The notes under the pieces: generated by a model | Databases searched by the model: none | Seen by the model: only the letters and a program-made list of their open reading frames with translations | What the model was told of the DNA's origin: nothing | Shown: positions 1-64,000 of the stretch, one piece after another | Layout: the number at the start of each line of letters is the position of its first letter | How positions within the stretch are numbered: position 1 is the stretch's first letter | Translations under genes and position numbers: made by a program | Assembly (NCBI GenBank): GCA_964527765.1 | Contig: CAZGQR010000003.1 | Coordinates: 6,156-70,155, forward strand | DNA: 64,000 nt | DNA from: an uncultured Planctomycetia bacterium | GTDB lineage: Bacteria; Omnitrophota; Gorgyraeia; Tantalellales; Tantalellaceae | Direction of reading: 5' to 3'

Positions 1-1838
1 GGCGCGAGATGGTATTTCCGCAGGAGTTCTTCCCGCGCGCCATGCTCTATGAATTCGTCAGGCAACCCCAGACATCTGATCTTAACGCCTCTTAACTTCT
101 CCCTTTCAAAAAATTCAAGCACGGCGCTGCCGAACCCGCCGTCAGTAATACCTTCCTCTATGGTAAATAACTTCTTCGTGCCGCGGGCGAGTTCCTCCAG
201 CATCTCCGCGTCCAGGGGTTTAATAAATCTGGCGTTCACCACCGTCGATTCGATGCCTTTTCTGGATAATAGCTCGCTGGCCATCAGCGCGGTGTTCACC
301 ATGCTCCCCACTGCGAGAATGGCAAGGTCATTCCCCCTTCTGAGCAGCTCCGCCTTCCCTACCTCCAGAGGCACAAAAGAAGAAGTGCTTACAAGTTGTC
401 TGGCTTTAGCGCGGGGGTACCTTATCACGACCGGCTTCTCCCATTCCACGGCCTTTTCCATCATCAGTTCCAGTTCCGTCCCGTCCTTGGGGGCCATCAC
501 TACAAAACCCGGCAGATTCCGCGTATAAGAAATATCAAAGACGCCGTGATGCGTCGGACCGTCCCTGCCCACCAATCCCGCCCTATCGACACAGAATACA
601 ACGGGCAGCTTTTGAAGCGCGATGTCATGGATAAGCTGATCATAGGAGCGCTGCAGGAAAGTGGAATAAATAGCGACCACCGGCTTCAAGCCCCCTTTTG
701 CAAGGCCGGCGGAAAATGTCACTGCATGCGGCTCGGTGATGCCGACATCGAAAAACCGGTCCGGGAATTTCTCGGCAAAAGTTTGAAGGCCGGTGCCGTC
801 CGGCATAGCCGCGGTGATCGCAACTATTCTGTTATCTTTATCCGCGAGTTCCTTTATCATTTTGGAAAAATGCCAGGTAAAAGGCTTTTCTTTATCTTCT
901 TCCCCTTTACCTATCTGCCCCGAGCTCACATCAAAGGACGTAACACCGTGAAAGCTTTCCGGATCTTCTTCGGCGTATTTATACCCCTTTCCCTTTCTGG
1001 TAATAGCATGGACAAATACCGGTTCTTTCAGCTTTAGGATATTCCGAAACGTCGATATCAGCTGTTCTATATCATGTCCGTCGACGGGCCCGAAATAGCG
1101 GAACCCCAGCTCCTCGAACAAAATGCCCGGCACCAGCAGATTTTTAAGTCCTTCTTCAAGCTTTCTTATCGTCTTATATGCCGCCTGCCCCAGCCTGGGG
1201 ATACCCTTCACTATCTTCTCCGTTTCCTCCCTTACCTTATTGTACAGGGGGTTGGTTATCACGGTGTTCAAGTACCGGCTCATCGCCCCTACCGGTTTGG
1301 AGATGGACTGTTCATTATCGTTCAGTATGACCACCAGGTTCGTCCGCCTGTGCCCGGTATTGTTCATCCCTTCAAAGGCCAGTCCTGTAGAAAGAGACGC
1401 GTCACCTATAACGGCGATCACCTTGTGATCTTCGTTCCTCAGGTCCCTGGCGGACGCCAGCCCAAGAGCGGAAGATATCGACGTGGCGCTGTGACCGCAG
1501 GTGAAAGGGTCATGTTCGCTTTCCTCGGCGCTGGGAAACCCGCTTAAGCCCCCCATTTCCCTGAGCGTATTGAAATTTTTCAGCCTGCCCGTAAGCAGTT
1601 TGTGCGCGTAACTCTGGTGTCCGACATCCCAGATTATCTTATCTTTCGGGCTTTTAAGGCAGTAGTGCAACGCGATCGCCAGTTCCACGGCACCCAGGCT
1701 GGCCGCAAGGTGGCCGCCTTTACGGGACGTAACGCTGACGATCTTTCCCCTGATCTCACCGGCAAGCTGTTTAAGCTGCTTCAGATCCAGTTTTTTTATC
1801 CCTTCCGGCAACTGAATATTATCCAGAAGTTCGCTCAT
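1..1838 (-). CDS. dxs: 1-deoxy-D-xylulose-5-phosphate synthase, C-terminus truncated by window edge
   Basis: Minus-strand translation from ATG at 1836-1838 reads MSELLDNIQLPEGIKKLDLKQL..., with TPP-binding and transketolase-like motifs (GHxSxSxSAxLG, GDG...NDN). The start overlaps the xseB stop (ATGA). The frame runs off position 1, so it is missing from the ORF track. Confidence 0.9.
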   Translation of the reverse strand, partial: MSELLDNIQLPEGIKKLDLKQLKQLAGEIRGKIVSVTSRKGGHLAASLGAVELAIALHYCLKSPKDKIIWDVGHQSYAHKLLTGRLKNFNTLREMGGLSGFPSAEESEHDPFTCGHSATSISSALGLASARDLRNEDHKVIAVIGDASLSTGLAFEGMNNTGHRRTNLVVILNDNEQSISKPVGAMSRYLNTVITNPLYNKVREETEKIVKGIPRLGQAAYKTIRKLEEGLKNLLVPGILFEELGFRYFGPVDGHDIEQLISTFRNILKLKEPVFVHAITRKGKGYKYAEEDPESFHGVTSFDVSSGQIGKGEEDKEKPFTWHFSKMIKELADKDNRIVAITAAMPDGTGLQTFAEKFPDRFFDVGITEPHAVTFSAGLAKGGLKPVVAIYSTFLQRSYDQLIHDIALQKLPVVFCVDRAGLVGRDGPTHHGVFDISYTRNLPGFVVMAPKDGTELELMMEKAVEWEKPVVIRYPRAKARQLVSTSSFVPLEVGKAELLRRGNDLAILAVGSMVNTALMASELLSRKGIESTVVNARFIKPLDAEMLEELARGTKKLFTIEEGITDGGFGSAVLEFFEREKLRGVKIRCLGLPDEFIEHGAREELLRKYHLA

Positions 1839-2065
1839 TCCTCTTTCTCCTCAAAAGGTTCTTTTACGAACCGTCCGCTGTCTTTTTTTATCAATAGTTC
1901 TATTTTTTCCCTGGCTTTGTCCAGTTGCTTCTGGCACGCGCCTGCAAGTTTTATGCCCTCTTCATATTTTTTCAGGGAAGTGTCCAGGGAAAGATCTCCT
2001 GTTTCCAGTTCTTCCACGATCTTTTCGAGCTTCTCAAGCGCTTTTTCAAACGAACTATCTTTCAT
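1835..2065 (-). CDS. xseB: exodeoxyribonuclease VII small subunit
   Basis: 76-aa protein FEKALEKLEKIVEELETGDLSLDTSLKKYEEGIKL, typical of XseB; lies immediately downstream of xseA. Confidence 0.85.
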   Translation of the reverse strand: MKDSSFEKALEKLEKIVEELETGDLSLDTSLKKYEEGIKLAGACQKQLDKAREKIELLIKKDSGRFVKEPFEEKEE

Positions 2066-2081
2066 CCCGGCCCCTCCTTAG

Positions 2082-3314
2082 CTATTTTTCCGCATGTTCT
2101 ACCTTGCTCGTAACGCAGCCGGACGCGAACCTTGTCTTGAGGAGGTCCCCCCGCCTCAGCCCCCTCGAGGCCTTGACCACCTTCCCGCCCTTAAAAGTAA
2201 TACTATACCCTCGCTTCAGCACTGACAAGGGGTTTAACATCTGCAGTTTTCCTGTTGCGGCGCTGAACTCTCCCTGCCTCAGTTCAAGCAAATGGGTGAC
2301 GCCGGAGGTGGCGGACCTGACCAGATCGTCCACCTGCTGGCCCAACTGCAAAAAGACGTTCATCGGGGTGCGGAGAACATAGCTCAAGCGGAGCCCGTCG
2401 ACCGTTTTTCTCATCATTTCAAGTTTTGTCTTAGCGACCAGGTATAACCGGTCACGGTATTTTTTTATCCGGCCGGCAAGTTCTTCCTTGAGCGGTATGA
2501 CCTGTTCGGCGGCCGCTGACGGTGTCGGGGCGCGAAAATCCGCCACAAAATCGGAAATGGTATAGTCTATTTCATGCCCGACCGCGCTTATGACTGGTAT
2601 CTCCGAAGCATATATCGCGCGCGCGACCATCTCCTCATTAAAGGGCCAGAGGTCCTCCAGGCTGCCGCCGCCGCGCCCGACAATGATCACCTCTATCGGA
2701 TGCTCCTCCTTGCCTTCTTCGCTGATCCAGCGGTTAAACTCGTTAAGCTCCCCGATAGCCCGGGCAATATCTTCTTTCGCTCCGTCGCCCTGGACCCGGA
2801 CAGGACATATTGAGATCTCAACATTGGTAAAACGCCGGCGGGCGACCTTCAGGATATCTCTTATGGCCGCGCCTGTCGGCGATGTAATAACACCGATATG
2901 CATCGGCAAAAAGGGCAGCGGTCTTTTATGTTCCTCGTCAAACAGTCCCTCCTTGCGCAATTTGTTTTTCAGCTGCTCGAATGCCAGCTGAAGAGCGCCT
3001 CTGCCGCGGGGTTCTATTGCGCTGACATACAATTGATACTGCCCGCGTTTGTCATAAACACTGATCCGGCCGCAGCACAGAACGCGCAATCCGTTTTCCA
3101 TGCTGAAAGCGACACGGGTGCTGTTACCCTTAAAAAGAACACAGTTAAGCAGGCCGCCGGCGTCTTTTAAACTAAAATATGCATGCCCCGCGGATGAAAC
3201 GGTAAAATTAGAAATCTCGCCCTCGACCCACACTTCCCGAAAGGTATCTTCCAGGACAAAACGTATATCCCTGGTAAGCTCGGTGACCGTGTAAACCTTC
3301 ACGTCTTCCATCAT
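2082..3314 (-). CDS. xseA: exodeoxyribonuclease VII large subunit
   Basis: 410 aa with an N-terminal OB fold and the catalytic domain (VIIVGRGGGSLEDLWPFNEE motif). Confidence 0.9.
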   Translation of the reverse strand: MMEDVKVYTVTELTRDIRFVLEDTFREVWVEGEISNFTVSSAGHAYFSLKDAGGLLNCVLFKGNSTRVAFSMENGLRVLCCGRISVYDKRGQYQLYVSAIEPRGRGALQLAFEQLKNKLRKEGLFDEEHKRPLPFLPMHIGVITSPTGAAIRDILKVARRRFTNVEISICPVRVQGDGAKEDIARAIGELNEFNRWISEEGKEEHPIEVIIVGRGGGSLEDLWPFNEEMVARAIYASEIPVISAVGHEIDYTISDFVADFRAPTPSAAAEQVIPLKEELAGRIKKYRDRLYLVAKTKLEMMRKTVDGLRLSYVLRTPMNVFLQLGQQVDDLVRSATSGVTHLLELRQGEFSAATGKLQMLNPLSVLKRGYSITFKGGKVVKASRGLRRGDLLKTRFASGCVTSKVEHAEK

Positions 3315-4090
3315 GCCTTTATCTGGACCCTTTTGATGCCGCGAGCCTTTCCTTCTTTCTCATCCGTATCTATAATGACCCCGTGTATCTCCGCGCCTTC
3401 GGCGGCCATCTCGAAACGCGTGGGCAGCTGCGTCAAAAACCGCGTTATGACCTGCTCCTTTTTCCGTCCTATCACAGAATCATAAGGTCCGGTCATCCCG
3501 CAATCGGTAACGTATGCCGTGCCGCCTGGAAGTACTTTTTCGTCAGCGGTCTGGATATGGGTGTGGGTCCCGATCACGGCAGTGACTGTCCCGTCCAGGT
3601 ACCACCCCATAGCGACTTTCTCGCTGGTCGCTTCAGCGTGCATGTCCACCACGATCACGGGTGTCATTTTGCGAAGTTTCTCTATCTCTTCACGCACCCG
3701 CGCAAAAGGACAATCCACCGCCTCCATGAATACCCGGCCTATCAGATTGATGGCGCCCACTCTGCCGGCGCCTTTAACGTCCACGACAGTGGAGCCCTTC
3801 CCAGGAGCCCCCTCTGGATAATTGGCGGGACGTATCAATTTGTCGGTCGTGTTCAGAAAATCGTATATTTCCTTTTTCTTCCAGATGTGGTCCCCGGAGG
3901 TCAGGATGTCCACCCCGTCCTCGAACAGTTCTTCCGCTATTCGTGGAGTAATACCGCTTCCGCCGGCGGCATTCTCGCCGTTGGCGATCACGACGCTGAC
4001 ATTCTCCTTTTCCCTGAAATCACGGAGAAACCTGCGGACCATTTCCCTGCCCGGCTTCCCGACAATATCCCCCAAGAACAGTATTTTCAT
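3311..4090 (-). CDS. ymdB: YmdB-like metallophosphoesterase (2',3'-cyclic nucleotide phosphodiesterase family, TIGR00282-like)
   Basis: MKILFLGDIVGKPGR... with GENAAGG and GTHTHIQTADE motifs; sits next to rny as in Bacillus. Confidence 0.8.
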   Translation of the reverse strand: MKILFLGDIVGKPGREMVRRFLRDFREKENVSVVIANGENAAGGSGITPRIAEELFEDGVDILTSGDHIWKKKEIYDFLNTTDKLIRPANYPEGAPGKGSTVVDVKGAGRVGAINLIGRVFMEAVDCPFARVREEIEKLRKMTPVIVVDMHAEATSEKVAMGWYLDGTVTAVIGTHTHIQTADEKVLPGGTAYVTDCGMTGPYDSVIGRKKEQVITRFLTQLPTRFEMAAEGAEIHGVIIDTDEKEGKARGIKRVQIKA

Positions 4091-4102
4091 AATTCTGCCT
4101 CT

Positions 4103-5680
4103 TTATTTGGCATATTCGATCGATCTGATCTCCCGTATGACCACGACCTTGATCTGGCCGGGATACTGCAATCCGCTTTCTATTTTTTTCTTTATCTCCT
4201 GGGCCATCACAGCCGCTTTCGCGTCATCGATCCTCTCCGGCTGTACGACAATACGGATCTCGCGGCCGGCCTGGATGGCATAGGTCTTTTCCACTCCCTC
4301 GAACTCATTGGCGATCGCTTCAAGGTTTTCCAGCCTCTTTATGTAATGCTCCAGGGTCTCCCGCCTGGCACCGGGACGGGTCGCGCTTATGGCGTCCGCC
4401 GCCTGGGCGAGGACCGCAAGGAGCGTCTTCGGCTCGACATCCCCGTGGTGCGCCTCGATGGCATGGACGACAATATCGGGTTCACCGTATTTCTTGGCCA
4501 GTTCCGCTCCCAGCGCTGCGTGAGTACCCTCCATCTCATGAGAAACCGCCTTGCCGATATCATGGAGCGCCCCGATACGTTTTGCCAGGTTTATATCCAG
4601 CCTCAATTCTCCGGCCATCGCGGCCATCAGGTAAGCCGTTTCCTTGGAATGCTGCAGGACGTTCTGGCCGTAGCTGGTGCGGAATTTAAGCCGGCCGAGA
4701 AGCTTCACCAGTTCCGAATGCACGCCGTGAATGCCCAGATCCAGAAGCGTATTCTCCCCTTCTTCTTTTATGGTCGCTTCCATTTCTTTCTTCACTTTTG
4801 CCACGACCTCTTCTATGCGGCCGGGGTGGATCCTGCCGTCCTCTATCAGCCGCTCCAGCGAGATCCTGGCTATTTCCCTGCGGAACTTATCGAATCCCGA
4901 GATTATCACGGCCTCGGGTGTATCGTCTATGATGATATCCACTCCGGTGGCCATCTCCAGAGCGCGTATATTCCTTCCTTCCCTTCCTATTATCCTGCCT
5001 TTCATTTCCTCAGAAGGCAAGTTCACCACGCTTACCGTCGTATCTACCGTATGATCCACGGCGCACTTCTGGATGGCCAGCCCTACGATCTTTCTCGCCT
5101 CCCTGTCGGCCTTATCCCTGGTCTCGTCCTGGATCTTCTTTATGGTCTTGGCCGCTTCCTGGCGGGCTTCTTCCTCCATTTTCCTGATCAGGAGATCCTT
5201 GGCCTGCTCCTTGCTCATGCCGGATATCTCCTGAAGCCGGCTCTTTTCCTCCTGGAGCTTGCGGTCCAGCTCCTCTTTCCGGCGATTGGCCTCATCATAT
5301 TTGCGGCGCAGCTCGTCCTCGTTTCTCCTGAGTTCCTTCTCTTTCTGTTCAATAAATTCGACTTTCTTGTCGACGTTCTCTTCCTTCTGCAAAAGATGCT
5401 TTTCCTTGGCCAGTAGTTCCCTCCGGCGTTCCTTCGCCTCCTCTTCGAACTCGGCCCTCATCTTCAAGGAGAGGTCTTTTGCTTCAAGTATGGATTCTCT
5501 TTTCCGGCGTTCGGCCTCTATTTTCGAATTGTTTACTATGGTCTTCGCTTTATCCTCGGCGCGTTTTACTTTCATCTTGGCAGTATACTTCCTCAGGACA
5601 TACCCGAAGAGGAAGAAAAATATGCCGCCAAGAAACGCGAAACCTAAATATGCTGTTGTAATGTCAGTCCTCATGTGCAT
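4103..5680 (-). CDS. rny: ribonuclease Y
   Basis: N-terminal TM helix, long coiled coil, KH domain ([15 protein letters not shown]) and HD domain (HDIGKA...HH). Confidence 0.9.
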
Positions 5681-5729
5681 CCTCCCTTATTTTGGAAGGC
5701 GTCAGCTGGCAGGATCTCTCTGAACGAGA

Positions 5730-6308
5730 TCAATCTGTAATGACCCGGGAAACGGGTCTGTCATGAGGGTCCGAGGGCAGGGAATCCGCCGCCTGAAAAT
5801 GAAAAGCCAATCCTATTGCCTTTGCCGAAGATAGATCCTTACTGGCGAGGAACCTGTCATAATACCCTTTTCCTCTGCCCAATCGCATGTTCTTTTTGTC
5901 ATAAGCTATTAGTGGCACCACTACCAGATCTATCTCCCTTAAAGGTATTGTCCCGGCAAGACCTTCTTTCGGCTGGTATATCCCGAAAGGGCCCTTTTCC
6001 AGGTTTTTTATTGCTGTAAGCTCAGAAGCTATTATAGTTTGACTATTCGGCTCGATATAAGGAACCGCTACCCTTTTCCCCTGTTTCAATGCCTCTTCAT
6101 TAAGATAGTAAGTGTCCACTTCTGTGGGCAAAGAAACGTATGTCATGACTGTCCTCGCAGCTCGGAATTCCTCACTGGAAAGAAGCTTTTCCTGTATCTT
6201 CCGGCTCCTTTCTTCCCTCAGTGAGGGACCCTGGCCCCGCAGACGCCTTATTTTCTCCTTTCTAATCTCCTCTTTTCTTTCCCTTATGTGCGCCAATTCT
6301 TGGTTCAT
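5730..6308 (-). CDS. 5-formyltetrahydrofolate cyclo-ligase
   Basis: Motifs VAVPYIE...IDLVVVPLIAYD...RLGRGKGYYDR are present. The track ORF extends to 6410, but the internal Met at 6308 avoids overlapping nifU, so it was used as the start. Confidence 0.75.
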   Translation of the reverse strand: MNQELAHIRERKEEIRKEKIRRLRGQGPSLREERSRKIQEKLLSSEEFRAARTVMTYVSLPTEVDTYYLNEEALKQGKRVAVPYIEPNSQTIIASELTAIKNLEKGPFGIYQPKEGLAGTIPLREIDLVVVPLIAYDKKNMRLGRGKGYYDRFLASKDLSSAKAIGLAFHFQAADSLPSDPHDRPVSRVITD

Positions 6309-6337
6309 AATATTATACAACAATACCCGAAATATGC

Positions 6338-6721
6338 CTATTTTTTTTGCCTTTTTCCGTAATAATCCTCGATCGCCTTCTTTAAGGCGTCTTCGGCAAG
6401 GACGGAACAATGGATCTTGACCGGCGGCAGGCCGCCCAGGGCCCTGACCACGTCTTCATTGGACAGTTTCCTTGCTTCTTCCACGGTCTTCCCCTTGATA
6501 AGCTCTGTTAAAATGGACCCTGATGCTATCGCCGCGCCGCATCCGAAGGTCCTGAATTTGGCGTCGGATATGACCCCGTTATCATCAACCTTTATATACA
6601 GCTCCAGTATATCACCGCAGACGGGACTGGTGATCTTACCTTTCCCGCTGGGGTCTTCGATCTGCCCCACGTTGCTGGGGTTCAGAAAATGTTTTATGAC
6701 TTTATCGGTATATTCTTCCAT
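6338..6721 (-). CDS. nifU: Fe-S cluster assembly scaffold, NifU/IscU N-terminal domain type
   Basis: Three conserved Cys in GCGAAIASGS... and PVKIHCSVLAEDA. Confidence 0.85.
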   Translation of the reverse strand: MEEYTDKVIKHFLNPSNVGQIEDPSGKGKITSPVCGDILELYIKVDDNGVISDAKFRTFGCGAAIASGSILTELIKGKTVEEARKLSNEDVVRALGGLPPVKIHCSVLAEDALKKAIEDYYGKRQKK

Positions 6722-6731
6722 CCGTGTTCCC

Positions 6732-7898
6732 TCAGTCTTCCCTGTAGATCGGGCTTATCTTCCTCAGCCGGTCTATGATGGGGGGTAATTTTTCCATCAC
6801 ATAATCCATGTCATCCCGTGTATTAAATATATCGAGCGAAAACCTGACCGCCCCCTGCGCGAACACCTGTTCCAGCCCCATACTTTTCAGCACGTGGGAA
6901 GGCTCCAGGCTGCCCGAGGTGCAGGCGGAACCGGTAGAAACGGCGATGCCCTCCAGGTCCAGACTCAATATTATAGCTTCTCCTTCCAGATAGTCGAAAC
7001 TGACGTTCAAGGTGCTGGGCAGGCGTTTTTCGGGATGACCGTTCAGCCTTACCTGCTTTATCCCGGAACTTATACGGTCGTGCAGCATATCCCTGAGCCG
7101 CTTTACCCCGGCATAGTGTTCCAGGCCGTGCTTAAGGGCGATCTCACAGGTCTTTCCGAACCCGACTATGGCCGGTATGTCCTCGGTCCCGGCTCTTTTG
7201 CCGTTCTCGTGATGCCCGCCATGCTGACAGGGGTCGATCTCGGTTCCGTTCCTTATATACAATGCGCCGACCCCTTTGGGCCCGTTGATCTTATGGGCTG
7301 ACATCGAGACCAGTTGCGCCCCGGATCTTTTGACATCAAAAGGCACTTTCCCGATAAGCTGCACCGCGTCGGTATGGAAAACGACGCCTTTTTCCGCGGC
7401 TACACTGCCTATCTCTTCAAGCGGCATGATCGTCCCCGTCTCGTTGTTTGCCGCCATAATGGTTATAAGGATGGTTTCGTCGGTAATGCTGCGCCGAAGT
7501 TCGTCCGTGTCTACGATCCCGTAACGATCCACCCCCAGGTAGGTCACCCGGAAACCCTTACCCTCAAGGTACTTGCAGGTATTAAGCACGGCGTGGTGCT
7601 CAACCTCGGAAGTTATTATATGGTTACCCTTGTCTTTTAACGCGGCTGCCGTCCCCTTGATCGCGAAATTATCGGACTCTGTCCCGCCCGAAGTGAAAAC
7701 TATCTCCTCCGGGGATCCGGCCCCTATGAGGGCGGCTACTTTCTCCCGGGACTCTTCCAGATGCTTCCTGGCTTCCCTCCCAAACGCATGTACACTCGAG
7801 GCATTACCGTACATCTTATCGTAAAACGGCAGCATCGCCTCGATCACTTCCGGATGCGCCCTTGTTGTCGCATTGGCATCAAGATAGACTTTTCTCAT
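6732..7898 (-). CDS. nifS: cysteine desulfurase (NifS/IscS family)
   Basis: PLP-lysine motif SMSAHKINGPKGVGALY and active-site Cys in STGSACTSGS. Confidence 0.9.
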   Translation of the reverse strand: MRKVYLDANATTRAHPEVIEAMLPFYDKMYGNASSVHAFGREARKHLEESREKVAALIGAGSPEEIVFTSGGTESDNFAIKGTAAALKDKGNHIITSEVEHHAVLNTCKYLEGKGFRVTYLGVDRYGIVDTDELRRSITDETILITIMAANNETGTIMPLEEIGSVAAEKGVVFHTDAVQLIGKVPFDVKRSGAQLVSMSAHKINGPKGVGALYIRNGTEIDPCQHGGHHENGKRAGTEDIPAIVGFGKTCEIALKHGLEHYAGVKRLRDMLHDRISSGIKQVRLNGHPEKRLPSTLNVSFDYLEGEAIILSLDLEGIAVSTGSACTSGSLEPSHVLKSMGLEQVFAQGAVRFSLDIFNTRDDMDYVMEKLPPIIDRLRKISPIYRED

Positions 7899-8355
7899 AA
7901 ATGTACACTCTCCCGTTCTTGCCGGGAGTTATTTTCATCGCGCGTTCGGCCAGGTCCCTGAGAGAAAAACGCCCGAGCGTTTCTTTTATCTGCCTGCCCA
8001 TTTCATCCCATACCTCTTTAGAGGCGCACCTGCTTGCTTTCCCGCATACATTTTCTTTCCCTTTTCCGGATGAAATGCATCTGGCGGGGGAAATACTGCC
8101 TTCCAGGGCCATTACCACTTCGTACACGCTCACCCTGGAAGGGTCTCTGGCCAGAACATACCCTCCTCTGGGGCCGCGTACGCTTTTGACCAATCCGCGG
8201 TTCTTGAGACAGTTAAATATCTGTTCCAGGTAGATATTTGAGATCCCTTCCTCGCGGGATATATGCCCGATGGAGACCGGCTCTCCGCCATCGTGCTCGA
8301 TCGCCAGTCTTATAAGAGCTCTCACGCCATAAGAAGATCTCGTGGTCAGCTTCAC
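7879..8355 (-). CDS. Rrf2-family transcriptional regulator (IscR-like)
   Basis: Rrf2 N-terminal HTH (KLTTRSSYGVRALIRLA...ISREEGISNIYLEQIFNCL). A likely GTG start at 8355 was used; the track ORF extends to 8400 across the nfu 3' end. Confidence 0.75.
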   Translation of the reverse strand: MKLTTRSSYGVRALIRLAIEHDGGEPVSIGHISREEGISNIYLEQIFNCLKNRGLVKSVRGPRGGYVLARDPSRVSVYEVVMALEGSISPARCISSGKGKENVCGKASRCASKEVWDEMGRQIKETLGRFSLRDLAERAMKITPGKNGRVYIYEKSLS

Positions 8356-8386
8356 CTGCTCAGTGCCTCCCTTATCGTGCCCTCGC

Positions 8387-8605
8387 TTACACGCTTTCAA
8401 CCCGTTCGATCTCTGGGATCTCTTTTTTCAGCGCCTGCTCCACCACACCCTTGATGGTCATCTGGCTCATTGGGCAACCCGCGCAGGCCCCGCGGAGCCT
8501 TACTTTCACGACGTTTCCCTCAACGGAAACAAGCTCTATATCCCCGCCGTCCCGCTGAAGAAAGGGTCGTATTTTTTCGATCTCTTTCCTTACTCTCTCT
8601 TCCAT
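8387..8605 (-). CDS. NifU C-terminal-domain (Nfu-type) Fe-S cluster carrier
   Basis: 72 aa with the CxxC motif GACAGCPMSQMTIKGVVE typical of Nfu/NifU C-terminal domains. Confidence 0.75.
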   Translation of the reverse strand: MEERVRKEIEKIRPFLQRDGGDIELVSVEGNVVKVRLRGACAGCPMSQMTIKGVVEQALKKEIPEIERVESV

Positions 8606-8674
8606 TTTCTACCTCTGTGGATAAATGTGGGGCTTATGAATGCGGCCGCATCCGTAAACCAAACTTTTAAATCT

Positions 8675-8702
8675 CCACCGGGACCAAAACTGAGTCCGGT
8701 GG
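8675..8702. promoter_or_regulatory. candidate Rrf2/IscR-type operator
   Basis: Imperfect palindrome CCACCGGGAC-caaaactga-GTCCGGTGG lying 70-95 nt upstream of the nfu-rrf2-nifS-nifU operon start; it resembles the GAC..GTC core of IscR sites. Confidence 0.3.
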
Positions 8703-8774
8703 GACCGGGACAAGAAATGCTATCCTAATATACCTTACTAAAAAAGTCAAGTAAAATGCCCTCTTTCCTTTCCC

Positions 8775-8803
8775 TTGCCCTCAATATGCAATAGTGATAT
8801 AAT
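8775..8803 (+). promoter_or_regulatory. sigma70-like promoter TTGCCC-N17-TATAAT with TG extension
   Basis: -35 at 8775-8780, TGATATAAT at 8795-8803, ~50 nt upstream of the Gfo/Idh/MocA ATG at 8854. Confidence 0.4.
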
Positions 8804-8853
8804 TTCCCGAAGGATAGTAACGTCAAACTGTGATCCATGTAGCAAGGGGTGTT

Positions 8854-9798
8854 ATGGACAAGCTTCGTATCGCCGTGGTAGGGGCCGGGCATCTCGGTTC
8901 CCTTCACGCTAAAGTGTATTCCGCGATAAAGAGAAGGTGCGGGATCTCACTGGTCGGCATCTGCGACGTAAGCAAAGAAGCGGGCGAAGAGATAGCCAAG
9001 AAATACAACACGGGCTATTTTGCCGACTACCACGATCTTATCGGAAGGGCCGATGCCGTAAGCATAGCCGTCCCCACGAATCTGCACCATGCAGTCGCAA
9101 GGGATTTCCTGAAAGCAGGGGTACATGTTCTGATCGAAAAACCGATCACGAGGACCCTGGAGGAAGCGGACGAACTGATCGGCCTGGCCGAAAAAAAGGA
9201 TCTTATCCTGCAGGTAGGGCATATTGAAAGGTTCAATTCCGCCGTCCGGGCGGTGGAGCCCCTGCTGAGCAAGCCGAGATTCATAGAATGCCAAAGACTG
9301 GGTTCCATCAAAAAGAAGAAACGCATCAAGGATGTGGGGGTGGTGCTTGATCTTATGATCCACGATATCGATATCATCCTCGGCCTGGTGAACTCCAGGG
9401 TGAAGAACATCGAAGCTGTCGGCATAAGCAGTGTTTCCGATCATGAAGATCTCGCTAACGTCCGTCTTTCTTTTCAGAACGGCATAATAGCGGATATCAC
9501 GGCCAGCCGGGTGACCAGAGAAGAGATCCGCAAGATCCGCATCTTCCAGGAACAATCCTACATACTCCTGGATTACCTGCACCAGGAGGCCTTTCTGTTC
9601 CGGGGCTCCGACAAGAAACTTAAAAAGAAAAAAATAAGGATCAGGAAAAAGGAGCCGCTAAAGGTCGAACTTAAATCTTTTATCGACTGCGTCCGGAACA
9701 ATAAAAGGCCTGTCGTCTCGGGACAAGAAGGCAAGCAAGCCCTTCGGGTCGCCCTTAATATACTGGAAAAGATCAACAGCGCCCAGCGGCTTCTATGA
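8854..9798 (+). CDS. Gfo/Idh/MocA-family NAD(P)-dependent oxidoreductase
   Basis: Rossmann motif RIAVVGAGHLGSLH and the EKP motif. Start set at the ATG with an AAGGGG RBS. An 18-nt gap to lpxB suggests co-transcription. Confidence 0.8.
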   Translation: MDKLRIAVVGAGHLGSLHAKVYSAIKRRCGISLVGICDVSKEAGEEIAKKYNTGYFADYHDLIGRADAVSIAVPTNLHHAVARDFLKAGVHVLIEKPITRTLEEADELIGLAEKKDLILQVGHIERFNSAVRAVEPLLSKPRFIECQRLGSIKKKKRIKDVGVVLDLMIHDIDIILGLVNSRVKNIEAVGISSVSDHEDLANVRLSFQNGIIADITASRVTREEIRKIRIFQEQSYILLDYLHQEAFLFRGSDKKLKKKKIRIRKKEPLKVELKSFIDCVRNNKRPVVSGQEGKQALRVALNILEKINSAQRLL

Positions 9799-9816
9799 TT
9801 TGCGCCGCTTCTACCG

Positions 9817-10950
9817 ATGAAAAAAAACATCCTCATAATAACCGGCGAGCCTTCCGGCGACATGCGCGCCGGTGAACTCATCAGGGAGCTTAAGGAATTT
9901 CTTCCGGATATCTCTTTCTGGGGTATCGGCGGCGATCGCATGCGTGCGCAGAACGTGGAACTGATAGAGCATATCCAGCACTTTTCCCTGGTCGGCGCGT
10001 GGGAAGTCGTCAAAAACCTGTCCCGGATCCGCAGGCACTACAAGAACTTGATCAGGAACATACGGAAAAGAAAACCCGACCTGGCGATCCTGATCGATTA
10101 TCCGGGGTTCAATCTGAGGGTAGCCAGATTCCTTCACAGTGAAAAAATACCGGTTATCTACTACATAATACCGCAGGTCTGGGCATGGGGGCGTCACAGG
10201 CTGAAATCGCTAAAACGCTTTGTAGACAAGGCGCTTGTCCTTTTTAAGTTCGAAGAACATTTTCTTAAACAGGCCGGCATAGATTGCGAATTCGTGGGAC
10301 ATCCTTTACTGGATAACATTACTTCATCCGGAGGTCCGGCGGCCAGGAGCGGCGCCTTCACCATAGCCCTTCTTCCCGGTTCCCGGAAAAACGAGATACT
10401 GGGTATATTCCCCGTCATGCTTGAGGCCGCGGAAAAAATACACGGGCAGCGGAAGGACGTTCAGTTCGTTGTCGCGGAAAACTCCAATGTTGACAAAAGT
10501 CTATATGATTCGGCTCTCGCGGGACACGGCGGCCTTACCGTATCCCGCTTTACGAACGACACATTCACCTGTCTTGACCGCTGTGATTTTGCCATGGTGA
10601 CTTCCGGCACGGCCACGCTGGAGACGGCTATCATGGAAAAACCGATGGTAATCGTATACCGCGCAGCTTTCCTGACGTATGTCCTTTTCCGCCTCTTCAT
10701 GAGGATCCCTTTCATCGGCCTGGCCAACATAATAGCCGGGGAGGAGGTCGCCCCCGAACTGCTTCAGGGAAATTGCACATCGGAAAAACTATATCGGAAG
10801 GTCCTGGAGATCACGGGCGATGATTCCCGCATGCGGTCCATGAAGAGCAAATTGAGGGAAGTCAAACGTTCTCTGGGAGAGAGGGGAGCAAGTAGAAAAG
10901 CCGCTGAAACGATAAGCCGGTTTATTGAAGAAAAGATCCCCGCTAAATAA
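9817..10950 (+). CDS. lpxB: lipid-A-disaccharide synthase
   Basis: MKKNILIITGEPSGD...WGIGG N-terminus and the PGSR motif; glycosyltransferase family 19. Confidence 0.9.
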   Translation: MKKNILIITGEPSGDMRAGELIRELKEFLPDISFWGIGGDRMRAQNVELIEHIQHFSLVGAWEVVKNLSRIRRHYKNLIRNIRKRKPDLAILIDYPGFNLRVARFLHSEKIPVIYYIIPQVWAWGRHRLKSLKRFVDKALVLFKFEEHFLKQAGIDCEFVGHPLLDNITSSGGPAARSGAFTIALLPGSRKNEILGIFPVMLEAAEKIHGQRKDVQFVVAENSNVDKSLYDSALAGHGGLTVSRFTNDTFTCLDRCDFAMVTSGTATLETAIMEKPMVIVYRAAFLTYVLFRLFMRIPFIGLANIIAGEEVAPELLQGNCTSEKLYRKVLEITGDDSRMRSMKSKLREVKRSLGERGASRKAAETISRFIEEKIPAK

Positions 10951-11743
10951 CCTTCACTACGATATTATTCGCATCCGCTATCTTTATCAGCTCTTCCCTG
11001 TCAACAAGGAACATCTTGCCGTTTTCAATGGCAAGCGCGCTGAACCCATTATCAGAAAGCCCGGTCATCGTATCGGGCCCTACAGTGGGGACATCCCACC
11101 TCGGATCCTGCCTGGGGCGGCTTACCTTTACCATGACGCATCCCCGTCCGGCTACTTCCCTGGCCCTTTTGATCGTGGCGTCGGTCCCTTCCATGGCCTC
11201 AATGGCGACAACCGCCCTTTCCTTGACGACCACCGTCTGCCCGACATCCATCCCGGCTATCTCTTTGGCGACATCATATCCTATCTTTATGTCCTCTTCA
11301 ATGCGCGCGTCGGGCGCTGCCCGGCTCAAAACGCCCTTTTCGGGCAAAAGGTGCGAAAGATACCGCATGCTGTCTATGACCTCAACGCCGATCCGGCCGA
11401 GGTGCCTGGTGATCTCCTCGAGAATGGAATAATCTTTTTTGTTCTGCAAACTTTTCAAGGCGATCCGGGCCTCTTCATCGTATGTTCCCTTTTTATATAT
11501 GACGCTCTTATCCACCTTTCCGACAAGCGCCAGGTGTTTTATTCTTTCTTTGAGCAATAAAAATCCGAATTTCCTGTACTGGCCTACATCCATCCAGTAC
11601 ACCTTGTCAGTTTCCTTGTCAAGCTGTGACGAGGCCATCCCCCGGATGGCGAAGACCACCACGGTATCCCCTGCTTTTTTGGCCGCCCGGACAAACTCCA
11701 CGGGTAAAACCCCCGCTCCCGCGATCAATGCGACCTTGCCCAT
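10943..11743 (-). CDS. lpxI: UDP-2,3-diacylglucosamine hydrolase LpxI (DUF1009 family)
   Basis: 266 aa with KVALIAGAGVLP...DVGQTVVV...AIEAMEGTDATIKRA, characteristic of the LpxI N- and C-domains. Confidence 0.75.
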   Translation of the reverse strand: MGKVALIAGAGVLPVEFVRAAKKAGDTVVVFAIRGMASSQLDKETDKVYWMDVGQYRKFGFLLLKERIKHLALVGKVDKSVIYKKGTYDEEARIALKSLQNKKDYSILEEITRHLGRIGVEVIDSMRYLSHLLPEKGVLSRAAPDARIEEDIKIGYDVAKEIAGMDVGQTVVVKERAVVAIEAMEGTDATIKRAREVAGRGCVMVKVSRPRQDPRWDVPTVGPDTMTGLSDNGFSALAIENGKMFLVDREELIKIADANNIVVKVI

Positions 11744-11752
11744 TGTGCTTCC

Positions 11753-12217
11753 TTACTCCTTATCGATAAGACTGAACATCAGATCCGCCTCGCAGACGAC
11801 TTTCCCGTCCACGCTGGCCTCTCCGTGCGTCTGCACTATGTTGCCGCGGCTTACCTTCGTAAGCGCGACATGAAGAAACAGCTGATCGCCGGGAATTACG
11901 GGCTTCCTGAATTTCGCGTTATTGATCGTCATAAAGAAAGCCAGCTTGTTCTCGTTCCCGCTGCCTATGAGCGCAAGGATACCGCCGACCTGCGCAAGCG
12001 CTTCGATCATAAGGACACCCGGCATGATCGGTTCGCCGGGAAAATGCCCCTGGAAAAAAAGCTCGTTCATGGTAACGTTCTTGATGGCTTTTATCCACTT
12101 ACCGTCTTCATAATCAACTACCCTGTCAACCAGAAGAAACGGATACCTGTGTGGAAGCAGTGCCATGATTCTCTTGATGTCCACTGTTTTGCTGCTCATT
12201 ATCTTATCCTCCTGCAT
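11753..12217 (-). CDS. fabZ: 3-hydroxyacyl-ACP dehydratase
   Basis: Hot-dog fold motifs [13 protein letters not shown] and [19 protein letters not shown]; start overlaps the lpxC stop. Confidence 0.9.
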
Positions 12218-13089
12218 TACGATCTGTGCTCTTTACTGTTCTGAAACTCAGGGCTCACGTATTTATCATATATTTTCCTGATCATCCTGACATTGAGGTT
12301 ATGTCCGGATCTTTCGGCCATTACCCTGCCGATGACCGGCCGTCCGAGCATGTAAAGATCGCCTATAAGATCCAGGACCTTGTGCCGCACCGGTTCATTT
12401 GGAAACCGCAAGGTTGTGCCGACCGGACCGTTATTATCCATGACCAATGTATTCTCCAAGGTGGCCCCCTGCCCCAGACCGGCTTTCAAGAGCGCTTCGG
12501 CTTCCGCTTTGAGGCAAAAAGTCCTTGCGGGCGCTATTTCCTTTTCAAACAGGTCCTGGTCCGGCGCTATGTCAAAGATCTCGCGGCCTATGGAAGGGAC
12601 GTCGTAATCGATAAGGTAGGAAACACTGAAAACATCGTCAGGGGACAGAGTAAGCGAGCTCCCCTTTTCTTCGACCCGTTCCTCCTCCCGGATCCTTATG
12701 GGGCGCCTCATGGACGATTGCTCGACAGAGCCCGCTTCTTTCAGGGGCCCGAAAAAACCCATGGCGCTTCCGTCAAGCGCCGGGAGCTCAGCCCCGTTAA
12801 GTTCAAGCGTCAGATTGTCGATCCCCAGGGCCCACAAAGCGGCGAGAAAGTGCTCAACGGTCTGGACTTCCAGCGCACCGGTACCTATCGTGCTTCTTCG
12901 CGTATGAGCGCTTGAAAATATGCCGTCGTTCAGTCGCAAACCGGGCGCGTCCGGAAGATCTTTTCTTTTAAAAACTATGCCCTCATCCGGATGCGCGGGC
13001 TTGCAGACAGCATCGACCCTGCGTCCTGTCTGAAGAGCCCTGCCGGAAAAACGGACCTCCCCTCTGATGGTTCTCTGGCTTTCCGCCAT
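12217..13089 (-). CDS. lpxC: UDP-3-O-acyl-N-acetylglucosamine deacetylase
   Basis: [19 protein letters not shown] and [14 protein letters not shown] motifs. Confidence 0.9.
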
Positions 13090-13183
13090 TACCGTTCCTT
13101 CTGGATCTTAGAAAATTAACGGATAGCATTTAGTTCTCACTGTATACGCTATCCGCCAATTTTCATCGCGTGTTATCCCGGTA

Positions 13184-13693
13184 TTATTTGTTGAGTTGTT
13201 TCACGACCTTCTCTGTAAGGTCAAAGCTTTCTTTCGCGTACATTATATTCCGCGAATCGAAAATATAATCATATCCTTCCTTTTTGCCCAGTTCTTCGAC
13301 CACTTTCTGGATGTCTTCGACCACCTCGCGGAACATGTCGTTCTTCTTGGTCAGGATCTCCTGTCTGGTTCCCCTGTCGAATTCCTGAAGTTTCACCAGT
13401 TCGGCGTCTATCTCGCCCTGCTTTTTGCTTCTGGCATCACCGCTGAGAAGCTCTATTTTATCCCTTAGTTTCGTGATCTTTTCGACCATCTTATCGCGTT
13501 CTTTCTGGCGATCCTCGGTAAGGCCGTTAAGTTCGTTTTCCATTTTTTTCGTTTTTTCATATTCATAGAACGCCCGCCTGAGGTCCACATACCCCATCTT
13601 GCCGCCCTGGGCATGGCTCAAGGGCGCCAGAAAGCCGAACGCAACAAAACCCGTCATCAAAAATACCAACACTTTTTTAGCTGAGCTAAACAT
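13184..13693 (-). CDS. skp: OmpH/Skp periplasmic chaperone
   Basis: Signal peptide followed by a coiled-coil-rich 150 aa; located between bamA and lpxC as in other diderms. Confidence 0.75.
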   Translation of the reverse strand: MFSSAKKVLVFLMTGFVAFGFLAPLSHAQGGKMGYVDLRRAFYEYEKTKKMENELNGLTEDRQKERDKMVEKITKLRDKIELLSGDARSKKQGEIDAELVKLQEFDRGTRQEILTKKNDMFREVVEDIQKVVEELGKKEGYDYIFDSRNIMYAKESFDLTEKVVKQLNK

Positions 13694-13757
13694 TTCCCTT
13701 CTCCTCTCTTATTTTTTCTTGCCGCACACTATAACCCTGTACACCGTATATTGCGCG

Positions 13758-16076
13758 CTAAAAACCGTGGCTTACGCTGAACCAGAATTGCCCTTCTTTC
13801 TTGTCGCCGTGGTTATCGCTGAGCGGATATCCATAATCCAGCTTCAGCGGACCGATAGGGGTCTTTACGCGTATCCCGATACCGGCAGCCTGCTTGTAGC
13901 TGGTATTGGTGAACAGCTCTTCCGCATCCCTCATCACGTTGCCCACATCGTAGAAAACAGCGCCTTTCATCAGTTTCTTCCATATGGGGAAAGTGAGCTC
14001 GGCATTGCCTATGATCATGGCATCGCCGCCAAGGACATTGTTGCGGCTGTCTCTGGGGCCGACGGCTCTTTGTTTGTAACCTCGTATCGTCGTCGCGCCC
14101 CCGGCAAAAAAGCGTTCATAGATGGGTACTTTATCTGTGCTTGCATAAGGCGCGGCCATACCCGTTCGTCCCTTGATCTCCAGGACCAGACTTTCGAGGA
14201 TACTATAATAAAAACTGGTGTGCAGGTAACCCTTGACAAAATCCTTGCTGCCGCCTATGAAACCGCCGGCGTTTTCCAGCGACATGCCGGCGATCCATCC
14301 TTTCGTGGGCGAATATTTGTTGTCGCGCGTATCATACTGCAGGTTCCACGTAAGACGGCTCAGCATGTTATCCCCAGCTTCATCCCGGAGATCCTGGCTG
14401 GCATCATCCGGAATGTTGGATATCTTGACTTCCTCAAGATTATAGATAAGACCGGTGCTCAGTTCATCGGTTATTTCTTTCCCGAGTCTGAGAGATCCGC
14501 CGGTACGTATTTCGTCATAATCGTACCCGGTTGAACCGTATTTCAGGTGCTCCTCGCGGTAGGCGTCAAACCCGAACAGGTACGGAAGATCGAATATCCA
14601 GGGGTCGGTCCAGCTCAAAAAGTAATTTGTCCTCGCGCTTCCTATTTCACCCCTTATGACAAGATCCTGTCCGCCCCCGGTAAAGGTGGGAAAATTCAGG
14701 ATATCAAAATTCCTTTGCCGGATCTGGGCAAATCCGATAAACGCATCCACGGAACTATAACCGCCGCCGAAGGACAATTCCCCTGTCTTGGTCTCTTTCA
14801 CGGTAACGTTCAGATCCTTGATATCCTCCTCGTCGGTCGGAACCGTTTCGAAATAGACATCCTCAAAAAATCCGAGGTTATAGATCCGCTCCTTGCTTTT
14901 CTTGAGCTTTTCGCCGTCATACTTCGCTCCCGGATATACTCTGAGTTCCCTTCGTACGACCTTGTCCCTGGTCTTCGTATTGCCTATGATGTTGATCTTG
15001 CCGACATAAACCTCGTCATGGGCCTGGATATCATAGACAATATCCATCCTGTCCGTAACATGGTTGTATTTGTGGCGCAGGTCGATCTCCGCGTCCATAT
15101 ATCCCTTGTCGTAGTAGAACGCGCGTATACCGTCCACGTCCTCTTTGATCTTATCGTAATCGAAGGAATCGCCGGCTTTCATGGTGATCTTTGTGCGTAT
15201 CTCTTTCTCCGGGAACGCCAGGTCCCCGCGGATCCCTATATCCCCTACCAAATATTCCTTCCCTTCATCGACTATGACCGTCAAATGCATCTCTTTCCCG
15301 TCCGGCGAATAATCTACCCTGCTGGTGACGCGGGCATCGAGAAAACCCTTGCTCCTGTACACGCTTCTTATTCTGTTGAGATCCGCTTCAAACTCTTCCT
15401 CGTTAAAAGCGCCTTTCCGGATAAACCACCATGCCGTCTTGGTCGCCATGTATTTCTTCAATTCATTGTCGGGAATGCTCTTATTCCCCTCGATCTCTAT
15501 GCTCTTGATCCTCAGTGGATACCCCTCATCTATCAGGAAAACAAGCGTTGCCTGTCCCGTCTCCGGGTCGGTCTCGATACTGTAATCGATCCTGGCGCGG
15601 CTGTATCCCTGCTCAATATAATAAGCCTTGAGTTCGGCGACATCCTGCGCGACCAGATTGAAATCCAGCAAGTCCCCTACTTTAACGGTCAATTTTTTGG
15701 CCAGCCGCGCTTCCTTGACCCTGGCGTTCCCCCGAAATTCGATCTTGTCTATCGCCGGCTTTTCAACCACGGTGAAAACCACTACTACGCCCTCAGCGCG
15801 TTCCTCCGTCTCAACGAACACGTCGGCGAAATACCCCATGGCATAAAGACGCTTCAACTCCTTGTTAAGGGCGCTCTCTACGAACTGGTCTCCCGGCTTT
15901 ATCTTCAGCCTGCTTAAAATAGTGGCGGTTGAAACAGCCTTGTTGCCCTTTATCCGGATATCGCTTATGCGCTTATCGCTTGAAAATGCGCCCTGACCCC
16001 AGACAAGGCCGTAAGAACTCATGACGAGAAAAATCGGAACAAGAATGAATAAAAACATTTTTTTTCTCATCGTCAA
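13758..16076 (-). CDS. bamA: outer membrane protein assembly factor BamA
   Basis: Signal peptide, five POTRA-like repeats, and a C-terminal Omp85 barrel ending in the aromatic residue F. Confidence 0.9.
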   Translation of the reverse strand: MTMRKKMFLFILVPIFLVMSSYGLVWGQGAFSSDKRISDIRIKGNKAVSTATILSRLKIKPGDQFVESALNKELKRLYAMGYFADVFVETEERAEGVVVVFTVVEKPAIDKIEFRGNARVKEARLAKKLTVKVGDLLDFNLVAQDVAELKAYYIEQGYSRARIDYSIETDPETGQATLVFLIDEGYPLRIKSIEIEGNKSIPDNELKKYMATKTAWWFIRKGAFNEEEFEADLNRIRSVYRSKGFLDARVTSRVDYSPDGKEMHLTVIVDEGKEYLVGDIGIRGDLAFPEKEIRTKITMKAGDSFDYDKIKEDVDGIRAFYYDKGYMDAEIDLRHKYNHVTDRMDIVYDIQAHDEVYVGKINIIGNTKTRDKVVRRELRVYPGAKYDGEKLKKSKERIYNLGFFEDVYFETVPTDEEDIKDLNVTVKETKTGELSFGGGYSSVDAFIGFAQIRQRNFDILNFPTFTGGGQDLVIRGEIGSARTNYFLSWTDPWIFDLPYLFGFDAYREEHLKYGSTGYDYDEIRTGGSLRLGKEITDELSTGLIYNLEEVKISNIPDDASQDLRDEAGDNMLSRLTWNLQYDTRDNKYSPTKGWIAGMSLENAGGFIGGSKDFVKGYLHTSFYYSILESLVLEIKGRTGMAAPYASTDKVPIYERFFAGGATTIRGYKQRAVGPRDSRNNVLGGDAMIIGNAELTFPIWKKLMKGAVFYDVGNVMRDAEELFTNTSYKQAAGIGIRVKTPIGPLKLDYGYPLSDNHGDKKEGQFWFSVSHGF

Positions 16077-17428
16077 AAACCTTCCTCCTCTTCTGTCCTG
16101 GACAGATTGCTGAACCTGGTATATTCAGGCAGGAAAGCCAGTTTGATCGTTCCGACAGGGCCATGTCTCTGCTTTGCCACTATGACTTCCGCTATCCCTT
16201 TATTCTCTTCTGTCGGACTATAATATTCCTCCCTCAGAAGCAATATGACCACGTCCGCATCCTGTTCGATAGCTCCCGATTCTCTGAGGTCGGAAAGCAT
16301 CGGACGGTGATCGGTCCTTTGTTCCACCGCCCTGGAAAGCTGGCTTATGGCGATGATGGGTATGTTCAGCTCGCGCGCCAGGGCTTTCATGGAACGGGAT
16401 ATCTCTGATATTTCCTGCTGCCTGTTTTCTTTCCCGGACGCGCCCCTCATCAGCTGCAGATAATCGACAATGAGCATCTGTATATCGTGCCTGGCCTTTA
16501 ACCTTCTCGCCTTGGCCCTTACTTCGAGAGATGATATACCGGGCGTGTCATCGATAAAGATGGGAGCTTCCGAAAGTTTTCCGGCCGCCGCTACAAGCTT
16601 GGGCCAGTCCGTCTGAGAGAAAAAGCCCGTTCTTACCTTATGGGCATTGACCCCTGCCAGGGAGCAAAGCATTCTCTGCGCAAGCTGGTCCTTTGACATC
16701 TCAAGGCTGAAATACGCGCAAGGGACCTTTTCTACCACGCCGGCGTATCCCAGCATGGAGATCGCCAGGGCGCTCTTGCCCATGGAAGGACGTCCCGCAA
16801 GCACGATAAAATCCGATTTCTGGAGACCCGCGGTTTTTACGTCCAGGTCATGGAAACCGGTGGGGATGCCGATGATATTTTCTTTTCTCTGATAGAGATG
16901 ATCGATCAGCTCGATACTTTCCTTGACGACATCTTTCATCTCGAAAACATGCATGTCATGTTTCTGGTGGGAGGTGATGTCGAATATCAGCCTTTCGGCC
17001 TTGTCCAGCAGTTCGTCCACTTCGCTGGAGGGCTCAAAACTTTCCGACACGATCTGCGTGGCGGTATTGATCAGACGCCTCAAAAGATATTTTTCCCGGA
17101 CGATCTTCGCGTAATGATCTATATTGGCCGCGGTAGGTATGCTGTTGGCAAGTTCCGTGATGTAAGCAGGGCCGCCTATTTTGTCCAGCATGTCCCTCTT
17201 TTTCAGTTCCTCGATGAGGGTGACAATATCAACGGCTTCATTTTCATCGTAAAGCTTGACAATGGCCTTGAAGATCTTCCTGTTGGCCTCGTCATAAAAT
17301 GCGGCCCCCTCAAGTTGTTCTATGGCTTTGGCTATGGCCTCCCTGTCAAGCAGCATAGACCCAAGAACCGCGATCTCTGCCTCGGCATTCTGCGGAGGTA
17401 CTTTTTCGATAAGAGTCTTTGGAATCAT
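16073..17428 (-). CDS. dnaB: replicative DNA helicase
   Basis: Walker A GRPSMGKSALA, Walker B IVDYLQL, and the DnaB N-terminal domain. Confidence 0.9.
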   Translation of the reverse strand: MIPKTLIEKVPPQNAEAEIAVLGSMLLDREAIAKAIEQLEGAAFYDEANRKIFKAIVKLYDENEAVDIVTLIEELKKRDMLDKIGGPAYITELANSIPTAANIDHYAKIVREKYLLRRLINTATQIVSESFEPSSEVDELLDKAERLIFDITSHQKHDMHVFEMKDVVKESIELIDHLYQRKENIIGIPTGFHDLDVKTAGLQKSDFIVLAGRPSMGKSALAISMLGYAGVVEKVPCAYFSLEMSKDQLAQRMLCSLAGVNAHKVRTGFFSQTDWPKLVAAAGKLSEAPIFIDDTPGISSLEVRAKARRLKARHDIQMLIVDYLQLMRGASGKENRQQEISEISRSMKALARELNIPIIAISQLSRAVEQRTDHRPMLSDLRESGAIEQDADVVILLLREEYYSPTEENKGIAEVIVAKQRHGPVGTIKLAFLPEYTRFSNLSRTEEEEGF

Positions 17429-17440
17429 CGGAAGGTACTG

Positions 17441-17884
17441 TTATTTTTTCACGACCCAGACCCTGAGCTGAGTCTTGACCTCAGGGTGCAGGCGAACATC
17501 AACGCTATAAACGCCCAGTGCTTTTATCGGTTCCTCAAGAACGATTTTTTTCCTGTCGATCTCGATGCCGTCCGCGCGCAAACCCTCGGCGATCATCTCT
17601 GAGGTAACAGAGCCGAAGAGCTTGTCCCCTTCTCCCGCATCCACTGAAATAGTGCAGGATGCTGCCGTTATCTTTTCAGCGAGTCTCTCGCATTCTTCCT
17701 TTAGCTGGCTTTCCCTGCGCTGCTTTTCCCGCTTTTTCTGCTCCAGCATGCGCAAGGCTCCTTTCGTGACCTCTGCGGCGAGCTTCTTCGGGATCAGGTA
17801 ATTCCTGGCGTACCCGTCCTTCACCGTCACCTCATCCCCGATGCCGCCCAGCTTCTCCACGTCCTTTATTAAGATCACCTTCAC
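17441..17884 (-). CDS. rplI: 50S ribosomal protein L9
   Basis: MKVILIKDVEKLGGIGDEVTVKDGYARNYLIP. Confidence 0.9.
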   Translation of the reverse strand: MKVILIKDVEKLGGIGDEVTVKDGYARNYLIPKKLAAEVTKGALRMLEQKKREKQRRESQLKEECERLAEKITAASCTISVDAGEGDKLFGSVTSEMIAEGLRADGIEIDRKKIVLEEPIKALGVYSVDVRLHPEVKTQLRVWVVKK

Positions 17885-18162
17885 GTTTCTTCCCTCGATC
17901 TTCTTCGCGGCAGCCCTTCTTTTATCCTGACGAACGGCAACAAAGCGGCCAGCCGCGCTCTTTTGATCCCGTTAGCGACCATGCGCTGGTGTCTGGCACA
18001 ATTCCCCGTGATGCGGGGGCTGATGATTCTGCCCCTGTCGGACACGAATTTATTGAGAAGGTCGATATTCTTATAATCTATCGATTTCACTTTCTCCCTG
18101 CATAGCCGGCATGGTTTCTTTTTAAAGATCCTTCGGGGTTTTTTAACGATCTTTTTTTTCAC
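17881..18162 (-). CDS. rpsR: 30S ribosomal protein S18
   Basis: CRLCREK...IDYKNIDLLNKFVSDRGRI...ITGNCARHQR. Confidence 0.85.
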   Translation of the reverse strand: MKKKIVKKPRRIFKKKPCRLCREKVKSIDYKNIDLLNKFVSDRGRIISPRITGNCARHQRMVANGIKRARLAALLPFVRIKEGLPRRRSREET

Positions 18163-18189
18163 GTTTCTCTCTCCGATTGTCTTCTTACT

Positions 18190-18651
18190 TTAAAATGGGG
18201 GTTCATCCCCTCCTGTTTCTTGATCCACGTCTATTGATTCAACTCTGCTGTATCCCTCGCGGGACTCCGCGCTTTCCGCGGCTTCACCGGGAACTCCTCT
18301 CGCCTGCTGCCTGTCTCCGCGCGCGCCCACGAACTGGACGCTTGTAGCCACGACATCCAGAGCGCTTCTTTTCTGTCCATCCTGGCCTTCCCACGTGCGG
18401 GACTTCAAACGGCCCTCCACCAGAACGGGCCTGCCCTTTGTGAGATATTCGCCGCAGACCTCAGCCATCTTACCCCAGACGACCACCCGGATGAATGAGA
18501 CATCTTCCTTTTTGTCGCCGGTATTATCTTTATAGATACGGTTCACTGCAACCGTAAAATTGGCAACCGCTGTCCCGCTTGGGATATATCTGAGTTCCGG
18601 ATCCCTTGTCAGGTTCCCCATCAAAAACACTTTATTCAAACTGGCAGCCAT
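18190..18651 (-). CDS. ssb: single-stranded DNA-binding protein
   Basis: OB fold NKVFLMGNLTRDPELRY and an acidic C-terminal tail ...DEPPF. Confidence 0.9.
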   Translation of the reverse strand: MAASLNKVFLMGNLTRDPELRYIPSGTAVANFTVAVNRIYKDNTGDKKEDVSFIRVVVWGKMAEVCGEYLTKGRPVLVEGRLKSRTWEGQDGQKRSALDVVATSVQFVGARGDRQQARGVPGEAAESAESREGYSRVESIDVDQETGGDEPPF

Positions 18652-18718
18652 TATTCTGTCTCCTCTCGCTCTCCGGACCAGGGAACAGCAAGCGGGATCG
18701 CTTGCCGCTCACTAACGT

Positions 18719-19009
18719 CTACTTTGTTTTATCTATCAGCGTTCTCAGTATATCCGTGTTTATCCGGAATTGCCTCATCATCTTTGAAACGGCCTCCGGC
18801 AAAGCGGTAAAAGCCACTTCGTAATAAATGCCTTCGGATCTTTTTTTGACGGGGTAGACAAGAGACTTTTTCCCCACCATATTCTCCTTCACGACACTCC
18901 CGGAATTATCGCTGATGACGGAATTTATGCGTTTTTTTACCTCATCTATTCCGTCCTCTTTTTCGGGCGCGATGATGAACAATCCTAGATACGATCTTGT
19001 TTTTTCCAT
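18719..19009 (-). CDS. rpsF: 30S ribosomal protein S6
   Basis: 96 aa; follows the conserved rpsF-ssb-rpsR-rplI order. Confidence 0.85.
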   Translation of the reverse strand: MEKTRSYLGLFIIAPEKEDGIDEVKKRINSVISDNSGSVVKENMVGKKSLVYPVKKRSEGIYYEVAFTALPEAVSKMMRQFRINTDILRTLIDKTK

Positions 19010-19077
19010 ATTTTAGCACCAAAATTATTTGTTAGATAATAACATATAATACCAGCATAAATCAAGACAATTAACGA

Positions 19078-19635
19078 TCACCTGTTGTATCGGTCCATGG
19101 CTTTTTTCGTGCCTTCCACAAGCCACGTTTCAATGCATTCTACCGCTCTTTCCCGCATTTCATTCAAGACGGGTTTCTCTGCGCGGGGAAAAGGCGATAA
19201 AACATACGGGGCCAGATCCTTGACCGCCTTGCCCGTCCCCACACCCAGCCTTAACCTCGCAAAGTCCGGGCCTATCTCTTCTATTATGGATTGCAGGCCG
19301 TTATGCCCCCCGGAAGACCCCTTATTCCTCAACCTTATGCGCCCGAGCGATAGATTAAAATCATCGCTGACGACCAGAAGATCCTTTTTATCGCTTAATT
19401 TTGAAGAACAGACTGCCTTTACGGCCTCTCCGGAAAGGTTCATGTACGTTAAAGGCCTAAAGAGCATGATCTCCTGCCGGTGTGCGCGGCCGACACCATA
19501 TATGCCGGCAAAACCTTTTCTTCTAATGCTTATCCGGTGCTTTTTTGCAAGATCCTTAAGCACCAGAAACCCCACATTGTGCCTTGTCCCTCTGTACCTG
19601 AGCCCCGGGTTTCCCAGGCCTATGATTATTTTCAT
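19078..19635 (-). CDS. pth: peptidyl-tRNA hydrolase
   Basis: MKIIIGLGNPG...TRHNVGF...NLSG. Confidence 0.9.
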   Translation of the reverse strand: MKIIIGLGNPGLRYRGTRHNVGFLVLKDLAKKHRISIRRKGFAGIYGVGRAHRQEIMLFRPLTYMNLSGEAVKAVCSSKLSDKKDLLVVSDDFNLSLGRIRLRNKGSSGGHNGLQSIIEEIGPDFARLRLGVGTGKAVKDLAPYVLSPFPRAEKPVLNEMRERAVECIETWLVEGTKKAMDRYNR

Positions 19636-19693
19636 TGTTTTATATCGTGTATCGCGTATTGATCTGTTTCTGCCGCGATAAAATAAGAGGGCA

Positions 19694-20401
19694 TCATTCC
19701 TTTTCCTCGGGGGGAGTTTCTTCTTTGCCTTCAGCCGGAGCCTCCGCCTCTTCTTCCTCTTTCTTGCCCTTCTTTATGACCTCGGGCTCCTCTTCTCCCT
19801 CAGCCGGAGCTTCTTCCGCCACTTCTTCCTCCAGCTTGGGCGGGATCACCGACACCACCATCTGTTCGGGGTCGTTAAGAATAGACACCCCCTGCAGCGG
19901 CGCTATATCCTTGACATGAATAGAGTCGCCGATGCGCAGCTCTCCGACCTGAACATCCACGTGTTCCGGTATGTCCGCAGGCATGCACTCGACCTCCAGT
20001 TCCCATGTCTCCTGGGTCAGCACGCCGTCATCCTCTTTTACCCCCACGGCCTCGCCCTTTACGACAACGGGTACTTTGACCTTTAATTTTTGCTTCAGAG
20101 ATATCTCATGGAAGTCCACGTGCACGAAGCTGTCGTTAATAGGATCGTGCTGCACTTCTTTAACAATGACCGTCTTCTCGGTCTTTTTCTTGCCATCGGA
20201 AATATCCATGGTTATGATGGCATTCTCACCTGCTTCGGTATGCAGCGCATGCCACAGTTCCTTGCTGCCGACCTGAACGCTTACGGCTTTTTTCCCTTCC
20301 TTGTACACCACACCGGGGATCAGCCCCTCTTTCCTCAGATGCTTGCATCCGCTTTTACCGAAACTCTCCCTCAGTGCCGCTTCAAGAACTATTTTCTCCA
20401 T
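19694..20401 (-). CDS. ctc: 50S ribosomal protein L25 / general stress protein Ctc
   Basis: L25 beta-barrel N-terminal domain plus an acidic Glu/Ala/Pro-rich tail. Confidence 0.85.
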   Translation of the reverse strand: MEKIVLEAALRESFGKSGCKHLRKEGLIPGVVYKEGKKAVSVQVGSKELWHALHTEAGENAIITMDISDGKKKTEKTVIVKEVQHDPINDSFVHVDFHEISLKQKLKVKVPVVVKGEAVGVKEDDGVLTQETWELEVECMPADIPEHVDVQVGELRIGDSIHVKDIAPLQGVSILNDPEQMVVSVIPPKLEEEVAEEAPAEGEEEPEVIKKGKKEEEEAEAPAEGKEETPPEEKE

Positions 20402-20420
20402 TTATCCACCTCTTTCCAGG

Positions 20421-21359
20421 CTATTCGTCAAATAGGGCGCTGACGGATTCTTCATTATGTATCCGCCTTATAGCTTCACCCAGCAGGGGAGCCACCGACA
20501 GCTGCGTAACCTTCTTTACCTGCTTATCCTTTTCCACGGGTATCGTATCGGTCACCACCAGTTCTTTTATCTCCGATTTCTGCAGCCGCTCTACCGCGGG
20601 GCCGCACAATACCGGATGCGTAATAGCGGCGTATATGTCCCTGGCTCCTTCTTTTTTCAGCGCCACCACGGCTTCCGACAAGCTCCCCGCGGTAGCCACT
20701 ATATCATCCACGATAATAACATTTTTTCCTTTCACTTCACCCATTATGTGCATGACCTCGGCCTTAACGTCGCTGATGCGCCGTTTATCCACGATGGCCA
20801 GTCCTGCGCCAAACCTTTTCGCGTATGCTCTGGCCATCTTGATGCCGCCTACATCCGGCGAGACTATGACAATATCGCTTATTTTCTTCTTCTGAAAATA
20901 CTCCGCGAATATCCTGACGGCATAGAGATGATCCAGGGGAATATCAAAAAACCCCTGTATCTGACCGGCATGCAGATCTATGGTGATCACCCTGTCGGTC
21001 CCGGCGCGGGTCAGCAGATTTGCGACCAGTTTAGCGGTGATCGGGACGCGCGGCTGATCTTTTCTGTCCTGCCGGGCATAACCAAAATAGGGCAGGACAG
21101 CCGTTATCCTCCGCGGTGAGGACCTTTTCAGGGCGTCTATCATTATTAGAAGTTCCATGAGGTTCTCGTTGGCCGGGTCACATGTAGGCTGCACCACGAA
21201 GACGTCTTTTCCTCTCACATCCTGATTGGTCCTGACATGCGTTTCGCCGTCCCGGAAACGGCCGACTTCCATTTCCCCGAGAGCGATGCCCAAGCTCTGG
21301 CATATGTTTTTTGCCAGTTTTGGATTTGCATTACCCGTAAAAATCGTCAATTTATCCAT
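20421..21359 (-). CDS. prs: ribose-phosphate pyrophosphokinase
   Basis: PRPP-binding site VIIVDDIVATAGS and DLHAGQIQGFF. Confidence 0.9.
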   Translation of the reverse strand: MDKLTIFTGNANPKLAKNICQSLGIALGEMEVGRFRDGETHVRTNQDVRGKDVFVVQPTCDPANENLMELLIMIDALKRSSPRRITAVLPYFGYARQDRKDQPRVPITAKLVANLLTRAGTDRVITIDLHAGQIQGFFDIPLDHLYAVRIFAEYFQKKKISDIVIVSPDVGGIKMARAYAKRFGAGLAIVDKRRISDVKAEVMHIMGEVKGKNVIIVDDIVATAGSLSEAVVALKKEGARDIYAAITHPVLCGPAVERLQKSEIKELVVTDTIPVEKDKQVKKVTQLSVAPLLGEAIRRIHNEESVSALFDE

Positions 21360-21360
21360 G

Positions 21361-22620
21361 TTACCCTCTCTTTTCCGTATTAAGTATTTTTGCTGGAATA
21401 CCGACTACTGTCTCTCCCGCGGGAACATCCTTATTCTTCGTGACTACGCTGCCGGCGCCGACCTTGGCGTTCTTCCCGATTTTAACGGGCGCTATCAGCA
21501 CCGCCCCTACGCCGATGAAGGCTCCATTTTCTATCACCGTGCAATATTTGTTCTTACCGTCATAATTGGCAACGATCGTGCCGGCGCCTATGTTGACGTT
21601 GCTTCCGACCGTCGTGTCGCCAAGATACGTATGATGCTTGATCTTTGTTCCTTCCCCGACTTCCGTCCGGCACAACTCCACGAAATTCCCTATCTCCACG
21701 CCCCGGGACAGCCGGGTGCCCGGACGAAGCCGTGCAAAGGGCCCGATCCTGCAGTTATCGGCTATTTTTACGCTCGACTCGATAACCGTGCCGGGGAAAA
21801 TGACAGTGTCCTTGCCTATCACCGCCGTATCGTCTATGTAGGTGGTGTCCGGGTCGATCACCGTAACGCCGGATCCCATCAGTCTTTCGATAACCTTCAT
21901 GTTCGCTATCTTATTCACGGCGGCCAGGTCCTTCCTGGAATTTATGCCGAGCGCTTCATCAGCGCTGCAGCTTTCGGAAGCGATCTTTTTGCTGTTCTGT
22001 CTGAGGATATCGACGATATCCGTAAGATAAAATTCCTTTTTCTTTTCGTTGATCTTAATGTCCCGTATAAACCTCTTAAGATCGTCTTTGCGGAAACAAT
22101 AGGTCCCGACATTTATCTCCGTTATTTTTCTTTCCTCATCGGACAGGTCCTTATCCTCGATGATTTTCAGGACATCTCCGTTTGAGTCCCTCACGATCCT
22201 TCCATAGGAGGTCGGGTCGGACACCCTGCATGTCAAAAGTGTGCAGGCGGCTTTCTGGCTGATATGCGCCTGAAAGAGTTTCCGGTACGTTTCGCCGGTG
22301 ATCAGCGGCGTGTCCCCGCAGGTTACAAGAACATTTTCTTCATCTTCTTCCAGGTGTTCTGCGGCGCGCGCCAGCGCATCACCGCTTCCAAGAAGCTCCG
22401 GCTGCCTGACAAACCGCATCTCGCCCTTGAAAACACTTTCTACGGCATCCGCCTTATACCCTACGACCGCTATTATATCGGATATCCCGGCCTCCTTTAG
22501 CCTGGAGATGGTCTTCCCCAGGATCGTGCCGGAACCTACCGGGTGCAGCACCTTGGGGATATCTGTTTTCATCCTTGTCCCCAGCCCGGCCGCAAGTATG
22601 ACCGCCGTGATATTATTCAT
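21361..22620 (-). CDS. glmU: bifunctional UDP-GlcNAc pyrophosphorylase / GlcN-1-P N-acetyltransferase
   Basis: LAAGLGTRMK nucleotidyltransferase motif and C-terminal left-handed beta-helix hexapeptide repeats. Confidence 0.9.
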   Translation of the reverse strand: MNNITAVILAAGLGTRMKTDIPKVLHPVGSGTILGKTISRLKEAGISDIIAVVGYKADAVESVFKGEMRFVRQPELLGSGDALARAAEHLEEDEENVLVTCGDTPLITGETYRKLFQAHISQKAACTLLTCRVSDPTSYGRIVRDSNGDVLKIIEDKDLSDEERKITEINVGTYCFRKDDLKRFIRDIKINEKKKEFYLTDIVDILRQNSKKIASESCSADEALGINSRKDLAAVNKIANMKVIERLMGSGVTVIDPDTTYIDDTAVIGKDTVIFPGTVIESSVKIADNCRIGPFARLRPGTRLSRGVEIGNFVELCRTEVGEGTKIKHHTYLGDTTVGSNVNIGAGTIVANYDGKNKYCTVIENGAFIGVGAVLIAPVKIGKNAKVGAGSVVTKNKDVPAGETVVGIPAKILNTEKRG

Positions 22621-22684
22621 ATTTTATAAGACTCGAGCTTCCCGAGCGGCTGACGCGATGAAGGCGCCGAGTCCTGTCAAATCT

Positions 22685-22758
22685 TGGCTGGCGGGCAAGG
22701 ACTCGAACCTTGACAAGCAGCTCCAAAAGCTGCGGTGCTACCATTACACTACCCGCCA
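22685..22758 (-). tRNA. tRNA-Gln (anticodon UUG), CCA encoded
   Basis: Cloverleaf folded by hand: 7-bp acceptor TGGCGGG/CCCGCCA, anticodon stem GCAGC/GCTGC with loop TTTTGGA, T-arm CAAGG-TTCGAGT-CCTTG. Confidence 0.8.
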
Positions 22759-22768
22759 CCCCCTGGAT

Positions 22769-23269
22769 CTACAGTTCTATGTCTTTCGAGTCTTCCATTT
22801 CAGGGATTTTTTCGCTCTGCCTGGATCCGGTTTTTTCTCCACCGAAACTGCCCTCTCTTGCCTTAACCTTGCCGGCTGTCTCCGGTTCACTGGAAGCCCG
22901 CCCGATCTCCTTGTTGTAAACGCCCAGTATCTTTTCCTGTATGTATACCCTGCATTCCTGTGTTATCGGATGGGCAATATCCATATGGTTACCGTACGCT
23001 TCACGCGCGCTTTCATCAGCGGCCTGTCTCTGCTCAAGCTGGGAACCGCACTGATTACAGTATTTGCTTCCCACGACATTTTTAAAATTACATTTAGGGC
23101 AGGAATCCACGGCTTTTCTGGAAGGCATCGCCACAAAAAGTCCGTTATTTCCCTGTATAACTTTAACATTCCGAACGACAAACCAGTCGTCAAACGTCAT
23201 GGTCGCGAACGCCTTAAGTTTGCCATCTTTGCTCTCTGTGGGAAAGATCCTGACTTCCGTAATCTTCAT
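22769..23269 (-). CDS. spoVG: SpoVG-family protein carrying a zinc-ribbon insertion
   Basis: MKITEVRIFP...NGLFVAMPSRK ... DIAHPITQE SpoVG core, with CPKCNFKNVVGSKYCNQCG inserted between the two conserved halves. Start set at the Met with an AAGGAG RBS. Confidence 0.8.
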   Translation of the reverse strand: MKITEVRIFPTESKDGKLKAFATMTFDDWFVVRNVKVIQGNNGLFVAMPSRKAVDSCPKCNFKNVVGSKYCNQCGSQLEQRQAADESAREAYGNHMDIAHPITQECRVYIQEKILGVYNKEIGRASSEPETAGKVKAREGSFGGEKTGSRQSEKIPEMEDSKDIEL

Positions 23270-23295
23270 GTCCTTCTCCTTTCGCCCTATCCCCA

Positions 23296-24156
23296 TCAAT
23301 ACGTTCTGGCAACATGGAACCGCCAGCCCTCTTCTTTCGGAAAAACCGACCTGATCCTCTCGGCCGCGCCGGCTGTCTCTTTGCGCTCAAAGATACCAAA
23401 GACAGTGGGCCCGCTCCCGGACAAAAGAACCCCTTTTGCTCCTGCTTTTTCCAGCTCAAAAAGCACTCTTTCCAGGATCGGAAAATCGCGTAATACTATT
23501 GCCTGTAAATCGTTACAAAGATTTCCCGCCAAGCCGTCAATGTCATTTTCGCCCAGAAAAGCGCTGAACATTCTATCAACTCCTCTATTGTATGTCAAGC
23601 TAAAAGCCGGCACCTTATCATATATATCTTTGGTCGATATCTCAAAAGGGGGCGTTACCAGAACATGCCAGATATCCAGCTTTGTATCCACCTCCCGCAC
23701 AATATCCCCCCGCCCCTTACCAAGAGCAAACCTGTAATTCCCCGTGAAAAAAGGGATATCGGCACCCAGGTCCCTGGATATGCTTAAAAGCGCTTCTTCT
23801 CCGAGGGGAGAACCGGTTATCCGGTTAAGCCCCCTTAAAAGGGCTGATGCGTCGCTGGAACCTCCTCCCAGGCCGGCGGCGACAGGGATATTTTTGTCCA
23901 GAGCTATCCGGAAATGAAGATCCTCCCCCAACCTTTGCTTGAATGCTTCACAGGTACGGCCCAGGAGGCTCTCCTTACCGGTAGGCACGTGGGGTTCGTT
24001 GCAGGATATCGTCGTGCGATCCCGGTCAGTTTCTACGGATATGCTGTCGGAGAGCGAGATCCTTTCGAACAGGGTTTCGATCTCATGATACCCGTCATCC
24101 CTTCGGCGGATGACCTTGAGATAAAGATTTACCTTGGCGGGCGCAGTAAAAACCAT
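23296..24156 (-). CDS. ispE: 4-diphosphocytidyl-2-C-methyl-D-erythritol kinase
   Basis: APAKVNLYLKV and the GHMP kinase motif PVAAGLGGGSSDA. Confidence 0.85.
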   Translation of the reverse strand: MVFTAPAKVNLYLKVIRRRDDGYHEIETLFERISLSDSISVETDRDRTTISCNEPHVPTGKESLLGRTCEAFKQRLGEDLHFRIALDKNIPVAAGLGGGSSDASALLRGLNRITGSPLGEEALLSISRDLGADIPFFTGNYRFALGKGRGDIVREVDTKLDIWHVLVTPPFEISTKDIYDKVPAFSLTYNRGVDRMFSAFLGENDIDGLAGNLCNDLQAIVLRDFPILERVLFELEKAGAKGVLLSGSGPTVFGIFERKETAGAAERIRSVFPKEEGWRFHVARTY

Positions 24157-24181
24157 GATGCTTATACCTGTAGTCTAAAGA

Positions 24182-25138
24182 TCATCTTTGTTTTTTTCTC
24201 GCTATAAGCGCTCTTGCTTCCCTAACGATGTCTTCTTCTGTCAGGCCAAAATATTTATACAGCTCCTCGGGCTCTCCGCTTACTCCGAATTCACCCCTTA
24301 TCCCCATCATCTTCATCGGGACAGGGCATGTTTCCACAAGGACTTCGGCCACGGCGCTCCCCATGCCGCCGTAAACGGTATGTTCTTCCAGCGTAAGCAC
24401 AGCACCCGCCTCTTCGGCCGCTTTTATCACGGCTTCCCTGTCGATCGGCTTGGGGGTATGAAGATCTATGACCCGCGCCTGTATATTCCCGGCCTTGAGA
24501 TGCCGAGCTGCTTCTATCGCCGTGTGGACAAGATGCCCGCACGCGATGATGGCGACATCGTTGCCTTCGGCCATAACCTTTGCTTTGCCTATTTTGAAAA
24601 GCGGCGTATCCGCCACAAAAGGGACCTTTGCCCTTCCCAGTCTTAAATATACCGGTCCGGGTATCTCTGCAGCCTGTTTTGTGGCTAAATACGCCTCCCT
24701 GGCATCCGCCGGCACGACCACTGTCATGTTGGGCATTATCCGCATCAAAGCAATTTCCTCCAGAGCCTGGTGAGTGGCCCCGTCCCCGCCCACGGAAATC
24801 CCCCCGTGCGTTCCCGCTATGTTAACGTTGAGGTTCATATAAGCCACGGATACCCTTATCTGGTCCCAGGCGCGGCCGCTTGCAAAGGCGCCGAAGGTGC
24901 AGGCGAACGGGATCTTCCCGGATAACGCCAGGCCCGCTGCCGTACTTATCATATCCTGCTCGGCGACACCATGACTTATGAACCTGTCCGGATATTTTTC
25001 CTTGAACCAATGGGCCCTGACCGATTCGGTAAGATCCGCCGATAATACGACCACGTCCTTGTTGCTTTCGCCCAGTTCCAGGAGCGCCCTGCCGAAACCG
25101 TCCCTCGTGGATTCTTTCTTAACTTTTTCATCGCTCAT
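24182..25138 (-). CDS. transketolase, C-terminal (pyrimidine-binding plus C-terminal domain) subunit
   Basis: Matches the split-transketolase C-terminal half (GVAEQDMISTAAGLA...IAGTHGGIS...). Confidence 0.85.
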   Translation of the reverse strand: MSDEKVKKESTRDGFGRALLELGESNKDVVVLSADLTESVRAHWFKEKYPDRFISHGVAEQDMISTAAGLALSGKIPFACTFGAFASGRAWDQIRVSVAYMNLNVNIAGTHGGISVGGDGATHQALEEIALMRIMPNMTVVVPADAREAYLATKQAAEIPGPVYLRLGRAKVPFVADTPLFKIGKAKVMAEGNDVAIIACGHLVHTAIEAARHLKAGNIQARVIDLHTPKPIDREAVIKAAEEAGAVLTLEEHTVYGGMGSAVAEVLVETCPVPMKMMGIRGEFGVSGEPEELYKYFGLTEEDIVREARALIARKKQR

Positions 25139-25158
25139 AAGAACAGCTCCTTATGCCT

Positions 25159-26175
25159 TTATTGCGCGTTGCCTTTCATGAAATATCCTCCGGGGGCCTG
25201 CACTATGTCTTCCACTACCAGTCTTTTTTTGTTGAAATCATAAACATCCTGCCCGCTCAGAGTGAGTCTGACATTTTCCAGCTGGTCTTCCAGTATCAAA
25301 AGATCGAAATCATTGAACTTGTATCCGTAAACCACCTCGTTCGCTATACGGACTATTTCCTGGATCTTTTTCAGGCGAAGACCTGGCTCCTCATCGCTTT
25401 TTTGGTCCGCGATCTTGAATCTCAGAATAAAGACCCTTGATCCGTCACTGGTAACGAACGAACTCTCGGCGACTTTGTACTTGAACATTTCCGCTAATTT
25501 CCCGTCACTGCGAAAATCGATCTTTACCCTGTTGGCGATCTGGGCGGCGAGAAATTCTTCCATGGTGACGTCTTTAAGGTAAAAGTGCCCTCTCCAGTAA
25601 CCGATATCGCTTAGCCTTGTGGGCGGGCTCCTGAAAAATTCATCCAGCACTTTCTGTCTCGTCCCTTCCTCCACGCCAAGCTTATCGAAGATCTGCTCTA
25701 CGGAACGCTCCTTCTTCGCCTGGGGGGTAAGATTGATGCTGAAAAGCGTACGCTTAAATGATTCGTTCCTTGAGATGTTACGATACATGCCGTGCTTGAC
25801 ATCTTCGACGTACTTTATTATTACTACCTGCAGTTCCGGCAGCCTGGCATCCTGTGTTATGACACAGTAAAAATCTATATCAGCGTCCGTGCTCAGGACC
25901 ACCCGCGACGCGATCAGAAGAAGATTGCTGATCTTGTCCCAGGCGTCTTCGCTTATCCCCATCCCTATATCCATAAGGCCTTTCATGGGATAATATATAC
26001 CCATTGTTTTCCCGACAACCGTGACATCCACATCCATATTATACTCCGACTTGCAGACCTCTCTGACGGCTTCGGGAAGTTTTTCCTTGGGATATGTCGG
26101 CATGCATGCCGGGGTCATCAAAAGCACCCCGGCTATTAATACAAAAACTGCTGCGATATTACAGACGTTCTTCAT
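25159..26175 (-). CDS. hypothetical exported protein
   Basis: N-terminal hydrophobic signal (IAAVFVLIAGVLLMTPAC); no recognisable domain; inserted between the transketolase halves. Confidence 0.45.
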   Translation of the reverse strand: MKNVCNIAAVFVLIAGVLLMTPACMPTYPKEKLPEAVREVCKSEYNMDVDVTVVGKTMGIYYPMKGLMDIGMGISEDAWDKISNLLLIASRVVLSTDADIDFYCVITQDARLPELQVVIIKYVEDVKHGMYRNISRNESFKRTLFSINLTPQAKKERSVEQIFDKLGVEEGTRQKVLDEFFRSPPTRLSDIGYWRGHFYLKDVTMEEFLAAQIANRVKIDFRSDGKLAEMFKYKVAESSFVTSDGSRVFILRFKIADQKSDEEPGLRLKKIQEIVRIANEVVYGYKFNDFDLLILEDQLENVRLTLSGQDVYDFNKKRLVVEDIVQAPGGYFMKGNAQ

Positions 26176-26176
26176 C

Positions 26177-27832
26177 CTACCCCTTTGCGCCGTGTTCCCA
26201 GCTTCTATCCACTGGCGGAGTTCCGTCGCCGGTGGATTCTTTATAACCGTATTCTTCAAAGATCGCTATTATCTCGTCATATTCCAGCTCTTCGCGCTTC
26301 AGGAGTTCCCTGGCGAACCTGTCCAGGATATCTCTTTTGTCTTTCAGGGTCTCTTCGACCTCAACCAGGCACTTGTTCATGATCTCGTTAGTATCCTTAT
26401 TTAATGCCACGCGGACATCTTCCGACAGCTGGTCTTTCGGGATCACCGTATAATCCCCCACCATCCCGGATTTGCCCATGCCCAACTGCCAGGCCATCTT
26501 GTGAGCTACGGACATGCCTTTCTCGAAGTCGCTGCTCACGCCGCTGCTCGTCGTCCCGTATTTTATCTTTTCGGCCGTATACCCGCCGAGAGACACCATT
26601 ATCTCCGAGATGAGTTGTTCCCTGCTGTATGAATGCAATTCCTCTCTTTCCGGGGACCACACAACACCCAAAGCCCCCCTTCTGGGAATGATGCTTGCCT
26701 TAAAAACGCTTTTCGCGGGCGCCTTTAAAAACGTGATTATCAGGTGTCCGGACTCATGGTATGCCGTCATCTCCTTTTCCTTCGGGGTAACTGTCAGGCG
26801 ATGCTTGATCCCGAGATCGACCCGCTCGAACGCTTCGCTGATCTCTTTTAATCCTATAGCGGTTTTTTTTCTTCTGCTGGCGATCAGGGCCGATTCTTTT
26901 ACTATGTTGGCTATGTCGGCCGGGCTTTTCCCTACGGCGCGTCGTGCAAGCCGCCCGAGATCAACGTCCTTCTCGGCTTTGACCTTCTTGAGATAAAACT
27001 TAAAGAGCTCTTCCCTGTCATCCTGGGACGGAAAACTTATCATGATTTTTCTGTCAAATCGTCCCGGTCTGAGGAGGGCCTGATCGAGATGCTGTTCGGG
27101 GGCGTTTGTAGCGCCGATGACTATCACGTTCTGATCCTTTCCTTTAAGCCCGTCCATCTCGGCAAGCACCTGATTCAGCGTGCTGTTGGTCTCCTGCCCG
27201 CCCATAAAACTGAACGTCCTGGACCTTCCGATAGCGTCTATCTCGTCGATGAATATGATGCACCCGCCGTATCCATAGGCAAGGTCCCGCGCCTTCTTGA
27301 AAAGTTTCCGGACCCGCGAAGCGCCGACCCCGACAAAGACCTCCACGAATTCACTGCCGGACATCGAGATAAAAGGCATGTCCGCCTCGGTCGCTATGGC
27401 TTTCGCCATGTAGGTCTTCCCGCAGCCCGGGGGTCCGAGCATAAGAAGTCCCTTGACGACACTGCCGCCCATCCTTCGCACATTGGCCCTGTCTTTTATA
27501 AGCTGGACGATCTCCCATGCCTCCTGCTTGGCGTCCTGCATCCCTATAACATCGTTCCATGTGATAGAAACGTCCTTTCCCTTGATCGGAGCTTTATCCA
27601 GCTTTGCGAACCCGCCGCGCATGAAAGTCAGGTACATGAATACGAAGATCCCCGCGTGGATGCCGGCCATGATAAACTGCACGGGCATCGTTGCGAGCGT
27701 CATTTTGCGGTAAAAAGATTCCAGCGACATCAATCCTACCACCGAAAGAATGACCAGAATAACGACCACCGCGACAAGTATTATGATCACCTTGTACTGC
27801 CGGAAATACATGATCAATTTTCTGTTAAGCAT
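26177..27832 (-). CDS. FtsH-family AAA+ zinc metalloprotease with a very short periplasmic loop
   Basis: Two TM helices, Walker A GPPGCGKT, Walker B IIFIDEID, SRH region, and zinc-binding HESGH. Confidence 0.8.
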   Translation of the reverse strand: MLNRKLIMYFRQYKVIIILVAVVVILVILSVVGLMSLESFYRKMTLATMPVQFIMAGIHAGIFVFMYLTFMRGGFAKLDKAPIKGKDVSITWNDVIGMQDAKQEAWEIVQLIKDRANVRRMGGSVVKGLLMLGPPGCGKTYMAKAIATEADMPFISMSGSEFVEVFVGVGASRVRKLFKKARDLAYGYGGCIIFIDEIDAIGRSRTFSFMGGQETNSTLNQVLAEMDGLKGKDQNVIVIGATNAPEQHLDQALLRPGRFDRKIMISFPSQDDREELFKFYLKKVKAEKDVDLGRLARRAVGKSPADIANIVKESALIASRRKKTAIGLKEISEAFERVDLGIKHRLTVTPKEKEMTAYHESGHLIITFLKAPAKSVFKASIIPRRGALGVVWSPEREELHSYSREQLISEIMVSLGGYTAEKIKYGTTSSGVSSDFEKGMSVAHKMAWQLGMGKSGMVGDYTVIPKDQLSEDVRVALNKDTNEIMNKCLVEVEETLKDKRDILDRFARELLKREELEYDEIIAIFEEYGYKESTGDGTPPVDRSWEHGAKG

Positions 27833-27867
27833 AATATCTTCTCCTCTAAAACTCGTTATTTCCCGCT

Positions 27868-28710
27868 TTATTGTTCCAGGGCGGTTTCCTGTTCATCCAG
27901 TTCCGCCAAAGCTTTTTCCAGCTCCTCTTTCTTCGGGGCGATACCGTGCCATTCGACCTTATTCTCCACAAACGATATCCCTTTTCCCTTTACGGTATGA
28001 GCGATAACCATCTGCGGTTTGCCTTTTACCGCCTGGGCCTCCTCAAAAGCCTTGTCCAGCTGTTTAAAGTCATGCCCGTCCGTTTCGATCGCGTGCCATC
28101 CGAACTCTTCCCATTTTTTCCTGCATTCGCCCATGTCCTTGACCTCGCAGCACAGGCCGTCTATCTGCAGCTTGTTATAATCAATGATACCGCACAGGTT
28201 GTCAAGACCATAGTGCGCCGCCGTCATGGCCGCCTCCCAGATCTGCCCCTCATTGGTTTCGCCGTCCCCCATGAGACAATATACCCTCGCTTTTATGCCG
28301 TCTATCCTGTCGGCCAACGCGATCCCGGCCGCTACGGACAACCCCTGACCGAGAGAACCGCTGGATATTTCCAGCCCCGGCAAGCCCAACTGCGGATGCC
28401 CCTGAAGACGGCTCCCCAGTTTCCGGAGGGTCCAGAGTTCCTCTCTCGGGAAAAATCCGAGATTCGCCAGAACAGCGTATAAAGCAGGGCATCCGTGTCC
28501 CTTGGAAAGCACGAACTTATCCCGCTCTTTCCAGTCATGCCTTTTGGGGTCTATTTTCATCCTCCCGTAGTACAGAGATACGAGTATCTCGACTATTGAC
28601 AACGACCCTCCCGTATGTCCGCTCCCGGCTTTCTCCAGCATGGTCAATATGTCACGCCTGATCGCTATGGCCTTCTTTTTCAATTTTTTAATATCGTCTG
28701 CTTCTTTCAT
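27868..28710 (-). CDS. transketolase, N-terminal (TPP-binding) subunit
   Basis: GHTGGSLS, GHGCPALYA and GDGETNEG motifs. Confidence 0.85.
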   Translation of the reverse strand: MKEADDIKKLKKKAIAIRRDILTMLEKAGSGHTGGSLSIVEILVSLYYGRMKIDPKRHDWKERDKFVLSKGHGCPALYAVLANLGFFPREELWTLRKLGSRLQGHPQLGLPGLEISSGSLGQGLSVAAGIALADRIDGIKARVYCLMGDGETNEGQIWEAAMTAAHYGLDNLCGIIDYNKLQIDGLCCEVKDMGECRKKWEEFGWHAIETDGHDFKQLDKAFEEAQAVKGKPQMVIAHTVKGKGISFVENKVEWHGIAPKKEELEKALAELDEQETALEQ

Positions 28711-30402
28711 CTACCTTCGCCTTTTTAACTTTACTTTGATATGTTTTAATTTTTCGCTGACCTTCCTGTTGCCGGGTTCCAGCTCAAGTGACAATTCCCA
28801 TTGCCGGGCCGCTTTTTCCGGTTCCCCTTTCGCGAAATATACATCCCCGAGGTGTTCACGGATAACCGCATCATCGGGCATGTACCGGGCGGCCTTATCT
28901 ATCTGTTCCAGCGCCTCGTCCAGCATGCCCTTCCTGTAATAGGCCCACCCGAGACTGTCGATATATGCGCCGTTCTCCGGATCGGCTTCAAGCGCTTTCT
29001 TGATCAGCGCAACGGCCTTGTCCAGATCCCTGCCTTCCTCCACGTATATGTAACCAAGGTAGTTGTAGATCTCAGGCACCTGGCTCCCCCGCGAAACGGC
29101 TTCCTCCAGGATCTTTACGGCTTCTTTTCTTCGCCCCATCCGATCCGCCGTAGCCGCGAGATAGAACTTGTAAATATCGTTCGTAGGGTCTTTTTCCGCG
29201 GCTATGGAATAATAATCGACCGCTTTTTTATAGCGCCCTTGCAGTCCGGCCAGATATCCGAAGCTTCCGTAAATAACAGCGTCCGATACGCCGCCCTTCA
29301 AAGCTTCCCGCAAAACCTCTTCCGCCTTATCGAATTTCTTTTCGGACACATATATGCTGAAATTTCTCAAATACGGCTCGGGAGAACTTGCATCCAGCTG
29401 CATCAAAATGCGGTTCTGCTCCACGGCTTTACCTGTCTCTCCGAGCCTGTGATAGAGCTGTCCGAGCCGGACGTGCGCTTCTTTATTCAGCGAATCCATG
29501 CTCGCGACTTTCTTATATTGCTCTATCGCCTCGGCATATTTACCGTCTATCTCATAAATGAACCCGAGGACCATTTGGGCTTCAAGATAATCCTTATCCA
29601 CCTGAATGGCTTTTTCCAGCGTCTCCTCGGCCTTATCCAGCAGGTTCAATTTGCTGTATATGATCCCGAGGTTCAGGTAAATGAAGGCGTCGTCGTCCCT
29701 TATCCTCAGGATCCTCTCATATATTTCCGCGGCCTTGTCCAGTTTCTGCTGAATGACATAAAGATCCGATAAAAACGTCAGGACCTTAAGGTTCTCGGGG
29801 TCGTATTTCAGGGCTTTTTCGTGCTGGGCCTGCGCTTTCTCGAATTCACCCTTCGCGGTATAGATTATCGCCAAAAGAAGATAGGATTTGGTGTTCTCCG
29901 GGGCCATCTCGACGACCCGGGCCAGTGTCTCATCCGCCTCATCGAGCTGCCCCAGGAGCAGCTGGTCCGCGCCGATCTTCAGGTAGATCTCAGCTACGTC
30001 ATCCTTATAGGCCAGGGCTTTTTTGTATTCCGCGATCGCTTCGGCGGTCCTGCCGAAATTATCATAGATGGCCCCCATCACGTAATGGCTCAACGCATCT
30101 GAAGAACCCCTGATCTCGGGTTCTTTTGTCCTGGATCCATTGATGAGATCGTTTACCGGCCCGGCATAAGAACTTGTTCCCGATATGCAGACAGAAAAAA
30201 AGACGCAAAAAGAACAGACAGCGGCGAGGACAATCGGGCGCACTGGCGTCACACCTTCCTCTTCTTGTGTCGGTCTCTTCGCATTCGTTTTTTGCGCTTG
30301 TGTCGTTTGACCTTTTTTATCTTCCTTTTCCTCCCGCAGGGCATACTGCTCTGTCACCTCCTTTTCTGTCTGTCGGTAGATCAGCCGGTAAAAACTGGTC
30401 AT
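28711..30402 (-). CDS. TPR-repeat protein with N-terminal signal/TM segment
   Basis: At least 10 TPR-like 34-aa repeats (AxxYxxALxxxP pattern). The true start is uncertain and may be an internal GTG. Confidence 0.7.
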   Translation of the reverse strand: MTSFYRLIYRQTEKEVTEQYALREEKEDKKGQTTQAQKTNAKRPTQEEEGVTPVRPIVLAAVCSFCVFFSVCISGTSSYAGPVNDLINGSRTKEPEIRGSSDALSHYVMGAIYDNFGRTAEAIAEYKKALAYKDDVAEIYLKIGADQLLLGQLDEADETLARVVEMAPENTKSYLLLAIIYTAKGEFEKAQAQHEKALKYDPENLKVLTFLSDLYVIQQKLDKAAEIYERILRIRDDDAFIYLNLGIIYSKLNLLDKAEETLEKAIQVDKDYLEAQMVLGFIYEIDGKYAEAIEQYKKVASMDSLNKEAHVRLGQLYHRLGETGKAVEQNRILMQLDASSPEPYLRNFSIYVSEKKFDKAEEVLREALKGGVSDAVIYGSFGYLAGLQGRYKKAVDYYSIAAEKDPTNDIYKFYLAATADRMGRRKEAVKILEEAVSRGSQVPEIYNYLGYIYVEEGRDLDKAVALIKKALEADPENGAYIDSLGWAYYRKGMLDEALEQIDKAARYMPDDAVIREHLGDVYFAKGEPEKAARQWELSLELEPGNRKVSEKLKHIKVKLKRRR

Positions 30403-30416
30403 CCAAACTAAAATTC

Positions 30417-31295
30417 CTAATAGATCACTTTGTTCAGCGGGTACTCTATAAATCCTTCCGCTCCCGCCTTTCTGAGTTCCGGGATAAGCTTTTTAACGTC
30501 CTCTTCGTCGATCACCGTATCTATGTCCACCCACTTCTCGTCGGAAAGCGGCGAAATGGTGGGATTTTTCATCGACGGCAGGACCTTCAATATCTTGTCC
30601 ACATCCTTCTTCCTGGCGTTCATCTTGAGCCCGACTTTTCCTTCCGCGAGTATGGCTCCCTTAAGAAGCAGCACTATCCGCCCTATTTTTTCCTTTTTCC
30701 ACGGATCCTTCCAGGCGCCCTTGTTGACGATGAACTGAGTGGTAGATTCGCATACGGTATCGATTATCTTCAGGTCATTTGCCCTGAGGCTGCTTCCGGT
30801 TTCGGTGACCTCCACTATGGCGTCGATGCCCATCTTGGGTTTTACCTCGGTCGCTCCCCAGCTGAATTCAACCTGCGCTTTTACCCCGTTATCGCGAAGA
30901 TAGCCGGTAGTGACTTTTACCAGTTCCGTCGCTATTTTTTTGCCTTCAAGGTCTTTTACTTTCTTGACGCGGGAGTTTTCCGGGACCGCCAGTACCCATC
31001 TTACCGGTTTCATGCTTTGCTTGGCGTAGACAAGCTCAGCTACCCGTTCCACGTCGGATGAATTTTCCTTTATCCAGTCATCCCCGGTTATCCCGCAGTC
31101 GATTATGCCGTCTTCGACATACCGGGACATTTCCTGGGCGCGGAACAGCACGGCTTCTATCTCCTCATCATCCACGTCGGGGAAATACGATCTTTCGGAA
31201 ACCCTTATCCTGTAGCCCGCCTTCTCGAACAGCCTTAAGGTAGTCTCCTGCAGGCTCCCTTTCGGAATGCCCAGTCTTAATTTTTTCTCGCCCAT
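30417..31295 (-). CDS. hisG: ATP phosphoribosyltransferase (long form)
   Basis: [17 protein letters not shown]... and [10 protein letters not shown], with the C-terminal regulatory domain. An internal Met was used as the start. Confidence 0.85.
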
Positions 31296-31548
31296 CTCTG
31301 CCTCTTTTCCTCTTCCAAAGAAATAAGAAGATAAGATAAAAAGAAAACAAACCCTACCATATCCCCCGGGCAAGCGTCCCGCTCCCAGCGGCGAACGTCC
31401 CCCCGGGGCACATTACCCCGTACATTAAAGTATAATCTCTATAATAAATAAAATTTTCGTGTCAATTGTATATCAATATTATGGGATAGTCAAGGAATAT
31501 GAAAATCCGGGCGGGGATCCGCAAGTCAGGCAGGCTGTTTTTCGCGGA

Positions 31549-32565
31549 TCATAAGGGTCCGTGCGGTTCGATGATCACCTTGATGGACTCGTCGGCCGCG
31601 GCGACGAGCTGAAAGCCCCGGCCGGTCTCCGCCAAGGGCAACCTGTGCGTAACCATCTCGCGCACAGGCACACGACCGGTGCGGATCAGTTCGATCGCCT
31701 CGACGGCATCCGACGGACTGTTGCCGTATGACGGCATCAGCTTGATCCCGTTGCGCCAGAATTCGTTAAGCGGCACGGAAAGCTCAATGCCCGGCTCCGT
31801 CGGCGCGAAGAAAAGGACCGTTCCCCCGCGGTCCACGGACCGCAGTGCCTGGTTGAACGCGGGCAAAGCCCCGGTGCACACGATCACCAGGTCAACGAGC
31901 CTTTTATCGGCCCGGAGCAGCCGGGCGGGGATATCTTCGCGGGCGCTCAGCACTTCATCCGCTCCGAACCGCCGCGCCATTTTCATGCGATACTCATTGA
32001 TATCCGTCATGATTATCTTGCCGGCCCCAAGGGTCCGGGCCAGTAGCAGATGAAGCAGCCCCGAGATCCCGCTACCGAGTATGAGCACGCTCTGGCCGGG
32101 CTGCAGGTTCGCTATTCTTTGCGCGCGGCATACGCAGGCCAGCGGTTCAATGAACACCCCGTCCTCGAAGGAGACCTCGTCGGGCAGCAGAAACGTCCCG
32201 CGGTCCACGTTGATCCGCGGCACCCGTATATATTCGGCGAACCCGCCGGGATCATAATTGGTGTTATGCAGGGTCTCGCAAACGGTATGATGTCCGCTCA
32301 AACAGTAATGACAGGTGTTGCAGGGTACGTGGTGGGAAACAAAGACCCTGTCGCCGGCCTTGTAGCGCTTTACGCCTTCGGCTGTCTTGACGATCTCGCC
32401 GGCGATCTCATGCCCCAGCACCAGGGGGGCTTTCTTAGCGCGGTACCATTCCATTACGTCGCTGCCGCAGATGCCGCTGGTCATGACTTTCACCAGCAAT
32501 TCCCCGGGGCCGATCCCGGGCACCGGCATCTCTTCCAGCCGCACATCGTCGTTCTTGTAGTACAT
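31549..32565 (-). CDS. zinc-dependent alcohol/threonine dehydrogenase (MDR family)
   Basis: GICGSDV, GHEIAGEIV and the second-zinc CxxCxxCxxxxxxxC motif. Start set at MYYKND. Confidence 0.75.
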   Translation of the reverse strand: MYYKNDDVRLEEMPVPGIGPGELLVKVMTSGICGSDVMEWYRAKKAPLVLGHEIAGEIVKTAEGVKRYKAGDRVFVSHHVPCNTCHYCLSGHHTVCETLHNTNYDPGGFAEYIRVPRINVDRGTFLLPDEVSFEDGVFIEPLACVCRAQRIANLQPGQSVLILGSGISGLLHLLLARTLGAGKIIMTDINEYRMKMARRFGADEVLSAREDIPARLLRADKRLVDLVIVCTGALPAFNQALRSVDRGGTVLFFAPTEPGIELSVPLNEFWRNGIKLMPSYGNSPSDAVEAIELIRTGRVPVREMVTHRLPLAETGRGFQLVAAADESIKVIIEPHGPL

Positions 32566-32626
32566 CGCTACTTTCAAAAATGTCCCCTTTTTTGCGCCTC
32601 CCGAGCGATTCCGCGTGTCTTGCGGA

Positions 32627-33421
32627 TCATCCGCTGTTCCTGGCCTCATTGAATATCTCGTGGGCCGTTTCAGCGGTGGCGTTCTCATGGACAACGGCCC
32701 GCAGGGCCTTGGCCATGGCCACGGGATGCGCGTTCTGCCAGACGTTCCTTCCCAGATTTATGCCGATAGCTCCCTTCTGCATGCCGTCATGGACGAATTC
32801 CAGCACTTCAAGCTCTGTCTTGCATTTCGGCCCGCCCGCTATGACCACCGGAACCGGACAGCCCTCCACGACCTTATCGAAATCCTTTTCGCACCAATAG
32901 GTCTTCACCACCCGCGCCCCCAGCTCCGCGGCAATGCGGCAGCTTAAAGCAAGATAACGGGCTTCCCGTTTTTCCGTTTCCTTGCCAACAGCCGTGACGG
33001 CCATCACGGGAATGCCGTAATTCTCGCACTCGTTAACGAGTCCGGCAAGATTCAGCAGTGTCTGGCGCTCATGATCGCTCCCGACAAAAACAGAAACGCC
33101 TACAGCGGCCACGTTGAGGCGGATGATCTCCTCGATAGAAGTGGTTACGCCTTCATCCGCCAGGTCCTTCCCGGCCATGCTGGTACCGCCGGATACCCTG
33201 AGAATAACGGGTTTAGCGCCCGCCGGGTCCACGGATGCGCGCAATACCCCCCTTGTGACAAAAAGAGCGTCACAAAAGGGAAGAAGCGGTTCGATGGTCC
33301 GGCCCGGTTTTTCCAAACGCGTGGTAGGTCCCTGGAAATATCCGTGATCTATGGGCAGAAAGAAACAATGACCGTCCGGTTGGATAAGCTGATTCAGCCG
33401 GTTTTGCATTCCCCAATCCAT
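32627..33421 (-). CDS. class I aldolase of the DhnA / archaeal-type FBP aldolase family (DeoC/LacD superfamily)
   Basis: Conserved block IRLNVAAVGVSVFVGS...VVKTYW (Schiff-base Lys region) typical of DhnA-type aldolases. Confidence 0.65.
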   Translation of the reverse strand: MDWGMQNRLNQLIQPDGHCFFLPIDHGYFQGPTTRLEKPGRTIEPLLPFCDALFVTRGVLRASVDPAGAKPVILRVSGGTSMAGKDLADEGVTTSIEEIIRLNVAAVGVSVFVGSDHERQTLLNLAGLVNECENYGIPVMAVTAVGKETEKREARYLALSCRIAAELGARVVKTYWCEKDFDKVVEGCPVPVVIAGGPKCKTELEVLEFVHDGMQKGAIGINLGRNVWQNAHPVAMAKALRAVVHENATAETAHEIFNEARNSG

Positions 33422-33514
33422 TTTTCATGCCTCCTTGTGTTATGTTAACAGGTCAGATTAACAGCCTGCAATATCAGGTTAGTCTAACACAGGCCATATA
33501 CAGAGTCAACATTT

Positions 33515-33652
33515 GTACCGTTTGCGATTTCAAGCTTCAAAGTGTCCCCTAAATCGAAGCTTGAAAGTGTCCCCTTCCCCTCGGAGAGAAGGGGGGACAC
33601 TTTGATAGCACAAAAATGGGGACACTTTGATAGCTAATTTCGCAAACGGTAC
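33515..33652. repeat. 138-bp nested palindromic element
   Basis: 13-bp terminal IR GTACCGTTTGCGA/TCGCAAACGGTAC. Inside it are two direct copies of AAGCTTsAAAGTGTCCCC, a central palindrome, and two inverted copies GGGGACACTTTGATAGC. Confidence 0.6.
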
Positions 33653-33687
33653 AAAGTCAGGGGGGCTTTCGGTGTCAATAAAAACCC

Positions 33688-33715
33688 TTGTTTATGATCG
33701 GAATTTCCTTATAAT
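33688..33715 (+). promoter_or_regulatory. candidate promoter TTGTTT-N16-TATAAT upstream of ppiD-like gene
   Basis: Hexamers read directly from the sequence; AGGGAGA RBS at 33762. Confidence 0.3.
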
Positions 33716-33776
33716 ATATAGCTTGCGTGGCGTAAAACGAGCGTTTGACAAGTACAGACCAGGGAGATGATGCGCA

Positions 33777-35234
33777 ATGGTATTAAAAATACTTCGGAGC
33801 AGGAAATTCGCCAAAAGGGTGCTGTTGGGTCTGCTTATTCTCATTATCCCGGCCTTTATCCTCTGGGGGGCCGGCAGCGTCACAAAAGGCCCGGGACTGA
33901 TAGGCAAGATCGGCAAGCAAAAAATATATCTTAACGATTTTGCGAAAAGCAGACAGGGGATAAAGGTCCAGGTGCTCTTTACGTACTATGGGGACCTGAA
34001 CACCTTGAACCAGATACTGCAAAACCGCCCCATGATCAATTTCATGGCATGGGAAAGGCTTGTCCTCCTTAATGAAGCCAGGAGCAGAAAGATAAAGGTC
34101 GCCAATGATGATGTCCTGTCTTTTATTTCGCAGCACCCGCTGTTCCTGAGAGACGGCGCCTTTGATAAAGGGGTGTATAATTACATCCTGCGGAACAATC
34201 TTTCCGTGGGGCCGCGCCAGTTCGAAGAACTTGTAAGAGAGAACCTTCAGGTAAAACTATTGCGGCATGACCTGCTGAAAAATATAAATATCACGGAAGA
34301 AGACGTGCTGGAATATTACAGGACGATGAACGACCGGATCGAATTTTCCTACATGACGATCGATAAAGCCCCCTTTTCGGAAGACGTCACTGTATCGGAC
34401 GAGGAAGCCAGGGAATTCTACGAAGCGAACAAAGACAAGTTCTTCGAGCCCGCCAAGGTCGAGGTGGAATATATAGAGCTTTCGTACGAAAACGCTTCCG
34501 AGAAAAGCTCGGTCGCCGGCGAAATGGAAAAGATCTATCCGGAGCTCAGCAAGTTCCCGACACGATTCAGGCAGATAGCGGACGAGCACGGGATGCGCTA
34601 CGGCGACACCGGCCCCTTCTCGCGCAGGGACGCGATCCCCGGGATACCGTTCTTCAAGGACTTCCACGACATGGCTTTTGCCATGAAGGAAGGCGAAATA
34701 AGCCCTCTCGTATTCTCAGCGCCCGAAAAAGGATCGGCATACGTGCTGCGCAAAGTGCGGGATATCCCGCCCCGGCACCAGGGCTTTGAGGAACTGCGGC
34801 CGGATATCATGAAGAACCTCGCGGAAAGAAAAACCCTTCTCCTGGCCGAAAAAAAGGCGAACGAACTTCTTGCGAAAATGGCAGAAACGGGAGCGACCCT
34901 GGAAGAAACGGCAAGCGAGCTGGGGCAAGAAACGCAAAAGACCGAACCTGTCGCCTTCAGCGGGTATATTGAGAACATCGGCCCGGCGAAGGAGATCATC
35001 ATTCACGCGCATAAGACCGGACAGGGTAAGCTTATGCCTCCGGTGATCACGCAAAAGGGGGCCCTCCTCATGCGGGTAGACAATATCCTGCCGGCCGACG
35101 AGGCCGATTTTGAAGAGAATAAGGAGACTTTGCGCAGAAACCTCCTGATGCAGAAACAGGCGAACACTCTGGACAAATGGTTCAGGGAGGAAGCGCCGAA
35201 AGTAGAGTTGAAAAAAGCTCTGGAGGAACTGTAA
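33777..35234 (+). CDS. ppiD: PpiD/SurA-like periplasmic chaperone (N-terminal TM anchor)
   Basis: N-terminal TM helix plus SurA-N-like chaperone architecture. No clear parvulin catalytic motif was seen. Confidence 0.65.
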   Translation: MVLKILRSRKFAKRVLLGLLILIIPAFILWGAGSVTKGPGLIGKIGKQKIYLNDFAKSRQGIKVQVLFTYYGDLNTLNQILQNRPMINFMAWERLVLLNEARSRKIKVANDDVLSFISQHPLFLRDGAFDKGVYNYILRNNLSVGPRQFEELVRENLQVKLLRHDLLKNINITEEDVLEYYRTMNDRIEFSYMTIDKAPFSEDVTVSDEEAREFYEANKDKFFEPAKVEVEYIELSYENASEKSSVAGEMEKIYPELSKFPTRFRQIADEHGMRYGDTGPFSRRDAIPGIPFFKDFHDMAFAMKEGEISPLVFSAPEKGSAYVLRKVRDIPPRHQGFEELRPDIMKNLAERKTLLLAEKKANELLAKMAETGATLEETASELGQETQKTEPVAFSGYIENIGPAKEIIIHAHKTGQGKLMPPVITQKGALLMRVDNILPADEADFEENKETLRRNLLMQKQANTLDKWFREEAPKVELKKALEEL

Positions 35235-35238
35235 GGAT

Positions 35239-35688
35239 CTATTCGAGGAATTTTTTGAGCTCTTTCATGAAGTGTGAAACATCCTTGAACCGCCGGTAGA
35301 CCGAAGCAAAACGGACATACGCGACCTCATCAAGGTCATGTAATTTTTCCATGACCATGTTCCCTATCATCGTCGACTTGATCTCGTTATCGGTTTTTTT
35401 CTGGACTTCTCTTTCGACCTCTTCGACGATACGTTCGATATCATCCATGCTGACAGGGCGTTTTTCGCACGCTTTCATGATGCCCGCCTTGATCTTTTCC
35501 CGGTCAAACCTTTTCCGCGTGCCGTCTCTTTTAACGACCATCAGCGTGGCCCTTTCCACATATTCATAGGTAGTGAACCTTTTCCCGCATTTAAGGCATT
35601 CCCGGCGCCTTCTGATGCTTACCCCTTCCCCGCTCATTCGGGAGTCTATGACCTTGTCCTCCATGTTCCTGCAGTACGGACATCTCAT
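35239..35688 (-). CDS. nrdR: transcriptional repressor NrdR
   Basis: MRCPYCR...[10 protein letters not shown] zinc ribbon plus an ATP-cone. Confidence 0.9.
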
Positions 35689-36182
35689 GGCTTCACCACC
35701 GTTATCCCGATCCCGCCTTCCCGGAGGAACTGAAGCGCGAAATCATCCGGGTAATTTCCTTCCACAACGATCTTCCTGATGCCGACATTTATGATCATCT
35801 TGGCGCATATGCTGCACGGCTGAACGGTTATGTAAAGCGTCCCCCCGTCAAGGCTCACTCCGTGCCTGGCAGCCTGGAGGAAGGCGTTCTGTTCGGCGTG
35901 AAGCGCCCTGCACAGCTCATGGCGCTGGCCCGAGGGCACAGCGAGTTTGTCCCTGAGGCACCCGACCTCGTCACAATGGGTTATGCCCGTGGGAGCGCCG
36001 TTATAGCCGGTCGCCAGTATCTGCTTATTTTTGACGACAACCGCTCCGACCTTCCTGCGCAGACAGGTCGAACGTGTCGCGACCAGTTTCGCTATGTTCA
36101 AGAAATACTCGTCCCACGAAGGGCGTTTTATCTTGGCCCTGGTTTCCTTCGCGGTCTTATTTTTGGCCGTCTTTTGCGCCAT
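35685..36182 (-). CDS. dCMP/cytidine deaminase (ComEB family)
   Basis: HAEQNA and PCSICAKMI zinc-binding motifs. Confidence 0.8.
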
Positions 36183-37447
36183 TAGCCCAGACCCTCCATC
36201 TCGTCTATCCAGTCTTTGTACAGCGGGAACGCTTTTAAAAATTCTCTCACTTCTTCCCGGATAGCGGCGAGTTTTTTCTCATTCCCCCGCGCCTTCAGGG
36301 CGGTATCGATGAATTCCGCTACCCGGTCCATTTCCTTCTCACCCATCCCCCGTGTCGTCACGGCAGGGGTCCCCAACCGGATACCGCTGGTCACGAACGG
36401 GCTTTTTTCATCGAAGGGAATAAGATTTTTGTTGACCGTTATACCCGCCTTGTCCAGGCATATCTCCGCCTCCTTGCCGGTAATACCGTTATTCGTGAAG
36501 TCCACCAGCAGAAGATGGTTGTCCGTCCCGCCCGAAACCACCCTGTATCCCATGGAGATAAGCGCCTTGGAGATGCGTTTGGCGTTTTTGATGATATGTT
36601 CCTGGTATTTTTTGAATTCGGGCTGCAGGGCTTCGTGGAACGCCACTGCCTTGGCCGCGATGACATGCATGAGAGGCCCTCCCTGGATCCCGGGGAACAC
36701 TTCCGAGTCGATCTTTTTCGCGAACTCCTTCTTGCACATGACCATGCCGGACCTGGGCCCCCTCAGGGTCTTATGGGTCGTCGTGGTAACAAATTCCGCT
36801 ACGGGGACGGGGTCGGGATGAAGCCCGGCCGCGATGAGCCCCGCTATATGAGCTATATCGACCATAAGTATGGCGCCGACCTCGTCAGAGATCCGGCGAA
36901 ACTCGGCAAAATCTATGCTGCGCGGGTAGGCTGAAGCTCCCGCCAGTATCATCTTCGGCCGGTGTTCCAGGGCTTTCTGCCGGATCTCGTCAAAATCCAG
37001 CTTCTCCGTTTCCTTATCCACCCCGTAAAAGACCATGTTGAAGTACTTTCCCGAAAAATTCTTGCGGTGTCCGTGCGTCAGATGCCCGCCGCATGCCAGG
37101 TCCATCGCCAGAACAGTATCTCCGATATTCAACATGGCGAAATAAACGGCCATGTTCGCCTGTGACCCCGAATGGGGCTGGACGTTCACGTGTTCGGCGC
37201 CGAAAAGTTTTTTCGCCCGTTCGACCGCGATATCCTCGGCTTCATCTACATAAACACACCCGCCGTAATACCTCGCGTGGGGGTACCCTTCGGCATACTT
37301 ATTCGTCATCGACGAGGAAACCGCTTCCATTACCGAACGACTGGCAAAATTTTCGCTCGCTATAAGTTCAATGCCCTCGTTCTGTCTTTTGGTCTCGTTC
37401 AGAATGGTCTGAAATATTTTGGGGTCCGTATCTCTCAAGTACCTCAT
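36182..37447 (-). CDS. glyA: serine hydroxymethyltransferase
   Basis: ELIASENF, the [15 protein letters not shown]-lysine motif. Confidence 0.9.
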
Positions 37448-37478
37448 CTCTTGTTTCCTTTCAGCCTCCAGTGACCCG

Positions 37479-37943
37479 CTAACGACGTTTCTTGAAGACT
37501 TTCCTTTCCAGTTCCGCGATCTGCCTGACGCGCCTGGCGTGCCGCCCTCCGGTCGCTTTTGTCCTGAGCCAGGCCCTTACGATACCCAGGGCTTTCTTGC
37601 TGCTGGTCTTCGTCGCCGCCAGCACCAGCACGTTGGTATCGTTGTGTTTGCGCGCGGATACTGCGTCGGGGGCGGAATCGCATACCCCGGCCCTCACGCC
37701 GGGATACTTGTTGGCGATGATCGCCATGCCTATGCCGGTCTTGCAGATGGCGATCCCCCTTTCCGCTTTGCCGTCGGACACCCTTCCGGCCACATCAAAA
37801 CCGAAACGGGGATAATCGCACGACTCGGCGGAATCGGTTCCCACGTCTTCAACGCGATAACGCGCTTTTTTCAGCGCGGCCTTGATCTTTTCCTTGAGCA
37901 AAAATCCCCCGTGGTCAGCCCCGATCACTATTTTTCTAGCCAT
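37479..37943 (-). CDS. rpiB: ribose-5-phosphate isomerase B
   Basis: [11 protein letters not shown]...[17 protein letters not shown]. Confidence 0.85.
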
Positions 37944-38386
37944 CTTATAAATCCTTCTATTGACTCTTTTATAACGCGAAAGGACTCCCTGTAAAAGGCC
38001 AGCGGCTGTCCTATCGGGTCAGGTATGACAACATCTTCTTCTTTGTTGAATTCTCCGAGATAATGGATCTTCTCTTTTGCTTCCGGCGCCATGACCAGGA
38101 CCTTTACCCTGTGATCCGGTTCCATGATCAGTATAACATCGGCCCATTTGATGTAATCCTCTGTCAGTTCCTTTGACTCATAACCTTCGGGGTCGATCCC
38201 GTCGGCCGCAAGAACCTTGAGGGTTTCCTGGGTGGGGGTCAGCCCGTTCACGCCCAGCGTGCCGGCAGATCTCACGTCTATAAAAAGGCCTTCCTGCTCC
38301 AGGCGCTTCTTGAGATACGCTTCAGCCATTATACTGCGGCAGCTGTTTCCGGTACACACAAAAAGCACTTTTTTTATATTTCTCAT
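37928..38386 (-). CDS. low-molecular-weight protein-tyrosine phosphatase / arsenate-reductase fold
   Basis: P-loop [12 protein letters not shown] and the DPIG motif. Confidence 0.75.
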
Positions 38387-38398
38387 GATCGCGGATAT

Positions 38399-38896
38399 TT
38401 ACCTTTTCTTTATCTTCCGGTTCTTCGCATCGATCTTCCGGACGAGCTCCTTTTTATGCGCCTGCAGTTTCTTTTCGATCGATCCGGAACTTACGCCGAT
38501 TATCTCTGCGGCAAGTATCGCGGCGTTGACGGCTCCCGCCTTCCCTATGGAAACTGTCGCCACGGGAACGCCTGACGGCATCTGGACCGTCGAGAGGAGC
38601 GAATCTATCCCGTCCAGCTTGGTCTCCATGGGGACGCCTATGACCGGTAATGTGGTATGCGCCGCTATTACGCCCGCCAGGTGAGCCGCGCCCCCGGCGC
38701 CGGCTATAATGACCTTTACTCCTCTTTTTCTCGCCGTTTTCGCGAAATCAGAGGTCTTGTCCGGCGAACGATGCGCGGAAAAGATCTTTACTTCGTAGGG
38801 TATGCCGAACTTCTCCAGCGTGGCGCCGGTTTCAGCCATGACCGGCATATCCGAATCGCTTCCCATGACTATGCTCACCGCGGTTTTCTTCTTCAT
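38399..38896 (-). CDS. purE: N5-carboxyaminoimidazole ribonucleotide mutase
   Basis: [10 protein letters not shown] and [10 protein letters not shown] motifs. Confidence 0.85.
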
Positions 38897-40182
38897 ATTC
38901 CAGACTCCTCTGTTACGCGGGCTATGGCCCGGTATCCTATGTCCTTTCTATAATGCATCCCGTCAAAATGTATCTTGCCGACAGCTTTGTATGTATTCGC
39001 TACCGCTTCCTTGATCCCGTCTCCCATGCCTGCCACATTAAGCACCCTTCCGCCTGACGTGACCAGATCCCCGTCTTCAAGGCGCGTCCCCGCATGAAAG
39101 ACAAGAGCTCCTTCAGCGGCCGCTTCCTCCAGGCCCGTTATGCGTTTACCTTTCTCGTAACCGCCGGGGTAACCCCCGGAGGCAAGCACGACGCATACGC
39201 ATTCCCGCTCGTCCCATTCTATCCCCGCACCGGAAAGGTCGCCGCTGGCTGTCCGCATCAAGAGTCCCGCCAGGTCCGACTTCATGCGGGGAAGTATGAC
39301 CTGGGTCTCGGGATCTCCGAAACGCACATTGTATTCAAGCGCCTTGGGACCGGAATCCGTGATCATGATACCGGCGTAAAGAACCCCTTTATAAATGATC
39401 CCTTCATTCCGCATTCCGTCAACGGTGGGACGGATGATCGTCTCCATGACCTCGTTAAAAAGCTCATTATTTACTGCCGGTGCAGGGGAATATGCTCCCA
39501 TTCCACCGGTATTGGGACCCTTGTCACCGTCGTAAACGCGCTTGTGATCCTGGCTGCTGGCCAGGGGTATGATATTGGTCCCGTCCGTTATCACCAGGAT
39601 AGAAGCTTCTTCGCCTGTGAGACACTCTTCTACTATGATCTTTTGTCCGGCAGATCCGAATTCCCCTTTGACAAGCATTGCCCGGGCGGCGTTGACGGCT
39701 TCTTCGACATCTTCCGTGACTATGACTCCCTTGCCCGCCGCCAGGCCGTATGCCTTGATAACTATGGGGGCGCCTTCGGAGCGTATATGATCTTCCGCCT
39801 TTTTGAAATCGTCGAATATCCGAAAAGACGCTGTCGGCACATTGTACCTGCCCATCAGCTCCTTTGCGAATATCTTGCTGGATTCTATGCGGCTGGCAGC
39901 GTAAGAGGGTCCAAAAACACTTATGCCGGCGCCTTCCAGGTCATCCGCTATCCCCACGGCCAGCGGGGCTTCGGGCCCGACAATGACCAGATCTATGTTC
40001 TTCTCCTTGCAAAAATCGATCACTTCCTGGTGTTCGGAAACGGACAGGTCCACATTGACGGCATCCGCGAGCGTCCCGCCGTTGCCGGGAGCGCAATACA
40101 GGCCCTTTACATCCGGACTCTGTTTCAGCTTCCAGCACAGTGTATGCTCGCGCCCCCCGGAGCCGATCACCAGTATGTTCAT
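38893..40182 (-). CDS. purD: phosphoribosylamine--glycine ligase
   Basis: ATP-grasp motifs and [12 protein letters not shown]. Confidence 0.9.
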
Positions 40183-40228
40183 AAAACCGAGGCCTCTGAT
40201 TCTGTCCCGCGCATCGAGCGCTGCGTGA

Positions 40229-41233
40229 TCATATGATCTCTACGCCTTTTCGCCCTTTGACGATTTTTCCTATTATCCAGCTTTTCAGCCTGAATTGTTT
40301 CTCAAGGCATTTTCCGGCCTTTTCCGCGTCTTTCGCCGAAAGGACCAGCGTCATGCCTATACCCATGTTGAACGTCCGGTAAAGCTCTTTTTCTTCCATG
40401 TCCGCTTTTTTGGATATGAGCCCGAAAACCTTCGGAACACGCCAGCTGCCTTTGTGGACAACCGCTTTCACGCCTTTCGGCAGCATCCTTGGTATGTTAT
40501 CGTAAAACCCGCCGCCTGTGATGTTCGCGACGCCTTTTATCTTTACCGAACGGGCTACCTCAAGAAACGGTTTCGCATAGATAAGAGTGGGCTTCAGAAA
40601 AAGCCTGTGATCCTTCTCCAGCTGCGACCTGGTAAACAGCTTCCTCACGAGCGAATACCCGTTAGAGTGGAGGCCGTTAGAAGCCATCCCGAGCAGAACG
40701 TCGCCGGGTCTGATCTTCTTCCCGTCAATAACTTTTTTCCTGTCCACCACGCCGACGGTAAAGCCGGCCAGGTCATATTCTCCTTCCGGATACATCCCGG
40801 GCATTTCCGCGGTCTCTCCCCCTAAAAGCGCGCATCCGGCATCGCGGCACCCCTTGATGATGCCTTTCAGGACATCGCTCCATGTTTTCCCGTCGAGTTT
40901 ACCGGTAGCGAAATAATCGAGGAAAAAGACGGGTTTCGCCCCGGAACAAAGCACATCGTTCACGCACATAGCCACCAGGTCTATGCCCACTGTGTCGTGT
41001 TTGCCCACGAACTGCGCGATCTTAAGTTTTGTCCCGACACCGTCGGTAGAAGCAACAAGAAGAGGGTCCTTGACGCCGGAGGGTGCGAGATCAAAAAATC
41101 CGCCAAAACCCCCTATGGAATCCATGCTCCCCTTTACCCTGGTCGTATCGATAAGCTTCTTCACGTTTTTTATAAGCCGGTTCGCTTTATCCATATCGAC
41201 CCCGGACTGCTTGTAGGTGATTTTTTTCTTCAT
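40229..41233 (-). CDS. purM: phosphoribosylformylglycinamidine cyclo-ligase
   Basis: YKQSGVD...GGFGG...DGVGTK. Confidence 0.9.
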   Translation of the reverse strand: MKKKITYKQSGVDMDKANRLIKNVKKLIDTTRVKGSMDSIGGFGGFFDLAPSGVKDPLLVASTDGVGTKLKIAQFVGKHDTVGIDLVAMCVNDVLCSGAKPVFFLDYFATGKLDGKTWSDVLKGIIKGCRDAGCALLGGETAEMPGMYPEGEYDLAGFTVGVVDRKKVIDGKKIRPGDVLLGMASNGLHSNGYSLVRKLFTRSQLEKDHRLFLKPTLIYAKPFLEVARSVKIKGVANITGGGFYDNIPRMLPKGVKAVVHKGSWRVPKVFGLISKKADMEEKELYRTFNMGIGMTLVLSAKDAEKAGKCLEKQFRLKSWIIGKIVKGRKGVEII

Positions 41234-41236
41234 GTG

Positions 41237-42529
41237 TTACAATCCTATTTTCTTGAAAATCTTATCGATGTGCCTGAGGTGATGATCGAGCCGGAAACAA
41301 TCCTCGACCTCGCCGCCGGACATGTACTTCTTGACCCTTTCGCTTCCAAGCACGGAGTCCTTGAAGTTCCCGTCCTCCTCGCTCGTTCTAAGGGCAAGGC
41401 CCTGCACGATCTCATACGCTTCCATGCGCGTGGCGCCTTTTTTGATAAGCTCAAGCAACAGCCGCTGCGAATAGATAAGTCCCCCCGTAGCTCCGATATT
41501 GTCCAGCATCTTTTCTTCATTCACGATGAGCGTGGAGATCAGGTTCGTTGTTTTATCCAGCGCGTAATCCAGTAGGATCGTGGAGTCGGGCACGATTATG
41601 CGCTCAACGGACGAATGTGAGATATCCCGTTCGTGCCACAGGGCCACGTTCTCCATGGCGGCGACCGCATTGCCCCTAAGCACCCTGGCCAGGCCCGTTA
41701 TCCGTTCGCAGATGATCGGATTCTTCTTATGCGGCATGCTGGAAGACCCGGTCTGGCGACGGGCGAAAAATTCCTGCACTTCGCCGATCTCCGTTCTCTG
41801 CAGTCCGCGTATCTCGACCGCTATTTTTTCCAGCGTCGCGCCGACGATCGCGATGGCGCTAAGATACTGGGCGTGCCTGTCCCTCTGCAGCACCTGACTG
41901 GATACTCCGGCGGGTTCTAAATGCAGTTTCCGGCATACATATTCCTCAACGGAAGGATCTACGTTGGCAAATGTCCCTACTGAACCGGATATCTTCCCGA
42001 CAGCGATAACATTTCTGGCTTCGCGCAATCTTTTCAGATTGCGTTCCATCTCTTTATAAAAAAGCGCCATCTTGAGGCCGAATGAAGTGGGTTCGGCGTG
42101 CACTCCGTGCGAGCGCCCGACCATGGGAGTATTCTTGAATTTCAGGGCCTTTTCTTTCAGGGCCGCCATGAGCCCTTCCGCGTCCTTTATGAGAATATCC
42201 ATGGCTTCCGCCATCATAACGGAAAGAGCCGTATCCAGGATATCGCTGGAAGTCAGGCCAAAATGAAGATATTTGGCGTCTTCGCCTACGTTTTCGGATA
42301 TATTCCTGATAAAAGCGACTACATCGTGGTGGGTTTCGCTCTCGATCTCTTTGATCCGCCCGACATCAAAATCGGCCTTCTCCCTGATGGTCTTTACCGC
42401 TTCTTTAGGGATCAGGCCCTGCCTGGCAAACGCTTCACAGGCCAATATCTCGATATCAAGCATCTTGCGAAATTTGTTCCCGTCCGCCCATATTCTGGCC
42501 ATTTCCGGACGCGTGTATCGCTCTATCAT
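41237..42529 (-). CDS. purB: adenylosuccinate lyase
   Basis: MIERYTRPEM...; fumarate-lyase signature GSSSMPHKKNP. Confidence 0.9.
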   Translation of the reverse strand: MIERYTRPEMARIWADGNKFRKMLDIEILACEAFARQGLIPKEAVKTIREKADFDVGRIKEIESETHHDVVAFIRNISENVGEDAKYLHFGLTSSDILDTALSVMMAEAMDILIKDAEGLMAALKEKALKFKNTPMVGRSHGVHAEPTSFGLKMALFYKEMERNLKRLREARNVIAVGKISGSVGTFANVDPSVEEYVCRKLHLEPAGVSSQVLQRDRHAQYLSAIAIVGATLEKIAVEIRGLQRTEIGEVQEFFARRQTGSSSMPHKKNPIICERITGLARVLRGNAVAAMENVALWHERDISHSSVERIIVPDSTILLDYALDKTTNLISTLIVNEEKMLDNIGATGGLIYSQRLLLELIKKGATRMEAYEIVQGLALRTSEEDGNFKDSVLGSERVKKYMSGGEVEDCFRLDHHLRHIDKIFKKIGL

Positions 42530-42659
42530 GTTTTTCTCCCCTGTTATCGAGAAAAAACGGACATTGGGTCTCAACCGGAGTATTTTTTATAGCATATATA
42601 ATATCCTCTGTCAATAAGTCAGTTTTTGGGCCTTGCGGCGGCGGCGGATAAAAAACAGC

Positions 42660-42688
42660 TTGCCTCTACATGCCAGATTTGTTATAAT
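42660..42688 (+). promoter_or_regulatory. near-consensus sigma70 promoter TTGCCT-N17-TATAAT driving tRNA-fMet
   Basis: -35 at 42660-42665, -10 at 42683-42688, 29 nt upstream of the tRNA 5' end. Confidence 0.5.
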
Positions 42689-42717
42689 CTCCATTCATTG
42701 TGAGTTTAATTCTATCG

Positions 42718-42792
42718 CGCGGGGTGGAGCAGAGGTAGCTCGTGAGGCTCATAACCTCAAGGTCGGCGGTTCGATTCCGCCCCCCGCAACCA
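42718..42792 (+). tRNA. initiator tRNA-Met (anticodon CAU), CCA encoded
   Basis: CGCGGGG...CCCCGCA acceptor with a C1:A72 mismatch and the CTCATAA anticodon loop. Near-identical in architecture to E. coli tRNA-fMet. Confidence 0.85.
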
Positions 42793-42805
42793 ACTTCACC
42801 AACCT

Positions 42806-43018
42806 CAGGGACGTTTCTCATTTTGTTCCTAGACCGTAAATTATTTTACTCCCAGACCTGTCCCTAAATTTGTTCTCAGACCTGTCCCTCTACTTATTCT
42901 CTAAATTATTGGGGACAGGTCTGAGATTGGCCTTGGGGACGGGTCTGAGATTGAATCTGGGGACAAATCTAGGTTTAGGATTTTGTGCGGTCTAGGTTTG
43001 ATTTGAAAAACGTCCCTG
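42806..43018. repeat. 213-bp element, bounded by inverted repeats, containing a complex repeat array
   Basis: 11-bp perfect IR CAGGGACGTTT/AAACGTCCCTG at the ends. Inside are two or three direct copies of yCAGACCTGTCCCT and three or four inverted copies GGGGACrGGTCTGAGATTG. The element fills exactly the gap between the tRNA-fMet 3' end and the giant-ORF stop. Confidence 0.6.
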
Positions 43019-43019
43019 A

Positions 43020-46000
43020 TTATGCTGCGGTGCGGATTTTTGTTTCCTGGGTTCTATATCTTTCACGCAGTTCTTCGAATTCGACAGGTATCGCTTTTGG
43101 AAGGATGAAAATGTAGATGTCGGGGAATCTTTCGTCTTTCTTTACTGTTATGCCAAAGTCCCCGCTGTCTATACCCGGATCAAAGGCAAGCTCAAAAGCC
43201 AGCGTCAGCATTTCCATGATATAACTGTAAGTATTTTCGGTCAAATTCCTATTGTCCACCCCCGCCAGGAAAATGTCCTTATCTTTTCTCAGGGCCTCGA
43301 ATTCCCCGGAGGTAACGGTATTTTCATGGGATAACACTATGACTTTCGCGTCTTCATTACCCTTCTTGGCTTTTTCGGTCTTTACGGCTGTCAGCAGGTC
43401 TTTATCTTCCCTGTCTATAAAAATTATGTTCTGCGACTTGCAGAAACCCCTTAAGGCCATTATCAGGCGGTTCAGGACCTGGTGCTGGAGAGATCCTTTC
43501 TTTTCATATCCTCTTATCCAATCCGTCCCGAGAGCAAAAATAACTTTCTCACCCGGTTTTTTCCTTTCAAATGCCCGGACAATAGCGGTATCAATAAAAT
43601 CCTGAGCGATCTTTGCATCCCTGTCAATAGCGTGCTCCTTTTCCCTGTCCTCGGCTTTGGCCCGCTCGGAACTGGGCGGCATAATGGATCGCCACTCCTT
43701 CAGTTGCCTGAACCCTTTAACATCATTTTTAAACCCTTTATAGCCGTACATTATGGTGAACAGCGCATCCGGCCGCGTATATCCTTCTTTGCGCGGCAGG
43801 ACCGCGGCAATCACCGCCTTATTCTTCACGACATGGAAGTTCTCGACCAAATCGCGCGCCTTTGCCTTTTCCTCTTTGAAAAACTCTTCCGGGAGAATAA
43901 ACCCTTCCTCTGCGATACGCCTGAGATATGTCTCGTACCCGCCCCCTCTCAGGGAAACCAGATAAAGAAATATGCCGTATTTCTCTATAATCTTCTCCGG
44001 GATGCCTTTTTTCTCCAGCTCTTCCCTGAACCCATCAAAACCGACAGCCGGACTGAACGTGCTTATATAAGGAACGTCATCAAAATGTGCTTTTGCTTTA
44101 TCTATAAACATCTGACCAAGGTTTATATTCCGGGTGGCATCGTCTTTTGAGGATCCTATCGCCCAGAAAAGAAGCGTATCAAAAGGACCTTTACCGGATT
44201 TTCCGCTGAACATGTTATCCCATAAAGGATATTCTTCGATTTTTGCAAGTTCGCCTCCCGTATTAAGCGGATAAGTAAGAAGAACGCCCCTGACCGGCTT
44301 TTCGATCCCCTTGATCTTCAATAGATAGACCATTTTTTGCCGTATAAGGTGCCGCATTTGCTCTTTTGTCAGTTGTAAAAATTTGCTCCTCACCCAGGAC
44401 TCGTTATGGACGGAAAGAGCCTCGTCCAGTTCGGCTGCACCGGCCTGCGTGATCTCCGTTACTTCCCAGTTTATTATGTTGCATAGTGATCTGCCTAATC
44501 GCCCTTCGTACAATTTCGATTCATCCGGCGAGGCAATTGTCCGGAAAAGATATTCGTCAACCAGTTCCGGCGGCCCGTGATTCTGCAACCAGGCGATCAC
44601 ATCGGTGGCAAGAAAGAGTTCCCCGGCTTCCGCATCGTTCCGGTACAGGATAAAATCATCGGGTGATTCCATTATGGACTTAAAGCCGTATATCTTATAT
44701 TCCTTCAGCTTCTCCAGCTGATCCTGCAATCGGCTTCTGTCTTCATGGGATAATTCTTCTCCTTTCAGGGCATCTTTAAACAAGCTGATTATTTTATCCT
44801 TATATTGCCCGGTAATATCGTTCTGTCTCGTTTCCGAAAGCTGAGACCTGAATTTCCCGCGGGCCCCTGCGGTTTCGTCGTCCGCGCGGAGGTTATCTTC
44901 CTCGGGCTGCGGAAGGGGAAGATTCGGCACGGTCACCGGACCTTCGAAGGGAACCATCCCGTTTGGCCCGTATTTGATCACAAAATCATTGGGCTCAATG
45001 CCGAATTCGCGCAGTTTCGAGACAAGCCCCAGTTCCTTCATCAGGTCAAACGTGGCTTTCTGATTTCTGGAAAACCGGAATATCAACGTCAGGGTATCTT
45101 CCAGCCTTTCCTTCATATAAGGATCTTCTTCCCATTGATAAGTTTCGGCGCATTCCTTTATCAGCTTTTTGGTCTGCGGCGTAAGTTCAAGATCAAATAG
45201 ATCGATAAATTGGACAGCCCGTAAAAATTGCGGCATGTGCAGGTTCTCCGGCGCTATTTTTTCTTTCTCGCCTGTCTTTTTGCCTACCAGGCGCGCCGCT
45301 TTCCTCTTGAAATCCGCTATCCCCCCGTGTATATCTATGAGTTCTATCTCATCCCCTACTATCTTGAATCCGATCCTGTTCATGGACAGATCCGCCATCG
45401 GATCCGGCTCTATGTTGCCTTCTTCGTCAAGCACGCCCAGAACATCTATCGGAAAACCCCGGAAATTAAGGAACGCTTTTTCGAAGAGCCTGTAGGGAAT
45501 ATCCTCCACTTCTATCCTGTTACCTGCCTTGCTCAGCGCAAATGCAAGGTCGGACATGGTATCCCACGTGTTTACGCCCGTCTTTTCCTGTATGGCCTCT
45601 TTTTCAATAACAATGTCAAAATCCGACGGCGTCTTGTTAAGCAATAAGCTCCTTACCGCGCCGCCATAGATGATAATGCGGCTCAGGTCATTTCTCCTGA
45701 GGAACTGTAAAAATGTCTTAACTATTCCTTCCGGAAGCTCGTCGATCCTGAACCTGCTGCCATGGCCTAGATCTTTTCTTTCCATCAAAGGCAGTTTCCT
45801 GGGCCTGGTAAGAAATTCTTCCCTCTGAAGTTCTATCTCTTCATCCAGCGTTGCCGCGAATTCCCAGGCCTTGTCGGGCTCGAAAATGAACCATTCAAGA
45901 AAGTCCGGCGAATGCGTTGTCTGCATCCCGATGATCTTGAAGAAGGCCCTTCTCGCCTGGGGACGGATGAACACCCTGCCTTCCCCGCCTTCCCTCAAGC

Positions 46001-49000
46001 TTATGTTGATCAGGCTTTCGACCATCCGTCTGCCGACGCCCCTTAACTTTCTTCCTTCCTTTTCCCTTTCCGTATTATGGCGGGCGACCTCCAGGATCTT
46101 GATGCAAACACCGGGGCCCAGACCATACCTTCCTTCCCTGTCCATCTCATAGACGCATAATGCCTCCAGTATCCCTTTCGCGGTATAGGCCTTCAGGACT
46201 TTGTATTTTTCGTCAACGTTCTTCCATTGATCGTCTTTTTTCATGAACTGCGTGAACCATCGGAACATCTTGGTGTATTCGCCCTGTATGAGCTGATGCA
46301 CCTCATCGGAATCCGCCGGCTCTATCCAGATCTTTATCCTGTCCCCGCTTTTGGCCCCCATGACGAAAGTGGATACTGCGCCTTCCTCTCTTTCCTGCGC
46401 TTTCTCCTTTTCTTCCGGCTGATGAGAAATGGGCGTTTCGAACTGTTGGGAAGGAAACATGGTAACGGATATTTTTGTCTCGTTCGGGTCCGATTCGAAG
46501 AGGTCGGCATGGTTCCCGGCCGGGTCATGATAATACCTTACGCCTTTGCCCCTGCTGGCGCCTTCCACCGTAATGTCATCGATCCGCCCGAGGCGCCTGA
46601 GGCCCGACAGAAAAACACCTCTCACCGATTCAAGGGTGCTCTCCGGGGACACATATTTTCTTCTTACCCGTGGTTTTTCAAACGCATCGGGCACCGGTAT
46701 GCCCCTGCCGCGGTCCACGGCCATGATACGCACGCCCACCGTGCCGTCCGCCCTTTTGACCTTTTCGATCCTGAAATAGAAATCAGCTTCGGGCTGCGCG
46801 AGTGAAACGAACTCCTGCATGTTCTTGACCAGCTCACCGAACAGAAATTCCGCCAGTTGCGCGCGGTTGCGGAAATCCTGCGGAACGACCGGCGCAACGC
46901 CCGGGTCAAAGCCGATGGGTTCCCTGGCATCCCCGGGGCTTAAGGCCTTGAACATCTCCATTGCCTTGCGGTTTTTGGCATCAACGGTCGGGCGGCGCAA
47001 AGGCGATTCCGCTTCTTCCTTGGTTACGACGACTGAATCCAGAACCGAAAGATCTTCGGGCGGCTGTGCGTGACGGGAAACTATATATTTTTTCTCGAAT
47101 TCGCCCTGGTCAAGTCCGGATCGACCGGAGAGACGCTCCTCTATTATATCCCTCAAAGCCTTTCCCAATAATCCCTTGTACGGGGTGAATTTAAGCTGCT
47201 CCTGAAGTTTTCTTTTATCGGGATAATTGTCGGGAAAAAGGTCCTGCTGGACTAAAATGGCGTTGTAATGGCCCAGGAAGGGGCAGAGAAGTTCGTGCAG
47301 CAGATATTCGTCGACAATGGCCGGAGAACCGCGGTTTTCCAGTTCGGTAATAACATCAGTGGCAAAGAACAGTTCTTCTCCTTCATCATTCCGCCCCAGG
47401 AAAAAATCGTCCGGTCCGTTTACAATAGACTCAAAGCCGTATATCCTGGTCTTCCCTTTCCGCAGTCCCTCCAGCAGGCCCTTCAGGGATATTCTCTCGT
47501 ACTGCGGTATCTCAAGCTGCGGCAGGTCGATCATGCCCGATAACCGTACTATCCTGTCCCTGTATTCGTCCGTAATATCGTTCTTTTTGATATCATCAAG
47601 CCGTGACAGGAATTCTTTCAGCGGATACACGCCCTGCCATATAAAACCGTCGGGCCCCGCATTGCCGGGCATTATTGCCGAAAATGCTTTCTTCAATCTC
47701 GTGTTTTTGGCAATTCTATCTATGATATTCTTGCAGACCCCAAGGACCGAAGATTCGCTCATGCCATACCTGTCCATCAACTCCCTGGTTGTGTCATCAT
47801 CAAAATACTTTTCCTTGAAGATCTGTATATCCCTTTCCTTGTGCCTGGTATCCGGAAGGACCTCCTTCAGAAGGTCCAGAAGCTCCTTTATTTCTTCATC
47901 GGTCAGCGCCGTGAGCCGACCTCTGCGGAAAATATGATCGGCATCTTCCTTAATGGGACCGGTCAGACTTACTTCTCTATTCCTTTTGAGGCGCCTGTAA
48001 TGATCCATTAAGGCATTTTGGAAAGCCGCCTGAAAATACGGCACGAATATCTCGTGCTTGTGATCTCCGAACGCCAGCACCGTCTTCATGAGAACATCGT
48101 TCAGAAGGTCGGACAGGCCGTGATCCCCGATATCATCCTTATGATTATTCATTACGCCCTGCACGGCATGTTTGCATACGGCATGAAGAGCGACGAAACT
48201 GGCCTTGTTGCCCGTTTCCGCATCCAGGGCCAAGGCGACTATATCGGCGTTGGTTAAGCTGCCAAAATGCCGTTTGACAAATTTTTCAAGGCCGTGGGGC
48301 AGATCTTCGTATCCCCTGTACCTGTGCAACAGCTCCTTCGTCTTTGACCAGCTGTCCTCTGTAAACCTGAGCTCCTTTCTTCTTAAGGGCAGGAGGTTCC
48401 TTATCCCCAGATGTTTCTTGATTATTCTGAGAGCCCTGTGAAAAGAACCTCTGCCGGAAAGCCCGTTCATTCTCACGTAAAACGTTAGAAGGCCGGACAG
48501 TGATTTGCCGCCGAACGCCTCAAGCTGTTTGGCAAGATCGACCGTATCCACTTCCCCGGATTTTTTACCCGCCTCCCGCGCAAGTATTTCCACAAGATGA
48601 CGGCGGGCCTCCTTCATTACCCTGGGCCACCTGATCTTCTTTTTCCTGAATTCTTCCAGCACGGTGTCGGGGCCTATAATTATGCCGCCTTTTTCAAGCT
48701 TTTCTCTGGCGGCTTTTGTCTCGGCGCTGGCGGGTTTTGCGCCAAGATCCTTAAGGATGGATGTTACGATCTCCAATTCAACAGGTTTCAAGACCATCGC
48801 CCGGTATACCGCGCCCCTGCCGCTCCCTTTTCTTTCCACAAGGCCGAGACGGTCCAGCACCCCCAGGTCGCGTTTTATTGTATGTTCCATCGACAGGCCG
48901 CTCTTTCCGGCGATATCCTGAGCCGAAATAAATCTGTTTTCCGCCCTGAGGATCTCGAACGTGTTGTAGGGCGAGCCTTCGGAGGTCGGCGGCACTGCGC

Positions 49001-52000
49001 CGGGCTCCGGGCGCTTTTTGCCGATCATGATGCCGTCCACTTCCTTTATAAGCTCGGTCAGAAGTCTATCGCCGGCGTTTTCCTTCTCGGATAGTTCCTT
49101 GTACTTTTTTAAGGCCCTTACCAGCTTATTGATTTTTCTCGTCGGTTTTCTTCTCTTTTTGTCGGGCAGTTTGCGGAACGTCGATTTTATGCTCTCCAGC
49201 AGAGTGACACACAGGGCATATACATCGTCCCTGGGCAGGCAAAGTTCTCTTGTCGGGGTATCTTCGGCTTTGACCCTGTTGATCCTGTCCCCGCTCATGT
49301 AATACCCTTTGGTGAACCATTTCCGGATCTTGTTTATCCTTCCCCCCTTGTCCAGCGGGGTCACGGTGTCATTATCGACATACACCACTCTTTTTAACGC
49401 TCCGTTATCTTCCACGGCCATGATCGCGGTGGGGTCGATATCGCCGTGAACATACCCGTTATTCAAGTAGGTCTGCCTGTATCCTTTCAGGGTCTTTTCC
49501 GCCAGGTCAAGAAAGGCCGATTCTACGGCACGAAGGGGCCTCAGGCGCAGCGCCCTGGCATGATCTTCCAGGGTCCTGCCGTCAATGAATTCAAAAAGAG
49601 GCACTTTCTTGCTTGAAAACCCGTCCATGCCGTCCGTGGGGACCAGGCCGATGAACTTGGGCAGGCAGGGGTTTGTATTCGCGGGGTTTATGAAGGAAAG
49701 GATCTCGACCTGAGGCAGCAGGAAGATCTCCAAATTGCCGTGCCGATGGCCATACAATGTCGAATCTTTCGTAATATAATAATTGCCCTTTTTGAGCTCT
49801 ATCGCGTTGGTGAGGATCTTATCTTCCCCGACATATTCGTATTTCCGCAACACGGAATTGCCCGTTTTAATAAGCCCGGTAAATTTAAAATCTCTTTCAA
49901 AATTCCTTATGCGGGGGACCCTGCTGACCGCTTTCCGGACCGCCTGAACATCCTTTTCGGGGGGTGCGGCGCTAAGCGTGATAATGGAAAATAAACGTCG
50001 GCGGAGCCTTTCCTTTGCTGCTCGTTTTTCCCCGGCGGAAGGCCGCGGGCCGAGCTTTTTAAGGACGGGTTCCGCGATCTCCCATCCTGCCGGGCTCAGT
50101 TCCATCGCCCTGAATATGGCGTAATCGCCTTCACCGTCCTTTTCGACCAGACCGAGAAAAACGAGTGTCCCCAGGTCGCGTTTTACCACTTCAAGCGAAA
50201 GATGCCCGTCTGGCATCCCTCCTTTCGTTTCCAGCCGGATCTGCTCGGCAAAGGCAAAGCCTTCTTTTGCCCGCAGGATCTCGAACATGCTGCATGGAGA
50301 GCCTTCGGCAGGCGGATCTTCACGCTGCAAACCATCTCCCCTGCCCGATCTCGCCTTCTCCTTGGAAATTATATAGGCCCTTGAATTGCTGACCAGGCCG
50401 AATGAGTCTGCGGAAACCGCCAGTCCCGTTTTTTCGCTCAGCAGTTCCTCCACATACTTCAAGTAGCTGTTGACCAGAACCGCTTTGCCGCCATCGGTCA
50501 TATGTTCAGCTATATTTGCGGCGACCCGCTTCAGGACCGCTTCGCCAAAGTCCTTTACGTTCCTGTCATCGGGCGTTATCAGCCCGGTACCCAGGTCCAC
50601 ACTGCTCCCGTGCGGCATGGTTATATGCGGCATGTTGAATATGATAAGGTCATACTGACCCAGCCCGTCGAACAGGTCATTGCGAAAGGCGTTTACCCTG
50701 CTCCCGGCGCCTCCCAAAGAACAGGTGAGCTTCGTGTTCTCCACCGCCATCTCTTTTATGTCCACCGCGTCTACAAAAGCCCCTTTCTCGGCGGCTATGC
50801 GGGCCTCAAGCCCGCTGCCCGTCCCGATGACCAGCACCTTCATCCCGGGTTTGGCGTATTTTAAGGCGGCTTTCGCGCTTACTTCGCTTGAGGGGTTGAC
50901 GCCGGTATAAACACCCGGCAGAACAGGAATGCTTAAAACCGTCATACCCGGCGGGTATGCTTTGCCGTCGGTGGGCGGGGCGGACTTTATCTCGATCAAT
51001 TCTCCGGAATTATCGAACATGGCATACGCGTAAGCGGACTTAAGAACCCGGGGCCAGAAATCGGGGAACAATTTCTTCTTTCTTTTTTTCGCGGATTCCG
51101 CTTTCCTCTTGTCGCTGTCCCCGTAATAAACGGACAGGTCTATGACCACGGGGTCCTTGCCTGTTCTTTGCAGGCTTAAAAACAGAGGTTTATCGTTATG
51201 GTTCACTATCGACAGGGCCCCTTCCAGCTCATCCTTCTCCAAGACCCTGAATGCCGTCCTGATCGCGTAACTGTTGAGTTTTTCCAGCGGCACCTCGGCA
51301 ATGTCGAACCCTTTTTCCCTTCGCCACTCCAGTTTCGCGGGAACAATACCCAATGCCCTGAAGATCCTGCTCGCGACTTCAGAAAATTCCGCGGGCGGCT
51401 GGATCAGGTGAAATTCCAGCGTTATCATCGTGCCGGCAGTGATATCGCTCGTGCCGCTCTGGGCGAACCAGAGCCCGGCATTCTCGTCCGTGCTGATCCC
51501 GGTCCACTTCTCGCCATACGCTTTTCTGCCTTTCGACTCGATCACGACATGATCCGGATCGAACGCTATCCTTTTGAAGCCGAAGCCCCTGAGCGCGCCT
51601 TCCGCGGCTTTGATGCTGTCCCTGACCAGTTCGTTCGGATCACGCGTCAGGCCTTCTCCGTTATCCACGGCAACGATCTTCAGGCCGGTGATCGCGCCGG
51701 ACTTGTCCCTTCCGGCGTACACCCGGATGACACCTCCCCTGCCGTGTTCCATGATATTGCGCGCCAGCTCGTTGAGAACGTCGTCTATGCTGACTCTTTT
51801 ACCTTCCGGAACTTCTTCGATGCTCTTGATGAATTTTCTTATTTCGCCGGACACAAAATCCTCATGGGCTTCGGTAATAATGCCCGGCATCTCAAGCTCA
51901 AACACGGGTCCGGCCGGGTCGGGGGCCTTGCGTTTTATCCCCGCCCATTTCCTTGCCACGACCTTGGTGCCCCCGTGCTCCATTTCCGCGTCCCTGGCCT

Positions 52001-54134
52001 TTTTCGTCTTGAACCATTGCCGCCCCCGGGACAAGATCTCCACATAGTCCATATCCCTGACCAGCCTGGTCAGGGCCATTCCCGCGCTTCCCCCTGTTTT
52101 ATCCAGGGAAACCCCCTCTTTCACCGCCAGGGCGATATCCCTTATCCCTTTTCCGTTATCCAGGGCGACTACCTCTACACCTCTGCCTTTTTTCTCGCTG
52201 TATATCCCGCGTGCCAGGAGCACCCCGAATCCGGTTACCACATGCTGTTCCACGTTTTCCGCCAGGCCCACAAGAGACCTGATCACCTTGGAAGCTTTTA
52301 TGTCGCTCAGGCCTAAATTTTTTACCAGACCGGGGATATTTGTCTTTTCCACAATCGCTACCGCTTCTGACGGCTTCATGCTCAACAGTTTCTCGATCTT
52401 TCTCCTGCCCCGCCTGCCGACAAAAAGAGCCCACCTGAACCCGTAAAAACTTTCAAGAACGCACAAACTTTCCTTGAGAGCTTCTTCGTTCATATCACAC
52501 AACGCCTGCCAGGCCCTGCCTATCAGGTCCTCAGTCGGTATGATTTCTTCCGGCGCGGTCGCGGCATCCCTCGCGGCGAAGGGCTTCTGCCTTATCCTCA
52601 GGTCCCAGCCATAACCGCTGCTGTTCCCCGCCAGGAACGCCGGCACCATCAGCGTAAGCAGGATCCGGTGCTTGATATCCTCGATCTCGGGGTCCTTGAT
52701 CTCCTTAAGAGAGATCGGAAAGTCAGGGCCTTTGTCAAAATAGGCCATGTCCTCCGGGACACACACGTAATCGTCCGTAATAAGGTACCCGCCCGGTCTC
52801 ATTTGTTCGTAGATGCGGCATATGAAACTGCCCCATCCTTTTTCATAGTCCTTGGCGGTTTCATTGGCGGCTCTCTGATAATAAATATCGATCCTTTCCC
52901 CTTCGAGCATTTCTTCATATTGGCGGGGCCTGGTGATATCGGCATTTATGAACGTTATCGAATAGGTCTGTTCCTTTGCGCCCCTGTACTGCCAGTCAAA
53001 CGTTATGCGGGGATGGCCTTGATCCGAATCGACCTTCACCGTCGAAAGATCCACCCCTATCGCTTTCAGCTCAAAAGCGATCGCCGCGGTGATCTTTCTC
53101 CTGTTCTGAAGCGTCCCGCCGTTGGCGAAACCCCACTTGAATTTTTCGCAGTAAAGATCGGCGTTGAAATATTTTCTCAGGTATTCTTCGGGACCATCGT
53201 CCTTAAAGCACTTCTTGAGTTCCGATTCCGAAAGCTGATAGAAAATGCCGCTATAATCCGAGATGAAATATCCCCTGGTCGCGTTGGTCGAAAGAAGAAA
53301 GTTCGAGATGTCGGCGCCGGCGGCGCCGTAAACCGCCGTCAGGGGCCTGTTGTCCGGGTTCACGAATCTCTTTATCGCCATGCCGTGCTCGACATGCATT
53401 CTCTGGAGAAGGCCCGCATTGATCGGGCGATAGTCGATCTGTTTCTTCCCATCAAGGGGTGAAGTTTTTTCCGTCTCCGGAAGCGAGGCTTCTTCCGCCC
53501 GCGGGAACGGGGTTTTCCCCCGGTCTTTTTGTCCGGCTGAGATACCTTTTTCCGGCACGATCCGGGAAGATATGGCGCCCCACCCTTCACACATGATCTT
53601 TGCATCCCCGATCTCGATGGGTATTGCGGCTCCGCCGCGAGATTCAAGCGGTTCATCTCCCGGCAAGTAATAGCGGAGGGTCACCGTTTCGGGGCTTCCT
53701 TCTCTCTTGTAGGGCAGGCAAAAAGTGTTTCCTTCTTTATGCAATTCCTGCCATTTAAAGCTTTCGAAATCTATATGCGAGATGTGCTTCTTAAGAAGTT
53801 TTTCCCTGAGGCCATCCGCGCTTATCATGCTTCCGGACTGGGCCAGCACCTGCCCTATTAAAATGCTGAGATAAATGAACCCGGCATCCTCCTGGAAATC
53901 TTCTTTGGCTCTCGATCCCGCCGCTTCATTTTCATTAACAATGACCTGGCCGCTCTCGCGCACTTTCACGCTGATGATGGGGCTGAGTCTCGAAGGAGGA
54001 GAAAGGGTGTGGACGCTTTCCCGCGCCGCGCCGGGCTCGAGCGCGTAGGAAATGTTGCTGAAAACGAACAGGCATATTATGCCCGCCGATACGGCCTTGA
54101 ACCACAACTTGTGCGTATTGAAATATCTTTCCAT
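43020..54134 (-). CDS. giant multidomain protein (3704 aa), function unknown
   Basis: A single uninterrupted 11.1-kb ORF. The N-terminus is a signal peptide or signal anchor. Motif-level evidence supports GHKL kinase, SAM methyltransferase, wHTH, kinase-like, ECF sigma, class II nucleotidyltransferase and duplicated modules; see findings. Confidence 0.85.
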   Translation of the reverse strand: MERYFNTHKLWFKAVSAGIICLFVFSNISYALEPGAARESVHTLSPPSRLSPIISVKVRESGQVIVNENEAAGSRAKEDFQEDAGFIYLSILIGQVLAQSGSMISADGLREKLLKKHISHIDFESFKWQELHKEGNTFCLPYKREGSPETVTLRYYLPGDEPLESRGGAAIPIEIGDAKIMCEGWGAISSRIVPEKGISAGQKDRGKTPFPRAEEASLPETEKTSPLDGKKQIDYRPINAGLLQRMHVEHGMAIKRFVNPDNRPLTAVYGAAGADISNFLLSTNATRGYFISDYSGIFYQLSESELKKCFKDDGPEEYLRKYFNADLYCEKFKWGFANGGTLQNRRKITAAIAFELKAIGVDLSTVKVDSDQGHPRITFDWQYRGAKEQTYSITFINADITRPRQYEEMLEGERIDIYYQRAANETAKDYEKGWGSFICRIYEQMRPGGYLITDDYVCVPEDMAYFDKGPDFPISLKEIKDPEIEDIKHRILLTLMVPAFLAGNSSGYGWDLRIRQKPFAARDAATAPEEIIPTEDLIGRAWQALCDMNEEALKESLCVLESFYGFRWALFVGRRGRRKIEKLLSMKPSEAVAIVEKTNIPGLVKNLGLSDIKASKVIRSLVGLAENVEQHVVTGFGVLLARGIYSEKKGRGVEVVALDNGKGIRDIALAVKEGVSLDKTGGSAGMALTRLVRDMDYVEILSRGRQWFKTKKARDAEMEHGGTKVVARKWAGIKRKAPDPAGPVFELEMPGIITEAHEDFVSGEIRKFIKSIEEVPEGKRVSIDDVLNELARNIMEHGRGGVIRVYAGRDKSGAITGLKIVAVDNGEGLTRDPNELVRDSIKAAEGALRGFGFKRIAFDPDHVVIESKGRKAYGEKWTGISTDENAGLWFAQSGTSDITAGTMITLEFHLIQPPAEFSEVASRIFRALGIVPAKLEWRREKGFDIAEVPLEKLNSYAIRTAFRVLEKDELEGALSIVNHNDKPLFLSLQRTGKDPVVIDLSVYYGDSDKRKAESAKKRKKKLFPDFWPRVLKSAYAYAMFDNSGELIEIKSAPPTDGKAYPPGMTVLSIPVLPGVYTGVNPSSEVSAKAALKYAKPGMKVLVIGTGSGLEARIAAEKGAFVDAVDIKEMAVENTKLTCSLGGAGSRVNAFRNDLFDGLGQYDLIIFNMPHITMPHGSSVDLGTGLITPDDRNVKDFGEAVLKRVAANIAEHMTDGGKAVLVNSYLKYVEELLSEKTGLAVSADSFGLVSNSRAYIISKEKARSGRGDGLQREDPPAEGSPCSMFEILRAKEGFAFAEQIRLETKGGMPDGHLSLEVVKRDLGTLVFLGLVEKDGEGDYAIFRAMELSPAGWEIAEPVLKKLGPRPSAGEKRAAKERLRRRLFSIITLSAAPPEKDVQAVRKAVSRVPRIRNFERDFKFTGLIKTGNSVLRKYEYVGEDKILTNAIELKKGNYYITKDSTLYGHRHGNLEIFLLPQVEILSFINPANTNPCLPKFIGLVPTDGMDGFSSKKVPLFEFIDGRTLEDHARALRLRPLRAVESAFLDLAEKTLKGYRQTYLNNGYVHGDIDPTAIMAVEDNGALKRVVYVDNDTVTPLDKGGRINKIRKWFTKGYYMSGDRINRVKAEDTPTRELCLPRDDVYALCVTLLESIKSTFRKLPDKKRRKPTRKINKLVRALKKYKELSEKENAGDRLLTELIKEVDGIMIGKKRPEPGAVPPTSEGSPYNTFEILRAENRFISAQDIAGKSGLSMEHTIKRDLGVLDRLGLVERKGSGRGAVYRAMVLKPVELEIVTSILKDLGAKPASAETKAAREKLEKGGIIIGPDTVLEEFRKKKIRWPRVMKEARRHLVEILAREAGKKSGEVDTVDLAKQLEAFGGKSLSGLLTFYVRMNGLSGRGSFHRALRIIKKHLGIRNLLPLRRKELRFTEDSWSKTKELLHRYRGYEDLPHGLEKFVKRHFGSLTNADIVALALDAETGNKASFVALHAVCKHAVQGVMNNHKDDIGDHGLSDLLNDVLMKTVLAFGDHKHEIFVPYFQAAFQNALMDHYRRLKRNREVSLTGPIKEDADHIFRRGRLTALTDEEIKELLDLLKEVLPDTRHKERDIQIFKEKYFDDDTTRELMDRYGMSESSVLGVCKNIIDRIAKNTRLKKAFSAIMPGNAGPDGFIWQGVYPLKEFLSRLDDIKKNDITDEYRDRIVRLSGMIDLPQLEIPQYERISLKGLLEGLRKGKTRIYGFESIVNGPDDFFLGRNDEGEELFFATDVITELENRGSPAIVDEYLLHELLCPFLGHYNAILVQQDLFPDNYPDKRKLQEQLKFTPYKGLLGKALRDIIEERLSGRSGLDQGEFEKKYIVSRHAQPPEDLSVLDSVVVTKEEAESPLRRPTVDAKNRKAMEMFKALSPGDAREPIGFDPGVAPVVPQDFRNRAQLAEFLFGELVKNMQEFVSLAQPEADFYFRIEKVKRADGTVGVRIMAVDRGRGIPVPDAFEKPRVRRKYVSPESTLESVRGVFLSGLRRLGRIDDITVEGASRGKGVRYYHDPAGNHADLFESDPNETKISVTMFPSQQFETPISHQPEEKEKAQEREEGAVSTFVMGAKSGDRIKIWIEPADSDEVHQLIQGEYTKMFRWFTQFMKKDDQWKNVDEKYKVLKAYTAKGILEALCVYEMDREGRYGLGPGVCIKILEVARHNTEREKEGRKLRGVGRRMVESLINISLREGGEGRVFIRPQARRAFFKIIGMQTTHSPDFLEWFIFEPDKAWEFAATLDEEIELQREEFLTRPRKLPLMERKDLGHGSRFRIDELPEGIVKTFLQFLRRNDLSRIIIYGGAVRSLLLNKTPSDFDIVIEKEAIQEKTGVNTWDTMSDLAFALSKAGNRIEVEDIPYRLFEKAFLNFRGFPIDVLGVLDEEGNIEPDPMADLSMNRIGFKIVGDEIELIDIHGGIADFKRKAARLVGKKTGEKEKIAPENLHMPQFLRAVQFIDLFDLELTPQTKKLIKECAETYQWEEDPYMKERLEDTLTLIFRFSRNQKATFDLMKELGLVSKLREFGIEPNDFVIKYGPNGMVPFEGPVTVPNLPLPQPEEDNLRADDETAGARGKFRSQLSETRQNDITGQYKDKIISLFKDALKGEELSHEDRSRLQDQLEKLKEYKIYGFKSIMESPDDFILYRNDAEAGELFLATDVIAWLQNHGPPELVDEYLFRTIASPDESKLYEGRLGRSLCNIINWEVTEITQAGAAELDEALSVHNESWVRSKFLQLTKEQMRHLIRQKMVYLLKIKGIEKPVRGVLLTYPLNTGGELAKIEEYPLWDNMFSGKSGKGPFDTLLFWAIGSSKDDATRNINLGQMFIDKAKAHFDDVPYISTFSPAVGFDGFREELEKKGIPEKIIEKYGIFLYLVSLRGGGYETYLRRIAEEGFILPEEFFKEEKAKARDLVENFHVVKNKAVIAAVLPRKEGYTRPDALFTIMYGYKGFKNDVKGFRQLKEWRSIMPPSSERAKAEDREKEHAIDRDAKIAQDFIDTAIVRAFERKKPGEKVIFALGTDWIRGYEKKGSLQHQVLNRLIMALRGFCKSQNIIFIDREDKDLLTAVKTEKAKKGNEDAKVIVLSHENTVTSGEFEALRKDKDIFLAGVDNRNLTENTYSYIMEMLTLAFELAFDPGIDSGDFGITVKKDERFPDIYIFILPKAIPVEFEELRERYRTQETKIRTAA

Positions 54135-54231
54135 GCTCTCCCTGTAGTATTTGACTGTAACAGTATCTATATATACAGTTTTTAGGGGCTACCTTTATAA
54201 TAAATAAAATCAGGACAAATAATAGTAAAGG

Positions 54232-54261
54232 ATTATAACACACAAAAGTTAGTTAAGTCAA
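54232..54261 (-). promoter_or_regulatory. candidate promoter TTGACT-N18-TATAAT for the giant ORF
   Basis: Read on the minus strand about 95 nt upstream of the ATG at 54134. A GGGAG RBS lies 3 nt before the ATG. Confidence 0.4.
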
Positions 54262-54342
54262 TAAAAATCTTGAATTTCCCCCTGCCCGTGCGGTCCCCGG
54301 TTGAATCTTGTAAAAGATCATCGGGCGTGTTAACATACCTAC

Positions 54343-55287
54343 GTGGAAAGTGAACGTAAGCGCATCATATGCTGCGGGAATATAGCTTTTGACCTCATCA
54401 CTACAGGCAAAGACATGGGTGGAATGATTTTCGAGGCCAGGCCGGGAGGGTCTGTCCTCAACACGGCCATCCTCCTGGCCCGGCTGGGGCTCTCCGTGTC
54501 TATGCTGTCAAAGGCGGGAAAAAATTTTCTCGGTGATACTCTTCTGAGGATCATGCGGGCGGAAGGGCTTGAAACAAAATACACCGTGCAGAAAAAAGAC
54601 TTTAAGACAGGGCTTGCGATCGCCCGGATCGATAAAAAAGGAGATTCCTCCTACCTCTTCTACAAACCATACGGAAAACAAAATCTGCTCAAAAAGGAAA
54701 AGCTTCCCTGTTCCCTGTTTAAAAAAGCGGATGTTTTCCACGCGGGCTCCACCTATTCATATAACGACCATACATTTGAAGAGACCCTTGAGTCCATGAA
54801 GCGCGCAAAAAAGGAAGCTGTTTTTATCACCTACGATCCCAACTGGCGCGAGTTCAGGATAAAAGATAAGAAAAAGACCCGCGCGCGCATCCGCAAACTG
54901 CTCACCTTCGTCGACCTGCTTAAGCTCAGTGAGACGGATGCTCTCGGCATCACCGGATCAAGAACGCTCCCCGGCGCTCTCCGGCGTCTGCCCGAAAACA
55001 CTATTGTCACTCTCGGGGATAAGGGTTCTTTTTTCTGGGACGGAAAGAAAAAAACATATCACCCGGCATTTAAGGTCCGGGTCGTGGATACCATAGGGGC
55101 GGGTGACGGCTTCACGGCCGGCATTATACACAGGTATTGCGCAAGGGGCATGGAAGCGTTCCGGAAAGAAAAAAGAGAGACCCTCGCTTTCGCTTCAGCG
55201 GTGTCGGCCCTGGTCTGCAGGGGCAGGGGCGCCGCGGAAGGCTTGCGGAGCCTGCAACAGGTTAAAAGATTCCTCAGATCGCGCTGA
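54343..55287 (+). CDS. PfkB-family carbohydrate kinase (fructokinase/ribokinase-like)
   Basis: N-terminal GG motif region (IICCGNIAFDLI) and C-terminal DTIGAGDGFTAG. The start appears to be GTG. Confidence 0.75.
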   Translation: MESERKRIICCGNIAFDLITTGKDMGGMIFEARPGGSVLNTAILLARLGLSVSMLSKAGKNFLGDTLLRIMRAEGLETKYTVQKKDFKTGLAIARIDKKGDSSYLFYKPYGKQNLLKKEKLPCSLFKKADVFHAGSTYSYNDHTFEETLESMKRAKKEAVFITYDPNWREFRIKDKKKTRARIRKLLTFVDLLKLSETDALGITGSRTLPGALRRLPENTIVTLGDKGSFFWDGKKKTYHPAFKVRVVDTIGAGDGFTAGIIHRYCARGMEAFRKEKRETLAFASAVSALVCRGRGAAEGLRSLQQVKRFLRSR

Positions 55288-55785
55288 TTAAACGAGGTCT
55301 ATCATCCAGGATTTCAGGATCTTCTGTATGGTCGAGATCACGATGATCCCGGCCAGGATCATGATGATCGTGTGAAAGGTCCAATCATTTATCACAAATC
55401 CAAGAGCGATCCCGGCGGCGGGAGCGTGTTCCGTATTTGTTACGGACATCAGGAATATGGCCAGGCCGACAGCCGCCCCGCCGGCTAAGACATGCATAAG
55501 CACTTGTATCAGATAAAGTTCTACAGGAAAAACCGTGAGGTAGTGGATCGAAGCGCCTACTGCCACGCCGATGACATACCCGCCAATAAGATACCTGGGG
55601 CCGGAGATCTTGTGATGCGGCATGGCAAAAGCTACAAGCGTGCTGGCCCCGAACGACGCTATAATAGCGGGGTGATGGACGACATCAAAAAGCAGTAAGG
55701 CCGCAACGACCGCGAGCCCTCCCAGGGCCGACTGAATAATATACCGGGATTTATTGTTCCGGAATTTCTCATCAAAAAACCGCAC
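55288..55785 (-). CDS. HPP-family integral membrane protein
   Basis: Four TM helices and an HPP-like motif (MPHHKISGPR). Confidence 0.55.
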   Translation of the reverse strand: MRFFDEKFRNNKSRYIIQSALGGLAVVAALLLFDVVHHPAIIASFGASTLVAFAMPHHKISGPRYLIGGYVIGVAVGASIHYLTVFPVELYLIQVLMHVLAGGAAVGLAIFLMSVTNTEHAPAAGIALGFVINDWTFHTIIMILAGIIVISTIQKILKSWMIDLV

Positions 55786-55787
55786 TG

Positions 55788-57340
<1,553 letters not shown>

Positions 57341-57946
57341 TCAGTCCAGAACCCTGACCTTCCTGCCCTCTATCTTGAGTTTTCCCCGGACAAAAAGACG
57401 TACGGCTTCCGGATACAGTTTATGTTCCTCGGCATGGATCTTTTCCTCCAAAGCATCGAGAGTGTCGTTCTCTTCGACGCGCACGCATGACTGCAATATC
57501 ACCGGGCCCGCGTCCAGGTCGCTTTCCACGAAATGCACCGTTACGCCCGTGACCTTCACCCCGCACTCGAACGCGTCTTTTATGCCGCTCGTCCCCTTGA
57601 ACGACGGCAGAAGCGCGGGATGTATGTTAAGTATCCTGTCTTTATATTCTTCAATAAAAGAGTCGCTGAGTATCCGCATGAACCCGGCGAGTACGACCAG
57701 TTCTATTTTGTCTTCCTTGAGGCGCCGCAACACCGCCTTGTCATACTCATCGCGCGATCCGAACTTTGCCGCTTCCAGGACAAAGGTCTTGATCCCGGCT
57801 TTGCGGGCGCGTTCCAGGGCAAAGGCTCCCGGCTGATCGCTTACCACAAGGACCACCCGGCCCCCCGCCAGTTCTTTTCCTGCTTCCGCGTCAATGAGCG
57901 CCTGGAGGTTGGTCCCGTTTCCCGATACAAATACAGCTATGTTCAT
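57341..57946 (-). CDS. purN: phosphoribosylglycinamide formyltransferase
   Basis: MNIAVFVSGNGTNLQA...NIHPALLP. Confidence 0.85.
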   Translation of the reverse strand: MNIAVFVSGNGTNLQALIDAEAGKELAGGRVVLVVSDQPGAFALERARKAGIKTFVLEAAKFGSRDEYDKAVLRRLKEDKIELVVLAGFMRILSDSFIEEYKDRILNIHPALLPSFKGTSGIKDAFECGVKVTGVTVHFVESDLDAGPVILQSCVRVEENDTLDALEEKIHAEEHKLYPEAVRLFVRGKLKIEGRKVRVLD

Positions 57947-57951
57947 GGCAC

Positions 57952-58758
57952 CTATATCTCCTTGATGACTTTTGTCGGGCATTTACCCGCTACTTTTCTC
58001 ACCTTCTCATGATCGCCCTGTTTTGAATAATCCGCGCGCGAAAGGTTGTCCGTAACCTTGAAAAAGCCCTCCGGCGACAGTTTTTCACATATGCCGCAGG
58101 CGATGCATCCCACGGCGCAGATCTGCCTCACCCTGACAGCACCGTCATGAGTGCTGCATGCCACGTAAAAAAGCTTCTCATTCTTTTTCTCCTGCATGCT
58201 GATTATGCCCCGGGGGCAGGCTTCAGCGCACTTGCCGCAACCCGTGCATTTTTTCTGGTCGACTACCGGAAGTCCGTTCTCCATATGAAGAGCATCGAAG
58301 GGGCATACCAGCGCGCAATCGCCGAACCCCATGCATCCGTATTCACATTCCATTCCGGCACCGAAGGCAAGGTTTGCCGCGCCGCAGGTGCGCACTCCCT
58401 TATAATCAGCCACCGGTTTCTTGTCTTTCCACTCGGCCGCGCAATGCACGAGCGGGATCTTGGGATGCCGTTCCTCCCCCTCCTTGCCGAGAAACTTAAG
58501 CAGCTGTTCCATGGCTTCCTCGCCCATTACCCTGCACTTCGCGGGATCCTCGCCGTCCTTGACGATGTGCTCGGCGAAATCATGACAGTTCACATACCCG
58601 CACGCCCCGCAGTTGACGTGGGGAAGATGACCGAGCACCTCGGCGATCTTGGGATCTTCTTCCACTTTCAGTTTCTTGTCGGCGAACCCCAGGAGAGAAG
58701 CGAAAAGGGCTGCCATTCCCGCCATGCTGAATATCGACGCTAGCATCAAATTATCCAT
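57952..58758 (-). CDS. rnfB: Rnf complex subunit B (polyferredoxin)
   Basis: N-terminal TM helix, the CGACGYVNC cluster, and two 4Fe-4S ferredoxin motifs (CxxCxxCxxxCP). Confidence 0.8.
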   Translation of the reverse strand: MDNLMLASIFSMAGMAALFASLLGFADKKLKVEEDPKIAEVLGHLPHVNCGACGYVNCHDFAEHIVKDGEDPAKCRVMGEEAMEQLLKFLGKEGEERHPKIPLVHCAAEWKDKKPVADYKGVRTCGAANLAFGAGMECEYGCMGFGDCALVCPFDALHMENGLPVVDQKKCTGCGKCAEACPRGIISMQEKKNEKLFYVACSTHDGAVRVRQICAVGCIACGICEKLSPEGFFKVTDNLSRADYSKQGDHEKVRKVAGKCPTKVIKEI

Positions 58759-58776
58759 GTTCTCCTAACCGCGCGT

Positions 58777-59370
58777 TCATCTGCTGATTATCCCGCCGAA
58801 CCCCATGAACGCAAGGGCGAGCATCCCGGCCAGTATAAGCGTTATTCCTGTTCCTTTAAGCGCTTCGGGTATGTCGGCAAAATCAAGCTCTTCGCGGATC
58901 CCGGCCATGACCACGAGGGCCAGCGTGAATCCGATCCCCGCCCCGAGGCCAAAAACGACCGATTCCAGAAACGCATATTCCCTGAGCACCATGAAAAGAG
59001 TAAGCCCGAGAATAGCGCAATTCGTGGTTATGAGCGGCAGATATATCCCCAGCGCCCTGTAAAGCGCCGGGGATACCTTCTTGATGACCATTTCCACGAA
59101 CTGCACCAGACTCGCGATCACGATAATAAAGGCGACGTACTGCAGAAATACCAGCTTGAACGGCACAAGGATATAATAATAGATGAGCCAGGTGACGGTC
59201 GCGGCTATCGTCATGACAAATGTCGTCGCCATGCCAAGGCCTACCGCGCTTTCTATTTTGTTGGACACCCCGATAAAGGGACATATCCCCAGAAAGTACG
59301 TAAGCACGAAATTGTTCGTGATACTGGCCGCTATCAGGATCAGAATGAGTTCTTCTATTGTCCTTCCCAT
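58777..59370 (-). CDS. rnfA: Rnf complex subunit A
   Basis: Six-TM protein of the RnfA/NqrE family. Confidence 0.85.
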   Translation of the reverse strand: MGRTIEELILILIAASITNNFVLTYFLGICPFIGVSNKIESAVGLGMATTFVMTIAATVTWLIYYYILVPFKLVFLQYVAFIIVIASLVQFVEMVIKKVSPALYRALGIYLPLITTNCAILGLTLFMVLREYAFLESVVFGLGAGIGFTLALVVMAGIREELDFADIPEALKGTGITLILAGMLALAFMGFGGIISR

Positions 59371-59373
59371 CTT

Positions 59374-59985
59374 CTATGCCTGTTTTTTTGCCTTTACTTC
59401 TTTCAGTTTCTTATCCGTTATATTGAATATCCCGACAAGAAGCCCCAAAGTTATGAACGCGCCTGCCGGCAACACCATAACGATCCAGTTCGTGAAGCCC
59501 GCCCACATGACACGGTATCCAAAAATAGTCCCGGCACCGAACACTTCCCTGGCGGATCCAAGCACGATCAGCGCGCAGGTAAATCCCAGCCCCATGCCGA
59601 GGGCATCGAGAAACGACCTGAAGACACCGTGTTTCGAGGCGAACGCTTCAGCCCGGCCCAGTATGATGCAGTTAACGACTATCAAGGGAACATACGGCCC
59701 CAGGGCCTTGCTGATCTGGTAAAAATTGGCTTTAAGAAAATAGTCCGCCGCCGTCACGAATGTCGCGATGATCACCGTAAATATCGGTATCCTGACCTGC
59801 ACGGGGACAAATTTTCTTATGGCGGATACCACTACACTTGAACAAACCACGACAAACAGGGTGGCCATTCCCATGGAAAACCCGAAAAGGGCCTTGGTGG
59901 TCACGGCAAGCGTCGGGCACATACCCAGGACCTGCACGAATATCGGATTTTCACGCCATAAACCTTTTAACAGATCCCTGTACAT
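59374..59985 (-). CDS. rnfE: Rnf complex subunit E
   Basis: RnfE/NqrD family. Confidence 0.85.
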   Translation of the reverse strand: MYRDLLKGLWRENPIFVQVLGMCPTLAVTTKALFGFSMGMATLFVVVCSSVVVSAIRKFVPVQVRIPIFTVIIATFVTAADYFLKANFYQISKALGPYVPLIVVNCIILGRAEAFASKHGVFRSFLDALGMGLGFTCALIVLGSAREVFGAGTIFGYRVMWAGFTNWIVMVLPAGAFITLGLLVGIFNITDKKLKEVKAKKQA

Positions 59986-60569
59986 TATTCCCCTTTTATG
60001 GCCTTCCGGACCTCTTCTATCCTTTTATTAAGTATGTTCACCACCGCGCGCGACGAAATAGTGGCTCCCGTGATCGCCTCTATCTGATACGGCTGTTCGG
60101 GCTTGCGGTTCCTGACGTACTCTATGGGGTGCGCGAGCGAAAGGCCCACGAACTGTTTCCTGAAATCGTCGCTTGCTATTTCCGCGCCAAGGCCCGGAGT
60201 TTCCTGTGATTCCACTATCTCTATGCCTTTCATCTGAGTGAGATCGGCGTTGAGCCCGCCTATTATCTCTATAATCCCCTGATAACCGTTCCCCTTCGCC
60301 TTAAAAGCGTACCCAAGGAGTTTCCTGTCCTTATCCACGACCTTCACTATGCCCCTGGACCCCTTCTCAGCGCCCTTCATAAGACCGGCAATATCCGCGT
60401 CGGGGAACAGGCTGAGCACCGCTTGTTCGGACTCTTTATTGCGATTGTCCTTGATCTTCTGGGTGGTCAGAATGTGGACCATGACCAGGATCGCCCCCGA
60501 AAGCGCGCCGACAGCCACGAGAGCGCTTATCATCCTGACAAAATTGTTTTTGAAAATATCTTTTATCAT
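59985..60569 (-). CDS. rnfG: Rnf complex subunit G (FMN-binding)
   Basis: N-terminal TM helix and FMN-attachment motif EAITGATISS. Start set at the internal Met so that the gene overlaps the rnfD stop by 4 nt, rather than the long track ORF. Confidence 0.75.
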   Translation of the reverse strand: MIKDIFKNNFVRMISALVAVGALSGAILVMVHILTTQKIKDNRNKESEQAVLSLFPDADIAGLMKGAEKGSRGIVKVVDKDRKLLGYAFKAKGNGYQGIIEIIGGLNADLTQMKGIEIVESQETPGLGAEIASDDFRKQFVGLSLAHPIEYVRNRKPEQPYQIEAITGATISSRAVVNILNKRIEEVRKAIKGE

Positions 60570-61519
60570 TTCTGTTTCTTCCCGTTCACCGTTCCGAACC
60601 GTCTGGGTCTGGCGACCCTGTCTATAATGGGCGTGAACGCATTCATGAAAAGGATCGAATACATTACACCCTCGGGAAGCCCGCCCCATATCCTTATTGT
60701 CATCGTTATCAGCCCGCATCCCGCGCCGAAGATCCATCGCCCTTTAGCCGTCACGGGTGACGTTACCGGATCGGTGGCCATGAATGTCGCGCCTATAAGA
60801 AGGCCTCCCGCGAGAACATAAAACAGCGGTGTCATGACCTTGTCCGGGTTAACGATGTGCATGATGCCCGCGAAAACGATCACGGTCCCGATATAAGCTG
60901 CCGGTATCCTGTAATCTATTATCTTGCGGTAAAGAAGGTACCCCAGGCCCAGCAGCAGGGCCAGGGCCGATGTCTCCCCCAGGGACCCGCCCACGTTCCC
61001 CAAAAACATATGCAGGTAGGGCGTAACGCCGTGTTCGAACTTAGCCAGGCCAAGGGGCGTTGCCGTAGTCACGGCATCCAGGGTGATCGGCTGTATCCAC
61101 GTGGTAAGAGCCACCGGGAAGGCGGCCATAAGAAAGGCTCTTGCCAGGAGTGCCGGGTTGAATATATTGAACCCAAGCCCGCCGAAGACCTCTTTGCCCA
61201 GGGCAATGGCGAAAATACCCCCGAGAGCGGCCATCCACAAAGGCAGCGAAGGCGGCAGGACAAACGCCAGTAAAAGGCCGGTTACGACCGCGCTGAGGTC
61301 CCCGATCTTTACCTGTCTGTTCCGCAACCTCTGGAGCGCGTATTCGGTCGCAACGCAGCTCGTGACCGTAACGAGGATAAGCCCGAAGGCGCGCCACCTG
61401 AAAAAATACAAACTGGCCAGAATAACCGGTGTCAATGCCTTGATGACGCCCTCCATCATATAACGGGTGTCCATAGGCGATAAAACATGGGGGGAAACGT
61501 TTATCGTCAGCCTTTTCAT
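60566..61519 (-). CDS. rnfD: Rnf complex subunit D
   Basis: RnfD/NqrB family membrane subunit. Confidence 0.85.
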   Translation of the reverse strand: MKRLTINVSPHVLSPMDTRYMMEGVIKALTPVILASLYFFRWRAFGLILVTVTSCVATEYALQRLRNRQVKIGDLSAVVTGLLLAFVLPPSLPLWMAALGGIFAIALGKEVFGGLGFNIFNPALLARAFLMAAFPVALTTWIQPITLDAVTTATPLGLAKFEHGVTPYLHMFLGNVGGSLGETSALALLLGLGYLLYRKIIDYRIPAAYIGTVIVFAGIMHIVNPDKVMTPLFYVLAGGLLIGATFMATDPVTSPVTAKGRWIFGAGCGLITMTIRIWGGLPEGVMYSILFMNAFTPIIDRVARPRRFGTVNGKKQK

Positions 61520-62847
61520 GTTTTATTCCCGGCCGTTAGCGCGGCCTTCCCTTCCTTTATATACTGGACAAGCGGTATCCTTGCCGGGCAGGAATAGGCG
61601 CAGGCGCCGCATTCCATACAGTCGGCAACGCACAATTTTTCCATTCTGTCCCAGTAGCCTTTCTTTACGTTTTTCGCTATTTCAGTCGGGACAAGGTTGA
61701 CCGGGCACACATCCACGCACTTGGCGCACCTGATGCACTGGCTTTCTTCAAAATCCCTTGCCTGCTGTTCCGATAAAAACAGTATCCCCGACGTGTTCTT
61801 CAGGACGGGTGTATCCGCGTGCGGCTGAGCAAAGCCCATCATCGGGCCGCCGACGATCACCTTCTTCGGGCTTCTGTAAAGTTCCACGCCATACTGTTCG
61901 ATAATGTCGCTGATAGTAGCGCCCACTCTGACAAGGTAATTGCCGGGCCTGTTCAGACAATCGCCCGAAATGGTCACGATCCTTTCAATGAGGGGTTTAT
62001 TGAAATATACCGCTTCATAGATCGCGTGAACGGTTCCCACATTCTGCACGAGAAACCCTATATCCAGGGGAAGTTTGCCCGGCGGGACTTCACGCCCCGA
62101 AACCGCTGTCAGGATCTGCTTTTCGCCTCCCTGGGGATACTTCGTTCTGAGGGGTATTATGCGGATGCGCGACAGGTCCCTGTGCGTGGTATCTTTTATC
62201 GCCTTTTGGAAAGCAAAAAGCGCTGCTTTCTTATTGTCCTCGATCGCTATGTACGTGTTCTTCGGCTGAAGCATTCTGATAACAAGCTCGATGCCTCTAA
62301 GGATCTCCTGTGTCTTCCGGGTCATCAACACATGGTCACAAGTAAGATAAGGTTCGCATTCCGCGCCGTTGATGACCAGGGTTTCTATTTTCTTCCCCTT
62401 CGGAACGGTAAGTTTGACATGAGTCGGAAAGGCGGCTCCTCCCATCCCCACGATCCCGGCGCTCTTCACCTTCTCGATAAGTTCCTGCGGAGAAAGGCCC
62501 TCTATGTCCTGCTTGACGTATTTTTTCGGTCCTTTCTCTTTATCTTTTTCGATAAAGACGGATAACGTGGGGCCCAGGCTGAAATGAAACGCCTTTTTCA
62601 CGTCAATGACCTTGCCGTAGACCGGAGAATGCACGGGGCTTGAGATAAAGCTGGAGCTTGTCCCCAGGGCCTGCCCTTCCTCTACCTGATCCCCCTTTTT
62701 TACGAGGGGCTCGTTGGGAGCTCCGATATGCTGAGATAAAGGAATGACCGCTATATGCGGAAGGGGCGCCTCTCTGAGAGGTTCCCGAACGCTGATATCC
62801 TTGTGATATTGGGGGTGAACGCCTCCCCGGAAACTTAAAGACTTCAT
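61516..62847 (-). CDS. rnfC: Rnf complex subunit C (NADH-binding, 2x[4Fe-4S])
   Basis: GMGGAAFP motif and two C-terminal ferredoxin CxxCxxCxxxCP motifs. Confidence 0.85.
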   Translation of the reverse strand: MKSLSFRGGVHPQYHKDISVREPLREAPLPHIAVIPLSQHIGAPNEPLVKKGDQVEEGQALGTSSSFISSPVHSPVYGKVIDVKKAFHFSLGPTLSVFIEKDKEKGPKKYVKQDIEGLSPQELIEKVKSAGIVGMGGAAFPTHVKLTVPKGKKIETLVINGAECEPYLTCDHVLMTRKTQEILRGIELVIRMLQPKNTYIAIEDNKKAALFAFQKAIKDTTHRDLSRIRIIPLRTKYPQGGEKQILTAVSGREVPPGKLPLDIGFLVQNVGTVHAIYEAVYFNKPLIERIVTISGDCLNRPGNYLVRVGATISDIIEQYGVELYRSPKKVIVGGPMMGFAQPHADTPVLKNTSGILFLSEQQARDFEESQCIRCAKCVDVCPVNLVPTEIAKNVKKGYWDRMEKLCVADCMECGACAYSCPARIPLVQYIKEGKAALTAGNKT

Positions 62848-63012
62848 ATTTTTATCCCGTCCGGTCTGTGGAACCCCGGTGAATTTTCATTATACATGCT
62901 GGAAGTTGTTTGTCAATTGCGACGTGGTCTGCCGATTTCTCTGGTTGAAATAAACGCTCTTTCATTATATAATTATTGCGTTGACTTTTAGTGATAACGG
63001 AAGAAAATCCTC

Positions 63013-63207
63013 ATGGCCAAGAAAAAAACCAAAAAACTGCATTGCTGCGAAAAGTGCCAGAACTACTGGAGCTGCGAAACCAAATGGTACAGGGGCGAAC
63101 ATAATCAGGAGAACATATGCTGCGAGCTCTGCAATTTCTATGAAACCTGCTGGAACCCGGCCCTCAAGACCTCCGGGACAAGAAGCCAGAAAACCTTCAA
63201 ATCTTAA
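63013..63207 (+). CDS. small cysteine-rich protein (64 aa) with an internal repeat CCExCxxYxxC x2
   Basis: Eight Cys arranged as HCCEKCQNYWSCE / ICCELCNFYETCW. GGAAG RBS 11 nt upstream. Divergent from rnfC. Confidence 0.4.
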   Translation: MAKKKTKKLHCCEKCQNYWSCETKWYRGEHNQENICCELCNFYETCWNPALKTSGTRSQKTFKS

Positions 63208-63990
63208 TCGGGAAACCTTCCCGCCGGGCCATTGCCTGCCCTGCCACGCCGACAACCGTAAAAACAATGCCGCTGGCGAGCAATATCGTCAGACCGGTCA
63301 AATATTTGGAAAGATACGCCGTAAGGGCCATGAAAACAAGGAACGCCAGATGCACAACGGCTTCCATGGAACTGAAAATACGGCCCCTGACCTTATCCGG
63401 CACCAGGGTGTGGATCAGGGTATTTGCGCAGATCAATATCGGCGCGGATACCACGCCGATCGCCATTATCAGCACCCCTCCGACGATAAATAGCGGGCTA
63501 TTACCGGCATAGATCGCGAAAAGGCCGACCGTGATCCCGCAAAGGGCCAGACTGGTGAACATTGCGCGTATTTTTGAAAAATTCTGTCCGAACTTTCCGT
63601 ACAGCATCGTTCCCAGGAACAGTCCCGCACCGATAAAGACGCCGAAAAGCCCGAGATCCACAGTGACCGATCCGAACTTTTCCTGGACAAAAACAATAAT
63701 GATGCAGAAAACGGCTCCCGCCCCGGCCATGAGAAGGAACAATACGCTTGTCACCGCTTTCATTTTGTCCTTTTTGAGCATGTACCCGAACCCCTCACCT
63801 ATCTCTCTCCAAAGGTTCCTTCTTATGGACCTTCCGATTATTTCCCTGGTCACATGGATATCCTTCCTGACGTTCGCGATCTCTTTTTTCGGCGTTATAA
63901 CGGCAATGAGGGCCGCGGAGACAAAATAACTTATACTGTCCAGGTAGAACCCCCACATGTGTCCGATCCATTTTATAATGAACCCCGCCA
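63197..63990 (-). CDS. polytopic membrane transporter (MFS-like), N-terminus beyond window edge
   Basis: At least seven TM helices. The frame stays open to the window end, so the gene is 5'-truncated. Confidence 0.5.
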
Positions 63991-64000
63991 GCGCGAACCC

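Follow-up and report, generated by a model that had tools for sequence, protein, structure and literature searches.

Results

A nested palindrome between two divergent promoters

The locus lies in a 64-kb stretch of DNA that was analysed as a whole and is called the window here. A DeoC-type aldolase gene, paired with a Zn-ADH gene, is transcribed away from a PpiD/SurA-like gene (ppiD), and a first-pass annotation had described a nested palindrome in the divergent region between them. We found the flanking genes to be as described, with all the features of the palindrome in place at 33515-33652. The named homologues of this PpiD all belong to Candidatus Omnitrophota, which puts the window in that phylum. 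Its sequence is found on metagenome contigs, of which the longest measures 213 kb (ENA ERZ27256778), and also in JGI 3300017991. The features are as follows.

31549-32694, minus strand: Zn-ADH gene, paired with the aldolase gene
32627-33421, minus strand: DeoC-type aldolase gene, flanking element 1
33481-33509, minus strand: promoter-like site of the aldolase operon (TTGACT-17-TAGACT), both hexamers kept in relatives without element 1
33514-33653, no strand: element 1, the whole TGT...ACA unit, defined by anatomy, fold and profile match
33514-33527, plus strand: left terminal inverted repeat TGTACCGTTTGCGA with tip TGTACCGTTTGC, the tip being invariant in 8 arms from 5 copies
33532-33550, plus strand: left outer unit AAGCTTCAAAGTGTCCCCT, putative protein-binding site 1, with a AAGTGTCCC core invariant across arms
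33557-33575, plus strand: left inner unit AAGCTTGAAAGTGTCCCCT, putative site 2, a direct repeat 25 bp from site 1
33571-33595, no strand: central imperfect hairpin CCCCTTC...GAAGGGG; the centre differs in copies L136, L038 and L139
33593-33609, minus strand: right inner unit GGGGACACTTTGATAGC, inverted repeat
33618-33634, minus strand: right outer unit GGGGACACTTTGATAGC, inverted repeat
33640-33653, minus strand: right terminal inverted repeat TCGCAAACGGTACA, exact and with the family-invariant tip
33688-33715, plus strand: TTGTTT-16-TATAAT block upstream of ppiD, in alignment columns invariant in all relatives
33777-35234, plus strand: PpiD/SurA-like gene, the other flank of element 1
42805-43019, no strand: element 2, with terminal inverted repeat TCAGGGACGTTTCTC / GAAAAACGTCCCTGA; missing behind tRNA-Met in L129 and L131

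Element 1 is a non-coding unit of 140 bp (33514-33653) that opens with TGT and closes with ACA, and the ORF list of the window holds no ORF of 50 aa or more wholly inside it. Its ends, TGTACCGTTTGCGA...TCGCAAACGGTACA, include the 13-bp terminal inverted repeat reported by the annotation, which is indeed perfect (GTACCGTTTGCGA at 33515-33527, TCGCAAACGGTAC at 33640-33652) and reaches 16 bp when TTT/AAA is counted (TTTGTACC.../...GGTACAAA, 33512-33655). The arms are 38 nt long with a complementarity of 82%, and each carries two AAAGTGTCCCC sites with a period of 25 bp. Both pairs of repeats that had been annotated are present at this same period, namely the direct copies of AAGCTT(C/G)AAAGTGTCCCCT at 33532-33550 and 33557-33575, and the inverted copies of GGGGACACTTTGATAGC at 33593-33609 and 33618-33634, which are 100% identical. 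The proposed central palindrome is a short hairpin, though an imperfect one, in which CCCCTTC (33571-33577) pairs with GAAGGGG (33589-33595).

Across the 64-kb window, the 12-mer CAAAGTGTCCCC is found with 0-1 mismatch only at the four sites of element 1; four further matches have two mismatches each, which is chance level. Folded as single-stranded DNA, element 1 reaches -47.7 kcal/mol, compared with -16.3 +/- 3.1 for shuffled sequences (z = -10.3, none of 200 shuffles as good), and no other inverted repeat in the window ranks above elements 1 and 2. The -35 hexamer of the aldolase-operon promoter-like site abuts the left end of element 1, and the TTGTTT-16-TATAAT block begins 35 bp to its right. 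The population is carried by 17 samples; all 10 of its fetched contigs that have exactly this PpiD carry element 1, and no polymorphism was seen. At gathering score, Rfam matched only tRNAs in the window, and a permissive search gave only generic hairpin matches below threshold. Motif and phylum searches of the literature found no paper describing these elements.

Element 1 is missing from the orthologous spacer of two relatives

Next we compared the window with two syntenic Omnitrophota relatives, L129 (PpiD 74% identical) and L131 (PpiD 59% identical). The spacer upstream of ppiD measures 355 nt here, against 213 nt in L129 and 269 nt in L131. In the spacer alignment the TTGACT-17-TAGACT hexamers and the TTGTTT-16-TATAAT block are conserved, and the palindrome is missing from the aldolase/ppiD spacer of both relatives. 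Deleting about 143 nt from the window spacer raises its alignment score with L129 from 3 to 140. The empty site in L129 bears a weak likeness to the left tip (7 of 12 positions); this stretch could be a remnant, which would imply an old element retained in the lineage of the window. At the equivalent spacer position L131 carries a different long palindrome (GGTTCCACTCCCGGAGTGG...CCACTCCGGGAGTGGAACC, ~9775-9830).

The first-pass annotation had proposed binding sites for a common DNA-binding protein as one explanation. Since the sites are not conserved at this locus, a regulator devoted to the aldolase and ppiD promoters is unsupported; the proposal is tenable only for a protein of transposase type that would bind the arms.

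Related copies lie at unrelated Omnitrophota loci

A metagenome scan for CAAAGTGTCCCC-N12-16-AAAGTGTCCCC returned eight loci, with no contig of the window's organism among them. Two of the eight (L136 and L139) are related elements with the same tip; the other six proved to be unrelated simple repeats. The family now counts five copies at unrelated loci in at least four Omnitrophota genomes or metagenomes, two of them in one MAG. The L136 copy lies between hisA and hisF in another Omnitrophota genome; judged against the hisA-hisF spacers of 7 nt and 67 nt found in two relatives, it is an insertion. Two more copies turned up among the fetched loci, both in the MAG of Ca. Aadella gelida: one is complete with 182 bp (L038), the other a solo arm (L110). 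L139 has one full arm, the other being reduced to its tip with its sites gone. L139 and L110 are therefore decayed copies. The annotation had also suggested that small palindromic elements, mobile or structural, form a family, and this idea is borne out by the kindred copies at unrelated Omnitrophota loci and by the absence from the orthologous spacer. Its author had looked to both recurrence and conservation; we found that motif and inverted repeat recur elsewhere, but that the element is not conserved at orthologous loci. In a further Omnitrophota relative (L149, ~1434-1500), the hisA-hisF spacer holds a GTAG-headed, REP-like hairpin (GTAGCTGCA...TGCAGCTAC).

An nhmmer profile built from the eight arms recovered every arm with E = 1e-15 to 3e-18 (1e-15 to 1e-16 for those of element 1) and nothing comparable elsewhere. 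The tip TGTACCGTTTGC is invariant at 12 of 12 positions in the eight arms from the five copies, and so are both AAGTGTCCC cores across the family arms, while the spacers vary and the centres, of 9, 18 and 60 nt, are unrelated. A fixed tip and fixed cores combined with free spacers and centres are a pattern that transposon ends typically show. The left and right arms of the window element are 74% alike, whereas matching arms between genomes are 84-90% alike, and the left arm of L038 is 95% identical to the L110 arm of the same MAG. Because matching arms of different genomes resemble each other more than the two arms of one element do, the family stems from one polar progenitor and not from local palindrome formation.

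Further copies were absent from ~81 kb of the 213-kb contig (the 64-kb window plus ~17 kb more, ENA ERZ27256778), a stretch with one of each element. BLAST of element 1 against plasmids gave no match, nor did a search of viral contigs for the units of element 2. Six matches to tip plus site in viral contigs were dismissed as chance, all being within coding sequence and lacking a second site.

Next we examined the flanks for target-site duplications. Exact and shifted comparisons gave none, whether at element 2 or at any of the four bounded copies, the best flank matches being 2-5 nt and no better than those of shuffled sequences. The AGTCA present on both sides of element 1 was rejected as a duplication, since it is out of register and 309 of 2000 shuffles are as good. 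Short tandem duplications abut and overlap one tip in two copies and do not flank the element: a 16-bp one in L136 (CAGGCAATTGATTTGT x2, 6117-6148), which creates the hisA stop codon, and an 8-bp one in L139 (CTAAAGTT x2, ~4783-4800).

Insertion sequences with the same end design

We then scanned one genome per species for AAGTGTCCCC-N13-17-AAGTGTCCCC and obtained more than 118 loci, against a handful that we would expect by chance. One large class among these matches consists of the ends of a multicopy 1.44-kb insertion sequence (IS) of Acidobacteriota and neighbouring phyla. It was seen at L016 (4547-5990) and about 40 other loci in Acidobacteriota, Thermoanaerobaculia, Gemmatimonadota and Verrucomicrobiota MAGs, where it often terminates contigs and thus breaks assemblies. 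Its ends read TGT-N15-AAGTGTCCCC-N15-AAGTGTCCCC with the sites facing inward, so that the arm design of element 1 matches that of real IS ends. The IS has a single ORF of 431 aa (4632-5927 in L016) that matches NCBIfam NF033594 (ISNCY transposase) with E = 5e-114, and 14 of 21 copies are flanked by exact direct repeats of 15-17 bp. The end design is kept between transposases that are just ~47% identical. The ISTde1 subgroup of the IS1202 family is described as having TGT tips, a conserved inverted-repeat block near position 20 and direct repeats of 15-17 bp (bioRxiv 10.1101/2022.12.17.520857), and these are the traits of the 1.44-kb IS.

No IS1202-type transposase was found in the window or at any fetched Omnitrophota locus, and the window, fetched loci, viral contigs and plasmids yielded no full-length element bounded by the family tip.

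Element 2 follows the same plan on a larger scale

Element 2 is built on the plan of element 1 at a larger scale, with tRNA-Met on one side and the stop codon of a 3704-aa ORF on the other. Its 84-nt arms have a complementarity of 71% and contain 3-4 units each of CAGACCTGTCCC with a period of 23-24 bp; its fold gives z = -9.7. It is absent after tRNA-Met in both syntenic relatives, L129 and L131. The annotation had drawn the parallel between the two elements (placing this one at 42806-43018), and the common architecture and GTCCC core hold up; the tips and units differ, so that the two fall into different sub-families, element 2 being a second, separate family, and the tie between them is looser than the annotation suggests. 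A 13-nt similarity between its left tip and the body of tRNA-Met was set aside as chance level by our own estimate.

The only Pfam match of the 3704-aa ORF (43020-54134, minus strand) is a PolyA_pol-type nucleotidyltransferase head at aa 2822-2946 (E = 3e-5), and large ORFs occupy the equivalent place after tRNA-Met in L129, L130 and L131. In L130 (9637-9660 and 9724-9990), a relative at 71% identity, tRNA-Met stands in inverted orientation, and its 3′ end occurs a second time (TGGTTGCGGGGGGAGG) ~190 nt from the tRNA gene, an arrangement like that at the edge of integrated DNA. Just upstream are two GGGGACA units.

Inside-out arrays in operon spacers

A second class in the AAGTGTCCCC-pair scan comprises short palindromic arrays in which arms of 1-4 GGGGACACTT-type units frame an asymmetric centre that is specific to the genome, laid out as (GGGGACACTT... 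x1-4)-centre-(...AAGTGTCCCC x1-4). Their GGGG side points outward, which is the opposite polarity to element 1, and we refer to them as inside-out arrays. They are numerous in several Omnitrophota MAGs (JABMRG01, JAUSED01, JAQTUD01) and in one Magasanikiibacteriota MAG, and also occur in Desulfobacterota, Syntrophales and Bacillota MAGs. The Omnitrophota loci include L014, L020, L030, L032, L035, L049, L051, L063, L083, L087, L092, L097, L098, L104, L107 and L113, and those of Magasanikiibacteriota are L037, L059 and L060.

The arrays fill the spacers between co-directional housekeeping genes, leaving gaps of 0-30 nt (fabH-array-fabD-array in L107; others at purM and radical SAM genes). In a small sample, their centres stand in either orientation relative to transcription. 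Some have GGGGACGTTTC-type outer repeats that resemble the tip of element 2. We also considered IS circle junctions, for which the 35-37-nt spacing fits, but the centres are without ACA/TGT tips and the idea was rejected.

Other arrangements were seen as well. In an Omnitrophota MAG, the common core is put to another use in clusters of the perfect palindrome GGGGACAGTCCCC separated by A/T runs (L020 4241-4285; L083 1737-1780 and 3031-3076). Further GGGGACAC/GTGTCCCC array types, among them repeated GGGGACACTTTGGGGACAAAGTGTCCCC modules inside tandem repeats of ~75 nt, occur in unclassified, Bacillota and Syntrophales MAGs (L017 3390-3730; L081 7610-7860; L079 180-350; L123 4339-4420).

Discussion

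Collectively, the copies at unrelated Omnitrophota loci and the absence in the closest relatives favour selfish mobile DNA as the most likely nature of element 1, over regulator-binding sites that would serve the flanking genes. We are highly confident that it is a member of a repeat family which is dispersed and spreads horizontally. Element 1 is probably a mobile element of the MITE-like, non-autonomous kind, with arms that would serve as transposase-binding ends of the IS1202/ISTde1 design. How sure we can be of the specific enzyme and of present-day mobility ranges from moderate to low, given that the duplications and the partner gene are missing.

On this mobile-element reading, element 1 would amount to two transposon ends with almost nothing between them. 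Each arm would offer a cleavage tip, TGTACCGTTTGC, and two putative protein-binding AAGTGTCCCC sites, 25 bp apart and facing inward. A transposase acting in trans would occupy all four sites, bring the two ends together and mobilise the unit. The mobilising enzyme would most likely be of the IS1202/ISTde1 (ISNCY) type, since those IS have the same end design. Its present site may be the one dispensable part of the region that separates the two divergent core promoters, and the insertion there is probably neutral. The aldolase/ppiD gap seems to accept palindromic inserts repeatedly.

We weighed this reading against other explanations. Four identical sites placed symmetrically between two divergent promoters would suit an operator array for a transcription factor controlling the aldolase/ADH and ppiD promoters, yet the promoter blocks are conserved in L129 and L131 with the sites absent, the same element turns up in unrelated contexts such as the hisA-hisF junction, and element 1 lies outside both core promoters. 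A local operator role is largely refuted, because its sites are absent at the orthologous promoters, and we regard it as highly improbable. A host-maintained structural repeat akin to REP/BIME or BOX elements is a fair rival, though still a rather unlikely one. Such a repeat would spread by recombination with no dedicated transposase and would act through cruciforms, protein platforms or RNA hairpins that modulate mRNA stability, operon polarity or nucleoid structure. It would account for the lack of target-site duplications, the very stable hairpins of elements 1 and 2, the unit number of 1-4 per arm, as in modular repeats, and the presence of GGGGACA-unit arrays in tiny housekeeping-operon spacers and of the L136 copy between hisA and hisF. 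However, the family-invariant 12-bp TGT tip and the polar arms look like transposon ends, the element is unconserved at orthologous sites, and the either-way orientation of the array centres, in a small sample, argues against a strand-specific RNA role. Element 1 itself is upstream of each of the divergent promoters, in the region between them, and so need not be transcribed.

Another candidate is a larger element, Tn7-, Mu- or Tn402-like (or, for element 2, an integrative one at tRNA-Met), of which only the multi-site ends would be left; this would suit the TGT...ACA tips and the several phased subterminal sites of each arm. The unequal unit numbers of element 2 (3 vs 4), its position next to tRNA-Met and the duplicated tRNA-Met 3′ end ~190 nt off in L130 are in line with such an origin. 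Ends of Tn7 and Mu have a repeated site that includes the tip, and they produce a 5-bp duplication; the tip of element 1 is unrelated to its repeated unit and no duplication, of 5 bp or otherwise, is present, and Tn7/Mu-like ends were rejected. The only coding elements found with such sites are the 1.4-kb IS1202-type IS, no TnsB/MuA-like gene was noticed among the window ORFs scanned, and we think the remnant origin very unlikely. The GGGGACA arrays of Omnitrophota and some CPR (elements 1 and 2 and the far more numerous inside-out arrays in the gaps of housekeeping operons) might be more than junk and belong to one system that extends across the phylum. Such a system would insert by an unrecognised mechanism that leaves no target duplication, or a domesticated HTH protein of IS1202 type would bind it and tune operon expression or organise the chromosome, or both would apply; we rate this as quite unlikely.

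Taken together, at the level of the locus the mobile-element reading removes a tempting regulatory one, in which the four symmetric sites would have been an operator of the aldolase or ppiD genes. Omnitrophota, an uncultivated phylum, harbours families of small palindromic elements with units of 23-26 bp and a GTCCCC core. This core is common to IS1202/ISTde1 ends, and so provides a concrete candidate transposase-binding site for a poorly studied IS family. The element families may also serve as an annotation marker for repeats that break metagenome assemblies. The inside-out arrays in Omnitrophota operon spacers are a by-product of this work more intriguing than element 1.

Comparison with known systems

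REPs are single hairpins of 20-40 nt with a GTAG head that are mobilised by RAYT tyrosine transposases. Like the REP/BIME repeats of proteobacteria, the present elements are dispersed extragenic palindromes, often within operons and without target duplications. Unlike REPs, element 1 has units that are not self-complementary and no GTAG motif was seen in it, and on these sequence features the REP/RAYT class was rejected. IS200/IS605-type hairpin ends were likewise rejected on sequence features. Integron attC sites have the core sites R''/R', RYYYAAC ... GTTRRRY; element 1 ends in TGTACC/GGTACA and is flanked by housekeeping operon genes, and this class was discarded too.

BOX elements are small and intergenic, with repeated sub-units variable in number and complementary ends. 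BrickBuilt elements are small intergenic elements with repeated sub-units of ~23-45 nt, a copy-variable unit number and complementary ends (PMC4596501). The likeness to both lies in the small intergenic elements of repeated sub-units; the sequences and hosts are different, and the units form two opposed arrays here instead of one tandem run.

Prokaryotic MITEs are non-coding elements of less than 500 bp with terminal inverted repeats, intergenic, dispersed, able to fold into long hairpins, accompanied by truncated derivatives and tolerated in operons; their direct repeats wane in old copies (PMC10969869). Element 1 is similar to MITEs such as Chunjie of Geobacter, Correia of Neisseria and MITEAba12 in being small, non-coding, bounded by terminal inverted repeats, intergenic and foldable, in having truncated derivatives and in occurring within operons; its kindred copies were seen at unrelated loci of other genomes, against one copy in ~81 kb of its own. 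It differs from them in that no family copy has a target-site duplication, no cognate autonomous IS with the family tip was found in the window, fetched loci, viral contigs or plasmids, and the arms carry two phased internal sites instead of a simple terminal inverted repeat.

Compared with IS1202/ISTde1 elements, element 1 is without a transposase gene and without direct repeats of 15-17 bp, and its tip is unlike theirs beyond TGT. Its GTGTCCCC motifs lie at 29-36 and 54-61, as opposed to 19-26 and 44-51 in the Acidobacteriota IS, which places the first site 10 bp farther from the tip. The likeness is one of end design: the TGT tip is there (33514-33516, with ACA at 33651-33653, and the same in L136 and L038), each end has two AAGTGTCCCC sites with 25-bp phasing and CCCC inward, as in the Acidobacteriota copies, and in other copies of the family the inner-site context ATTAAAAGTGTCCCC is identical.

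Follow-up and report, generated by a model that had tools for sequence, protein, structure and literature searches.

Our analysis indicated that the inverted-repeat structure at 42805-43019 of the window (the whole 64-kb stretch of DNA that was analysed) is most probably a non-autonomous, gene-less "two-ends" copy of a family of RAYT/TIRYT-type elements found in Omnitrophota and Planctomycetia. The same ends flank a Y1 transposase gene at other loci and short gene-less copies of them also exist, and on these grounds the window element is read as a non-autonomous two-ends derivative. Families of this kind have been known since 2013; this member was previously undescribed, and its host group is new. 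The conspicuous repeat would be explained as RAYT/TIRYT-type selfish DNA, with no new system needed.

The element is an imperfect hairpin of 215 nt (42805-43019). Its perfect terminal inverted repeat is 12 bp long and consists of a left terminus, TCAGGGACGTTT, at 42805-42816 and a right terminus, AAACGTCCCTGA, at 43008-43019 (both on the + strand, as are all units given below). The first-pass annotation had described perfect terminal repeats of 11 bp; these 11-mers are present (CAGGGACGTTT at 42806-42816 and its complement AAACGTCCCTG at 43008-43018), but they lie inside the longer repeat. The left terminus has the family-wide form AGGGACG, which bounds 12 two-ended elements elsewhere, and the right terminus has the family-wide form CGTCCCT, in agreement with the ...AAACGTCCCT consensus of 39 ends. 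In the left arm, a terminus-proximal variant unit, CCTAGACCGTAAA (42828-42840), is followed by two 24-nt units (42851-42889) with the core CAGACCTGTCCCT at 42853-42865 and 42877-42889. The variant is a subfamily signature and recurs as CCAGACCGTAAAA in both copies on a metagenome contig, L076. The folds and a comparison with loci L049, L030 and L082 showed that the central hairpin loop of 21 nt (42890-42910) stands at the position of the transposase gene in full-length elements. The right arm contains two 24-nt units (42911-42953), GGGGACAGGTCTGAGATTG (42911-42929) and GGGGACGGGTCTGAGATTG (42935-42953), followed at 42959-42996 by a degenerate extra unit, GGGGACAAATCTAGG (42959-42973, a side hairpin), and a terminus-proximal variant unit, TGCGGTCTAGG (42986-42996). 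The unit core is GGGGAC(A/G)GGTCTG, and the units of the window element are spaced at 24 nt. The "two or three" direct copies counted at first correspond to two exact copies of CAGACCTGTCCCT and the variant CCTAGACCGTAAA, and the "three or four" inverted copies to two good and two degenerate units.

The two arms are 84 nt long and 71% complementary. Folding of both strands, which had been suggested as a check, gave an RNA minimum free energy of -111.4 kcal/mol on the + strand and -104.4 kcal/mol on the - strand, compared with -62 and -52 kcal/mol for shuffled sequences (z = -10.2 and -12.8, respectively), and 0 of 200 shuffles folded equally well. The 19-mer unit was observed twice against an expectation of 0.01. 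The terminal 11-mer pair by itself was not significant, since two or more matches appeared in 19 of 100 shuffles; unlike that pair, the whole structure is not a product of chance. The family end profile matched the element at 42989-43017 (nhmmer), and the element occurs once in the 64-kb window, the profile search included. Rfam returned only the tRNA within 42400-43400, together with sub-threshold matches to microRNA precursors of plants and animals, which simply echo the long hairpin, and in the phage database nothing but the tRNA was matched.

On one side of the element, ARAGORN called a tRNA-Met(CAT) gene at 42718-42792 with an encoded CCA; together with its promoter (TTGCCT-17-TATAAT, 42660-42688) it spans 42660-42792 on the + strand. 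Its acceptor stem, read from the sequence as CGCGGGG...CCCCGCA, has a C1:A72 mismatch, which is a trait of bacterial initiator tRNAs. The 3' end of the tRNA lies 13 nt ahead of 42806, leaving 12 nt free before 42805. On the other side there is no gap: the stop codon of a giant ORF (3704 aa, 43020-54134, - strand) begins one base past 43018. The coordinates and sequences given at first, including an element that fills the space between the tRNA and the giant ORF, were as described. The giant protein ends in ..KIRTAA*, and this C-terminus (...I[KR][TS]AA*) is kept in relatives, indicating that the insertion did not truncate the giant gene. The genes purB, purM and purD lie to one side of the locus, opposite the giant ORF; the nearest named homologues of purB belong to Candidatus Omnitrophota MAGs (80% identity), and the host is a member of Candidatus Omnitrophota. 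The locus was found with a 100% identical element in five assemblies (ENA ERZ27256778 and ERZ27256773; JGI 3300017989, 3300017991 and 3300018080), so no insertion polymorphism was seen. A Logan contig (SRR6963311) matched the window at 100% and stopped inside the tRNA gene, before the element.

Compared with all four syntenic relatives, the segment at 42676-42793, which includes both promoter and tRNA, is in inverted orientation. In those relatives the tRNA and its promoter are co-oriented with the giant gene and purB, and the tRNA is directly followed by a hairpin and T-run terminator. In the window the tRNA is now convergent with the giant gene. No terminator-like site was found in 42400-43400, and no T-run abuts the hairpin on either side; the element occupies the position where a tRNA terminator would be needed. 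Because its hairpin lacks a U-tract, it is not an intrinsic terminator. The inversion of the tRNA cassette also means that a clean empty-site junction cannot be reconstructed. The inversion with an element at its junction is a small example of repeats at a rearrangement breakpoint. At the other breakpoint there is a 10-nt similarity (GGCCTTGCGG at 42629-42638 and GGCCTTGGGG at 42929-42938), which was too weak to be accepted as the remnant of a second element.

We then scanned one genome per species (185,579 species) for the pattern GGGACNGGTCTG-N10-14-GGGACNGGTCTG, for which we estimated well under one match by chance. The scan returned 69 loci, about 22 of them in Omnitrophota MAGs and 3 in Planctomycetia MAGs. 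Two MAGs, nzgw316 and Zod_Metabat.83, carried 6-8 separate loci each, as solo ends and two-ended dimers; among their fetched loci, 7 or 8 gene-less arrays stood against one transposase locus. The loci of Omnitrophota and Planctomycetia contained 2-4 units at 23-24-nt spacing, followed by (G/A)AAACGTCCCT or AGAACCGTCCCT. Alignment of 39 ends on the terminus gave the consensus GGGACAGGTCTGnGATTAAnTTnnnAAACGTCCCT, in which the core and terminus were nearly invariant and the spacers variable. Single 24-nt units folded at 0 to -1 kcal/mol (z of about 0) and are not palindromic, indicating that only base-pairing between the two arms produces the hairpin; the exception is the AGAACCGTCCCT subfamily, whose last unit pairs weakly with the terminus (-7.2 kcal/mol, z = -2).

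Core arrays, both tandem and inverted, were also present in MAGs of Lachnospiraceae, Actinomycetota, Bacillota and Opitutaceae, and no Y1 gene was seen at the array loci of these groups. The Lachnospiraceae MAG RGIG5021 and the Actinomycetota MAG GS_HAYS contained arrays of GGGGACRGGTCTG. Two Y1-like genes from other phyla (L019 and L067) were considered as array-flanked and were set aside, as the flanking was not convincing; the link between array and Y1 gene is therefore unproven across phyla. Viral contigs yielded no tandem-core array. In the searchable literature, no papers were found that tie Omnitrophota or Planctomycetia to such repeats, and the core sequence itself was found only in unrelated primer sequences, none in a bacterial context.

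Inverted ends enclose a single gene of 159-161 aa at L030, L049, L056 and a contig shared by L017 and L020. The enclosed protein matched Pfam Y1_Tnp with E = 5e-15 to 5e-18, and it scored 75 bits against NCBIfam REP_Tyr_transpos (REP-associated tyrosine transposase; cut-off 80) and 32 bits against transpos_IS200 (cut-off 55). Only one PDB structure was matched, E. coli TnpArep (4ER8, E = 2e-4), and the alignment paired both the HuH and the tyrosine motif. As these loci had been found through the repeat, we repeated the test from the protein side, using five homologues of the L049 protein that were fetched with their flanks by protein sequence alone. The results showed the order AGGGACG..., units, gene, units, ...CGTCCCT at L081, L082, L083 and L088, while the flanks at L086 were decayed. 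The shared termini and units thus flank a Y1 gene at eight of nine loci, L086 being the exception.

Full-length elements are 674-934 bp long. From the left, they consist of AGGGACG(T/G)TT, 1-4 tandem 24-nt units (core CAGACCTGTCCCC) and the HUH/Y1 gene of about 160 aa; after the gene come 1-4 inverted units (GGGGACAGGTCTG) and the terminus AA(A/C)CGTCCCT. Homologues of the L049 protein were mostly 156-175 aa long, and the named ones were all from Omnitrophota. The HuH ([ND]HVH), WQ and YIE[YF]NPV motifs were invariant across this transposase clade, and the repeat-flanked proteins (159-166 aa) ended soon after the tyrosine motif, with no second Pfam domain. A 229-aa relative, P0235, was 43% identical and had NHVH / WE / YIELNP, exactly the motifs of TnpA-Y1 subclass 2.1. 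Most contigs bearing transposase homologues were only about 1 kb long, suggesting that the repeats of the family probably fragment metagenome assemblies. No Y1 gene was detected by tblastn in the 64-kb window or in L070-L076, of which L070-L075 fall inside the window coordinates and contribute no extra sequence.

Gene-less two-ended copies of 145-274 bp were found at L021 (253 bp, Planctomycetia), L050 (145 bp), L076 (1427-1614, 188 bp) and L082 (5938-6211, 274 bp, between convergent genes). The window element has this gene-less layout, with its 21-nt loop replacing the gene. All four gene-less copies that were folded (those of the window, L076, L021 and L050) formed long hairpins, with z = -8.6 to -11.8.

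L076 is a 63-kb contig from a JGI sample (a lake-sediment metagenome) that also yielded one of the window contigs. It was returned by a subfamily-specific metagenome scan, which gave at least one contig (L076) and missed the known JGI contigs holding the window locus, so its counts are lower bounds. The window and L076 copies have the left terminus CAGGGACGTTTCTCA and the variant unit CCAGACCGTAAA in common, and their central 96 nt are about 86% identical. Another copy on L076, the third of the subfamily, lies at 14-150, has a truncated right arm and is 1.3 kb from the other one; the L076 copies sit between divergent genes. A GT87 protein of L076 was recorded in JGI only, and the purB of the window was recorded in NCBI, JGI, ENA and Logan. 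The tetranucleotide correlation between L076 and the window (r = 0.88) does not discriminate, since known different relatives gave 0.86-0.96. The contig may come from a sister or different Omnitrophota population rather than from the host. The copy count that had been suggested as a check therefore came out mixed: the element is single-copy in the 64-kb window, but two subfamily copies lie on L076, from the same sample though possibly another population, and the family is multi-copy in other MAGs.

To compare the tRNA-fMet locus in related genomes, as had also been suggested, we used four relatives (L077-L080) in which the order giant gene, tRNA-fMet, purB is kept and purB is 77-83% identical to that of the window. 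No family unit was present anywhere in the orthologous intergenic region of L077, L078 or L080. In L079, which belongs to the same MAG as L043 and L056, a copy of that MAG's own subfamily lies between the giant gene and the tRNA promoter; its 640-nt intergenic region contained no transposase pseudogene. The absence of the element from three relatives, together with the different subfamily in L079, indicates that the window element is an insertion. Members of the family have inserted into this intergenic region in at least two lineages. We also inspected the junctions of 12 two-ended copies. Their termini were always AGGGACG...CGTCCCT, with inverted termini of 10-12 bp, and the flanking bases showed a mild preference for A after CCCT. 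No target-site duplication was found at any of these junctions. HUH/Y1 transposition without duplication is established for IS200/IS605 and assumed for RAYTs. The lack of duplication therefore counts against a DDE-type MITE and fits HUH/Y1 transposition.

The element may work like a REPIN. In single-stranded DNA, the two arms would pair into a hairpin of roughly 100 bp, which would juxtapose both termini at the hairpin foot. A Y1 transposase encoded at another locus in the genome would act in trans, binding the GGGGACAG-type units and cleaving and rejoining at the CCCT termini, and such transposition would leave no target-site duplication. Insertion would have placed the element in the gap that separates the giant gene's stop codon from the 3' end of the inverted tRNA-fMet cassette, where its long hairpin may now be the sole barrier or terminator between two convergent transcripts. 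To our knowledge, no TIRYT-type enzyme has been studied biochemically, and the proposed mechanism is therefore drawn by analogy from E. coli TnpA-REP and REPINs. Several points speak against the proposed explanation: neither a transposase gene nor a second copy was found in the 64-kb window, L076 may represent a different population, the element is identical in all five assemblies, and the units are non-palindromic, unlike the REP substrates of the characterised enzyme.

The same structure could also be viewed mainly by its present function, as an exapted, structured, bidirectional terminator or insulator that separates the tRNA-fMet transcript from the convergent transcript of the giant gene, with its mobile origin incidental. 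We regard this as possible but not probable as the main role. The relatives carry a terminator right after the tRNA, whereas the window has an inverted cassette with no terminator-like site around it; the gap from the tRNA 3' end to the stop codon is filled by an element that folds at -104 to -111 kcal/mol on either strand, and this element is identical in all five assemblies. A role of REP/BIME sequences in termination and mRNA stabilisation has been hypothesised (PMC3733652). However, the hairpin is without a U-tract on both strands, and copies elsewhere are found between divergent genes (L076) or on both sides of the transposase gene, indicating that termination does not define the family. 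A hairpin without a U-tract could plausibly block 3' exonucleases or impede polymerase as a secondary role, an effect also hypothesised for REP/BIME sequences. The terminator reading is, in any case, compatible with a gene-less copy of a RAYT/TIRYT-type element and is not an alternative to it.

The remaining explanations place the structure in other classes. A classical MITE, that is, a deletion derivative of a DDE-type IS moved by cut-and-paste with target-site duplication, would account for a small, non-coding element with terminal inverted repeats and dispersed copies, but it is very unlikely, because a duplication was seen in 0 of 12 two-ended copies and the only gene between the ends is a Y1 HUH transposase, with no DDE transposase associated. 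Of the four explanations in the first-pass annotation, "MITE-like" comes closest: it suits a short, non-coding, inverted-repeat-bounded member of a dispersed family that is absent from this site in three relatives, but there is no duplication, and the parent enzyme is HUH/Y1 rather than DDE. That annotation had also hinted at integration at the tRNA 3' end. A remnant att site or arm-type array of an integrative element targeting tRNA-fMet might be suspected from the 13 nt between the CCA end and the element, and from a 16-nt duplicate of the tRNA 3' end near the locus in L077. Against this, there is no integrase on either side, the flanking genes being purB and the giant gene, and the window holds no second copy of the tRNA 3' end; the sole tRNA-related repeat, a 13-nt match of 85% to the region of the anticodon arm, is no better than chance would give for a short family of two copies. 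Moreover, a tRNA adjoins the element at only 3 of about 33 family loci (the window, L079 and L081), and the L079 element adjoins its tRNA on the promoter side. We therefore consider an att site extremely improbable, and the hint is not borne out. An operator or iteron array serving a local regulator of the tRNA, purB or the giant gene would fit the 13-nt core at a regular 24-nt spacing in two inverted blocks, yet it has next to no probability: these units and termini are found in many genomes at dozens of unrelated loci, three relatives with the same genes have no such array in the orthologous region, and the array lies downstream of both flanking genes rather than at a promoter. The recurrence of the same units at many unrelated loci likewise led us to reject the arm-type sites and operator array that had been offered as explanations.

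A more far-reaching reading can be put forward tentatively, although we think it rather doubtful. In this reading, the transposases would be a distinct, short HUH/Y1 lineage (about 160 aa, with no C-terminal domain) that recognises tandem, non-palindromic 24-nt units (13-nt core GGGGAC(A/G)GGTCTG) instead of a REP- or IS200-type hairpin, and the gene-less copy would have been co-opted here as the terminator of the inverted initiator-tRNA cassette. If the distinct lineage were real, it would represent a new mode of end recognition among Y1 enzymes, one that uses several sites, is sequence-specific and is conserved between phyla. The system is compact (about 700 bp), with clear termini and repeated putative binding units, and could serve as a testbed for DNA recognition by TIR-associated Y1 enzymes.

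Among known systems, IS200/IS605 elements are similar in that their Y1 HUH transposase also belongs to Pfam Y1_Tnp and no target-site duplication is produced. They differ in having no terminal inverted repeats but subterminal hairpins recognised on one strand, and their tyrosine motif is Y---Q (Table 1, PMC6006769), compared with YIE.NP here. E. coli TnpA-REP (4ER8, PMC3479197) is the sole solved structure that was matched, with HuH and tyrosine motifs that align, and E. coli REP/BIME sequences are intergenic, often lie between convergent genes and have hypothesised effects on termination or mRNA stability. However, the match was weak (E = 2e-4), and the DNA is unrelated, without the GTAG-plus-hairpin recognition unit.

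The REPIN-RAYT system (Bertels & Rainey 2011, PMC3116915; Bertels et al. 2017, PMC5581495) resembles the present family, as seen in other MAGs, in that a non-autonomous inverted doublet folds into a long hairpin, a Y1 gene that is usually single-copy is flanked by the same sequences, gene-less copies are commoner and copies are extragenic. In Bertels et al. 2017 (PMC5581495), the 16-mers flanking group 1 RAYTs are moderately repeated, at about 12 per replicon. The differences are that the halves described here are not REP palindromes and have no GT[AG]G tag at the foot, that each half is a multi-unit array with a defined terminus, and that the transposase scores 75 bits, under the REP_Tyr_transpos cut-off of 80.

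RAYT-like genes flanked by terminal inverted repeats rather than GTAG-tagged REPs have been named "TIRtrons" and their enzymes "TIRYT" (Di Nocera, De Gregorio & Rocco 2013; PMC3733652). According to that paper, and as restated in PMC6006769, many TIRtron repeats carry GGGGWSAS and their copies are dispersed as singles, dimers and clusters. TIRYTs mostly correspond to TnpA-Y1 subclass 2.1, which is Bertels group 1, and their DNA recognition was called unknown by Quentin et al. 2018 (PMC6006769). The present family is alike in having a RAYT-like HUH/Y1 gene between terminal inverted repeats (at eight of the nine loci here), in a unit core, GGGGACAG, that fits GGGGWSAS (the variant GGGGACGG is one position off), and in moderately abundant repeats that are scattered as singles, dimers and clusters; this likeness is judged on the motif and the published description. 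Subclass 2.1 proteins have NHVH / W[EQ] / YIELNP motifs, are 238 aa long at the median and carry an HTH-like domain at the C-terminus (PMC6006769), whereas the proteins here have [ND]HVH / WQ / YIE[YF]NP, are 156-175 aa long and lack that domain. The ends also differ, being formed here by 1-4 tandem 24-nt units and a distinct 7-12-nt terminus. Finally, the hosts are Omnitrophota and Planctomycetia MAGs, outside those surveys, so that the RAYT/TIRYT type would be extended to uncultured members of both groups.

We compared the segment that holds the promoter and gene of tRNA-fMet in the window (42676-42793) with its counterparts in four syntenic Omnitrophota relatives, L077 (4128-4260), L078 (5722-5796), L079 (5733-5807) and L080 (5761-5835). 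The results showed that the segment is inverted in the window relative to all four, and that in 4/4 relatives the tRNA is transcribed in the same direction as the giant gene and purB. In the relatives, the tRNA-fMet gene is followed on its 3' side by a terminator consisting of a hairpin and a T-run, whereas no such terminator was found after tRNA-fMet in the window.

The giant gene keeps its position in the window (43020-54134) and in the relatives (L077, 3-4106; L078, 1-5647; L079, 1-5092; L080, 1-5656), but its length and Pfam content vary greatly. The 3704-aa version has only a weak PolyA_pol head match, the 4930-aa version carries SecA-like repeats, the 2897-aa version a Pkinase domain, and the 2501-aa version methyltransferase and pentapeptide domains. 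All versions end in the C-terminus ...I(K/R)(T/S)AA* or a similar one. In L079, a lone terminus-like sequence, AAATGGGGACGGTTG (5093-5120), lies 11 nt past the giant-gene stop codon, and about 450 nt of non-coding DNA separate it from the element copy of that metagenome-assembled genome (MAG). No remnant of a transposase was detected in this intergenic region.

Further copies of the family were found in the MAG Zod_Metabat.83, at L044 1-179, L046 120-310, L048 5176-5360 and L062 7070-7256. In all four, a stretch of more than 130 nt on the inner side of the right end, past the units, is conserved, which suggests a longer non-autonomous element that has cargo or structure of its own. Elsewhere, two family copies bracket a GT87/DUF2029 glycosyltransferase gene in L076 (14-150 and 1427-1614; also L089 8342-8470 and 9754-9942), a contig from the same JGI sample as one window contig. 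In L076, the element sequence encodes the final 13 codons of the longest ORF (101-1414, minus strand), and a second, paralogous GT87 gene lies directly past the second copy.

In the homologue match table, contigs carrying homologues of the 160-aa transposase were mostly just 0.6-1.5 kb long, as expected if metagenome assemblies break at the flanking repeats. A pattern scan of metagenomes did not recover the JGI contigs on which the element of the window itself lies, indicating that such scans undercount. The 12-13-nt core GGGGAC(A/G)GGTCTG was also present in MAGs that belong to other phyla, where it occupies many loci, namely in Lachnospiraceae RGIG5021 (L007, L010, L031, L035, L036 and L055), Actinomycetota GS_HAYS_MAG_00061 (L029, L038, L041, L052, L057, L059, L063 and L065), Bacillota (L047) and Opitutaceae (L028). 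There its copies are arranged in hairpin arrays, both tandem and inverted, whose spacers differ, and no Y1 gene was seen within those 8-kb loci.

A second case in which a family element abuts a tRNA 3' end was found at L081 3486-3620, where ~10 nt separate the right terminus of an element that carries the transposase gene from the 3' end of a tRNA-Tyr gene encoded on the other strand. Two further sequences occupy ~4390-4470 / ~4520-4555 of L077. One, TGGTTGCGGGGGGAGG, repeats 16 nt of the tRNA-fMet 3' end ~130 nt downstream of the tRNA and resembles the scar of an integrated element. The other, near the purB promoter, is the tandem pair GGGGACATACCTGAA / GGGGACACACCTCAA, which is likewise similar to GGGGWSAS, the motif of TIRtron/TIRYT terminal inverted repeats.

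Follow-up and report, generated by a model that had tools for sequence, protein, structure and literature searches.

The 64,000-nucleotide stretch of DNA analysed here (the window) carries on its reverse strand an intact, ATG-started open reading frame of 3,704 aa (43020..54134; 11,115 nt), with no internal stop across its 11 kb and a chance probability of ~10^-77 for an ORF of this length under a simple 3/64 stop-codon rule. An ORF of the same length, with zero indels, is present in four independent metagenome assemblies (ENA ERZ27256778 and ERZ27256773; JGI 3300029258 and 3300017991). In one variant assembly 15 codons differ synonymously and 9 non-synonymously from the window ORF, in a second 10 and 5 respectively. 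Amino-acid replacements are sparse and dispersed, with a pN/pS of 0.15–0.17 across the gene among strain variants from metagenome assemblies. The ORF is real and intact, a single coding gene from an uncultivated bacterium of the Omnitrophota, with this pN/pS and the lack of indels in four assemblies placing it under purifying selection. GC3 of the gene is near that of its neighbours, and most of its modules fall within the host range. The 3' third of the gene is somewhat lower in G+C.

Consistent with the initial annotation, in which a single giant gene was driven by a promoter of its own and started with a signal-like leader, a sigma-70-type promoter, TTGACT-18-(TG)TATAAT, lies upstream on the same strand (54232..54261), matching 11 of 12 positions with an extended -10 and forming the top-scoring site in a 12-kb scan, and a ribosome-binding site, GGGAGAG, is located 5 nt upstream of the ATG. 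The tRNA-fMet said to adjoin the gene is an initiator-type tRNA-Met(CAT) on the forward strand (42718..42792), convergent with the giant gene, 227 nt past its stop codon and with its own promoter at 42660-42688. The tRNA bears the initiator hallmarks of a C1xA72 mismatch and A11:U24, with just two G-C pairs adjoining the anticodon loop. As a landmark for integration this tRNA was considered and rejected, since it belongs to the conserved backbone of the locus. The whole gap between stop codon and tRNA is spanned by a long imperfect palindrome of 3+3 tandem 24-nt units (42796..43022), with a predicted RNA fold of -99.6 kcal/mol (z = -10.8) and a 15-mer whose four copies in this gap are the only ones in the window. 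The palindrome showed no real family match in Rfam, and probably works as a bidirectional terminator or insulator, if it is not an insertion of a palindromic element.

Chassis domains and the chromosomal slot

The only strong hydrophobic segment in the 3,704 residues (aa 14-32) lies within aa 1-53 (53976..54134), where hydrophobicity, flank charges and conservation point to a Sec-type leader and, after it, a disordered linker that carries the conserved motif HTLSPPSRL. The n-region has a net charge of +2, the flank after the segment a charge of -1, and the 15-aa h-region (aa 14-28) is followed by S-Y-A at -3/-1, position -3 being small (S, V or A) and position -1 Ala in almost all 14 family members. 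By these simple rules, from which both cleavage and orientation are taken, the N-terminus is predicted to be a Sec-type export leader. Conservation of the leader and the N-domain extends over 14 proteins, with the motif taking the family form HTLxPxSRF. The family-specific N-domain (aa 54-224; 53463..53975), drawn from homologue comparison and a structural model as two helices and a beta-sheet, is common to P0002, P0003, P0005, P0006, P0007, P0009, P0031, P0032, P0034, P0035, P0038, P0039, and P0089, and found no match in Pfam or the PDB. The model of the homologue P0034 gives the N-domain a pLDDT of roughly 75–94, with low values at residues 30-53, as for a disordered linker.

The N-domain is followed by M1 (aa 225-520; 52575..53462), a divergent class-I SAM-methyltransferase-fold domain that serves as the signature module of the family and is the part of the giant protein found most widely among its relatives. 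At the other end, alignment defines a family-specific alpha/beta C-terminal domain of ~200 aa (aa 3501-3704 plus stop; 43020..43634), always at the extreme C-terminus and ending ...Y-x-x-Q-x-x-x-I-x-x-A-A. This C-domain terminates 13 other proteins and closes almost every family member, including 10 of 11 further proteins with the N-domain. Its model shows a beta-alpha-beta layered fold (pLDDT mostly 73–97), with a PDB search returning generic Rossmann-like or flavodoxin-like neighbours only (E >= 0.015). The initial annotation was revised on both counts here: aa 40-620, which it had left blank, hold the family-defining N-domain and M1, and the final 500 aa, described as one unknown C-terminal domain, comprise two parts, module U (aa 3205-3500) and the conserved C-domain. 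In the short forms (680–735 aa) the chassis parts are contiguous, with the 680-aa P0034 a complete ORF within its contig. Judged from these alignments, the family is built on a fixed chassis of leader, HTLxPxSRF motif, N-domain, usually M1, and C-domain.

On the chromosome the gene (X) sits in a slot of conserved gene order, rnfB-purN-eno-(divIC-HPP)-pfkB, X, tRNA-Met-purB-purM. In the corresponding locus of Candidatus Makaraimicrobium thalassicum (L008), where a tRNA-Met(CAT) again lies between X and purB, X encodes P0031, a protein of 735 aa with only the N-domain, M1 and C-domain, flanked by housekeeping proteins 67–82% identical to those of the window; the source organism is related to this species. 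Elsewhere, the same slot holds P0035 (6,375 aa), P0003 (4,930 aa), and P0007 (3,085 aa), with synteny likewise kept at L010. Residues 1-527 of the giant protein align to P0031 aa 1-499, and residues 3503-3697 to P0031 aa 520-729, with 45% identity over the N-domain and M1 and 27% over the C-domain, compared with 67–82% for the flanks. The chassis thus evolves fast relative to its flanks, as expected of an interaction protein.

Because a 735-aa chassis-only gene lies at the same slot, the giant gene can be described as a chassis gene whose M1 and C-domain are separated by ~2,975 aa of shuffled cargo (aa 528-3502; 43629..52553), a region without counterpart in P0031. Across orthologous loci the cargo ranges from 0 to ~5,700 aa, and the size difference between slots could mean that a short gene grew or that a long one collapsed. 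P0035 covers 3,129 of the 3,704 giant residues at 29–55% identity (most blocks ~40%), in a rearranged and duplicated order. The cassettes [GHKL-X920-MTase-wHTH], [wHTH-kinase-like], [D-GHKL], [A-NTase-D], and [D-U] recur in the family, with order and copy number varying among members. We infer that the size of the locus changes as cassettes are duplicated, gained and lost, probably with the help of recombination between the repeated wHTH and D modules acting as adaptors.

Cargo modules

All motif positions given in the initial annotation were reproduced in the 3,704-aa translation, and most of its module calls appear to hold at the superfamily level. The calls for the sigma-like, methyltransferase and wHTH modules lie below curated cut-offs, and those for G3 and module A are made at the motif level. 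Three GHKL modules had been proposed, and the N-box Asn and DxGxG box (at 657, 822, and 2472) align in all three copies. G1 (aa 556-745; 51900..52469) matches NCBIfam spoIIAB at aa 644-703 (E 0.012), the only profile match to the GHKL modules of the giant protein itself, which found none in Pfam. G1 is homologous to G2 (aa 746-920; 51375..51899; E 9e-5), with an internal duplication of aa 652-711 at 817-876 (34% identity, E 1e-5), and G2 in turn to P0035 aa 500-645 (E 2e-30). The segment of P0035 containing this homologue (aa 480-660) scores 31.1 bits with Pfam HATPase_c and so exceeds the cut-off of 26.4, and homologous GHKL segments in relatives match HATPase_c_2 (E 4e-5). G3 (aa 2341-2577; 46404..47114) carries DRGRG and forms part of a D+G3 block 54.7% identical to P0035; its placement is at the motif level, since Pfam matched neither G3 nor its homologous P0035 segment.

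The SAM-methyltransferase-like call could be narrowed to a putative HemK2/MTQ2-like methyltransferase, MT2 (aa 1076-1270), which together with the unassigned module X920 occupies aa 921-1270 (50325..51374), a block 41% identical to P0008. Over aa 1089-1237, MT2 matches the NCBIfam models TIGR00537 and PRK14968 below their cut-offs (E 3.7e-14 and 5.8e-15 respectively), and PADLOC mad2 (E 4.6e-15). Motif I, VLVIGTGSGLE, lies at 1100, and the motif IV variant IIFNMPH at 1164; the latter had been considered degenerate, however FNMPH is strictly conserved in four homologous modules.

The two proposed winged-HTH modules, WH1 (aa 1271-1400; 49935..50324) and WH2, which with R95, a ~95-aa helical repeat unit, occupies aa 1713-1925 (48360..48998), are duplicates (aa 1276-1409 and 1718-1839, 40% identity, E 2e-22), with the signature LGVLDRLGLVERKGSGRGAVYR at aa 1757. 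Top PDB matches to the WH profile (A5) are all winged-helix regulators (among them ArsR/CzrA, Hop2 winged helix, Fur, and PadR), if weak (best E 0.014), and WH1 is 49–56% identical to modules in P0005, P0007, and P0009. R95, to which no family was assigned, occurs in at least 17 copies in P0002, and once each in P0003 and P0032. Between the winged helices lies a candidate protein-kinase-like module, K (aa 1401-1712; 48999..49934), with HGDIDPTAI at 1563, previously likened to protein kinase and APH motifs, and VDND at 1586. Two homologous copies are present in P0035, one of which matches ABC1 (E 9.6e-5), Pkinase (0.002), and RIO1 (0.007); the catalytic-loop Asn is replaced by Ala or Gly in all copies.

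The ECF sigma-like call corresponds to aa 1926-2160 (47655..48359), where NCBIfam TIGR02937 is matched over model positions 28-163 of 165, spanning regions 2-4 (E 2.7e-6; 27.1 bits, below the cut-off of 42.9). Neither Pfam nor PDB sequences supported a sigma assignment, with aa 2097-2143 showing weak PHROG and Pfam Mor HTH matches. Module D1 (aa 2161-2340; 47115..47654) carries the conserved motif DEYLLHExLCPxxGHY, which has lost HExxC..GH in the shorter copy D2 (aa 3053-3204; 44523..44978), and the duplicated ~105-aa module noted previously corresponds to aa 2177-2285 and 3097-3203 (46% identity, E 2e-23). D1 homologues occur in P0035 (three copies), P0084, P0014, P0003, and P0008; the profile of the D1 alignment (A4) found no match in the PDB. 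Module A (aa 2578-2800; 45735..46403) is possibly GNAT-like, with RGVGRRM at 2698 and a sole match, to Pfam Acetyltransf_1 (E 0.15), in the homologous P0035 segment, its profile finding nothing in the PDB. The class II nucleotidyltransferase was recovered as a head domain (aa 2801-3052; 44979..45734) with GGAVRS at 2823-2824 and DFD at 2837-2838, matching Pfam PolyA_pol above the gathering cut-off (24.8 against 23 bits), PHROG tRNA nucleotidyltransferase (E 3e-6), and, weakly, the NCBIfam pcnB and CCA models; in the homologous P0035 module the first Asp of DxD is missing. Module U (43635..44522) belongs to a D+U block 47% identical to P0035, with a sole hint of Pfam MCD (E 0.0013) in the homologous P0035 segment and nothing found in the PDB with its profile.

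Functional readings and comparison with known systems

Taken jointly, the locus is read, with little more than even confidence, as a chassis gene with expandable cargo that encodes an exported multi-effector carrier acting in partner or host interaction. The leader would send the polypeptide across the cytoplasmic membrane, and since the recognisable cargo all requires ATP, SAM, NTPs, nucleic acid or RNA polymerase while the chain is predicted to be exported, the likeliest site of action would be the cytoplasm of another cell or the cell-cell interface. Omnitrophota have been proposed to live as host-dependent or predatory cells, with a giant protein up-regulated on attachment (PMC10066038; bioRxiv 10.1101/2023.11.21.568195). 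The giant protein may serve such a lifestyle as a multi-effector carrier, with the sigma-like, anti-sigma-like, wHTH, methyltransferase, and nucleotidyltransferase modules interfering with the transcription and translation of the partner. Against this, Makaraimicrobium-type Gorgyraia have been described as acetogens (PMC10066038). The presence of BamA and LpxB in the window indicates a diderm organism. The annotated neighbouring genes, and ten further large ORFs scanned in the window, are core housekeeping genes; no secretion system, pilus or injection apparatus was found among them, and a route across the outer membrane is therefore not evident.

The cargo domains are all of cytoplasmic type, so an intracellular role fits them equally well. 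It is possible, though we consider it rather unlikely, that the hydrophobic segment is an uncleaved anchor tethering a hub whose bulk lies in the cytoplasm, a reduced genome having fused regulators and modifying enzymes into one chain acting on its own transcription and translation. The sigma-like and anti-sigma-like GHKL modules, which share one chain, would then form an in-cis partner switch, accompanied by wHTH, methyltransferase, GNAT-like, and tRNA/RNA nucleotidyltransferase modules. The cofactor and substrate needs of the cargo, the housekeeping neighbourhood lacking secretion genes, and the strong sigma-70 promoter all suit such a hub, as does the prediction that ~46% of catalogued Omnitrophota long proteins are TM-anchored with a cytoplasmic bulk (bioRxiv 10.64898/2026.06.07.730766). 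However, the charges of +2 before and -1 after the segment predict the N-terminus in and the bulk out, and an h-region of ~15 aa followed by a conserved small-x-Ala site is typical of a cleaved signal rather than an anchor. Furthermore, cargo of 0 to ~5,700 aa on a chassis evolving faster than its neighbours would be unusual for core regulation, and the short orthologue lacks any regulatory module, yet its genome retains the same flanking genes.

It is improbable that the chassis alone is functional, with the cargo a mostly non-functional accretion of drifting domain fragments in a permissive linker of a dispensable surface or secreted protein. Whilst the 735-aa and 680-aa forms lack cargo entirely, and catalytic motifs are degenerate in D2, in the kinase-like module and in the P0035 nucleotidyltransferase, the pN/pS and scattered changes across the gene, the freedom from internal stops, and cargo mostly ~40% and up to 55% identical to P0035 modules over ~3,100 aa argue against drift. 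Additionally, the unusual motifs FNMPH, HGD..VDND, and the N-box with DxGxG in all GHKL copies are strictly conserved.

An origin as a mobile-element or phage-derived polyvalent protein, or as a genomic island integrated beside the tRNA gene, is less probable still. The adjacent tRNA with a repeat-rich palindrome in between, the lower G+C of the 3' third, and the many-domain architecture would suit it, however the tRNA and both flanks form a backbone common to relatives with short or long alleles in the slot, no integrase, transposase or phage genes occur among the annotated neighbours, M1 was not found in 2.9 million IMG/VR viral contigs, and most modules have a GC3 like that of the host. The polyvalent proteins known from phages and conjugative elements carry 2–15 or more unrelated domains, and have been proposed to bring several activities at once into a different cell (Iyer et al. 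2017, PMC5512222). The window protein likewise joins many unrelated enzymatic and DNA-binding domains, methyltransferases included, in an order shuffled between relatives; it differs in its conserved core chromosomal locus, its Sec-type leader and lineage-specific end domains, in that it was not found in IMG/VR, and in that hallmark domains such as ArdC, or SNF2 helicase with methyltransferase, were not detected. An assembly or frameshift artefact merging several genes is scarcely credible, for although chimeras can arise in short-read metagenome assemblies, and the L010 slot holds two overlapping ORFs (1,808 and 1,713 aa), the chimera envisaged in the initial annotation is contradicted by the identical ORF in four independent assemblies, by long blocks of modules collinear with P0035, itself one ORF, and by conserved end-pieces located precisely at the ORF ends.

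The GHKL N-box Asn and DxGxG, the weak spoIIAB and HATPase_c_2 matches, and a sigma-70-like region 2-4 module in the same protein recall RsbW/SpoIIAB partner switching. Unlike that system, the modules are fused into one exported-looking 3,704-aa chain, with all scores in the giant protein below family cut-offs, and neither a STAS antagonist nor a PP2C phosphatase was detected. In MARTX toxins, conserved N- and C-terminal regions surround a variable array of effector domains, with strain differences arising through recombination. The conserved ends flanking a variable central array in the giant family offer an architectural analogy only, as RTX/glycine-rich repeats, a cysteine protease domain and T1SS genes are lacking here, and the end-pieces are globular domains (methyltransferase fold, alpha/beta) rather than repeat regions.

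The closest likeness is to other giant proteins of the same phylum. Relatives of the window protein occur only in Omnitrophota-type MAGs, all annotated as hypothetical, and every named relative is Candidatus Omnitrophota, in line with the earlier remark that giant genes are reported in candidate phyla. The accompanying view that the architecture matches no characterised family stands for this protein family, but not for the wider type, as mosaic Omnitrophota long proteins rich in methyltransferase, HATPase, and GNAT domains have been published, 94% of them with a signal peptide or TM segment (bioRxiv 10.64898/2026.06.07.730766). Comparison was made with the Archaeovorin type (West-Roberts et al. 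2023, bioRxiv 10.1101/2023.11.21.568195) and with the class 1/co-occurrence Module 1 proteins (Nielsen & Lui 2026, bioRxiv 10.64898/2026.06.07.730766). Shared features are the tiling of a single chain with numerous unrelated enzymatic and regulatory domains, the occurrence of methyltransferase, HATPase-like, and possibly GNAT-like domains, a signal peptide at the N-terminus, internal repeats of domains whose nucleotide sequences have diverged, and poor conservation with little annotation; SecA_DEAD, typical of those proteins, is present in the family member P0003. In contrast, the window protein, at 3.7 kAA, falls under the surveys' 10 kAA and 30 kAA thresholds, has one hydrophobic segment rather than tens of TM helices, lacks SecA, glycosyltransferase, glycoside hydrolase, peptidase, HEAT, and dockerin domains, has no T2SS, pilus or transposase neighbours, and bears cargo mostly of transcription/translation type (sigma-like, wHTH, GHKL, nucleotidyltransferase). 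Neither conserved end-pieces nor a positional orthologue of the 735-aa type was found described in the consulted sections of the two preprints. Among the mosaic multi-enzyme long proteins already known from the phylum, the present locus illustrates one manner in which size can vary, with blocks of enzyme and regulator modules held between fixed end-pieces.

A single gene in a core chromosomal slot

The initial annotation described a single 11.1-kb ORF, driven by its own near-consensus promoter and adjoining tRNA-fMet, and each of these observations holds. The ORF (43020..54134, minus strand) begins with ATG and encodes 3,704 aa, with a ribosome-binding site (GGGAGAG) upstream of the start codon and a promoter, TTGACT-18-(TG)TATAAT at 54261..54232 of the minus strand, that agrees with the consensus at 11 of 12 positions and ranks top in a 12-kb scan. 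An ORF of this length would arise by chance with a probability of ~10^-77 under a simple 3/64 stop-codon rule. A frameshifted assembly chimera, a concern raised with the initial annotation, is ruled out by four independent assemblies (ENA ERZ27256778 and ERZ27256773; JGI 3300029258 and 3300017991), all of which contain the same 11,115-nt ORF without indels. Relative to the window, one variant assembly carries 15 synonymous and 9 non-synonymous changes and another 10 and 5, with a pN/pS of 0.15–0.17; the giant gene is a single gene under purifying selection.

Strain-level SNPs cluster in the giant gene (24 of 26 at L003 and 15 of 17 at L004, both 17.1-kb loci around the gene), with its 11.1 kb making up 65% of the compared length and the 6 kb of flanks being almost invariant. 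The last third of the gene (43020-46000), encoding the modules NT, D2, and U and the C-domain, falls to a G+C of 0.47–0.48 and a GC3 of 0.50–0.56, against a GC3 of 0.58–0.72 in the remainder of the gene and in neighbouring genes, with most modules lying within the host range. As the C-domain belongs to the conserved chassis described below, recent foreign origin is no obvious explanation for this low-GC third.

The genes of the window mark it as part of the core chromosome of a diderm, with purB, purM, purD, purE, SHMT, pfkB, HPP, enolase, purN, and RnfB annotated around the giant gene, and BamA, LpxB, FtsH, RNase Y, DnaB, XseA, and GlmU-like and SurA-like genes found elsewhere by annotation and a scan of the other large ORFs. 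All homologues of the giant protein that carry a name belong to Candidatus Omnitrophota, and the flanking proteins share 67–82% identity with their counterparts in Ca. Makaraimicrobium thalassicum B134_G9, an organism treated within the Gorgyraia families by Seymour, et al. (PMC10066038).

The adjoining tRNA-Met(CAT) (42718..42792, plus strand) is convergent with the giant gene and has its own near-consensus promoter, TTGCCT-17-(TG)TATAAT (42660-42688). It is initiator-type by its C1xA72 mismatch and A11:U24 pair, as the annotation of tRNA-fMet supposed, though an A-U at position 29:41 leaves only two G-C pairs next to the anticodon loop in place of the usual three. Ca. Makaraimicrobium has a tRNA-Met(CAT) in the equivalent place (11785-11859 of its locus, L008), and the tRNA is part of the locus backbone, not an integration site.

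From the stop codon of the giant gene to the tRNA, the entire intervening stretch (42796-43022) is a single long imperfect palindrome, with 84-nt arms that are 71% complementary and are built from 3+3 tandem 24-nt units (TTGGGGACAGGTCTGAGATTGGCC and variants). As RNA, it folds at -99.6 kcal/mol (z = -10.8), and all four copies of its 15-mer core in the window lie within this gap. In L008, the orthologous gap holds ordinary terminator hairpins, not a palindrome. An Rfam scan of the palindrome returned just sub-threshold miRNA-precursor matches, which are generic hairpin matches, and the ENA annotators called a 51-aa ORF within it. The palindrome might act as a terminator in both directions, or might be a MITE-like palindromic element that has inserted there.

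A constant chassis and an inserted array of variable size

The giant gene occupies the same slot, RnfCDGEAB-purN-eno-pfkB(-), gene, tRNA-Met(CAT)-purB, as a gene for a 735-aa protein (P0031) of Ca. Makaraimicrobium thalassicum (L008:9407-11614), making the two genes positional orthologues. They differ by about 2,975 aa of cargo (aa 528-3502), in place of which the short form has a 20-aa linker. Local BLAST of the giant protein against ~155 retrieved family proteins showed that P0031, together with the 680-aa P0034 and the 1,035-aa P0032, consists of an N-domain and the domain M1 followed by a C-domain, with M1 and the C-domain joined directly in P0034 and P0031 and separated in P0032 by a short insert bearing one R95 unit. 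Further occupants of the same backbone are P0035 (6,375 aa), P0003 (4,930 aa), P0007 (3,085 aa), and two adjacent ORFs at L010. The locus is a chassis with an inserted cassette array, syntenic and of variable size, and its place between pfkB and tRNA-Met/purB is the one that characterises the family's Makaraimicrobium-like subgroup. P0035 covers 3,129 of the giant protein's 3,704 residues at 29–55% identity (about 40% in most blocks), with the blocks rearranged and duplicated as [G2-X920-MT2-WH], [WH-K] x2, [D-G3], [A-NT-D], and [D-U]. The chassis itself is 45% and 27% identical between the giant protein and P0031, compared with 67–82% for the flanking neighbours, and thus evolves much faster than they do.

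Two occupied slots have further arrangements. At L013, tandem family genes (31-4002 and 4016-13273) fill the slot, the upstream ORF being at least 1,323 aa long, with a C-domain at its end, and followed after 14 nt by the gene for P0007. At L010, the two ORFs (9317-14743 and 14700-19841) overlap and encode 1,808 and 1,713 aa; they may represent one gene of about 3,500 aa interrupted by a frameshift, or a split that is real.

When 19 database homologues (2.2–6.5 kAA) were mapped onto the giant protein, aa 228-517, a stretch that the initial annotation had left blank, proved to be the most widely shared part, whilst other proteins carry counterparts of aa 1-190 at their extreme N-terminus and of aa 3503-3704 at their extreme C-terminus. 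The giant protein begins with a leader conserved in 14 proteins, which has a basic n-region (net charge +2), a 15-aa h-region, and an end, N-(D/N)-x-S-(F/Y)-A, that fits the -3/-1 rule. This agrees with the signal peptide or anchor first proposed for the N-terminus, as judged by rules on the sequence. The motif HTLxPxSRF follows ~10 residues beyond the Ala site, in a segment that is predicted to be disordered, and precedes the N-domain (aa 54-224). A single segment of the giant protein (aa 14-32) exceeds a Kyte-Doolittle hydropathy of 1.6.

M1 (aa 225-520) has no match in Pfam or among PDB sequences. Its model, built from a 22-sequence alignment (pLDDT 90.5, pTM 0.91), retrieves class-I methyltransferases alone at the top of a Foldseek search (NNMT, TPMT, Dot1L, and OvoM; E about 1e-4), and on this model M1 is predicted to be a Rossmann-like seven-strand methyltransferase fold. 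Where class-I methyltransferases have the SAM-binding motif I (GxGxG) and an acidic residue closing strand 2, M1 conserves Y-G-x-(A/S)-G-x-D and has D, S, Q, or A at the position following strand 2; D192, Y194, Y195, and Q196 are invariant or nearly so. Searching 1.84 billion representative proteins with the M1 profile returned 574 at E<=1e-3, counted as representative clusters at 50% identity. The M1-bearing proteins are mostly 1–7.8 kAA long, with up to three or four M1 copies, and some are apparently stand-alone proteins of ~300 aa. Such members of ~300-360 aa include P0050, P0052, P0066, P0085, P0088, P0101, and P0105, amongst others, and if these are complete genes and not contig-end fragments they would be the easiest targets for biochemistry.

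The C-domain (aa 3501-3704) is an alpha/beta domain of ~200 aa that is always C-terminal and ends in ...Y-x-x-Q-x-x-x-I-x-x-A-A, with 10 of 11 other N-bearing proteins also ending in it. Its PDB neighbours are generic Rossmann-like or flavodoxin-like folds at E values of 0.015 or above, in a search that used the whole-chassis model as query, was dominated by M1 matches, and yielded no fold assignment for the N-domain or the C-domain. A comparison of the carboxyl end of the giant protein (43023-43040) with those of 13 other family proteins shows that most members end in ...A-A or ...x-A (IRTAA, IVAA, IKSAA, IAAAA, LIRA). A non-polar Ala-Ala tail resembles ssrA-type and tail-specific-protease recognition tails.

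The minimal form P0034, a complete ORF inside its contig, is modelled by AF2 (pLDDT 84) with a helix (TM or signal) that leads through a disordered linker into an alpha+beta N-domain, followed by M1, a second linker, and a layered alpha/beta C-domain. A narrower N-domain alignment (A7) matched five metagenome loci, a homologue search with P0031 returned six proteins, and further N...C members of 1,306 and 3,153 aa occur elsewhere. The 3,153-aa ORF (L031 10001-19460, Ga0180432) carries the leader, N-domain, and C-domain, with no detectable M1 and no pfkB/purB synteny; its accession lies next to that of Ga0180434, where a variant of the giant gene is found. The family thus also has M1-less members, at other loci or in other genomes; the leader, N-domain, and C-domain are its constant parts, and M1 is its commonest core module, common but not obligatory in the N...C chassis family.

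Omnitrophota giant mosaic genes have been catalogued, and this locus offers a tractable entry to their origin and function, with recognisable fixed end-pieces and a minimal 680–735-aa form whose size is within reach of expression and structure determination. Because orthologues of different sizes share one syntenic position, cassette gain, loss, and duplication can be reconstructed gene by gene. The locus provides a handle on the size differences among Omnitrophota giant genes and on the role of their constant parts, and M1, as a sizeable uncharacterised domain family (574 clusters with a methyltransferase fold and no Pfam model), could serve as a marker for such proteins.

Cargo modules and their possible use

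The giant protein comprises at least 12 distinct module types, each in at most three copies. As the giant protein has few direct library matches, homologous modules in relatives were used for assignment. The motif positions given in the initial annotation are all correct; its observation is confirmed and its interpretation partly supported. The duplicated ~105-aa module it described is among three solid internal duplications (E values of 2e-23, 2e-22, and 1e-5).

The methyltransferase call is borne out as a HemK2/MTQ2-like module, MT2 (aa 1089-1237; NCBIfam E 4e-14, PADLOC mad2 E 5e-15), which lies below the HemK2 family cut-offs (TIGR00537 52.8 bits vs 87; PRK14968 55.2 vs 162). The catalytic motif IV of HemK2/MTQ2 enzymes is (N/D)PPY. 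In MT2 this is replaced by N-M-P-H, and the motif FNMPH, first described as degenerate, is strictly conserved in four homologous modules, marking it as a variant and not decay. The class II nucleotidyltransferase is likewise upheld for its head (aa 2822-2946), with a PolyA_pol match (PF01743, 24.8 bits vs a Pfam gathering cut-off of 23) and the signature GGAVRS at 2824 and DFD at 2838. The neck, body, and RNA-binding domains of CCA enzymes or PcnB were not found, with no PolyA_pol_RNAbd or tRNA_NucTran2 match in the giant protein and scores far under the cut-offs of the CCA/PcnB equivalog models.

The proposed ECF sigma-like module is matched at aa 2007-2143 by the sigma-70/ECF superfamily model TIGR02937 (E 3e-6), at 27.1 bits below its cut-off of 42.9, and has no Pfam Sigma70_r2 or r4 match and no PDB match. 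The three GHKL modules have no HATPase_c or HATPase_c_2 match in Pfam within the giant protein itself, where spoIIAB matches aa 644-703 weakly; their assignment stands through the N-box Asn and DxGxG, which align in G1, G2, G3, and five homologues, and through relatives, with the P0035 segment homologous to G2 (E 2e-30) matching HATPase_c at 31.1 bits against a cut-off of 26.4 and other relatives matching HATPase_c or HATPase_c_2 at E values of 1e-5 to 2e-3. No STAS domain is present in the Pfam matches of the giant protein or its immediate neighbours. The kinase-like motif HGDIDPTAI belongs to module K, whose P0035 homologue matches ABC1 (E 1e-4), Pkinase, and RIO1; HGD...VDND is conserved, and the catalytic-loop Asn is absent in all copies. 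For the two winged-HTH modules, the leading PDB matches of a nine-sequence profile include ArsR/CzrA, Fur, PadR, and the winged helix of Hop2, in keeping with the original call, and these matches are weak (best E 0.014).

The remaining modules yield hints or less, with a GNAT hint (E 0.15, plus motif) for module A (aa 2578-2800), an MCD hint (E 1e-3) for module U (aa 3205-3500), and no family assignment from searches for modules D, R95, and X920. Single-sequence PDB searches of aa 531-930, 1381-1710, 2331-2810, and 1960-2160 returned nothing meaningful. Module D1 (47115-47654, aa 2161-2340) carries a conserved motif, DEYLLHExLCPxxGHY, that is lost in D2 (44523-44978, aa 3053-3204), which reads DEYLFRTIASP. 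Judged from these residues, the His-Glu-x-x-Cys...Gly-His arrangement could be a metal-binding or peptidase-like site. D modules lie at cassette boundaries in both the giant protein and P0035, from which a putative processing or adaptor role is suggested.

The locus would change in size by cassette duplication, gain, and loss, the probable route being recombination between copies of the WH and D modules, which recur at the starts or ends of cassettes. The leader resembles a cleavable Sec signal in its predicted N-terminus-inside orientation by charge, its short h-region, and its conserved S-x-A, suggesting that the giant polypeptide should leave the cytoplasm. Each recognisable cargo module would need ATP, SAM, NTPs, nucleic acid, or RNA polymerase, and we infer from these needs, taken together with export, that the giant protein may be a multi-effector carrier acting in or on a partner cell, which is our preferred reading. 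Such a reading agrees with two studies that propose a host-dependent or predatory way of life for Omnitrophota (PMC10066038; 10.1101/2023.11.21.568195), and with the surface or secreted bias of Omnitrophota long proteins reported in a third (10.64898/2026.06.07.730766).

The same cofactor requirements also favour the main alternative, possible if somewhat doubtful, in which the leader is an uncleaved anchor and the protein a cytoplasmic, membrane-tethered regulatory and enzymatic hub. Furthermore, secretion genes are absent nearby, with no T2SS, pilus, or carbohydrate-import genes among the annotated neighbours and scanned large ORFs of the window (small ORFs being covered in part). Neutral accretion of domains, which would account for the cargo by passive growth, seems quite improbable. 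A mobile-element origin of the giant gene is more improbable still, as the absence of M1 from IMG/VR in our scan and the conserved synteny argue against a phage, island, or tRNA-integration origin. No mobile-element genes occur among the annotated neighbours, and PADLOC and PHROGs give no defence-system or phage context, with only methyltransferase (mad2) and nucleotidyltransferase/HTH hints. That the ORF is an artefact can be dismissed given the agreement, without indels, of the four independent assemblies.

Within the multi-effector reading, we tentatively propose, whilst regarding it as unlikely, that the slot between pfkB and tRNA-Met is a chromosomal 'effector accordion', in which a chassis for export and docking would hold exchangeable cassettes delivered into partner cells by episymbiotic or predatory Omnitrophota, taking over transcription and translation. 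Its cassettes would comprise modules of the sigma-like, anti-sigma-like GHKL, wHTH, kinase-like, methyltransferase, and tRNA/RNA nucleotidyltransferase types, and it would be a cellular, chromosomal counterpart of phage polyvalent proteins and MARTX toxins. If so, the proteins of 735, 3,085, 3,704, 4,930, and 6,375 aa are a snapshot of size alleles from which the phylum's giant genes might arise. If the export-and-effector reading is correct, the sigma-like, anti-sigma-like, wHTH, and nucleotidyltransferase cargo points to manipulation of partner gene expression, a role that would differ from the cell-wall degradation proposed so far.

Comparison with described giant proteins and toxins

Published surveys of Omnitrophota giant proteins start at 10 kAA or more and call these proteins sequence-unique. 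West-Roberts, et al. 2023 (10.1101/2023.11.21.568195) describe giants of >30 kAA in which numerous TM helices and SecA-DEAD domains accompany content of GT, GH, peptidase, NUDIX, and methyltransferase type, adjoined by T2SS or pilus genes. Nielsen & Lui 2026 (10.64898/2026.06.07.730766) catalogue proteins of at least 10 kAA in a landscape described as sequence-unique, with a signal peptide or TM segment in 94% of long proteins and a 'Module 1' that groups methyltransferase, HATPase, GNAT, HAD, and HD domains, and Seymour, et al. 2023 (PMC10066038) report giant ORFs of >20 kb in several classes, with obscure functions.

The giant protein shares with the Archaeovorin type of West-Roberts, et al. 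its encoding by an Omnitrophota genome. However, that type is set at a gene of >90 kb and a protein of >30,000 aa, compared with 11.1 kb and 3,704 aa here, and has numerous transmembrane regions where the giant protein has one hydrophobic segment (aa 14-32, by a hydropathy rule). It also bears a divergent SecA DEAD/preprotein-binding domain, which the giant protein lacks and the family member P0003 possesses (PF07517, PF01043), and GT, GH, peptidase, and NUDIX domains beside methyltransferases; Pfam and NCBIfam searches detected methyltransferases only, and no SecA, GT, GH, peptidase, or NUDIX domain, in the giant protein. T2SS, pilus, and carbohydrate-import genes lie near the Archaeovorin type, whereas the giant gene is surrounded by pur genes, enolase, pfkB, HPP, and Rnf.

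The class 1 multi-enzyme proteins of Nielsen & Lui are at least 10,000 aa long, well beyond the 3,704 aa of the giant protein. Similarity lies in the many distinct domain families that tile the giant protein, none of them dominant, and in the signal peptide or TM segment, which is rule-based for the leader here. Of the Module 1 content, methyltransferase is clear, HATPase_c is indicated via relatives' segments and motifs, and GNAT is no more than hinted at, by E 0.15 plus a motif.

By its phylum, its mosaic methyltransferase/HATPase-type content, its signal peptide, and the SecA-DEAD domain of P0003, the giant protein clearly belongs to the Omnitrophota giant-protein phenomenon, yet it lacks most of the features by which the described classes are defined. 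End-pieces fixed at both termini, a methyltransferase-fold family that is new, transcription and translation cargo, and a short positional orthologue were not found in the available portions of West-Roberts, et al., Nielsen & Lui, or Seymour, et al. The general class of Omnitrophota mosaic giants is published, whilst the giant's own family and its size-variable locus are not, and this is not a categorically new system.

MARTX toxins are marked by repeats of RTX type, a cysteine protease domain for autoprocessing, and T1SS genes, none of which was detected for the giant protein and its neighbours. Polyvalent proteins are encoded by phages, plasmids, and conjugative elements (Iyer, et al. 2017, PMC5512222), in contrast to the giant gene, which lies at a conserved core chromosomal locus. 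Belonging to neither group, the giant protein may nonetheless work, by analogy of architecture, like polyvalent proteins (PMC5512222) or MARTX toxins.

Follow-up and report, generated by a model that had tools for sequence, protein, structure and literature searches.

Omnitrophota giant proteins rank among the largest proteins known. They carry many unrelated enzyme domains (10.1101/2023.11.21.568195; 10.64898/2026.06.07.730766), and the published domain catalogues emphasise sugar-active enzymes, methyltransferases, GHKL ATPases and GNAT domains. A PolyA_pol-type module is unmentioned in the main texts of both studies and has no searchable entry in their supplementary tables.

Class II nucleotidyltransferases have exactly three carboxylates, exemplified by D55, D57 and D99 of TmCCA (PMC3925840). 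In CCA-adding enzymes as in poly(A) polymerases (PAPs), the choice of CTP and ATP is made by an EDxxR motif (PMC2532741, PMC3925840); the reliance of PAP on this motif is seen in an R215A mutant, in which A-specificity is lost (PMC2532741). The body and tail domains of CCA enzymes hold the acceptor and T-arm of the tRNA (PMC3925840). Here we describe how a divergent relative of these enzymes, located inside a giant protein of a probable Omnitrophota bacterium, compares with both groups.

A nucleotidyltransferase domain inside a giant protein

The window, that is, the whole stretch of 64,000 nucleotides analysed here, contains an uninterrupted open reading frame for a protein of 3,704 aa (43020..54134, minus strand), an identical copy of which is found on a 213-kb ENA metagenome contig. 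A whole-protein search retrieved 19 homologues of 2,244-6,480 aa; wherever organism names were given, these were Candidatus Omnitrophota or Omnitrophica. Residues 225-517 form a conserved module common to all 19. Sharing such non-enzymatic modules with proteins from Omnitrophota genomes, starting with a signal-like or anchor segment and containing numerous unrelated enzyme modules (a methyltransferase, a GHKL ATPase-like module and others), the protein is recognisable as an Omnitrophota-type mosaic multi-enzyme giant. The enolase encoded in the neighbourhood was uninformative on taxonomy: its best matches, at 71% identity, are MAGs labelled "uncultured bacterium", and many phyla follow at 63-68%.

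Residues about 2793-3052 of this protein (44979..45758, minus strand) are a truncated, divergent head and neck of the class II polymerase-beta nucleotidyltransferase superfamily, about 260 residues long including an N-terminal extension. The original prediction of a class II domain of CCA-enzyme/PAP type within the giant protein is genuine. The span first given, 45135-45707, does equal residues 2810-3000, but the full domain is somewhat larger; the four peptide strings on which attention had been drawn are all present in the reading frame, at residues 2819-2844, 2914-2923, 2936-2951 and 2961-2980. The Pfam model PF01743 (PolyA_pol, gathering score 23) matches above threshold, with 24.8 bits for the entire protein and 30.3 bits (E 6e-7) for the domain by itself. 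The best PDB match by phmmer is the CCA-adding enzyme 6ibp (E 9.6e-6), and a profile search of the PDB with the domain leads to CCA-adding enzymes at E 8.7e-15. A hidden Markov model built from canonical CCA enzymes only gives the domain 70.6 bits (E 3e-21) and matches nothing else in a six-frame translation of the window, which led us to reject chance similarity. When the subfamily described below was aligned with the canonical profile by hhalign, the probability was 99.5% (E 1.3e-22) over template columns 8-241 of 425.

The predicted structure agrees with this assignment. With the domain sequence alone AlphaFold gave an unusable model (pLDDT 55), and we used instead the model from a 12-sequence alignment, with a pLDDT of 80.7 and a pTM of 0.77. 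The best 46 Foldseek matches of this model in the PDB are all class II CCA-, A- or CC-adding enzymes or PAP. Profile match, head-and-neck fold, and motif A with the third carboxylate together place the domain in the PolyA_pol-head superfamily. A PolyA_pol-family match is present and the catalytic carboxylates are kept in alignment with CCA enzymes, and neither observation contradicts what had been proposed.

Motifs kept and lost

We compared the domain with a canonical alignment (A4) of 24 sequences that has 19 invariant positions. Motif A, YGGAVRS...SDFDIV, occupies residues 2823-2842 (45609..45668, minus strand) and includes the catalytic D2838 and D2840. G2824, G2825, R2828, D2838, D2840 and D2897 fall on canonical motif A or third-carboxylate positions in the alignments, so that both aspartates of DFD are conserved, as had been anticipated, and the aligned third carboxylate as well. 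The GGxVRD...DxD motif originally read here holds for GG..R and DxD but not for the D of GGxVRD, the near-invariant D32 of A4, where the domain has S2829. The putative third carboxylate, D2897, lies in a beta strand, FPIDVLG (residues 2894-2900; 45435..45455, minus strand). It pairs with the glutamate of the canonical [IV]E[IV]xxxR in both hhalign and MAFFT, and the AlphaFold model has a strand around it, at domain positions 115-123; phmmer alone favours E2875. The choice of D2897 thus depends on alignment and predicted structure. Motif C, IDIHGGIADF (residues 2933-2942; 45309..45338, minus strand; canonical D..GG..D), is conserved, its D162 (domain numbering) being invariant across the subfamily, and motif E retains ER.

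The residues that handle the nucleotide fare differently. Motif B is degenerate: MADLSMNR (residues 2913-2920; 45375..45398, minus strand) stands in place of the canonical RRDFTINA, retaining D, S/T and N but neither arginine, while R113 and R114 are invariant in A4. The proposal that ADLSMNRIGF is a RDFTINA-like neck motif consequently does not hold at the level of function. At the motif D position, APENLHMPQFLRAVQF (residues 2961-2976; 45207..45254, minus strand), only the LRA arginine is kept. E156, D157 and R160, which make up EDxxR and are invariant or nearly so in the 24 canonical sequences, become M, P and Q by hhalign; by phmmer D becomes N and the position of R is ambiguous. The check on the nucleotide-selecting residues that had been suggested earlier thus came out negative in both alignments. 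In total, about 7-8 of the 19 invariant positions are altered by a by-eye count from the alignments, the clearest losses being R113 and R114 of motif B and D157 and R160 of motif D, all of them nucleotide-binding; the near-invariant D32 and E156 are altered likewise.

These losses bear on the strong form of the original label, namely that a genuine CCA-adding or repair enzyme for tRNA, or a PAP, has become fused into the giant protein. CCA-adding enzymes and PAP are indeed the best database matches, and a tRNA gene adjoins. However, the EDxxR template for the selection of CTP and ATP is missing, and so are the body and tail: the profile match goes no further than template column 241 and is followed by a repeat module of the giant protein, and of the Pfam models, PolyA_pol scores above threshold while neither PolyA_pol_RNAbd nor tRNA_NucTran2 matches the giant protein or the domain. 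The NCBIfam models score far under their cut-offs as well (PcnB models TIGR01942, 29.2 bits vs 305.65, and NF008634, 12.5 bits vs 702; CCA model, 14 bits vs 290). Moreover, both tRNA genes of the window encode their own CCA. We therefore consider this reading very improbable. Since EDxxR, the motif B arginines and the tRNA-binding body and tail have been lost, the domain is not a tRNA-maturation enzyme, and naming it a CCA enzyme or PAP is unwarranted.

The adjoining gene, an initiator-type tRNA-Met, lies 228 bp past the stop codon of the giant gene on the opposite strand. A functional link between the two was rejected on account of the opposite strand, the encoded CCA and the absence of tRNA-binding parts from the domain. 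The adjacency is best read as coincidental, as had been suspected, for nothing connects the giant gene with the tRNA.

A small subfamily and the question of activity

None of the 19 whole-protein homologues carries the nucleotidyltransferase domain. A library of 1.84 billion proteins yielded a single close copy, in P0021, a paralogue or orthologue of 6,375 residues, at 37-38% identity (E 7e-44); the flanking modules are 52% identical. The module upstream (residues about 2590-2770; 45825..46367, minus strand; 52% identity to P0021) forms with the domain a collinear cassette that is also found in P0021. A GNAT-like label for this upstream module, suggested by eye from LRGVGRRM, is not claimed, as sequence searches of Pfam and the PDB gave no match to it. 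Downstream lies the repeat module (residues 3094-3203; 44526..44855, minus strand), which is paralogous to residues 2160-2340 of this protein (internal phmmer E 3.6e-24); it is 52% identical to P0021 and is present in P0014 too.

More distant relatives comprise the stand-alone proteins P0031, P0044 and P0066 (about 265-277 aa) and modules in P0023, P0029, P0035, P0037, P0088 and P0090. Apart from P0021, the members of this subfamily are 20-26% identical to the domain and differ among themselves in catalytic residues. The subfamily scores at or below the threshold of Pfam PolyA_pol, and its members share with the domain the length of head and neck, a helical insertion after DxD, a strand of the form F.G..I[DEQ]..G and an N-terminal extension (..IP...h..FL.FL...). 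The last of these, GSRFRIDELPEGIVKTFLQFLRRN (residues 2792-2815; 45690..45761, minus strand), is specific to the subfamily and common to P0021, to the six other modules and to the three stand-alone proteins, with F29 and L33 (domain numbering) invariant or nearly so. A word-indexed homologue search gave no match with the domain alone, and with the subfamily profile it returned seven ordinary CCA enzymes and nothing else. There were no confirmed relatives among GTDB species representatives (searched by alignment of the cassette) or JGI metagenome contigs (by alignment of the domain). These comparisons expose a small uncharacterised branch of the CCA-enzyme/PAP superfamily, which consists of just the head and neck with an added N-terminal element, lacks EDxxR and is represented by free proteins of about 265 residues as well as by modules within very large proteins.

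Is the domain still an enzyme? The relatives point both ways. In P0021, DFD has become TID and the third carboxylate N, so that two of its three catalytic carboxylates are gone, as is one of the two glycines; at least one lineage can therefore do without catalysis. In 5 of 12 sequences of the wider subfamily, Q replaces the third carboxylate. In the domain itself, the triphosphate- and base-binding RR and EDxxR and the D of VRD are missing, and it evolves faster than its neighbouring modules, the lower conservation between the two giants (38%, against 52% for the flanks) speaking against an active module. A pseudoenzyme, in which the fold was kept for binding (of a nucleotide or an RNA end), scaffolding or structure and no longer performs nucleotidyl transfer, is therefore a serious rival, which we regard as possible though somewhat doubtful. 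Against it, the domain keeps three carboxylates, GG..R, all of motif C and, in motif B, D/S/N, which would be unexpected after long neutral drift at 38% identity, and the stand-alone members P0031, P0044 and P0066 hold the same triad, in the context FxGxxIDxxG.

We are modestly inclined to a rare nucleotidyltransferase cargo module that may still be active, on a substrate unlike those of CCA enzymes and PAP; this preference draws on the conserved motifs and on the modelled fold. On this reading, the Omnitrophota-type mosaic with its signal-like start carries the domain as one enzyme module among many. The domain would take up a Mg-nucleotide and pass its nucleoside monophosphate on to an acceptor hydroxyl, the simplest candidate being an RNA 3' end, with a choice of nucleotide and acceptor presumably different from that of CCA-adding enzymes and poly(A) polymerases; any recognition of the substrate would have to come from neighbouring modules. 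The giant-protein repertoire may in this way gain an activity directed at nucleic acids or nucleotides, from a class II module whose predicted metal site is intact. This protein, with its triad intact, and P0021, with its triad lost, lend themselves to a natural comparison of a putatively active with an inactive form in experiments. Nothing is overturned by these results, since the fold is well known and domain shuffling is expected in such proteins.

Possible export and comparison with known systems

The giant protein begins with a signal-peptide-like or anchor segment (residues 1-33; 54036..54134, minus strand), conserved in P0021, which holds the sole strongly hydrophobic 19-residue window of the protein (Kyte-Doolittle 1.86). 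The cleavage site, placed between MERYFNTHKLWFKAVSAGIICLFVFSNISYA and LE, is a by-eye reading rather than a tool prediction. A second, weak hydrophobic stretch is found at residues 86-104. On the basis of this hydrophobic N-terminus the earlier description of the protein as probably non-cytoplasmic is reasonable. The genes adjoining the giant gene belong to purine biosynthesis, enolase and Rnf, with no secretion genes among these neighbours. PADLOC defence-system models on the giant protein match the methyltransferase region only, not the nucleotidyltransferase.

Nucleotidyltransferase toxins are known to block tRNA acceptor ends. By analogy, the domain might be an exported effector or toxin module that alters RNA 3' ends in a host or prey cell; together with the upstream module, it would tag or block such ends, for example tRNA acceptor ends, in the archaeal or bacterial cell on which the Omnitrophota bacterium lives. 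This is consistent with the signal-like N-terminus and the lack of a further strong hydrophobic segment, with proposals in the literature that host or prey cells are the targets of Omnitrophota giant proteins, and with P0025, where a class II head within a cell-surface (SLH) protein shows that such a location is possible. Many modules of the giant protein also depend on SAM, ATP or NTP; these cofactors are cytoplasmic, and once exported the protein would meet them only within another cell. However, the neighbouring genes have no secretion functions, and an uncleaved anchor that leaves the bulk of the protein in the cytoplasm is also conceivable, with the weak hydrophobic stretch as a further consideration. 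We consider both the effector module and its extension to the cassette unlikely. If they were true, an Omnitrophota giant protein would for the first time be credited with an activity that modifies nucleic acids, and the CCA-enzyme superfamily would gain a new, minimal branch that is non-templated.

Whatever its substrate, the possibly active cargo module can be set beside known enzymes position by position. It shares with the class II tRNA nucleotidyltransferases of T. maritima (3h37), A. aeolicus (4wby/1vfg) and P. halocryophilus (6ibp) the GGxVR..DxD motif A, the third carboxylate, the motif B core D-x-[ST]-x-N, the motif C hinge D..GG..D and the ER of motif E. Unlike them, it lacks body and tail, EDxxR and the motif B arginines and has VRS for VRD, while it adds the N-terminal extension and, after motif A and before the strand with the third carboxylate, a helical insertion. 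Nor does it have the RNA-binding and arginine-rich C-terminal regions of PcnB (3aqk/3aql). NP_344798.1 (PDB 2la3), an uncharacterised stand-alone "CCA-adding enzyme head domain" of 191 aa, consists of a head only, and its similarity is far weaker than that of full CCA enzymes. The class II tRNA nucleotidyltransferases are free enzymes of about 400 residues, whereas this domain sits at residue about 2800 of 3,704. With the Omnitrophota giant mosaics ("Archaeovorin-type"/multi-enzyme; West-Roberts et al. 2023; Nielsen and Lui 2026) the protein shares an N-terminal signal or anchor followed by a chain of enzyme modules, at 3,704 aa against the far larger 10-147 kAA of the giants in 10.1101/2023.11.21.568195 and 10.64898/2026.06.07.730766.

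A class II nucleotidyltransferase module in a giant protein

A single, uninterrupted open reading frame on the minus strand of the window (43020-54134) encodes the giant protein of 3,704 residues, which recurs residue for residue on a 213-kb contig of the ENA metagenome assembly ERZ27256778. The span 45135-45707, where the original prediction placed a CCA-adding enzyme-like domain, corresponds to residues 2810-3000, and the four peptide strings quoted from it are all found (residues 2819-2844, 2914-2923, 2936-2951 and 2961-2980). The alignments set the limits of the nucleotidyltransferase (NTase) domain at residues ~2793-3052 (44979-45758, minus strand). GC3 drops along the gene (~0.68 immediately before the domain, 0.57 within it, 0.50 at the C-terminus), a mild heterogeneity that is compatible with module shuffling without being diagnostic.

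The similarity to nucleotidyltransferases is real, as Pfam, phmmer, HMM, hhalign and a structural model with Foldseek agree. PolyA_pol (PF01743) matches residues 2822-2946 with 24.8 bits in the whole protein, above the gathering score of 23, and the excised domain with 30.3 bits (E 6e-7); NCBIfam and PHROGs gave the same family with sub-threshold scores. The best phmmer match among PDB sequences was the Planococcus CCA-adding enzyme (E 9.6e-6), with E. coli poly(A) polymerase (PAP) next and the Thermotoga and Aquifex enzymes after it; a PDB profile search reached E 8.7e-15. An HMM made from 24 canonical CCA-type enzymes only, to which the giant protein contributes no information, scored the NTase stretch at 70.6 bits and no other part of the 64-kb window, translated in six frames. 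Aligned by hhalign, the profile of the divergent subfamily formed by relatives of this domain matched the canonical profile over 224 columns (probability 99.5%, E 1.3e-22). An AlphaFold model from a single sequence was unusable (pLDDT 55); the model from a 12-sequence alignment had a mean pLDDT of 80.7 and a pTM of 0.77, and its best 46 Foldseek matches in the PDB were all class II CCA-, CC- or A-adding enzymes or PAP.

Residues kept and lost

In class II enzymes the beta sheet of the head bears three carboxylates (D55/D57/D99 in TmCCA, D31/D33/E74 in AaL), an Asp/Arg template in the neck reads CTP and ATP, and body and tail domains grip the acceptor and T arms of the tRNA (PMC3925840, PMC2532741, PMC8563995). 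Motif A of the giant protein keeps G2824-G2825 and R2828, and both predicted catalytic Asp residues are in place (D2838 and D2840 in SDFDIV). MAFFT and hhalign both align D2897, in FPIDVLG, with the [IV]E[IV]xxxR carboxylate of canonical enzymes, and a strand lies at this position in the 12-sequence model. phmmer instead aligns E2875 (RIEVED) to the third carboxylate; because the RIEVED segment is of low confidence and not a strand in the model, we prefer D2897 as the probable third carboxylate. The motif C hinge (IDIHGGIADF) is whole, and the LRA arginine and the ER of motif E are kept.

The RRDFTINA-like neck motif survives in part: it reads MADLSMNR, with D, S and N kept and both arginines gone. 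The Asp of GGxVRD is replaced by Ser. The nucleotide-selecting EDxxR template is lost, since hhalign pairs E, D and R with M, P and Q, and phmmer pairs D with N, the R position being ambiguous. At these lost positions the 24 canonical sequences show no or almost no variation. Homology by hhalign reaches only as far as column 241 of the canonical profile's 425 and Pfam gave no PolyA_pol_RNAbd match, so the body and tail are absent; after the domain comes a repeat module (residues 3094-3203) paralogous to residues 2160-2340.

The domain thus has the class II head-neck fold; its metal-binding triad and its hinge appear complete, and the family's base template, the motif B arginines and the RNA-holding domains are missing. 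Genuine CCA-adding or poly(A) polymerase function is very unlikely. We lean towards a module that may still transfer a nucleoside monophosphate to a hydroxyl acceptor in a Mg-dependent reaction, and whose substrate specificity would differ from that of CCA enzymes or PAP.

Relatives of the domain

When 1.84 billion representative proteins were scanned exhaustively with HMMER, 71 matched at E<=1e-3, of which one alone, P0021, fell below 1e-30. Scans of GTDB species representatives and JGI metagenome contigs gave no further close relatives, and this NTase module is therefore rare. P0021 (6,375 residues) is collinear with the giant protein across most modules at ~40% identity, and the two have in common an N-terminal segment and a cassette of upstream module, NTase and repeat module. 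The upstream module (residues ~2590-2770, 45825-46367) shares 52% identity with P0021 and matched nothing in Pfam or among PDB sequences; an R-G-V-G-R-R stretch within it recalls the acetyl-CoA motif of GNAT proteins.

In P0021, motif A reads FAGTSRS...GTIDIV and the third-carboxylate strand FPVNCVG, with two of the three carboxylates and one glycine lost. Identity to the giant protein is 38% in the NTase domain and 52% in the flanking modules. The main rival to retained catalysis, that the domain is a pseudoenzyme, draws on this loss of the triad in the only close relative, on the faster divergence of the domain than of its flanks and on the missing nucleotide-binding residues; we regard it as a real possibility, though a less probable one than retained transfer activity.

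The more distant matches have in common a distinctive N-terminal extension and, after DxD, a helical insertion; most of them score at or below the Pfam threshold. They comprise P0023 (7,840 aa, two copies), P0037 (fused to HEAT repeats), P0035, P0088, P0029, P0090 and the free proteins P0031, P0044 and P0066 (265-277 residues). DxD and the I-D-x-x-G carboxylate are intact in the free proteins, and Q occupies the third-carboxylate position in the P0023-like group. The remaining HMMER matches are ordinary CCA enzymes of ~400 residues. Two or three tandem canonical PolyA_pol heads occur in P0025 (1,453 aa, ENA), P0022 and P0026; in P0025 three such heads accompany S-layer-homology domains, an arrangement that implies a cell-surface location for class II nucleotidyltransferase heads.

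Host protein and genomic setting

A whole-protein search retrieved 19 homologues of 2,244-6,480 residues, those with names being labelled Candidatus Omnitrophota or Omnitrophica; the NTase domain occurs in 0 of the 19. They share with the giant protein the N-terminus, short repeat modules, the C-terminus and a ~290-residue module (residues 225-517, 52584-53462). Every one of the 19 has this module, some of them (P0003, P0004, P0012) two or three times over; it has no Pfam match and appears to be the signature of this giant-protein class. Their other domains are very diverse (glycosyltransferases, SecA-like, methyltransferases, GNAT, PEP-utilising, radical SAM, HAD). The giant protein itself has a tool-supported HemK/PrmA-like methyltransferase (residues ~1077-1239), an ECF-sigma-like segment (residues 2007-2143, 27 bits), weak GHKL/anti-sigma-kinase-like segments (two GHKL-like internal paralogues, residues 620-740 and 790-876), a weak ABC1-kinase-like segment, and internal paralogues at residues 1277-1380 and 1719-1815, winged-helix-like by eye only, without tool support.

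Its only strongly hydrophobic segment (residues 14-32) resembles a signal peptide, with basic residues ahead of it and SYA|LE after it. With a weaker hydrophobic stretch at residues 86-104, both exported and cytoplasm-facing topologies are possible, and published readings of giant proteins are split in the same way (10.64898/2026.06.07.730766). An exported effector that modifies RNA ends inside a host or prey cell is improbable.

The giant gene lies in ordinary core chromosome, with purB, purM, purD, purE and SHMT on one side, a pfkB-family kinase, enolase, purN and Rnf on the other, and BamA, LpxB, DnaB, FtsH and RNase Y more distant. The tRNA gene remarked on as its neighbour is present: tRNA-Met (42718-42792, plus strand) lies 228 bp past the stop codon on the opposite strand, an adjacency treated as coincidence because the NTase domain lacks tRNA-binding parts. 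The acceptor stem of tRNA-Met is topped by a C1xA72 mismatch, the signature of bacterial initiator tRNAs, and the genome encodes its CCA end, as it does for tRNA-Gln (22685-22758). Between tRNA-Met and the stop codon (42793-43019) lies a long imperfect palindrome, its 84-nt arms (42805-42888 and 42936-43019) 71% complementary and each made of three tandem ~24-nt units (e.g. TTGGGGACAGGTCTGAGATTGGCC); it may serve as a bidirectional terminator or a protein-binding array, or be a repeat element. The gene at 33777-35234, ~8 kb from the giant gene, encodes a SurA-like chaperone that includes a Rotamase_2 PPIase domain; West-Roberts et al. reported that a Rotamase_2 PPIase is conserved in the vicinity of Omnitrophota giant genes (10.1101/2023.11.21.568195).

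The giant protein has the architecture described for the Omnitrophota 'Archaeovorin-type' or multi-enzyme giant proteins (10.1101/2023.11.21.568195; 10.64898/2026.06.07.730766), the main texts of which do not mention a class II-type nucleotidyltransferase. The class II fold and its catalytic chemistry are well established, and multi-enzyme giant proteins have already been described in Omnitrophota; what is new is their combination, a minimal, template-less class II branch serving as a rare cargo module.
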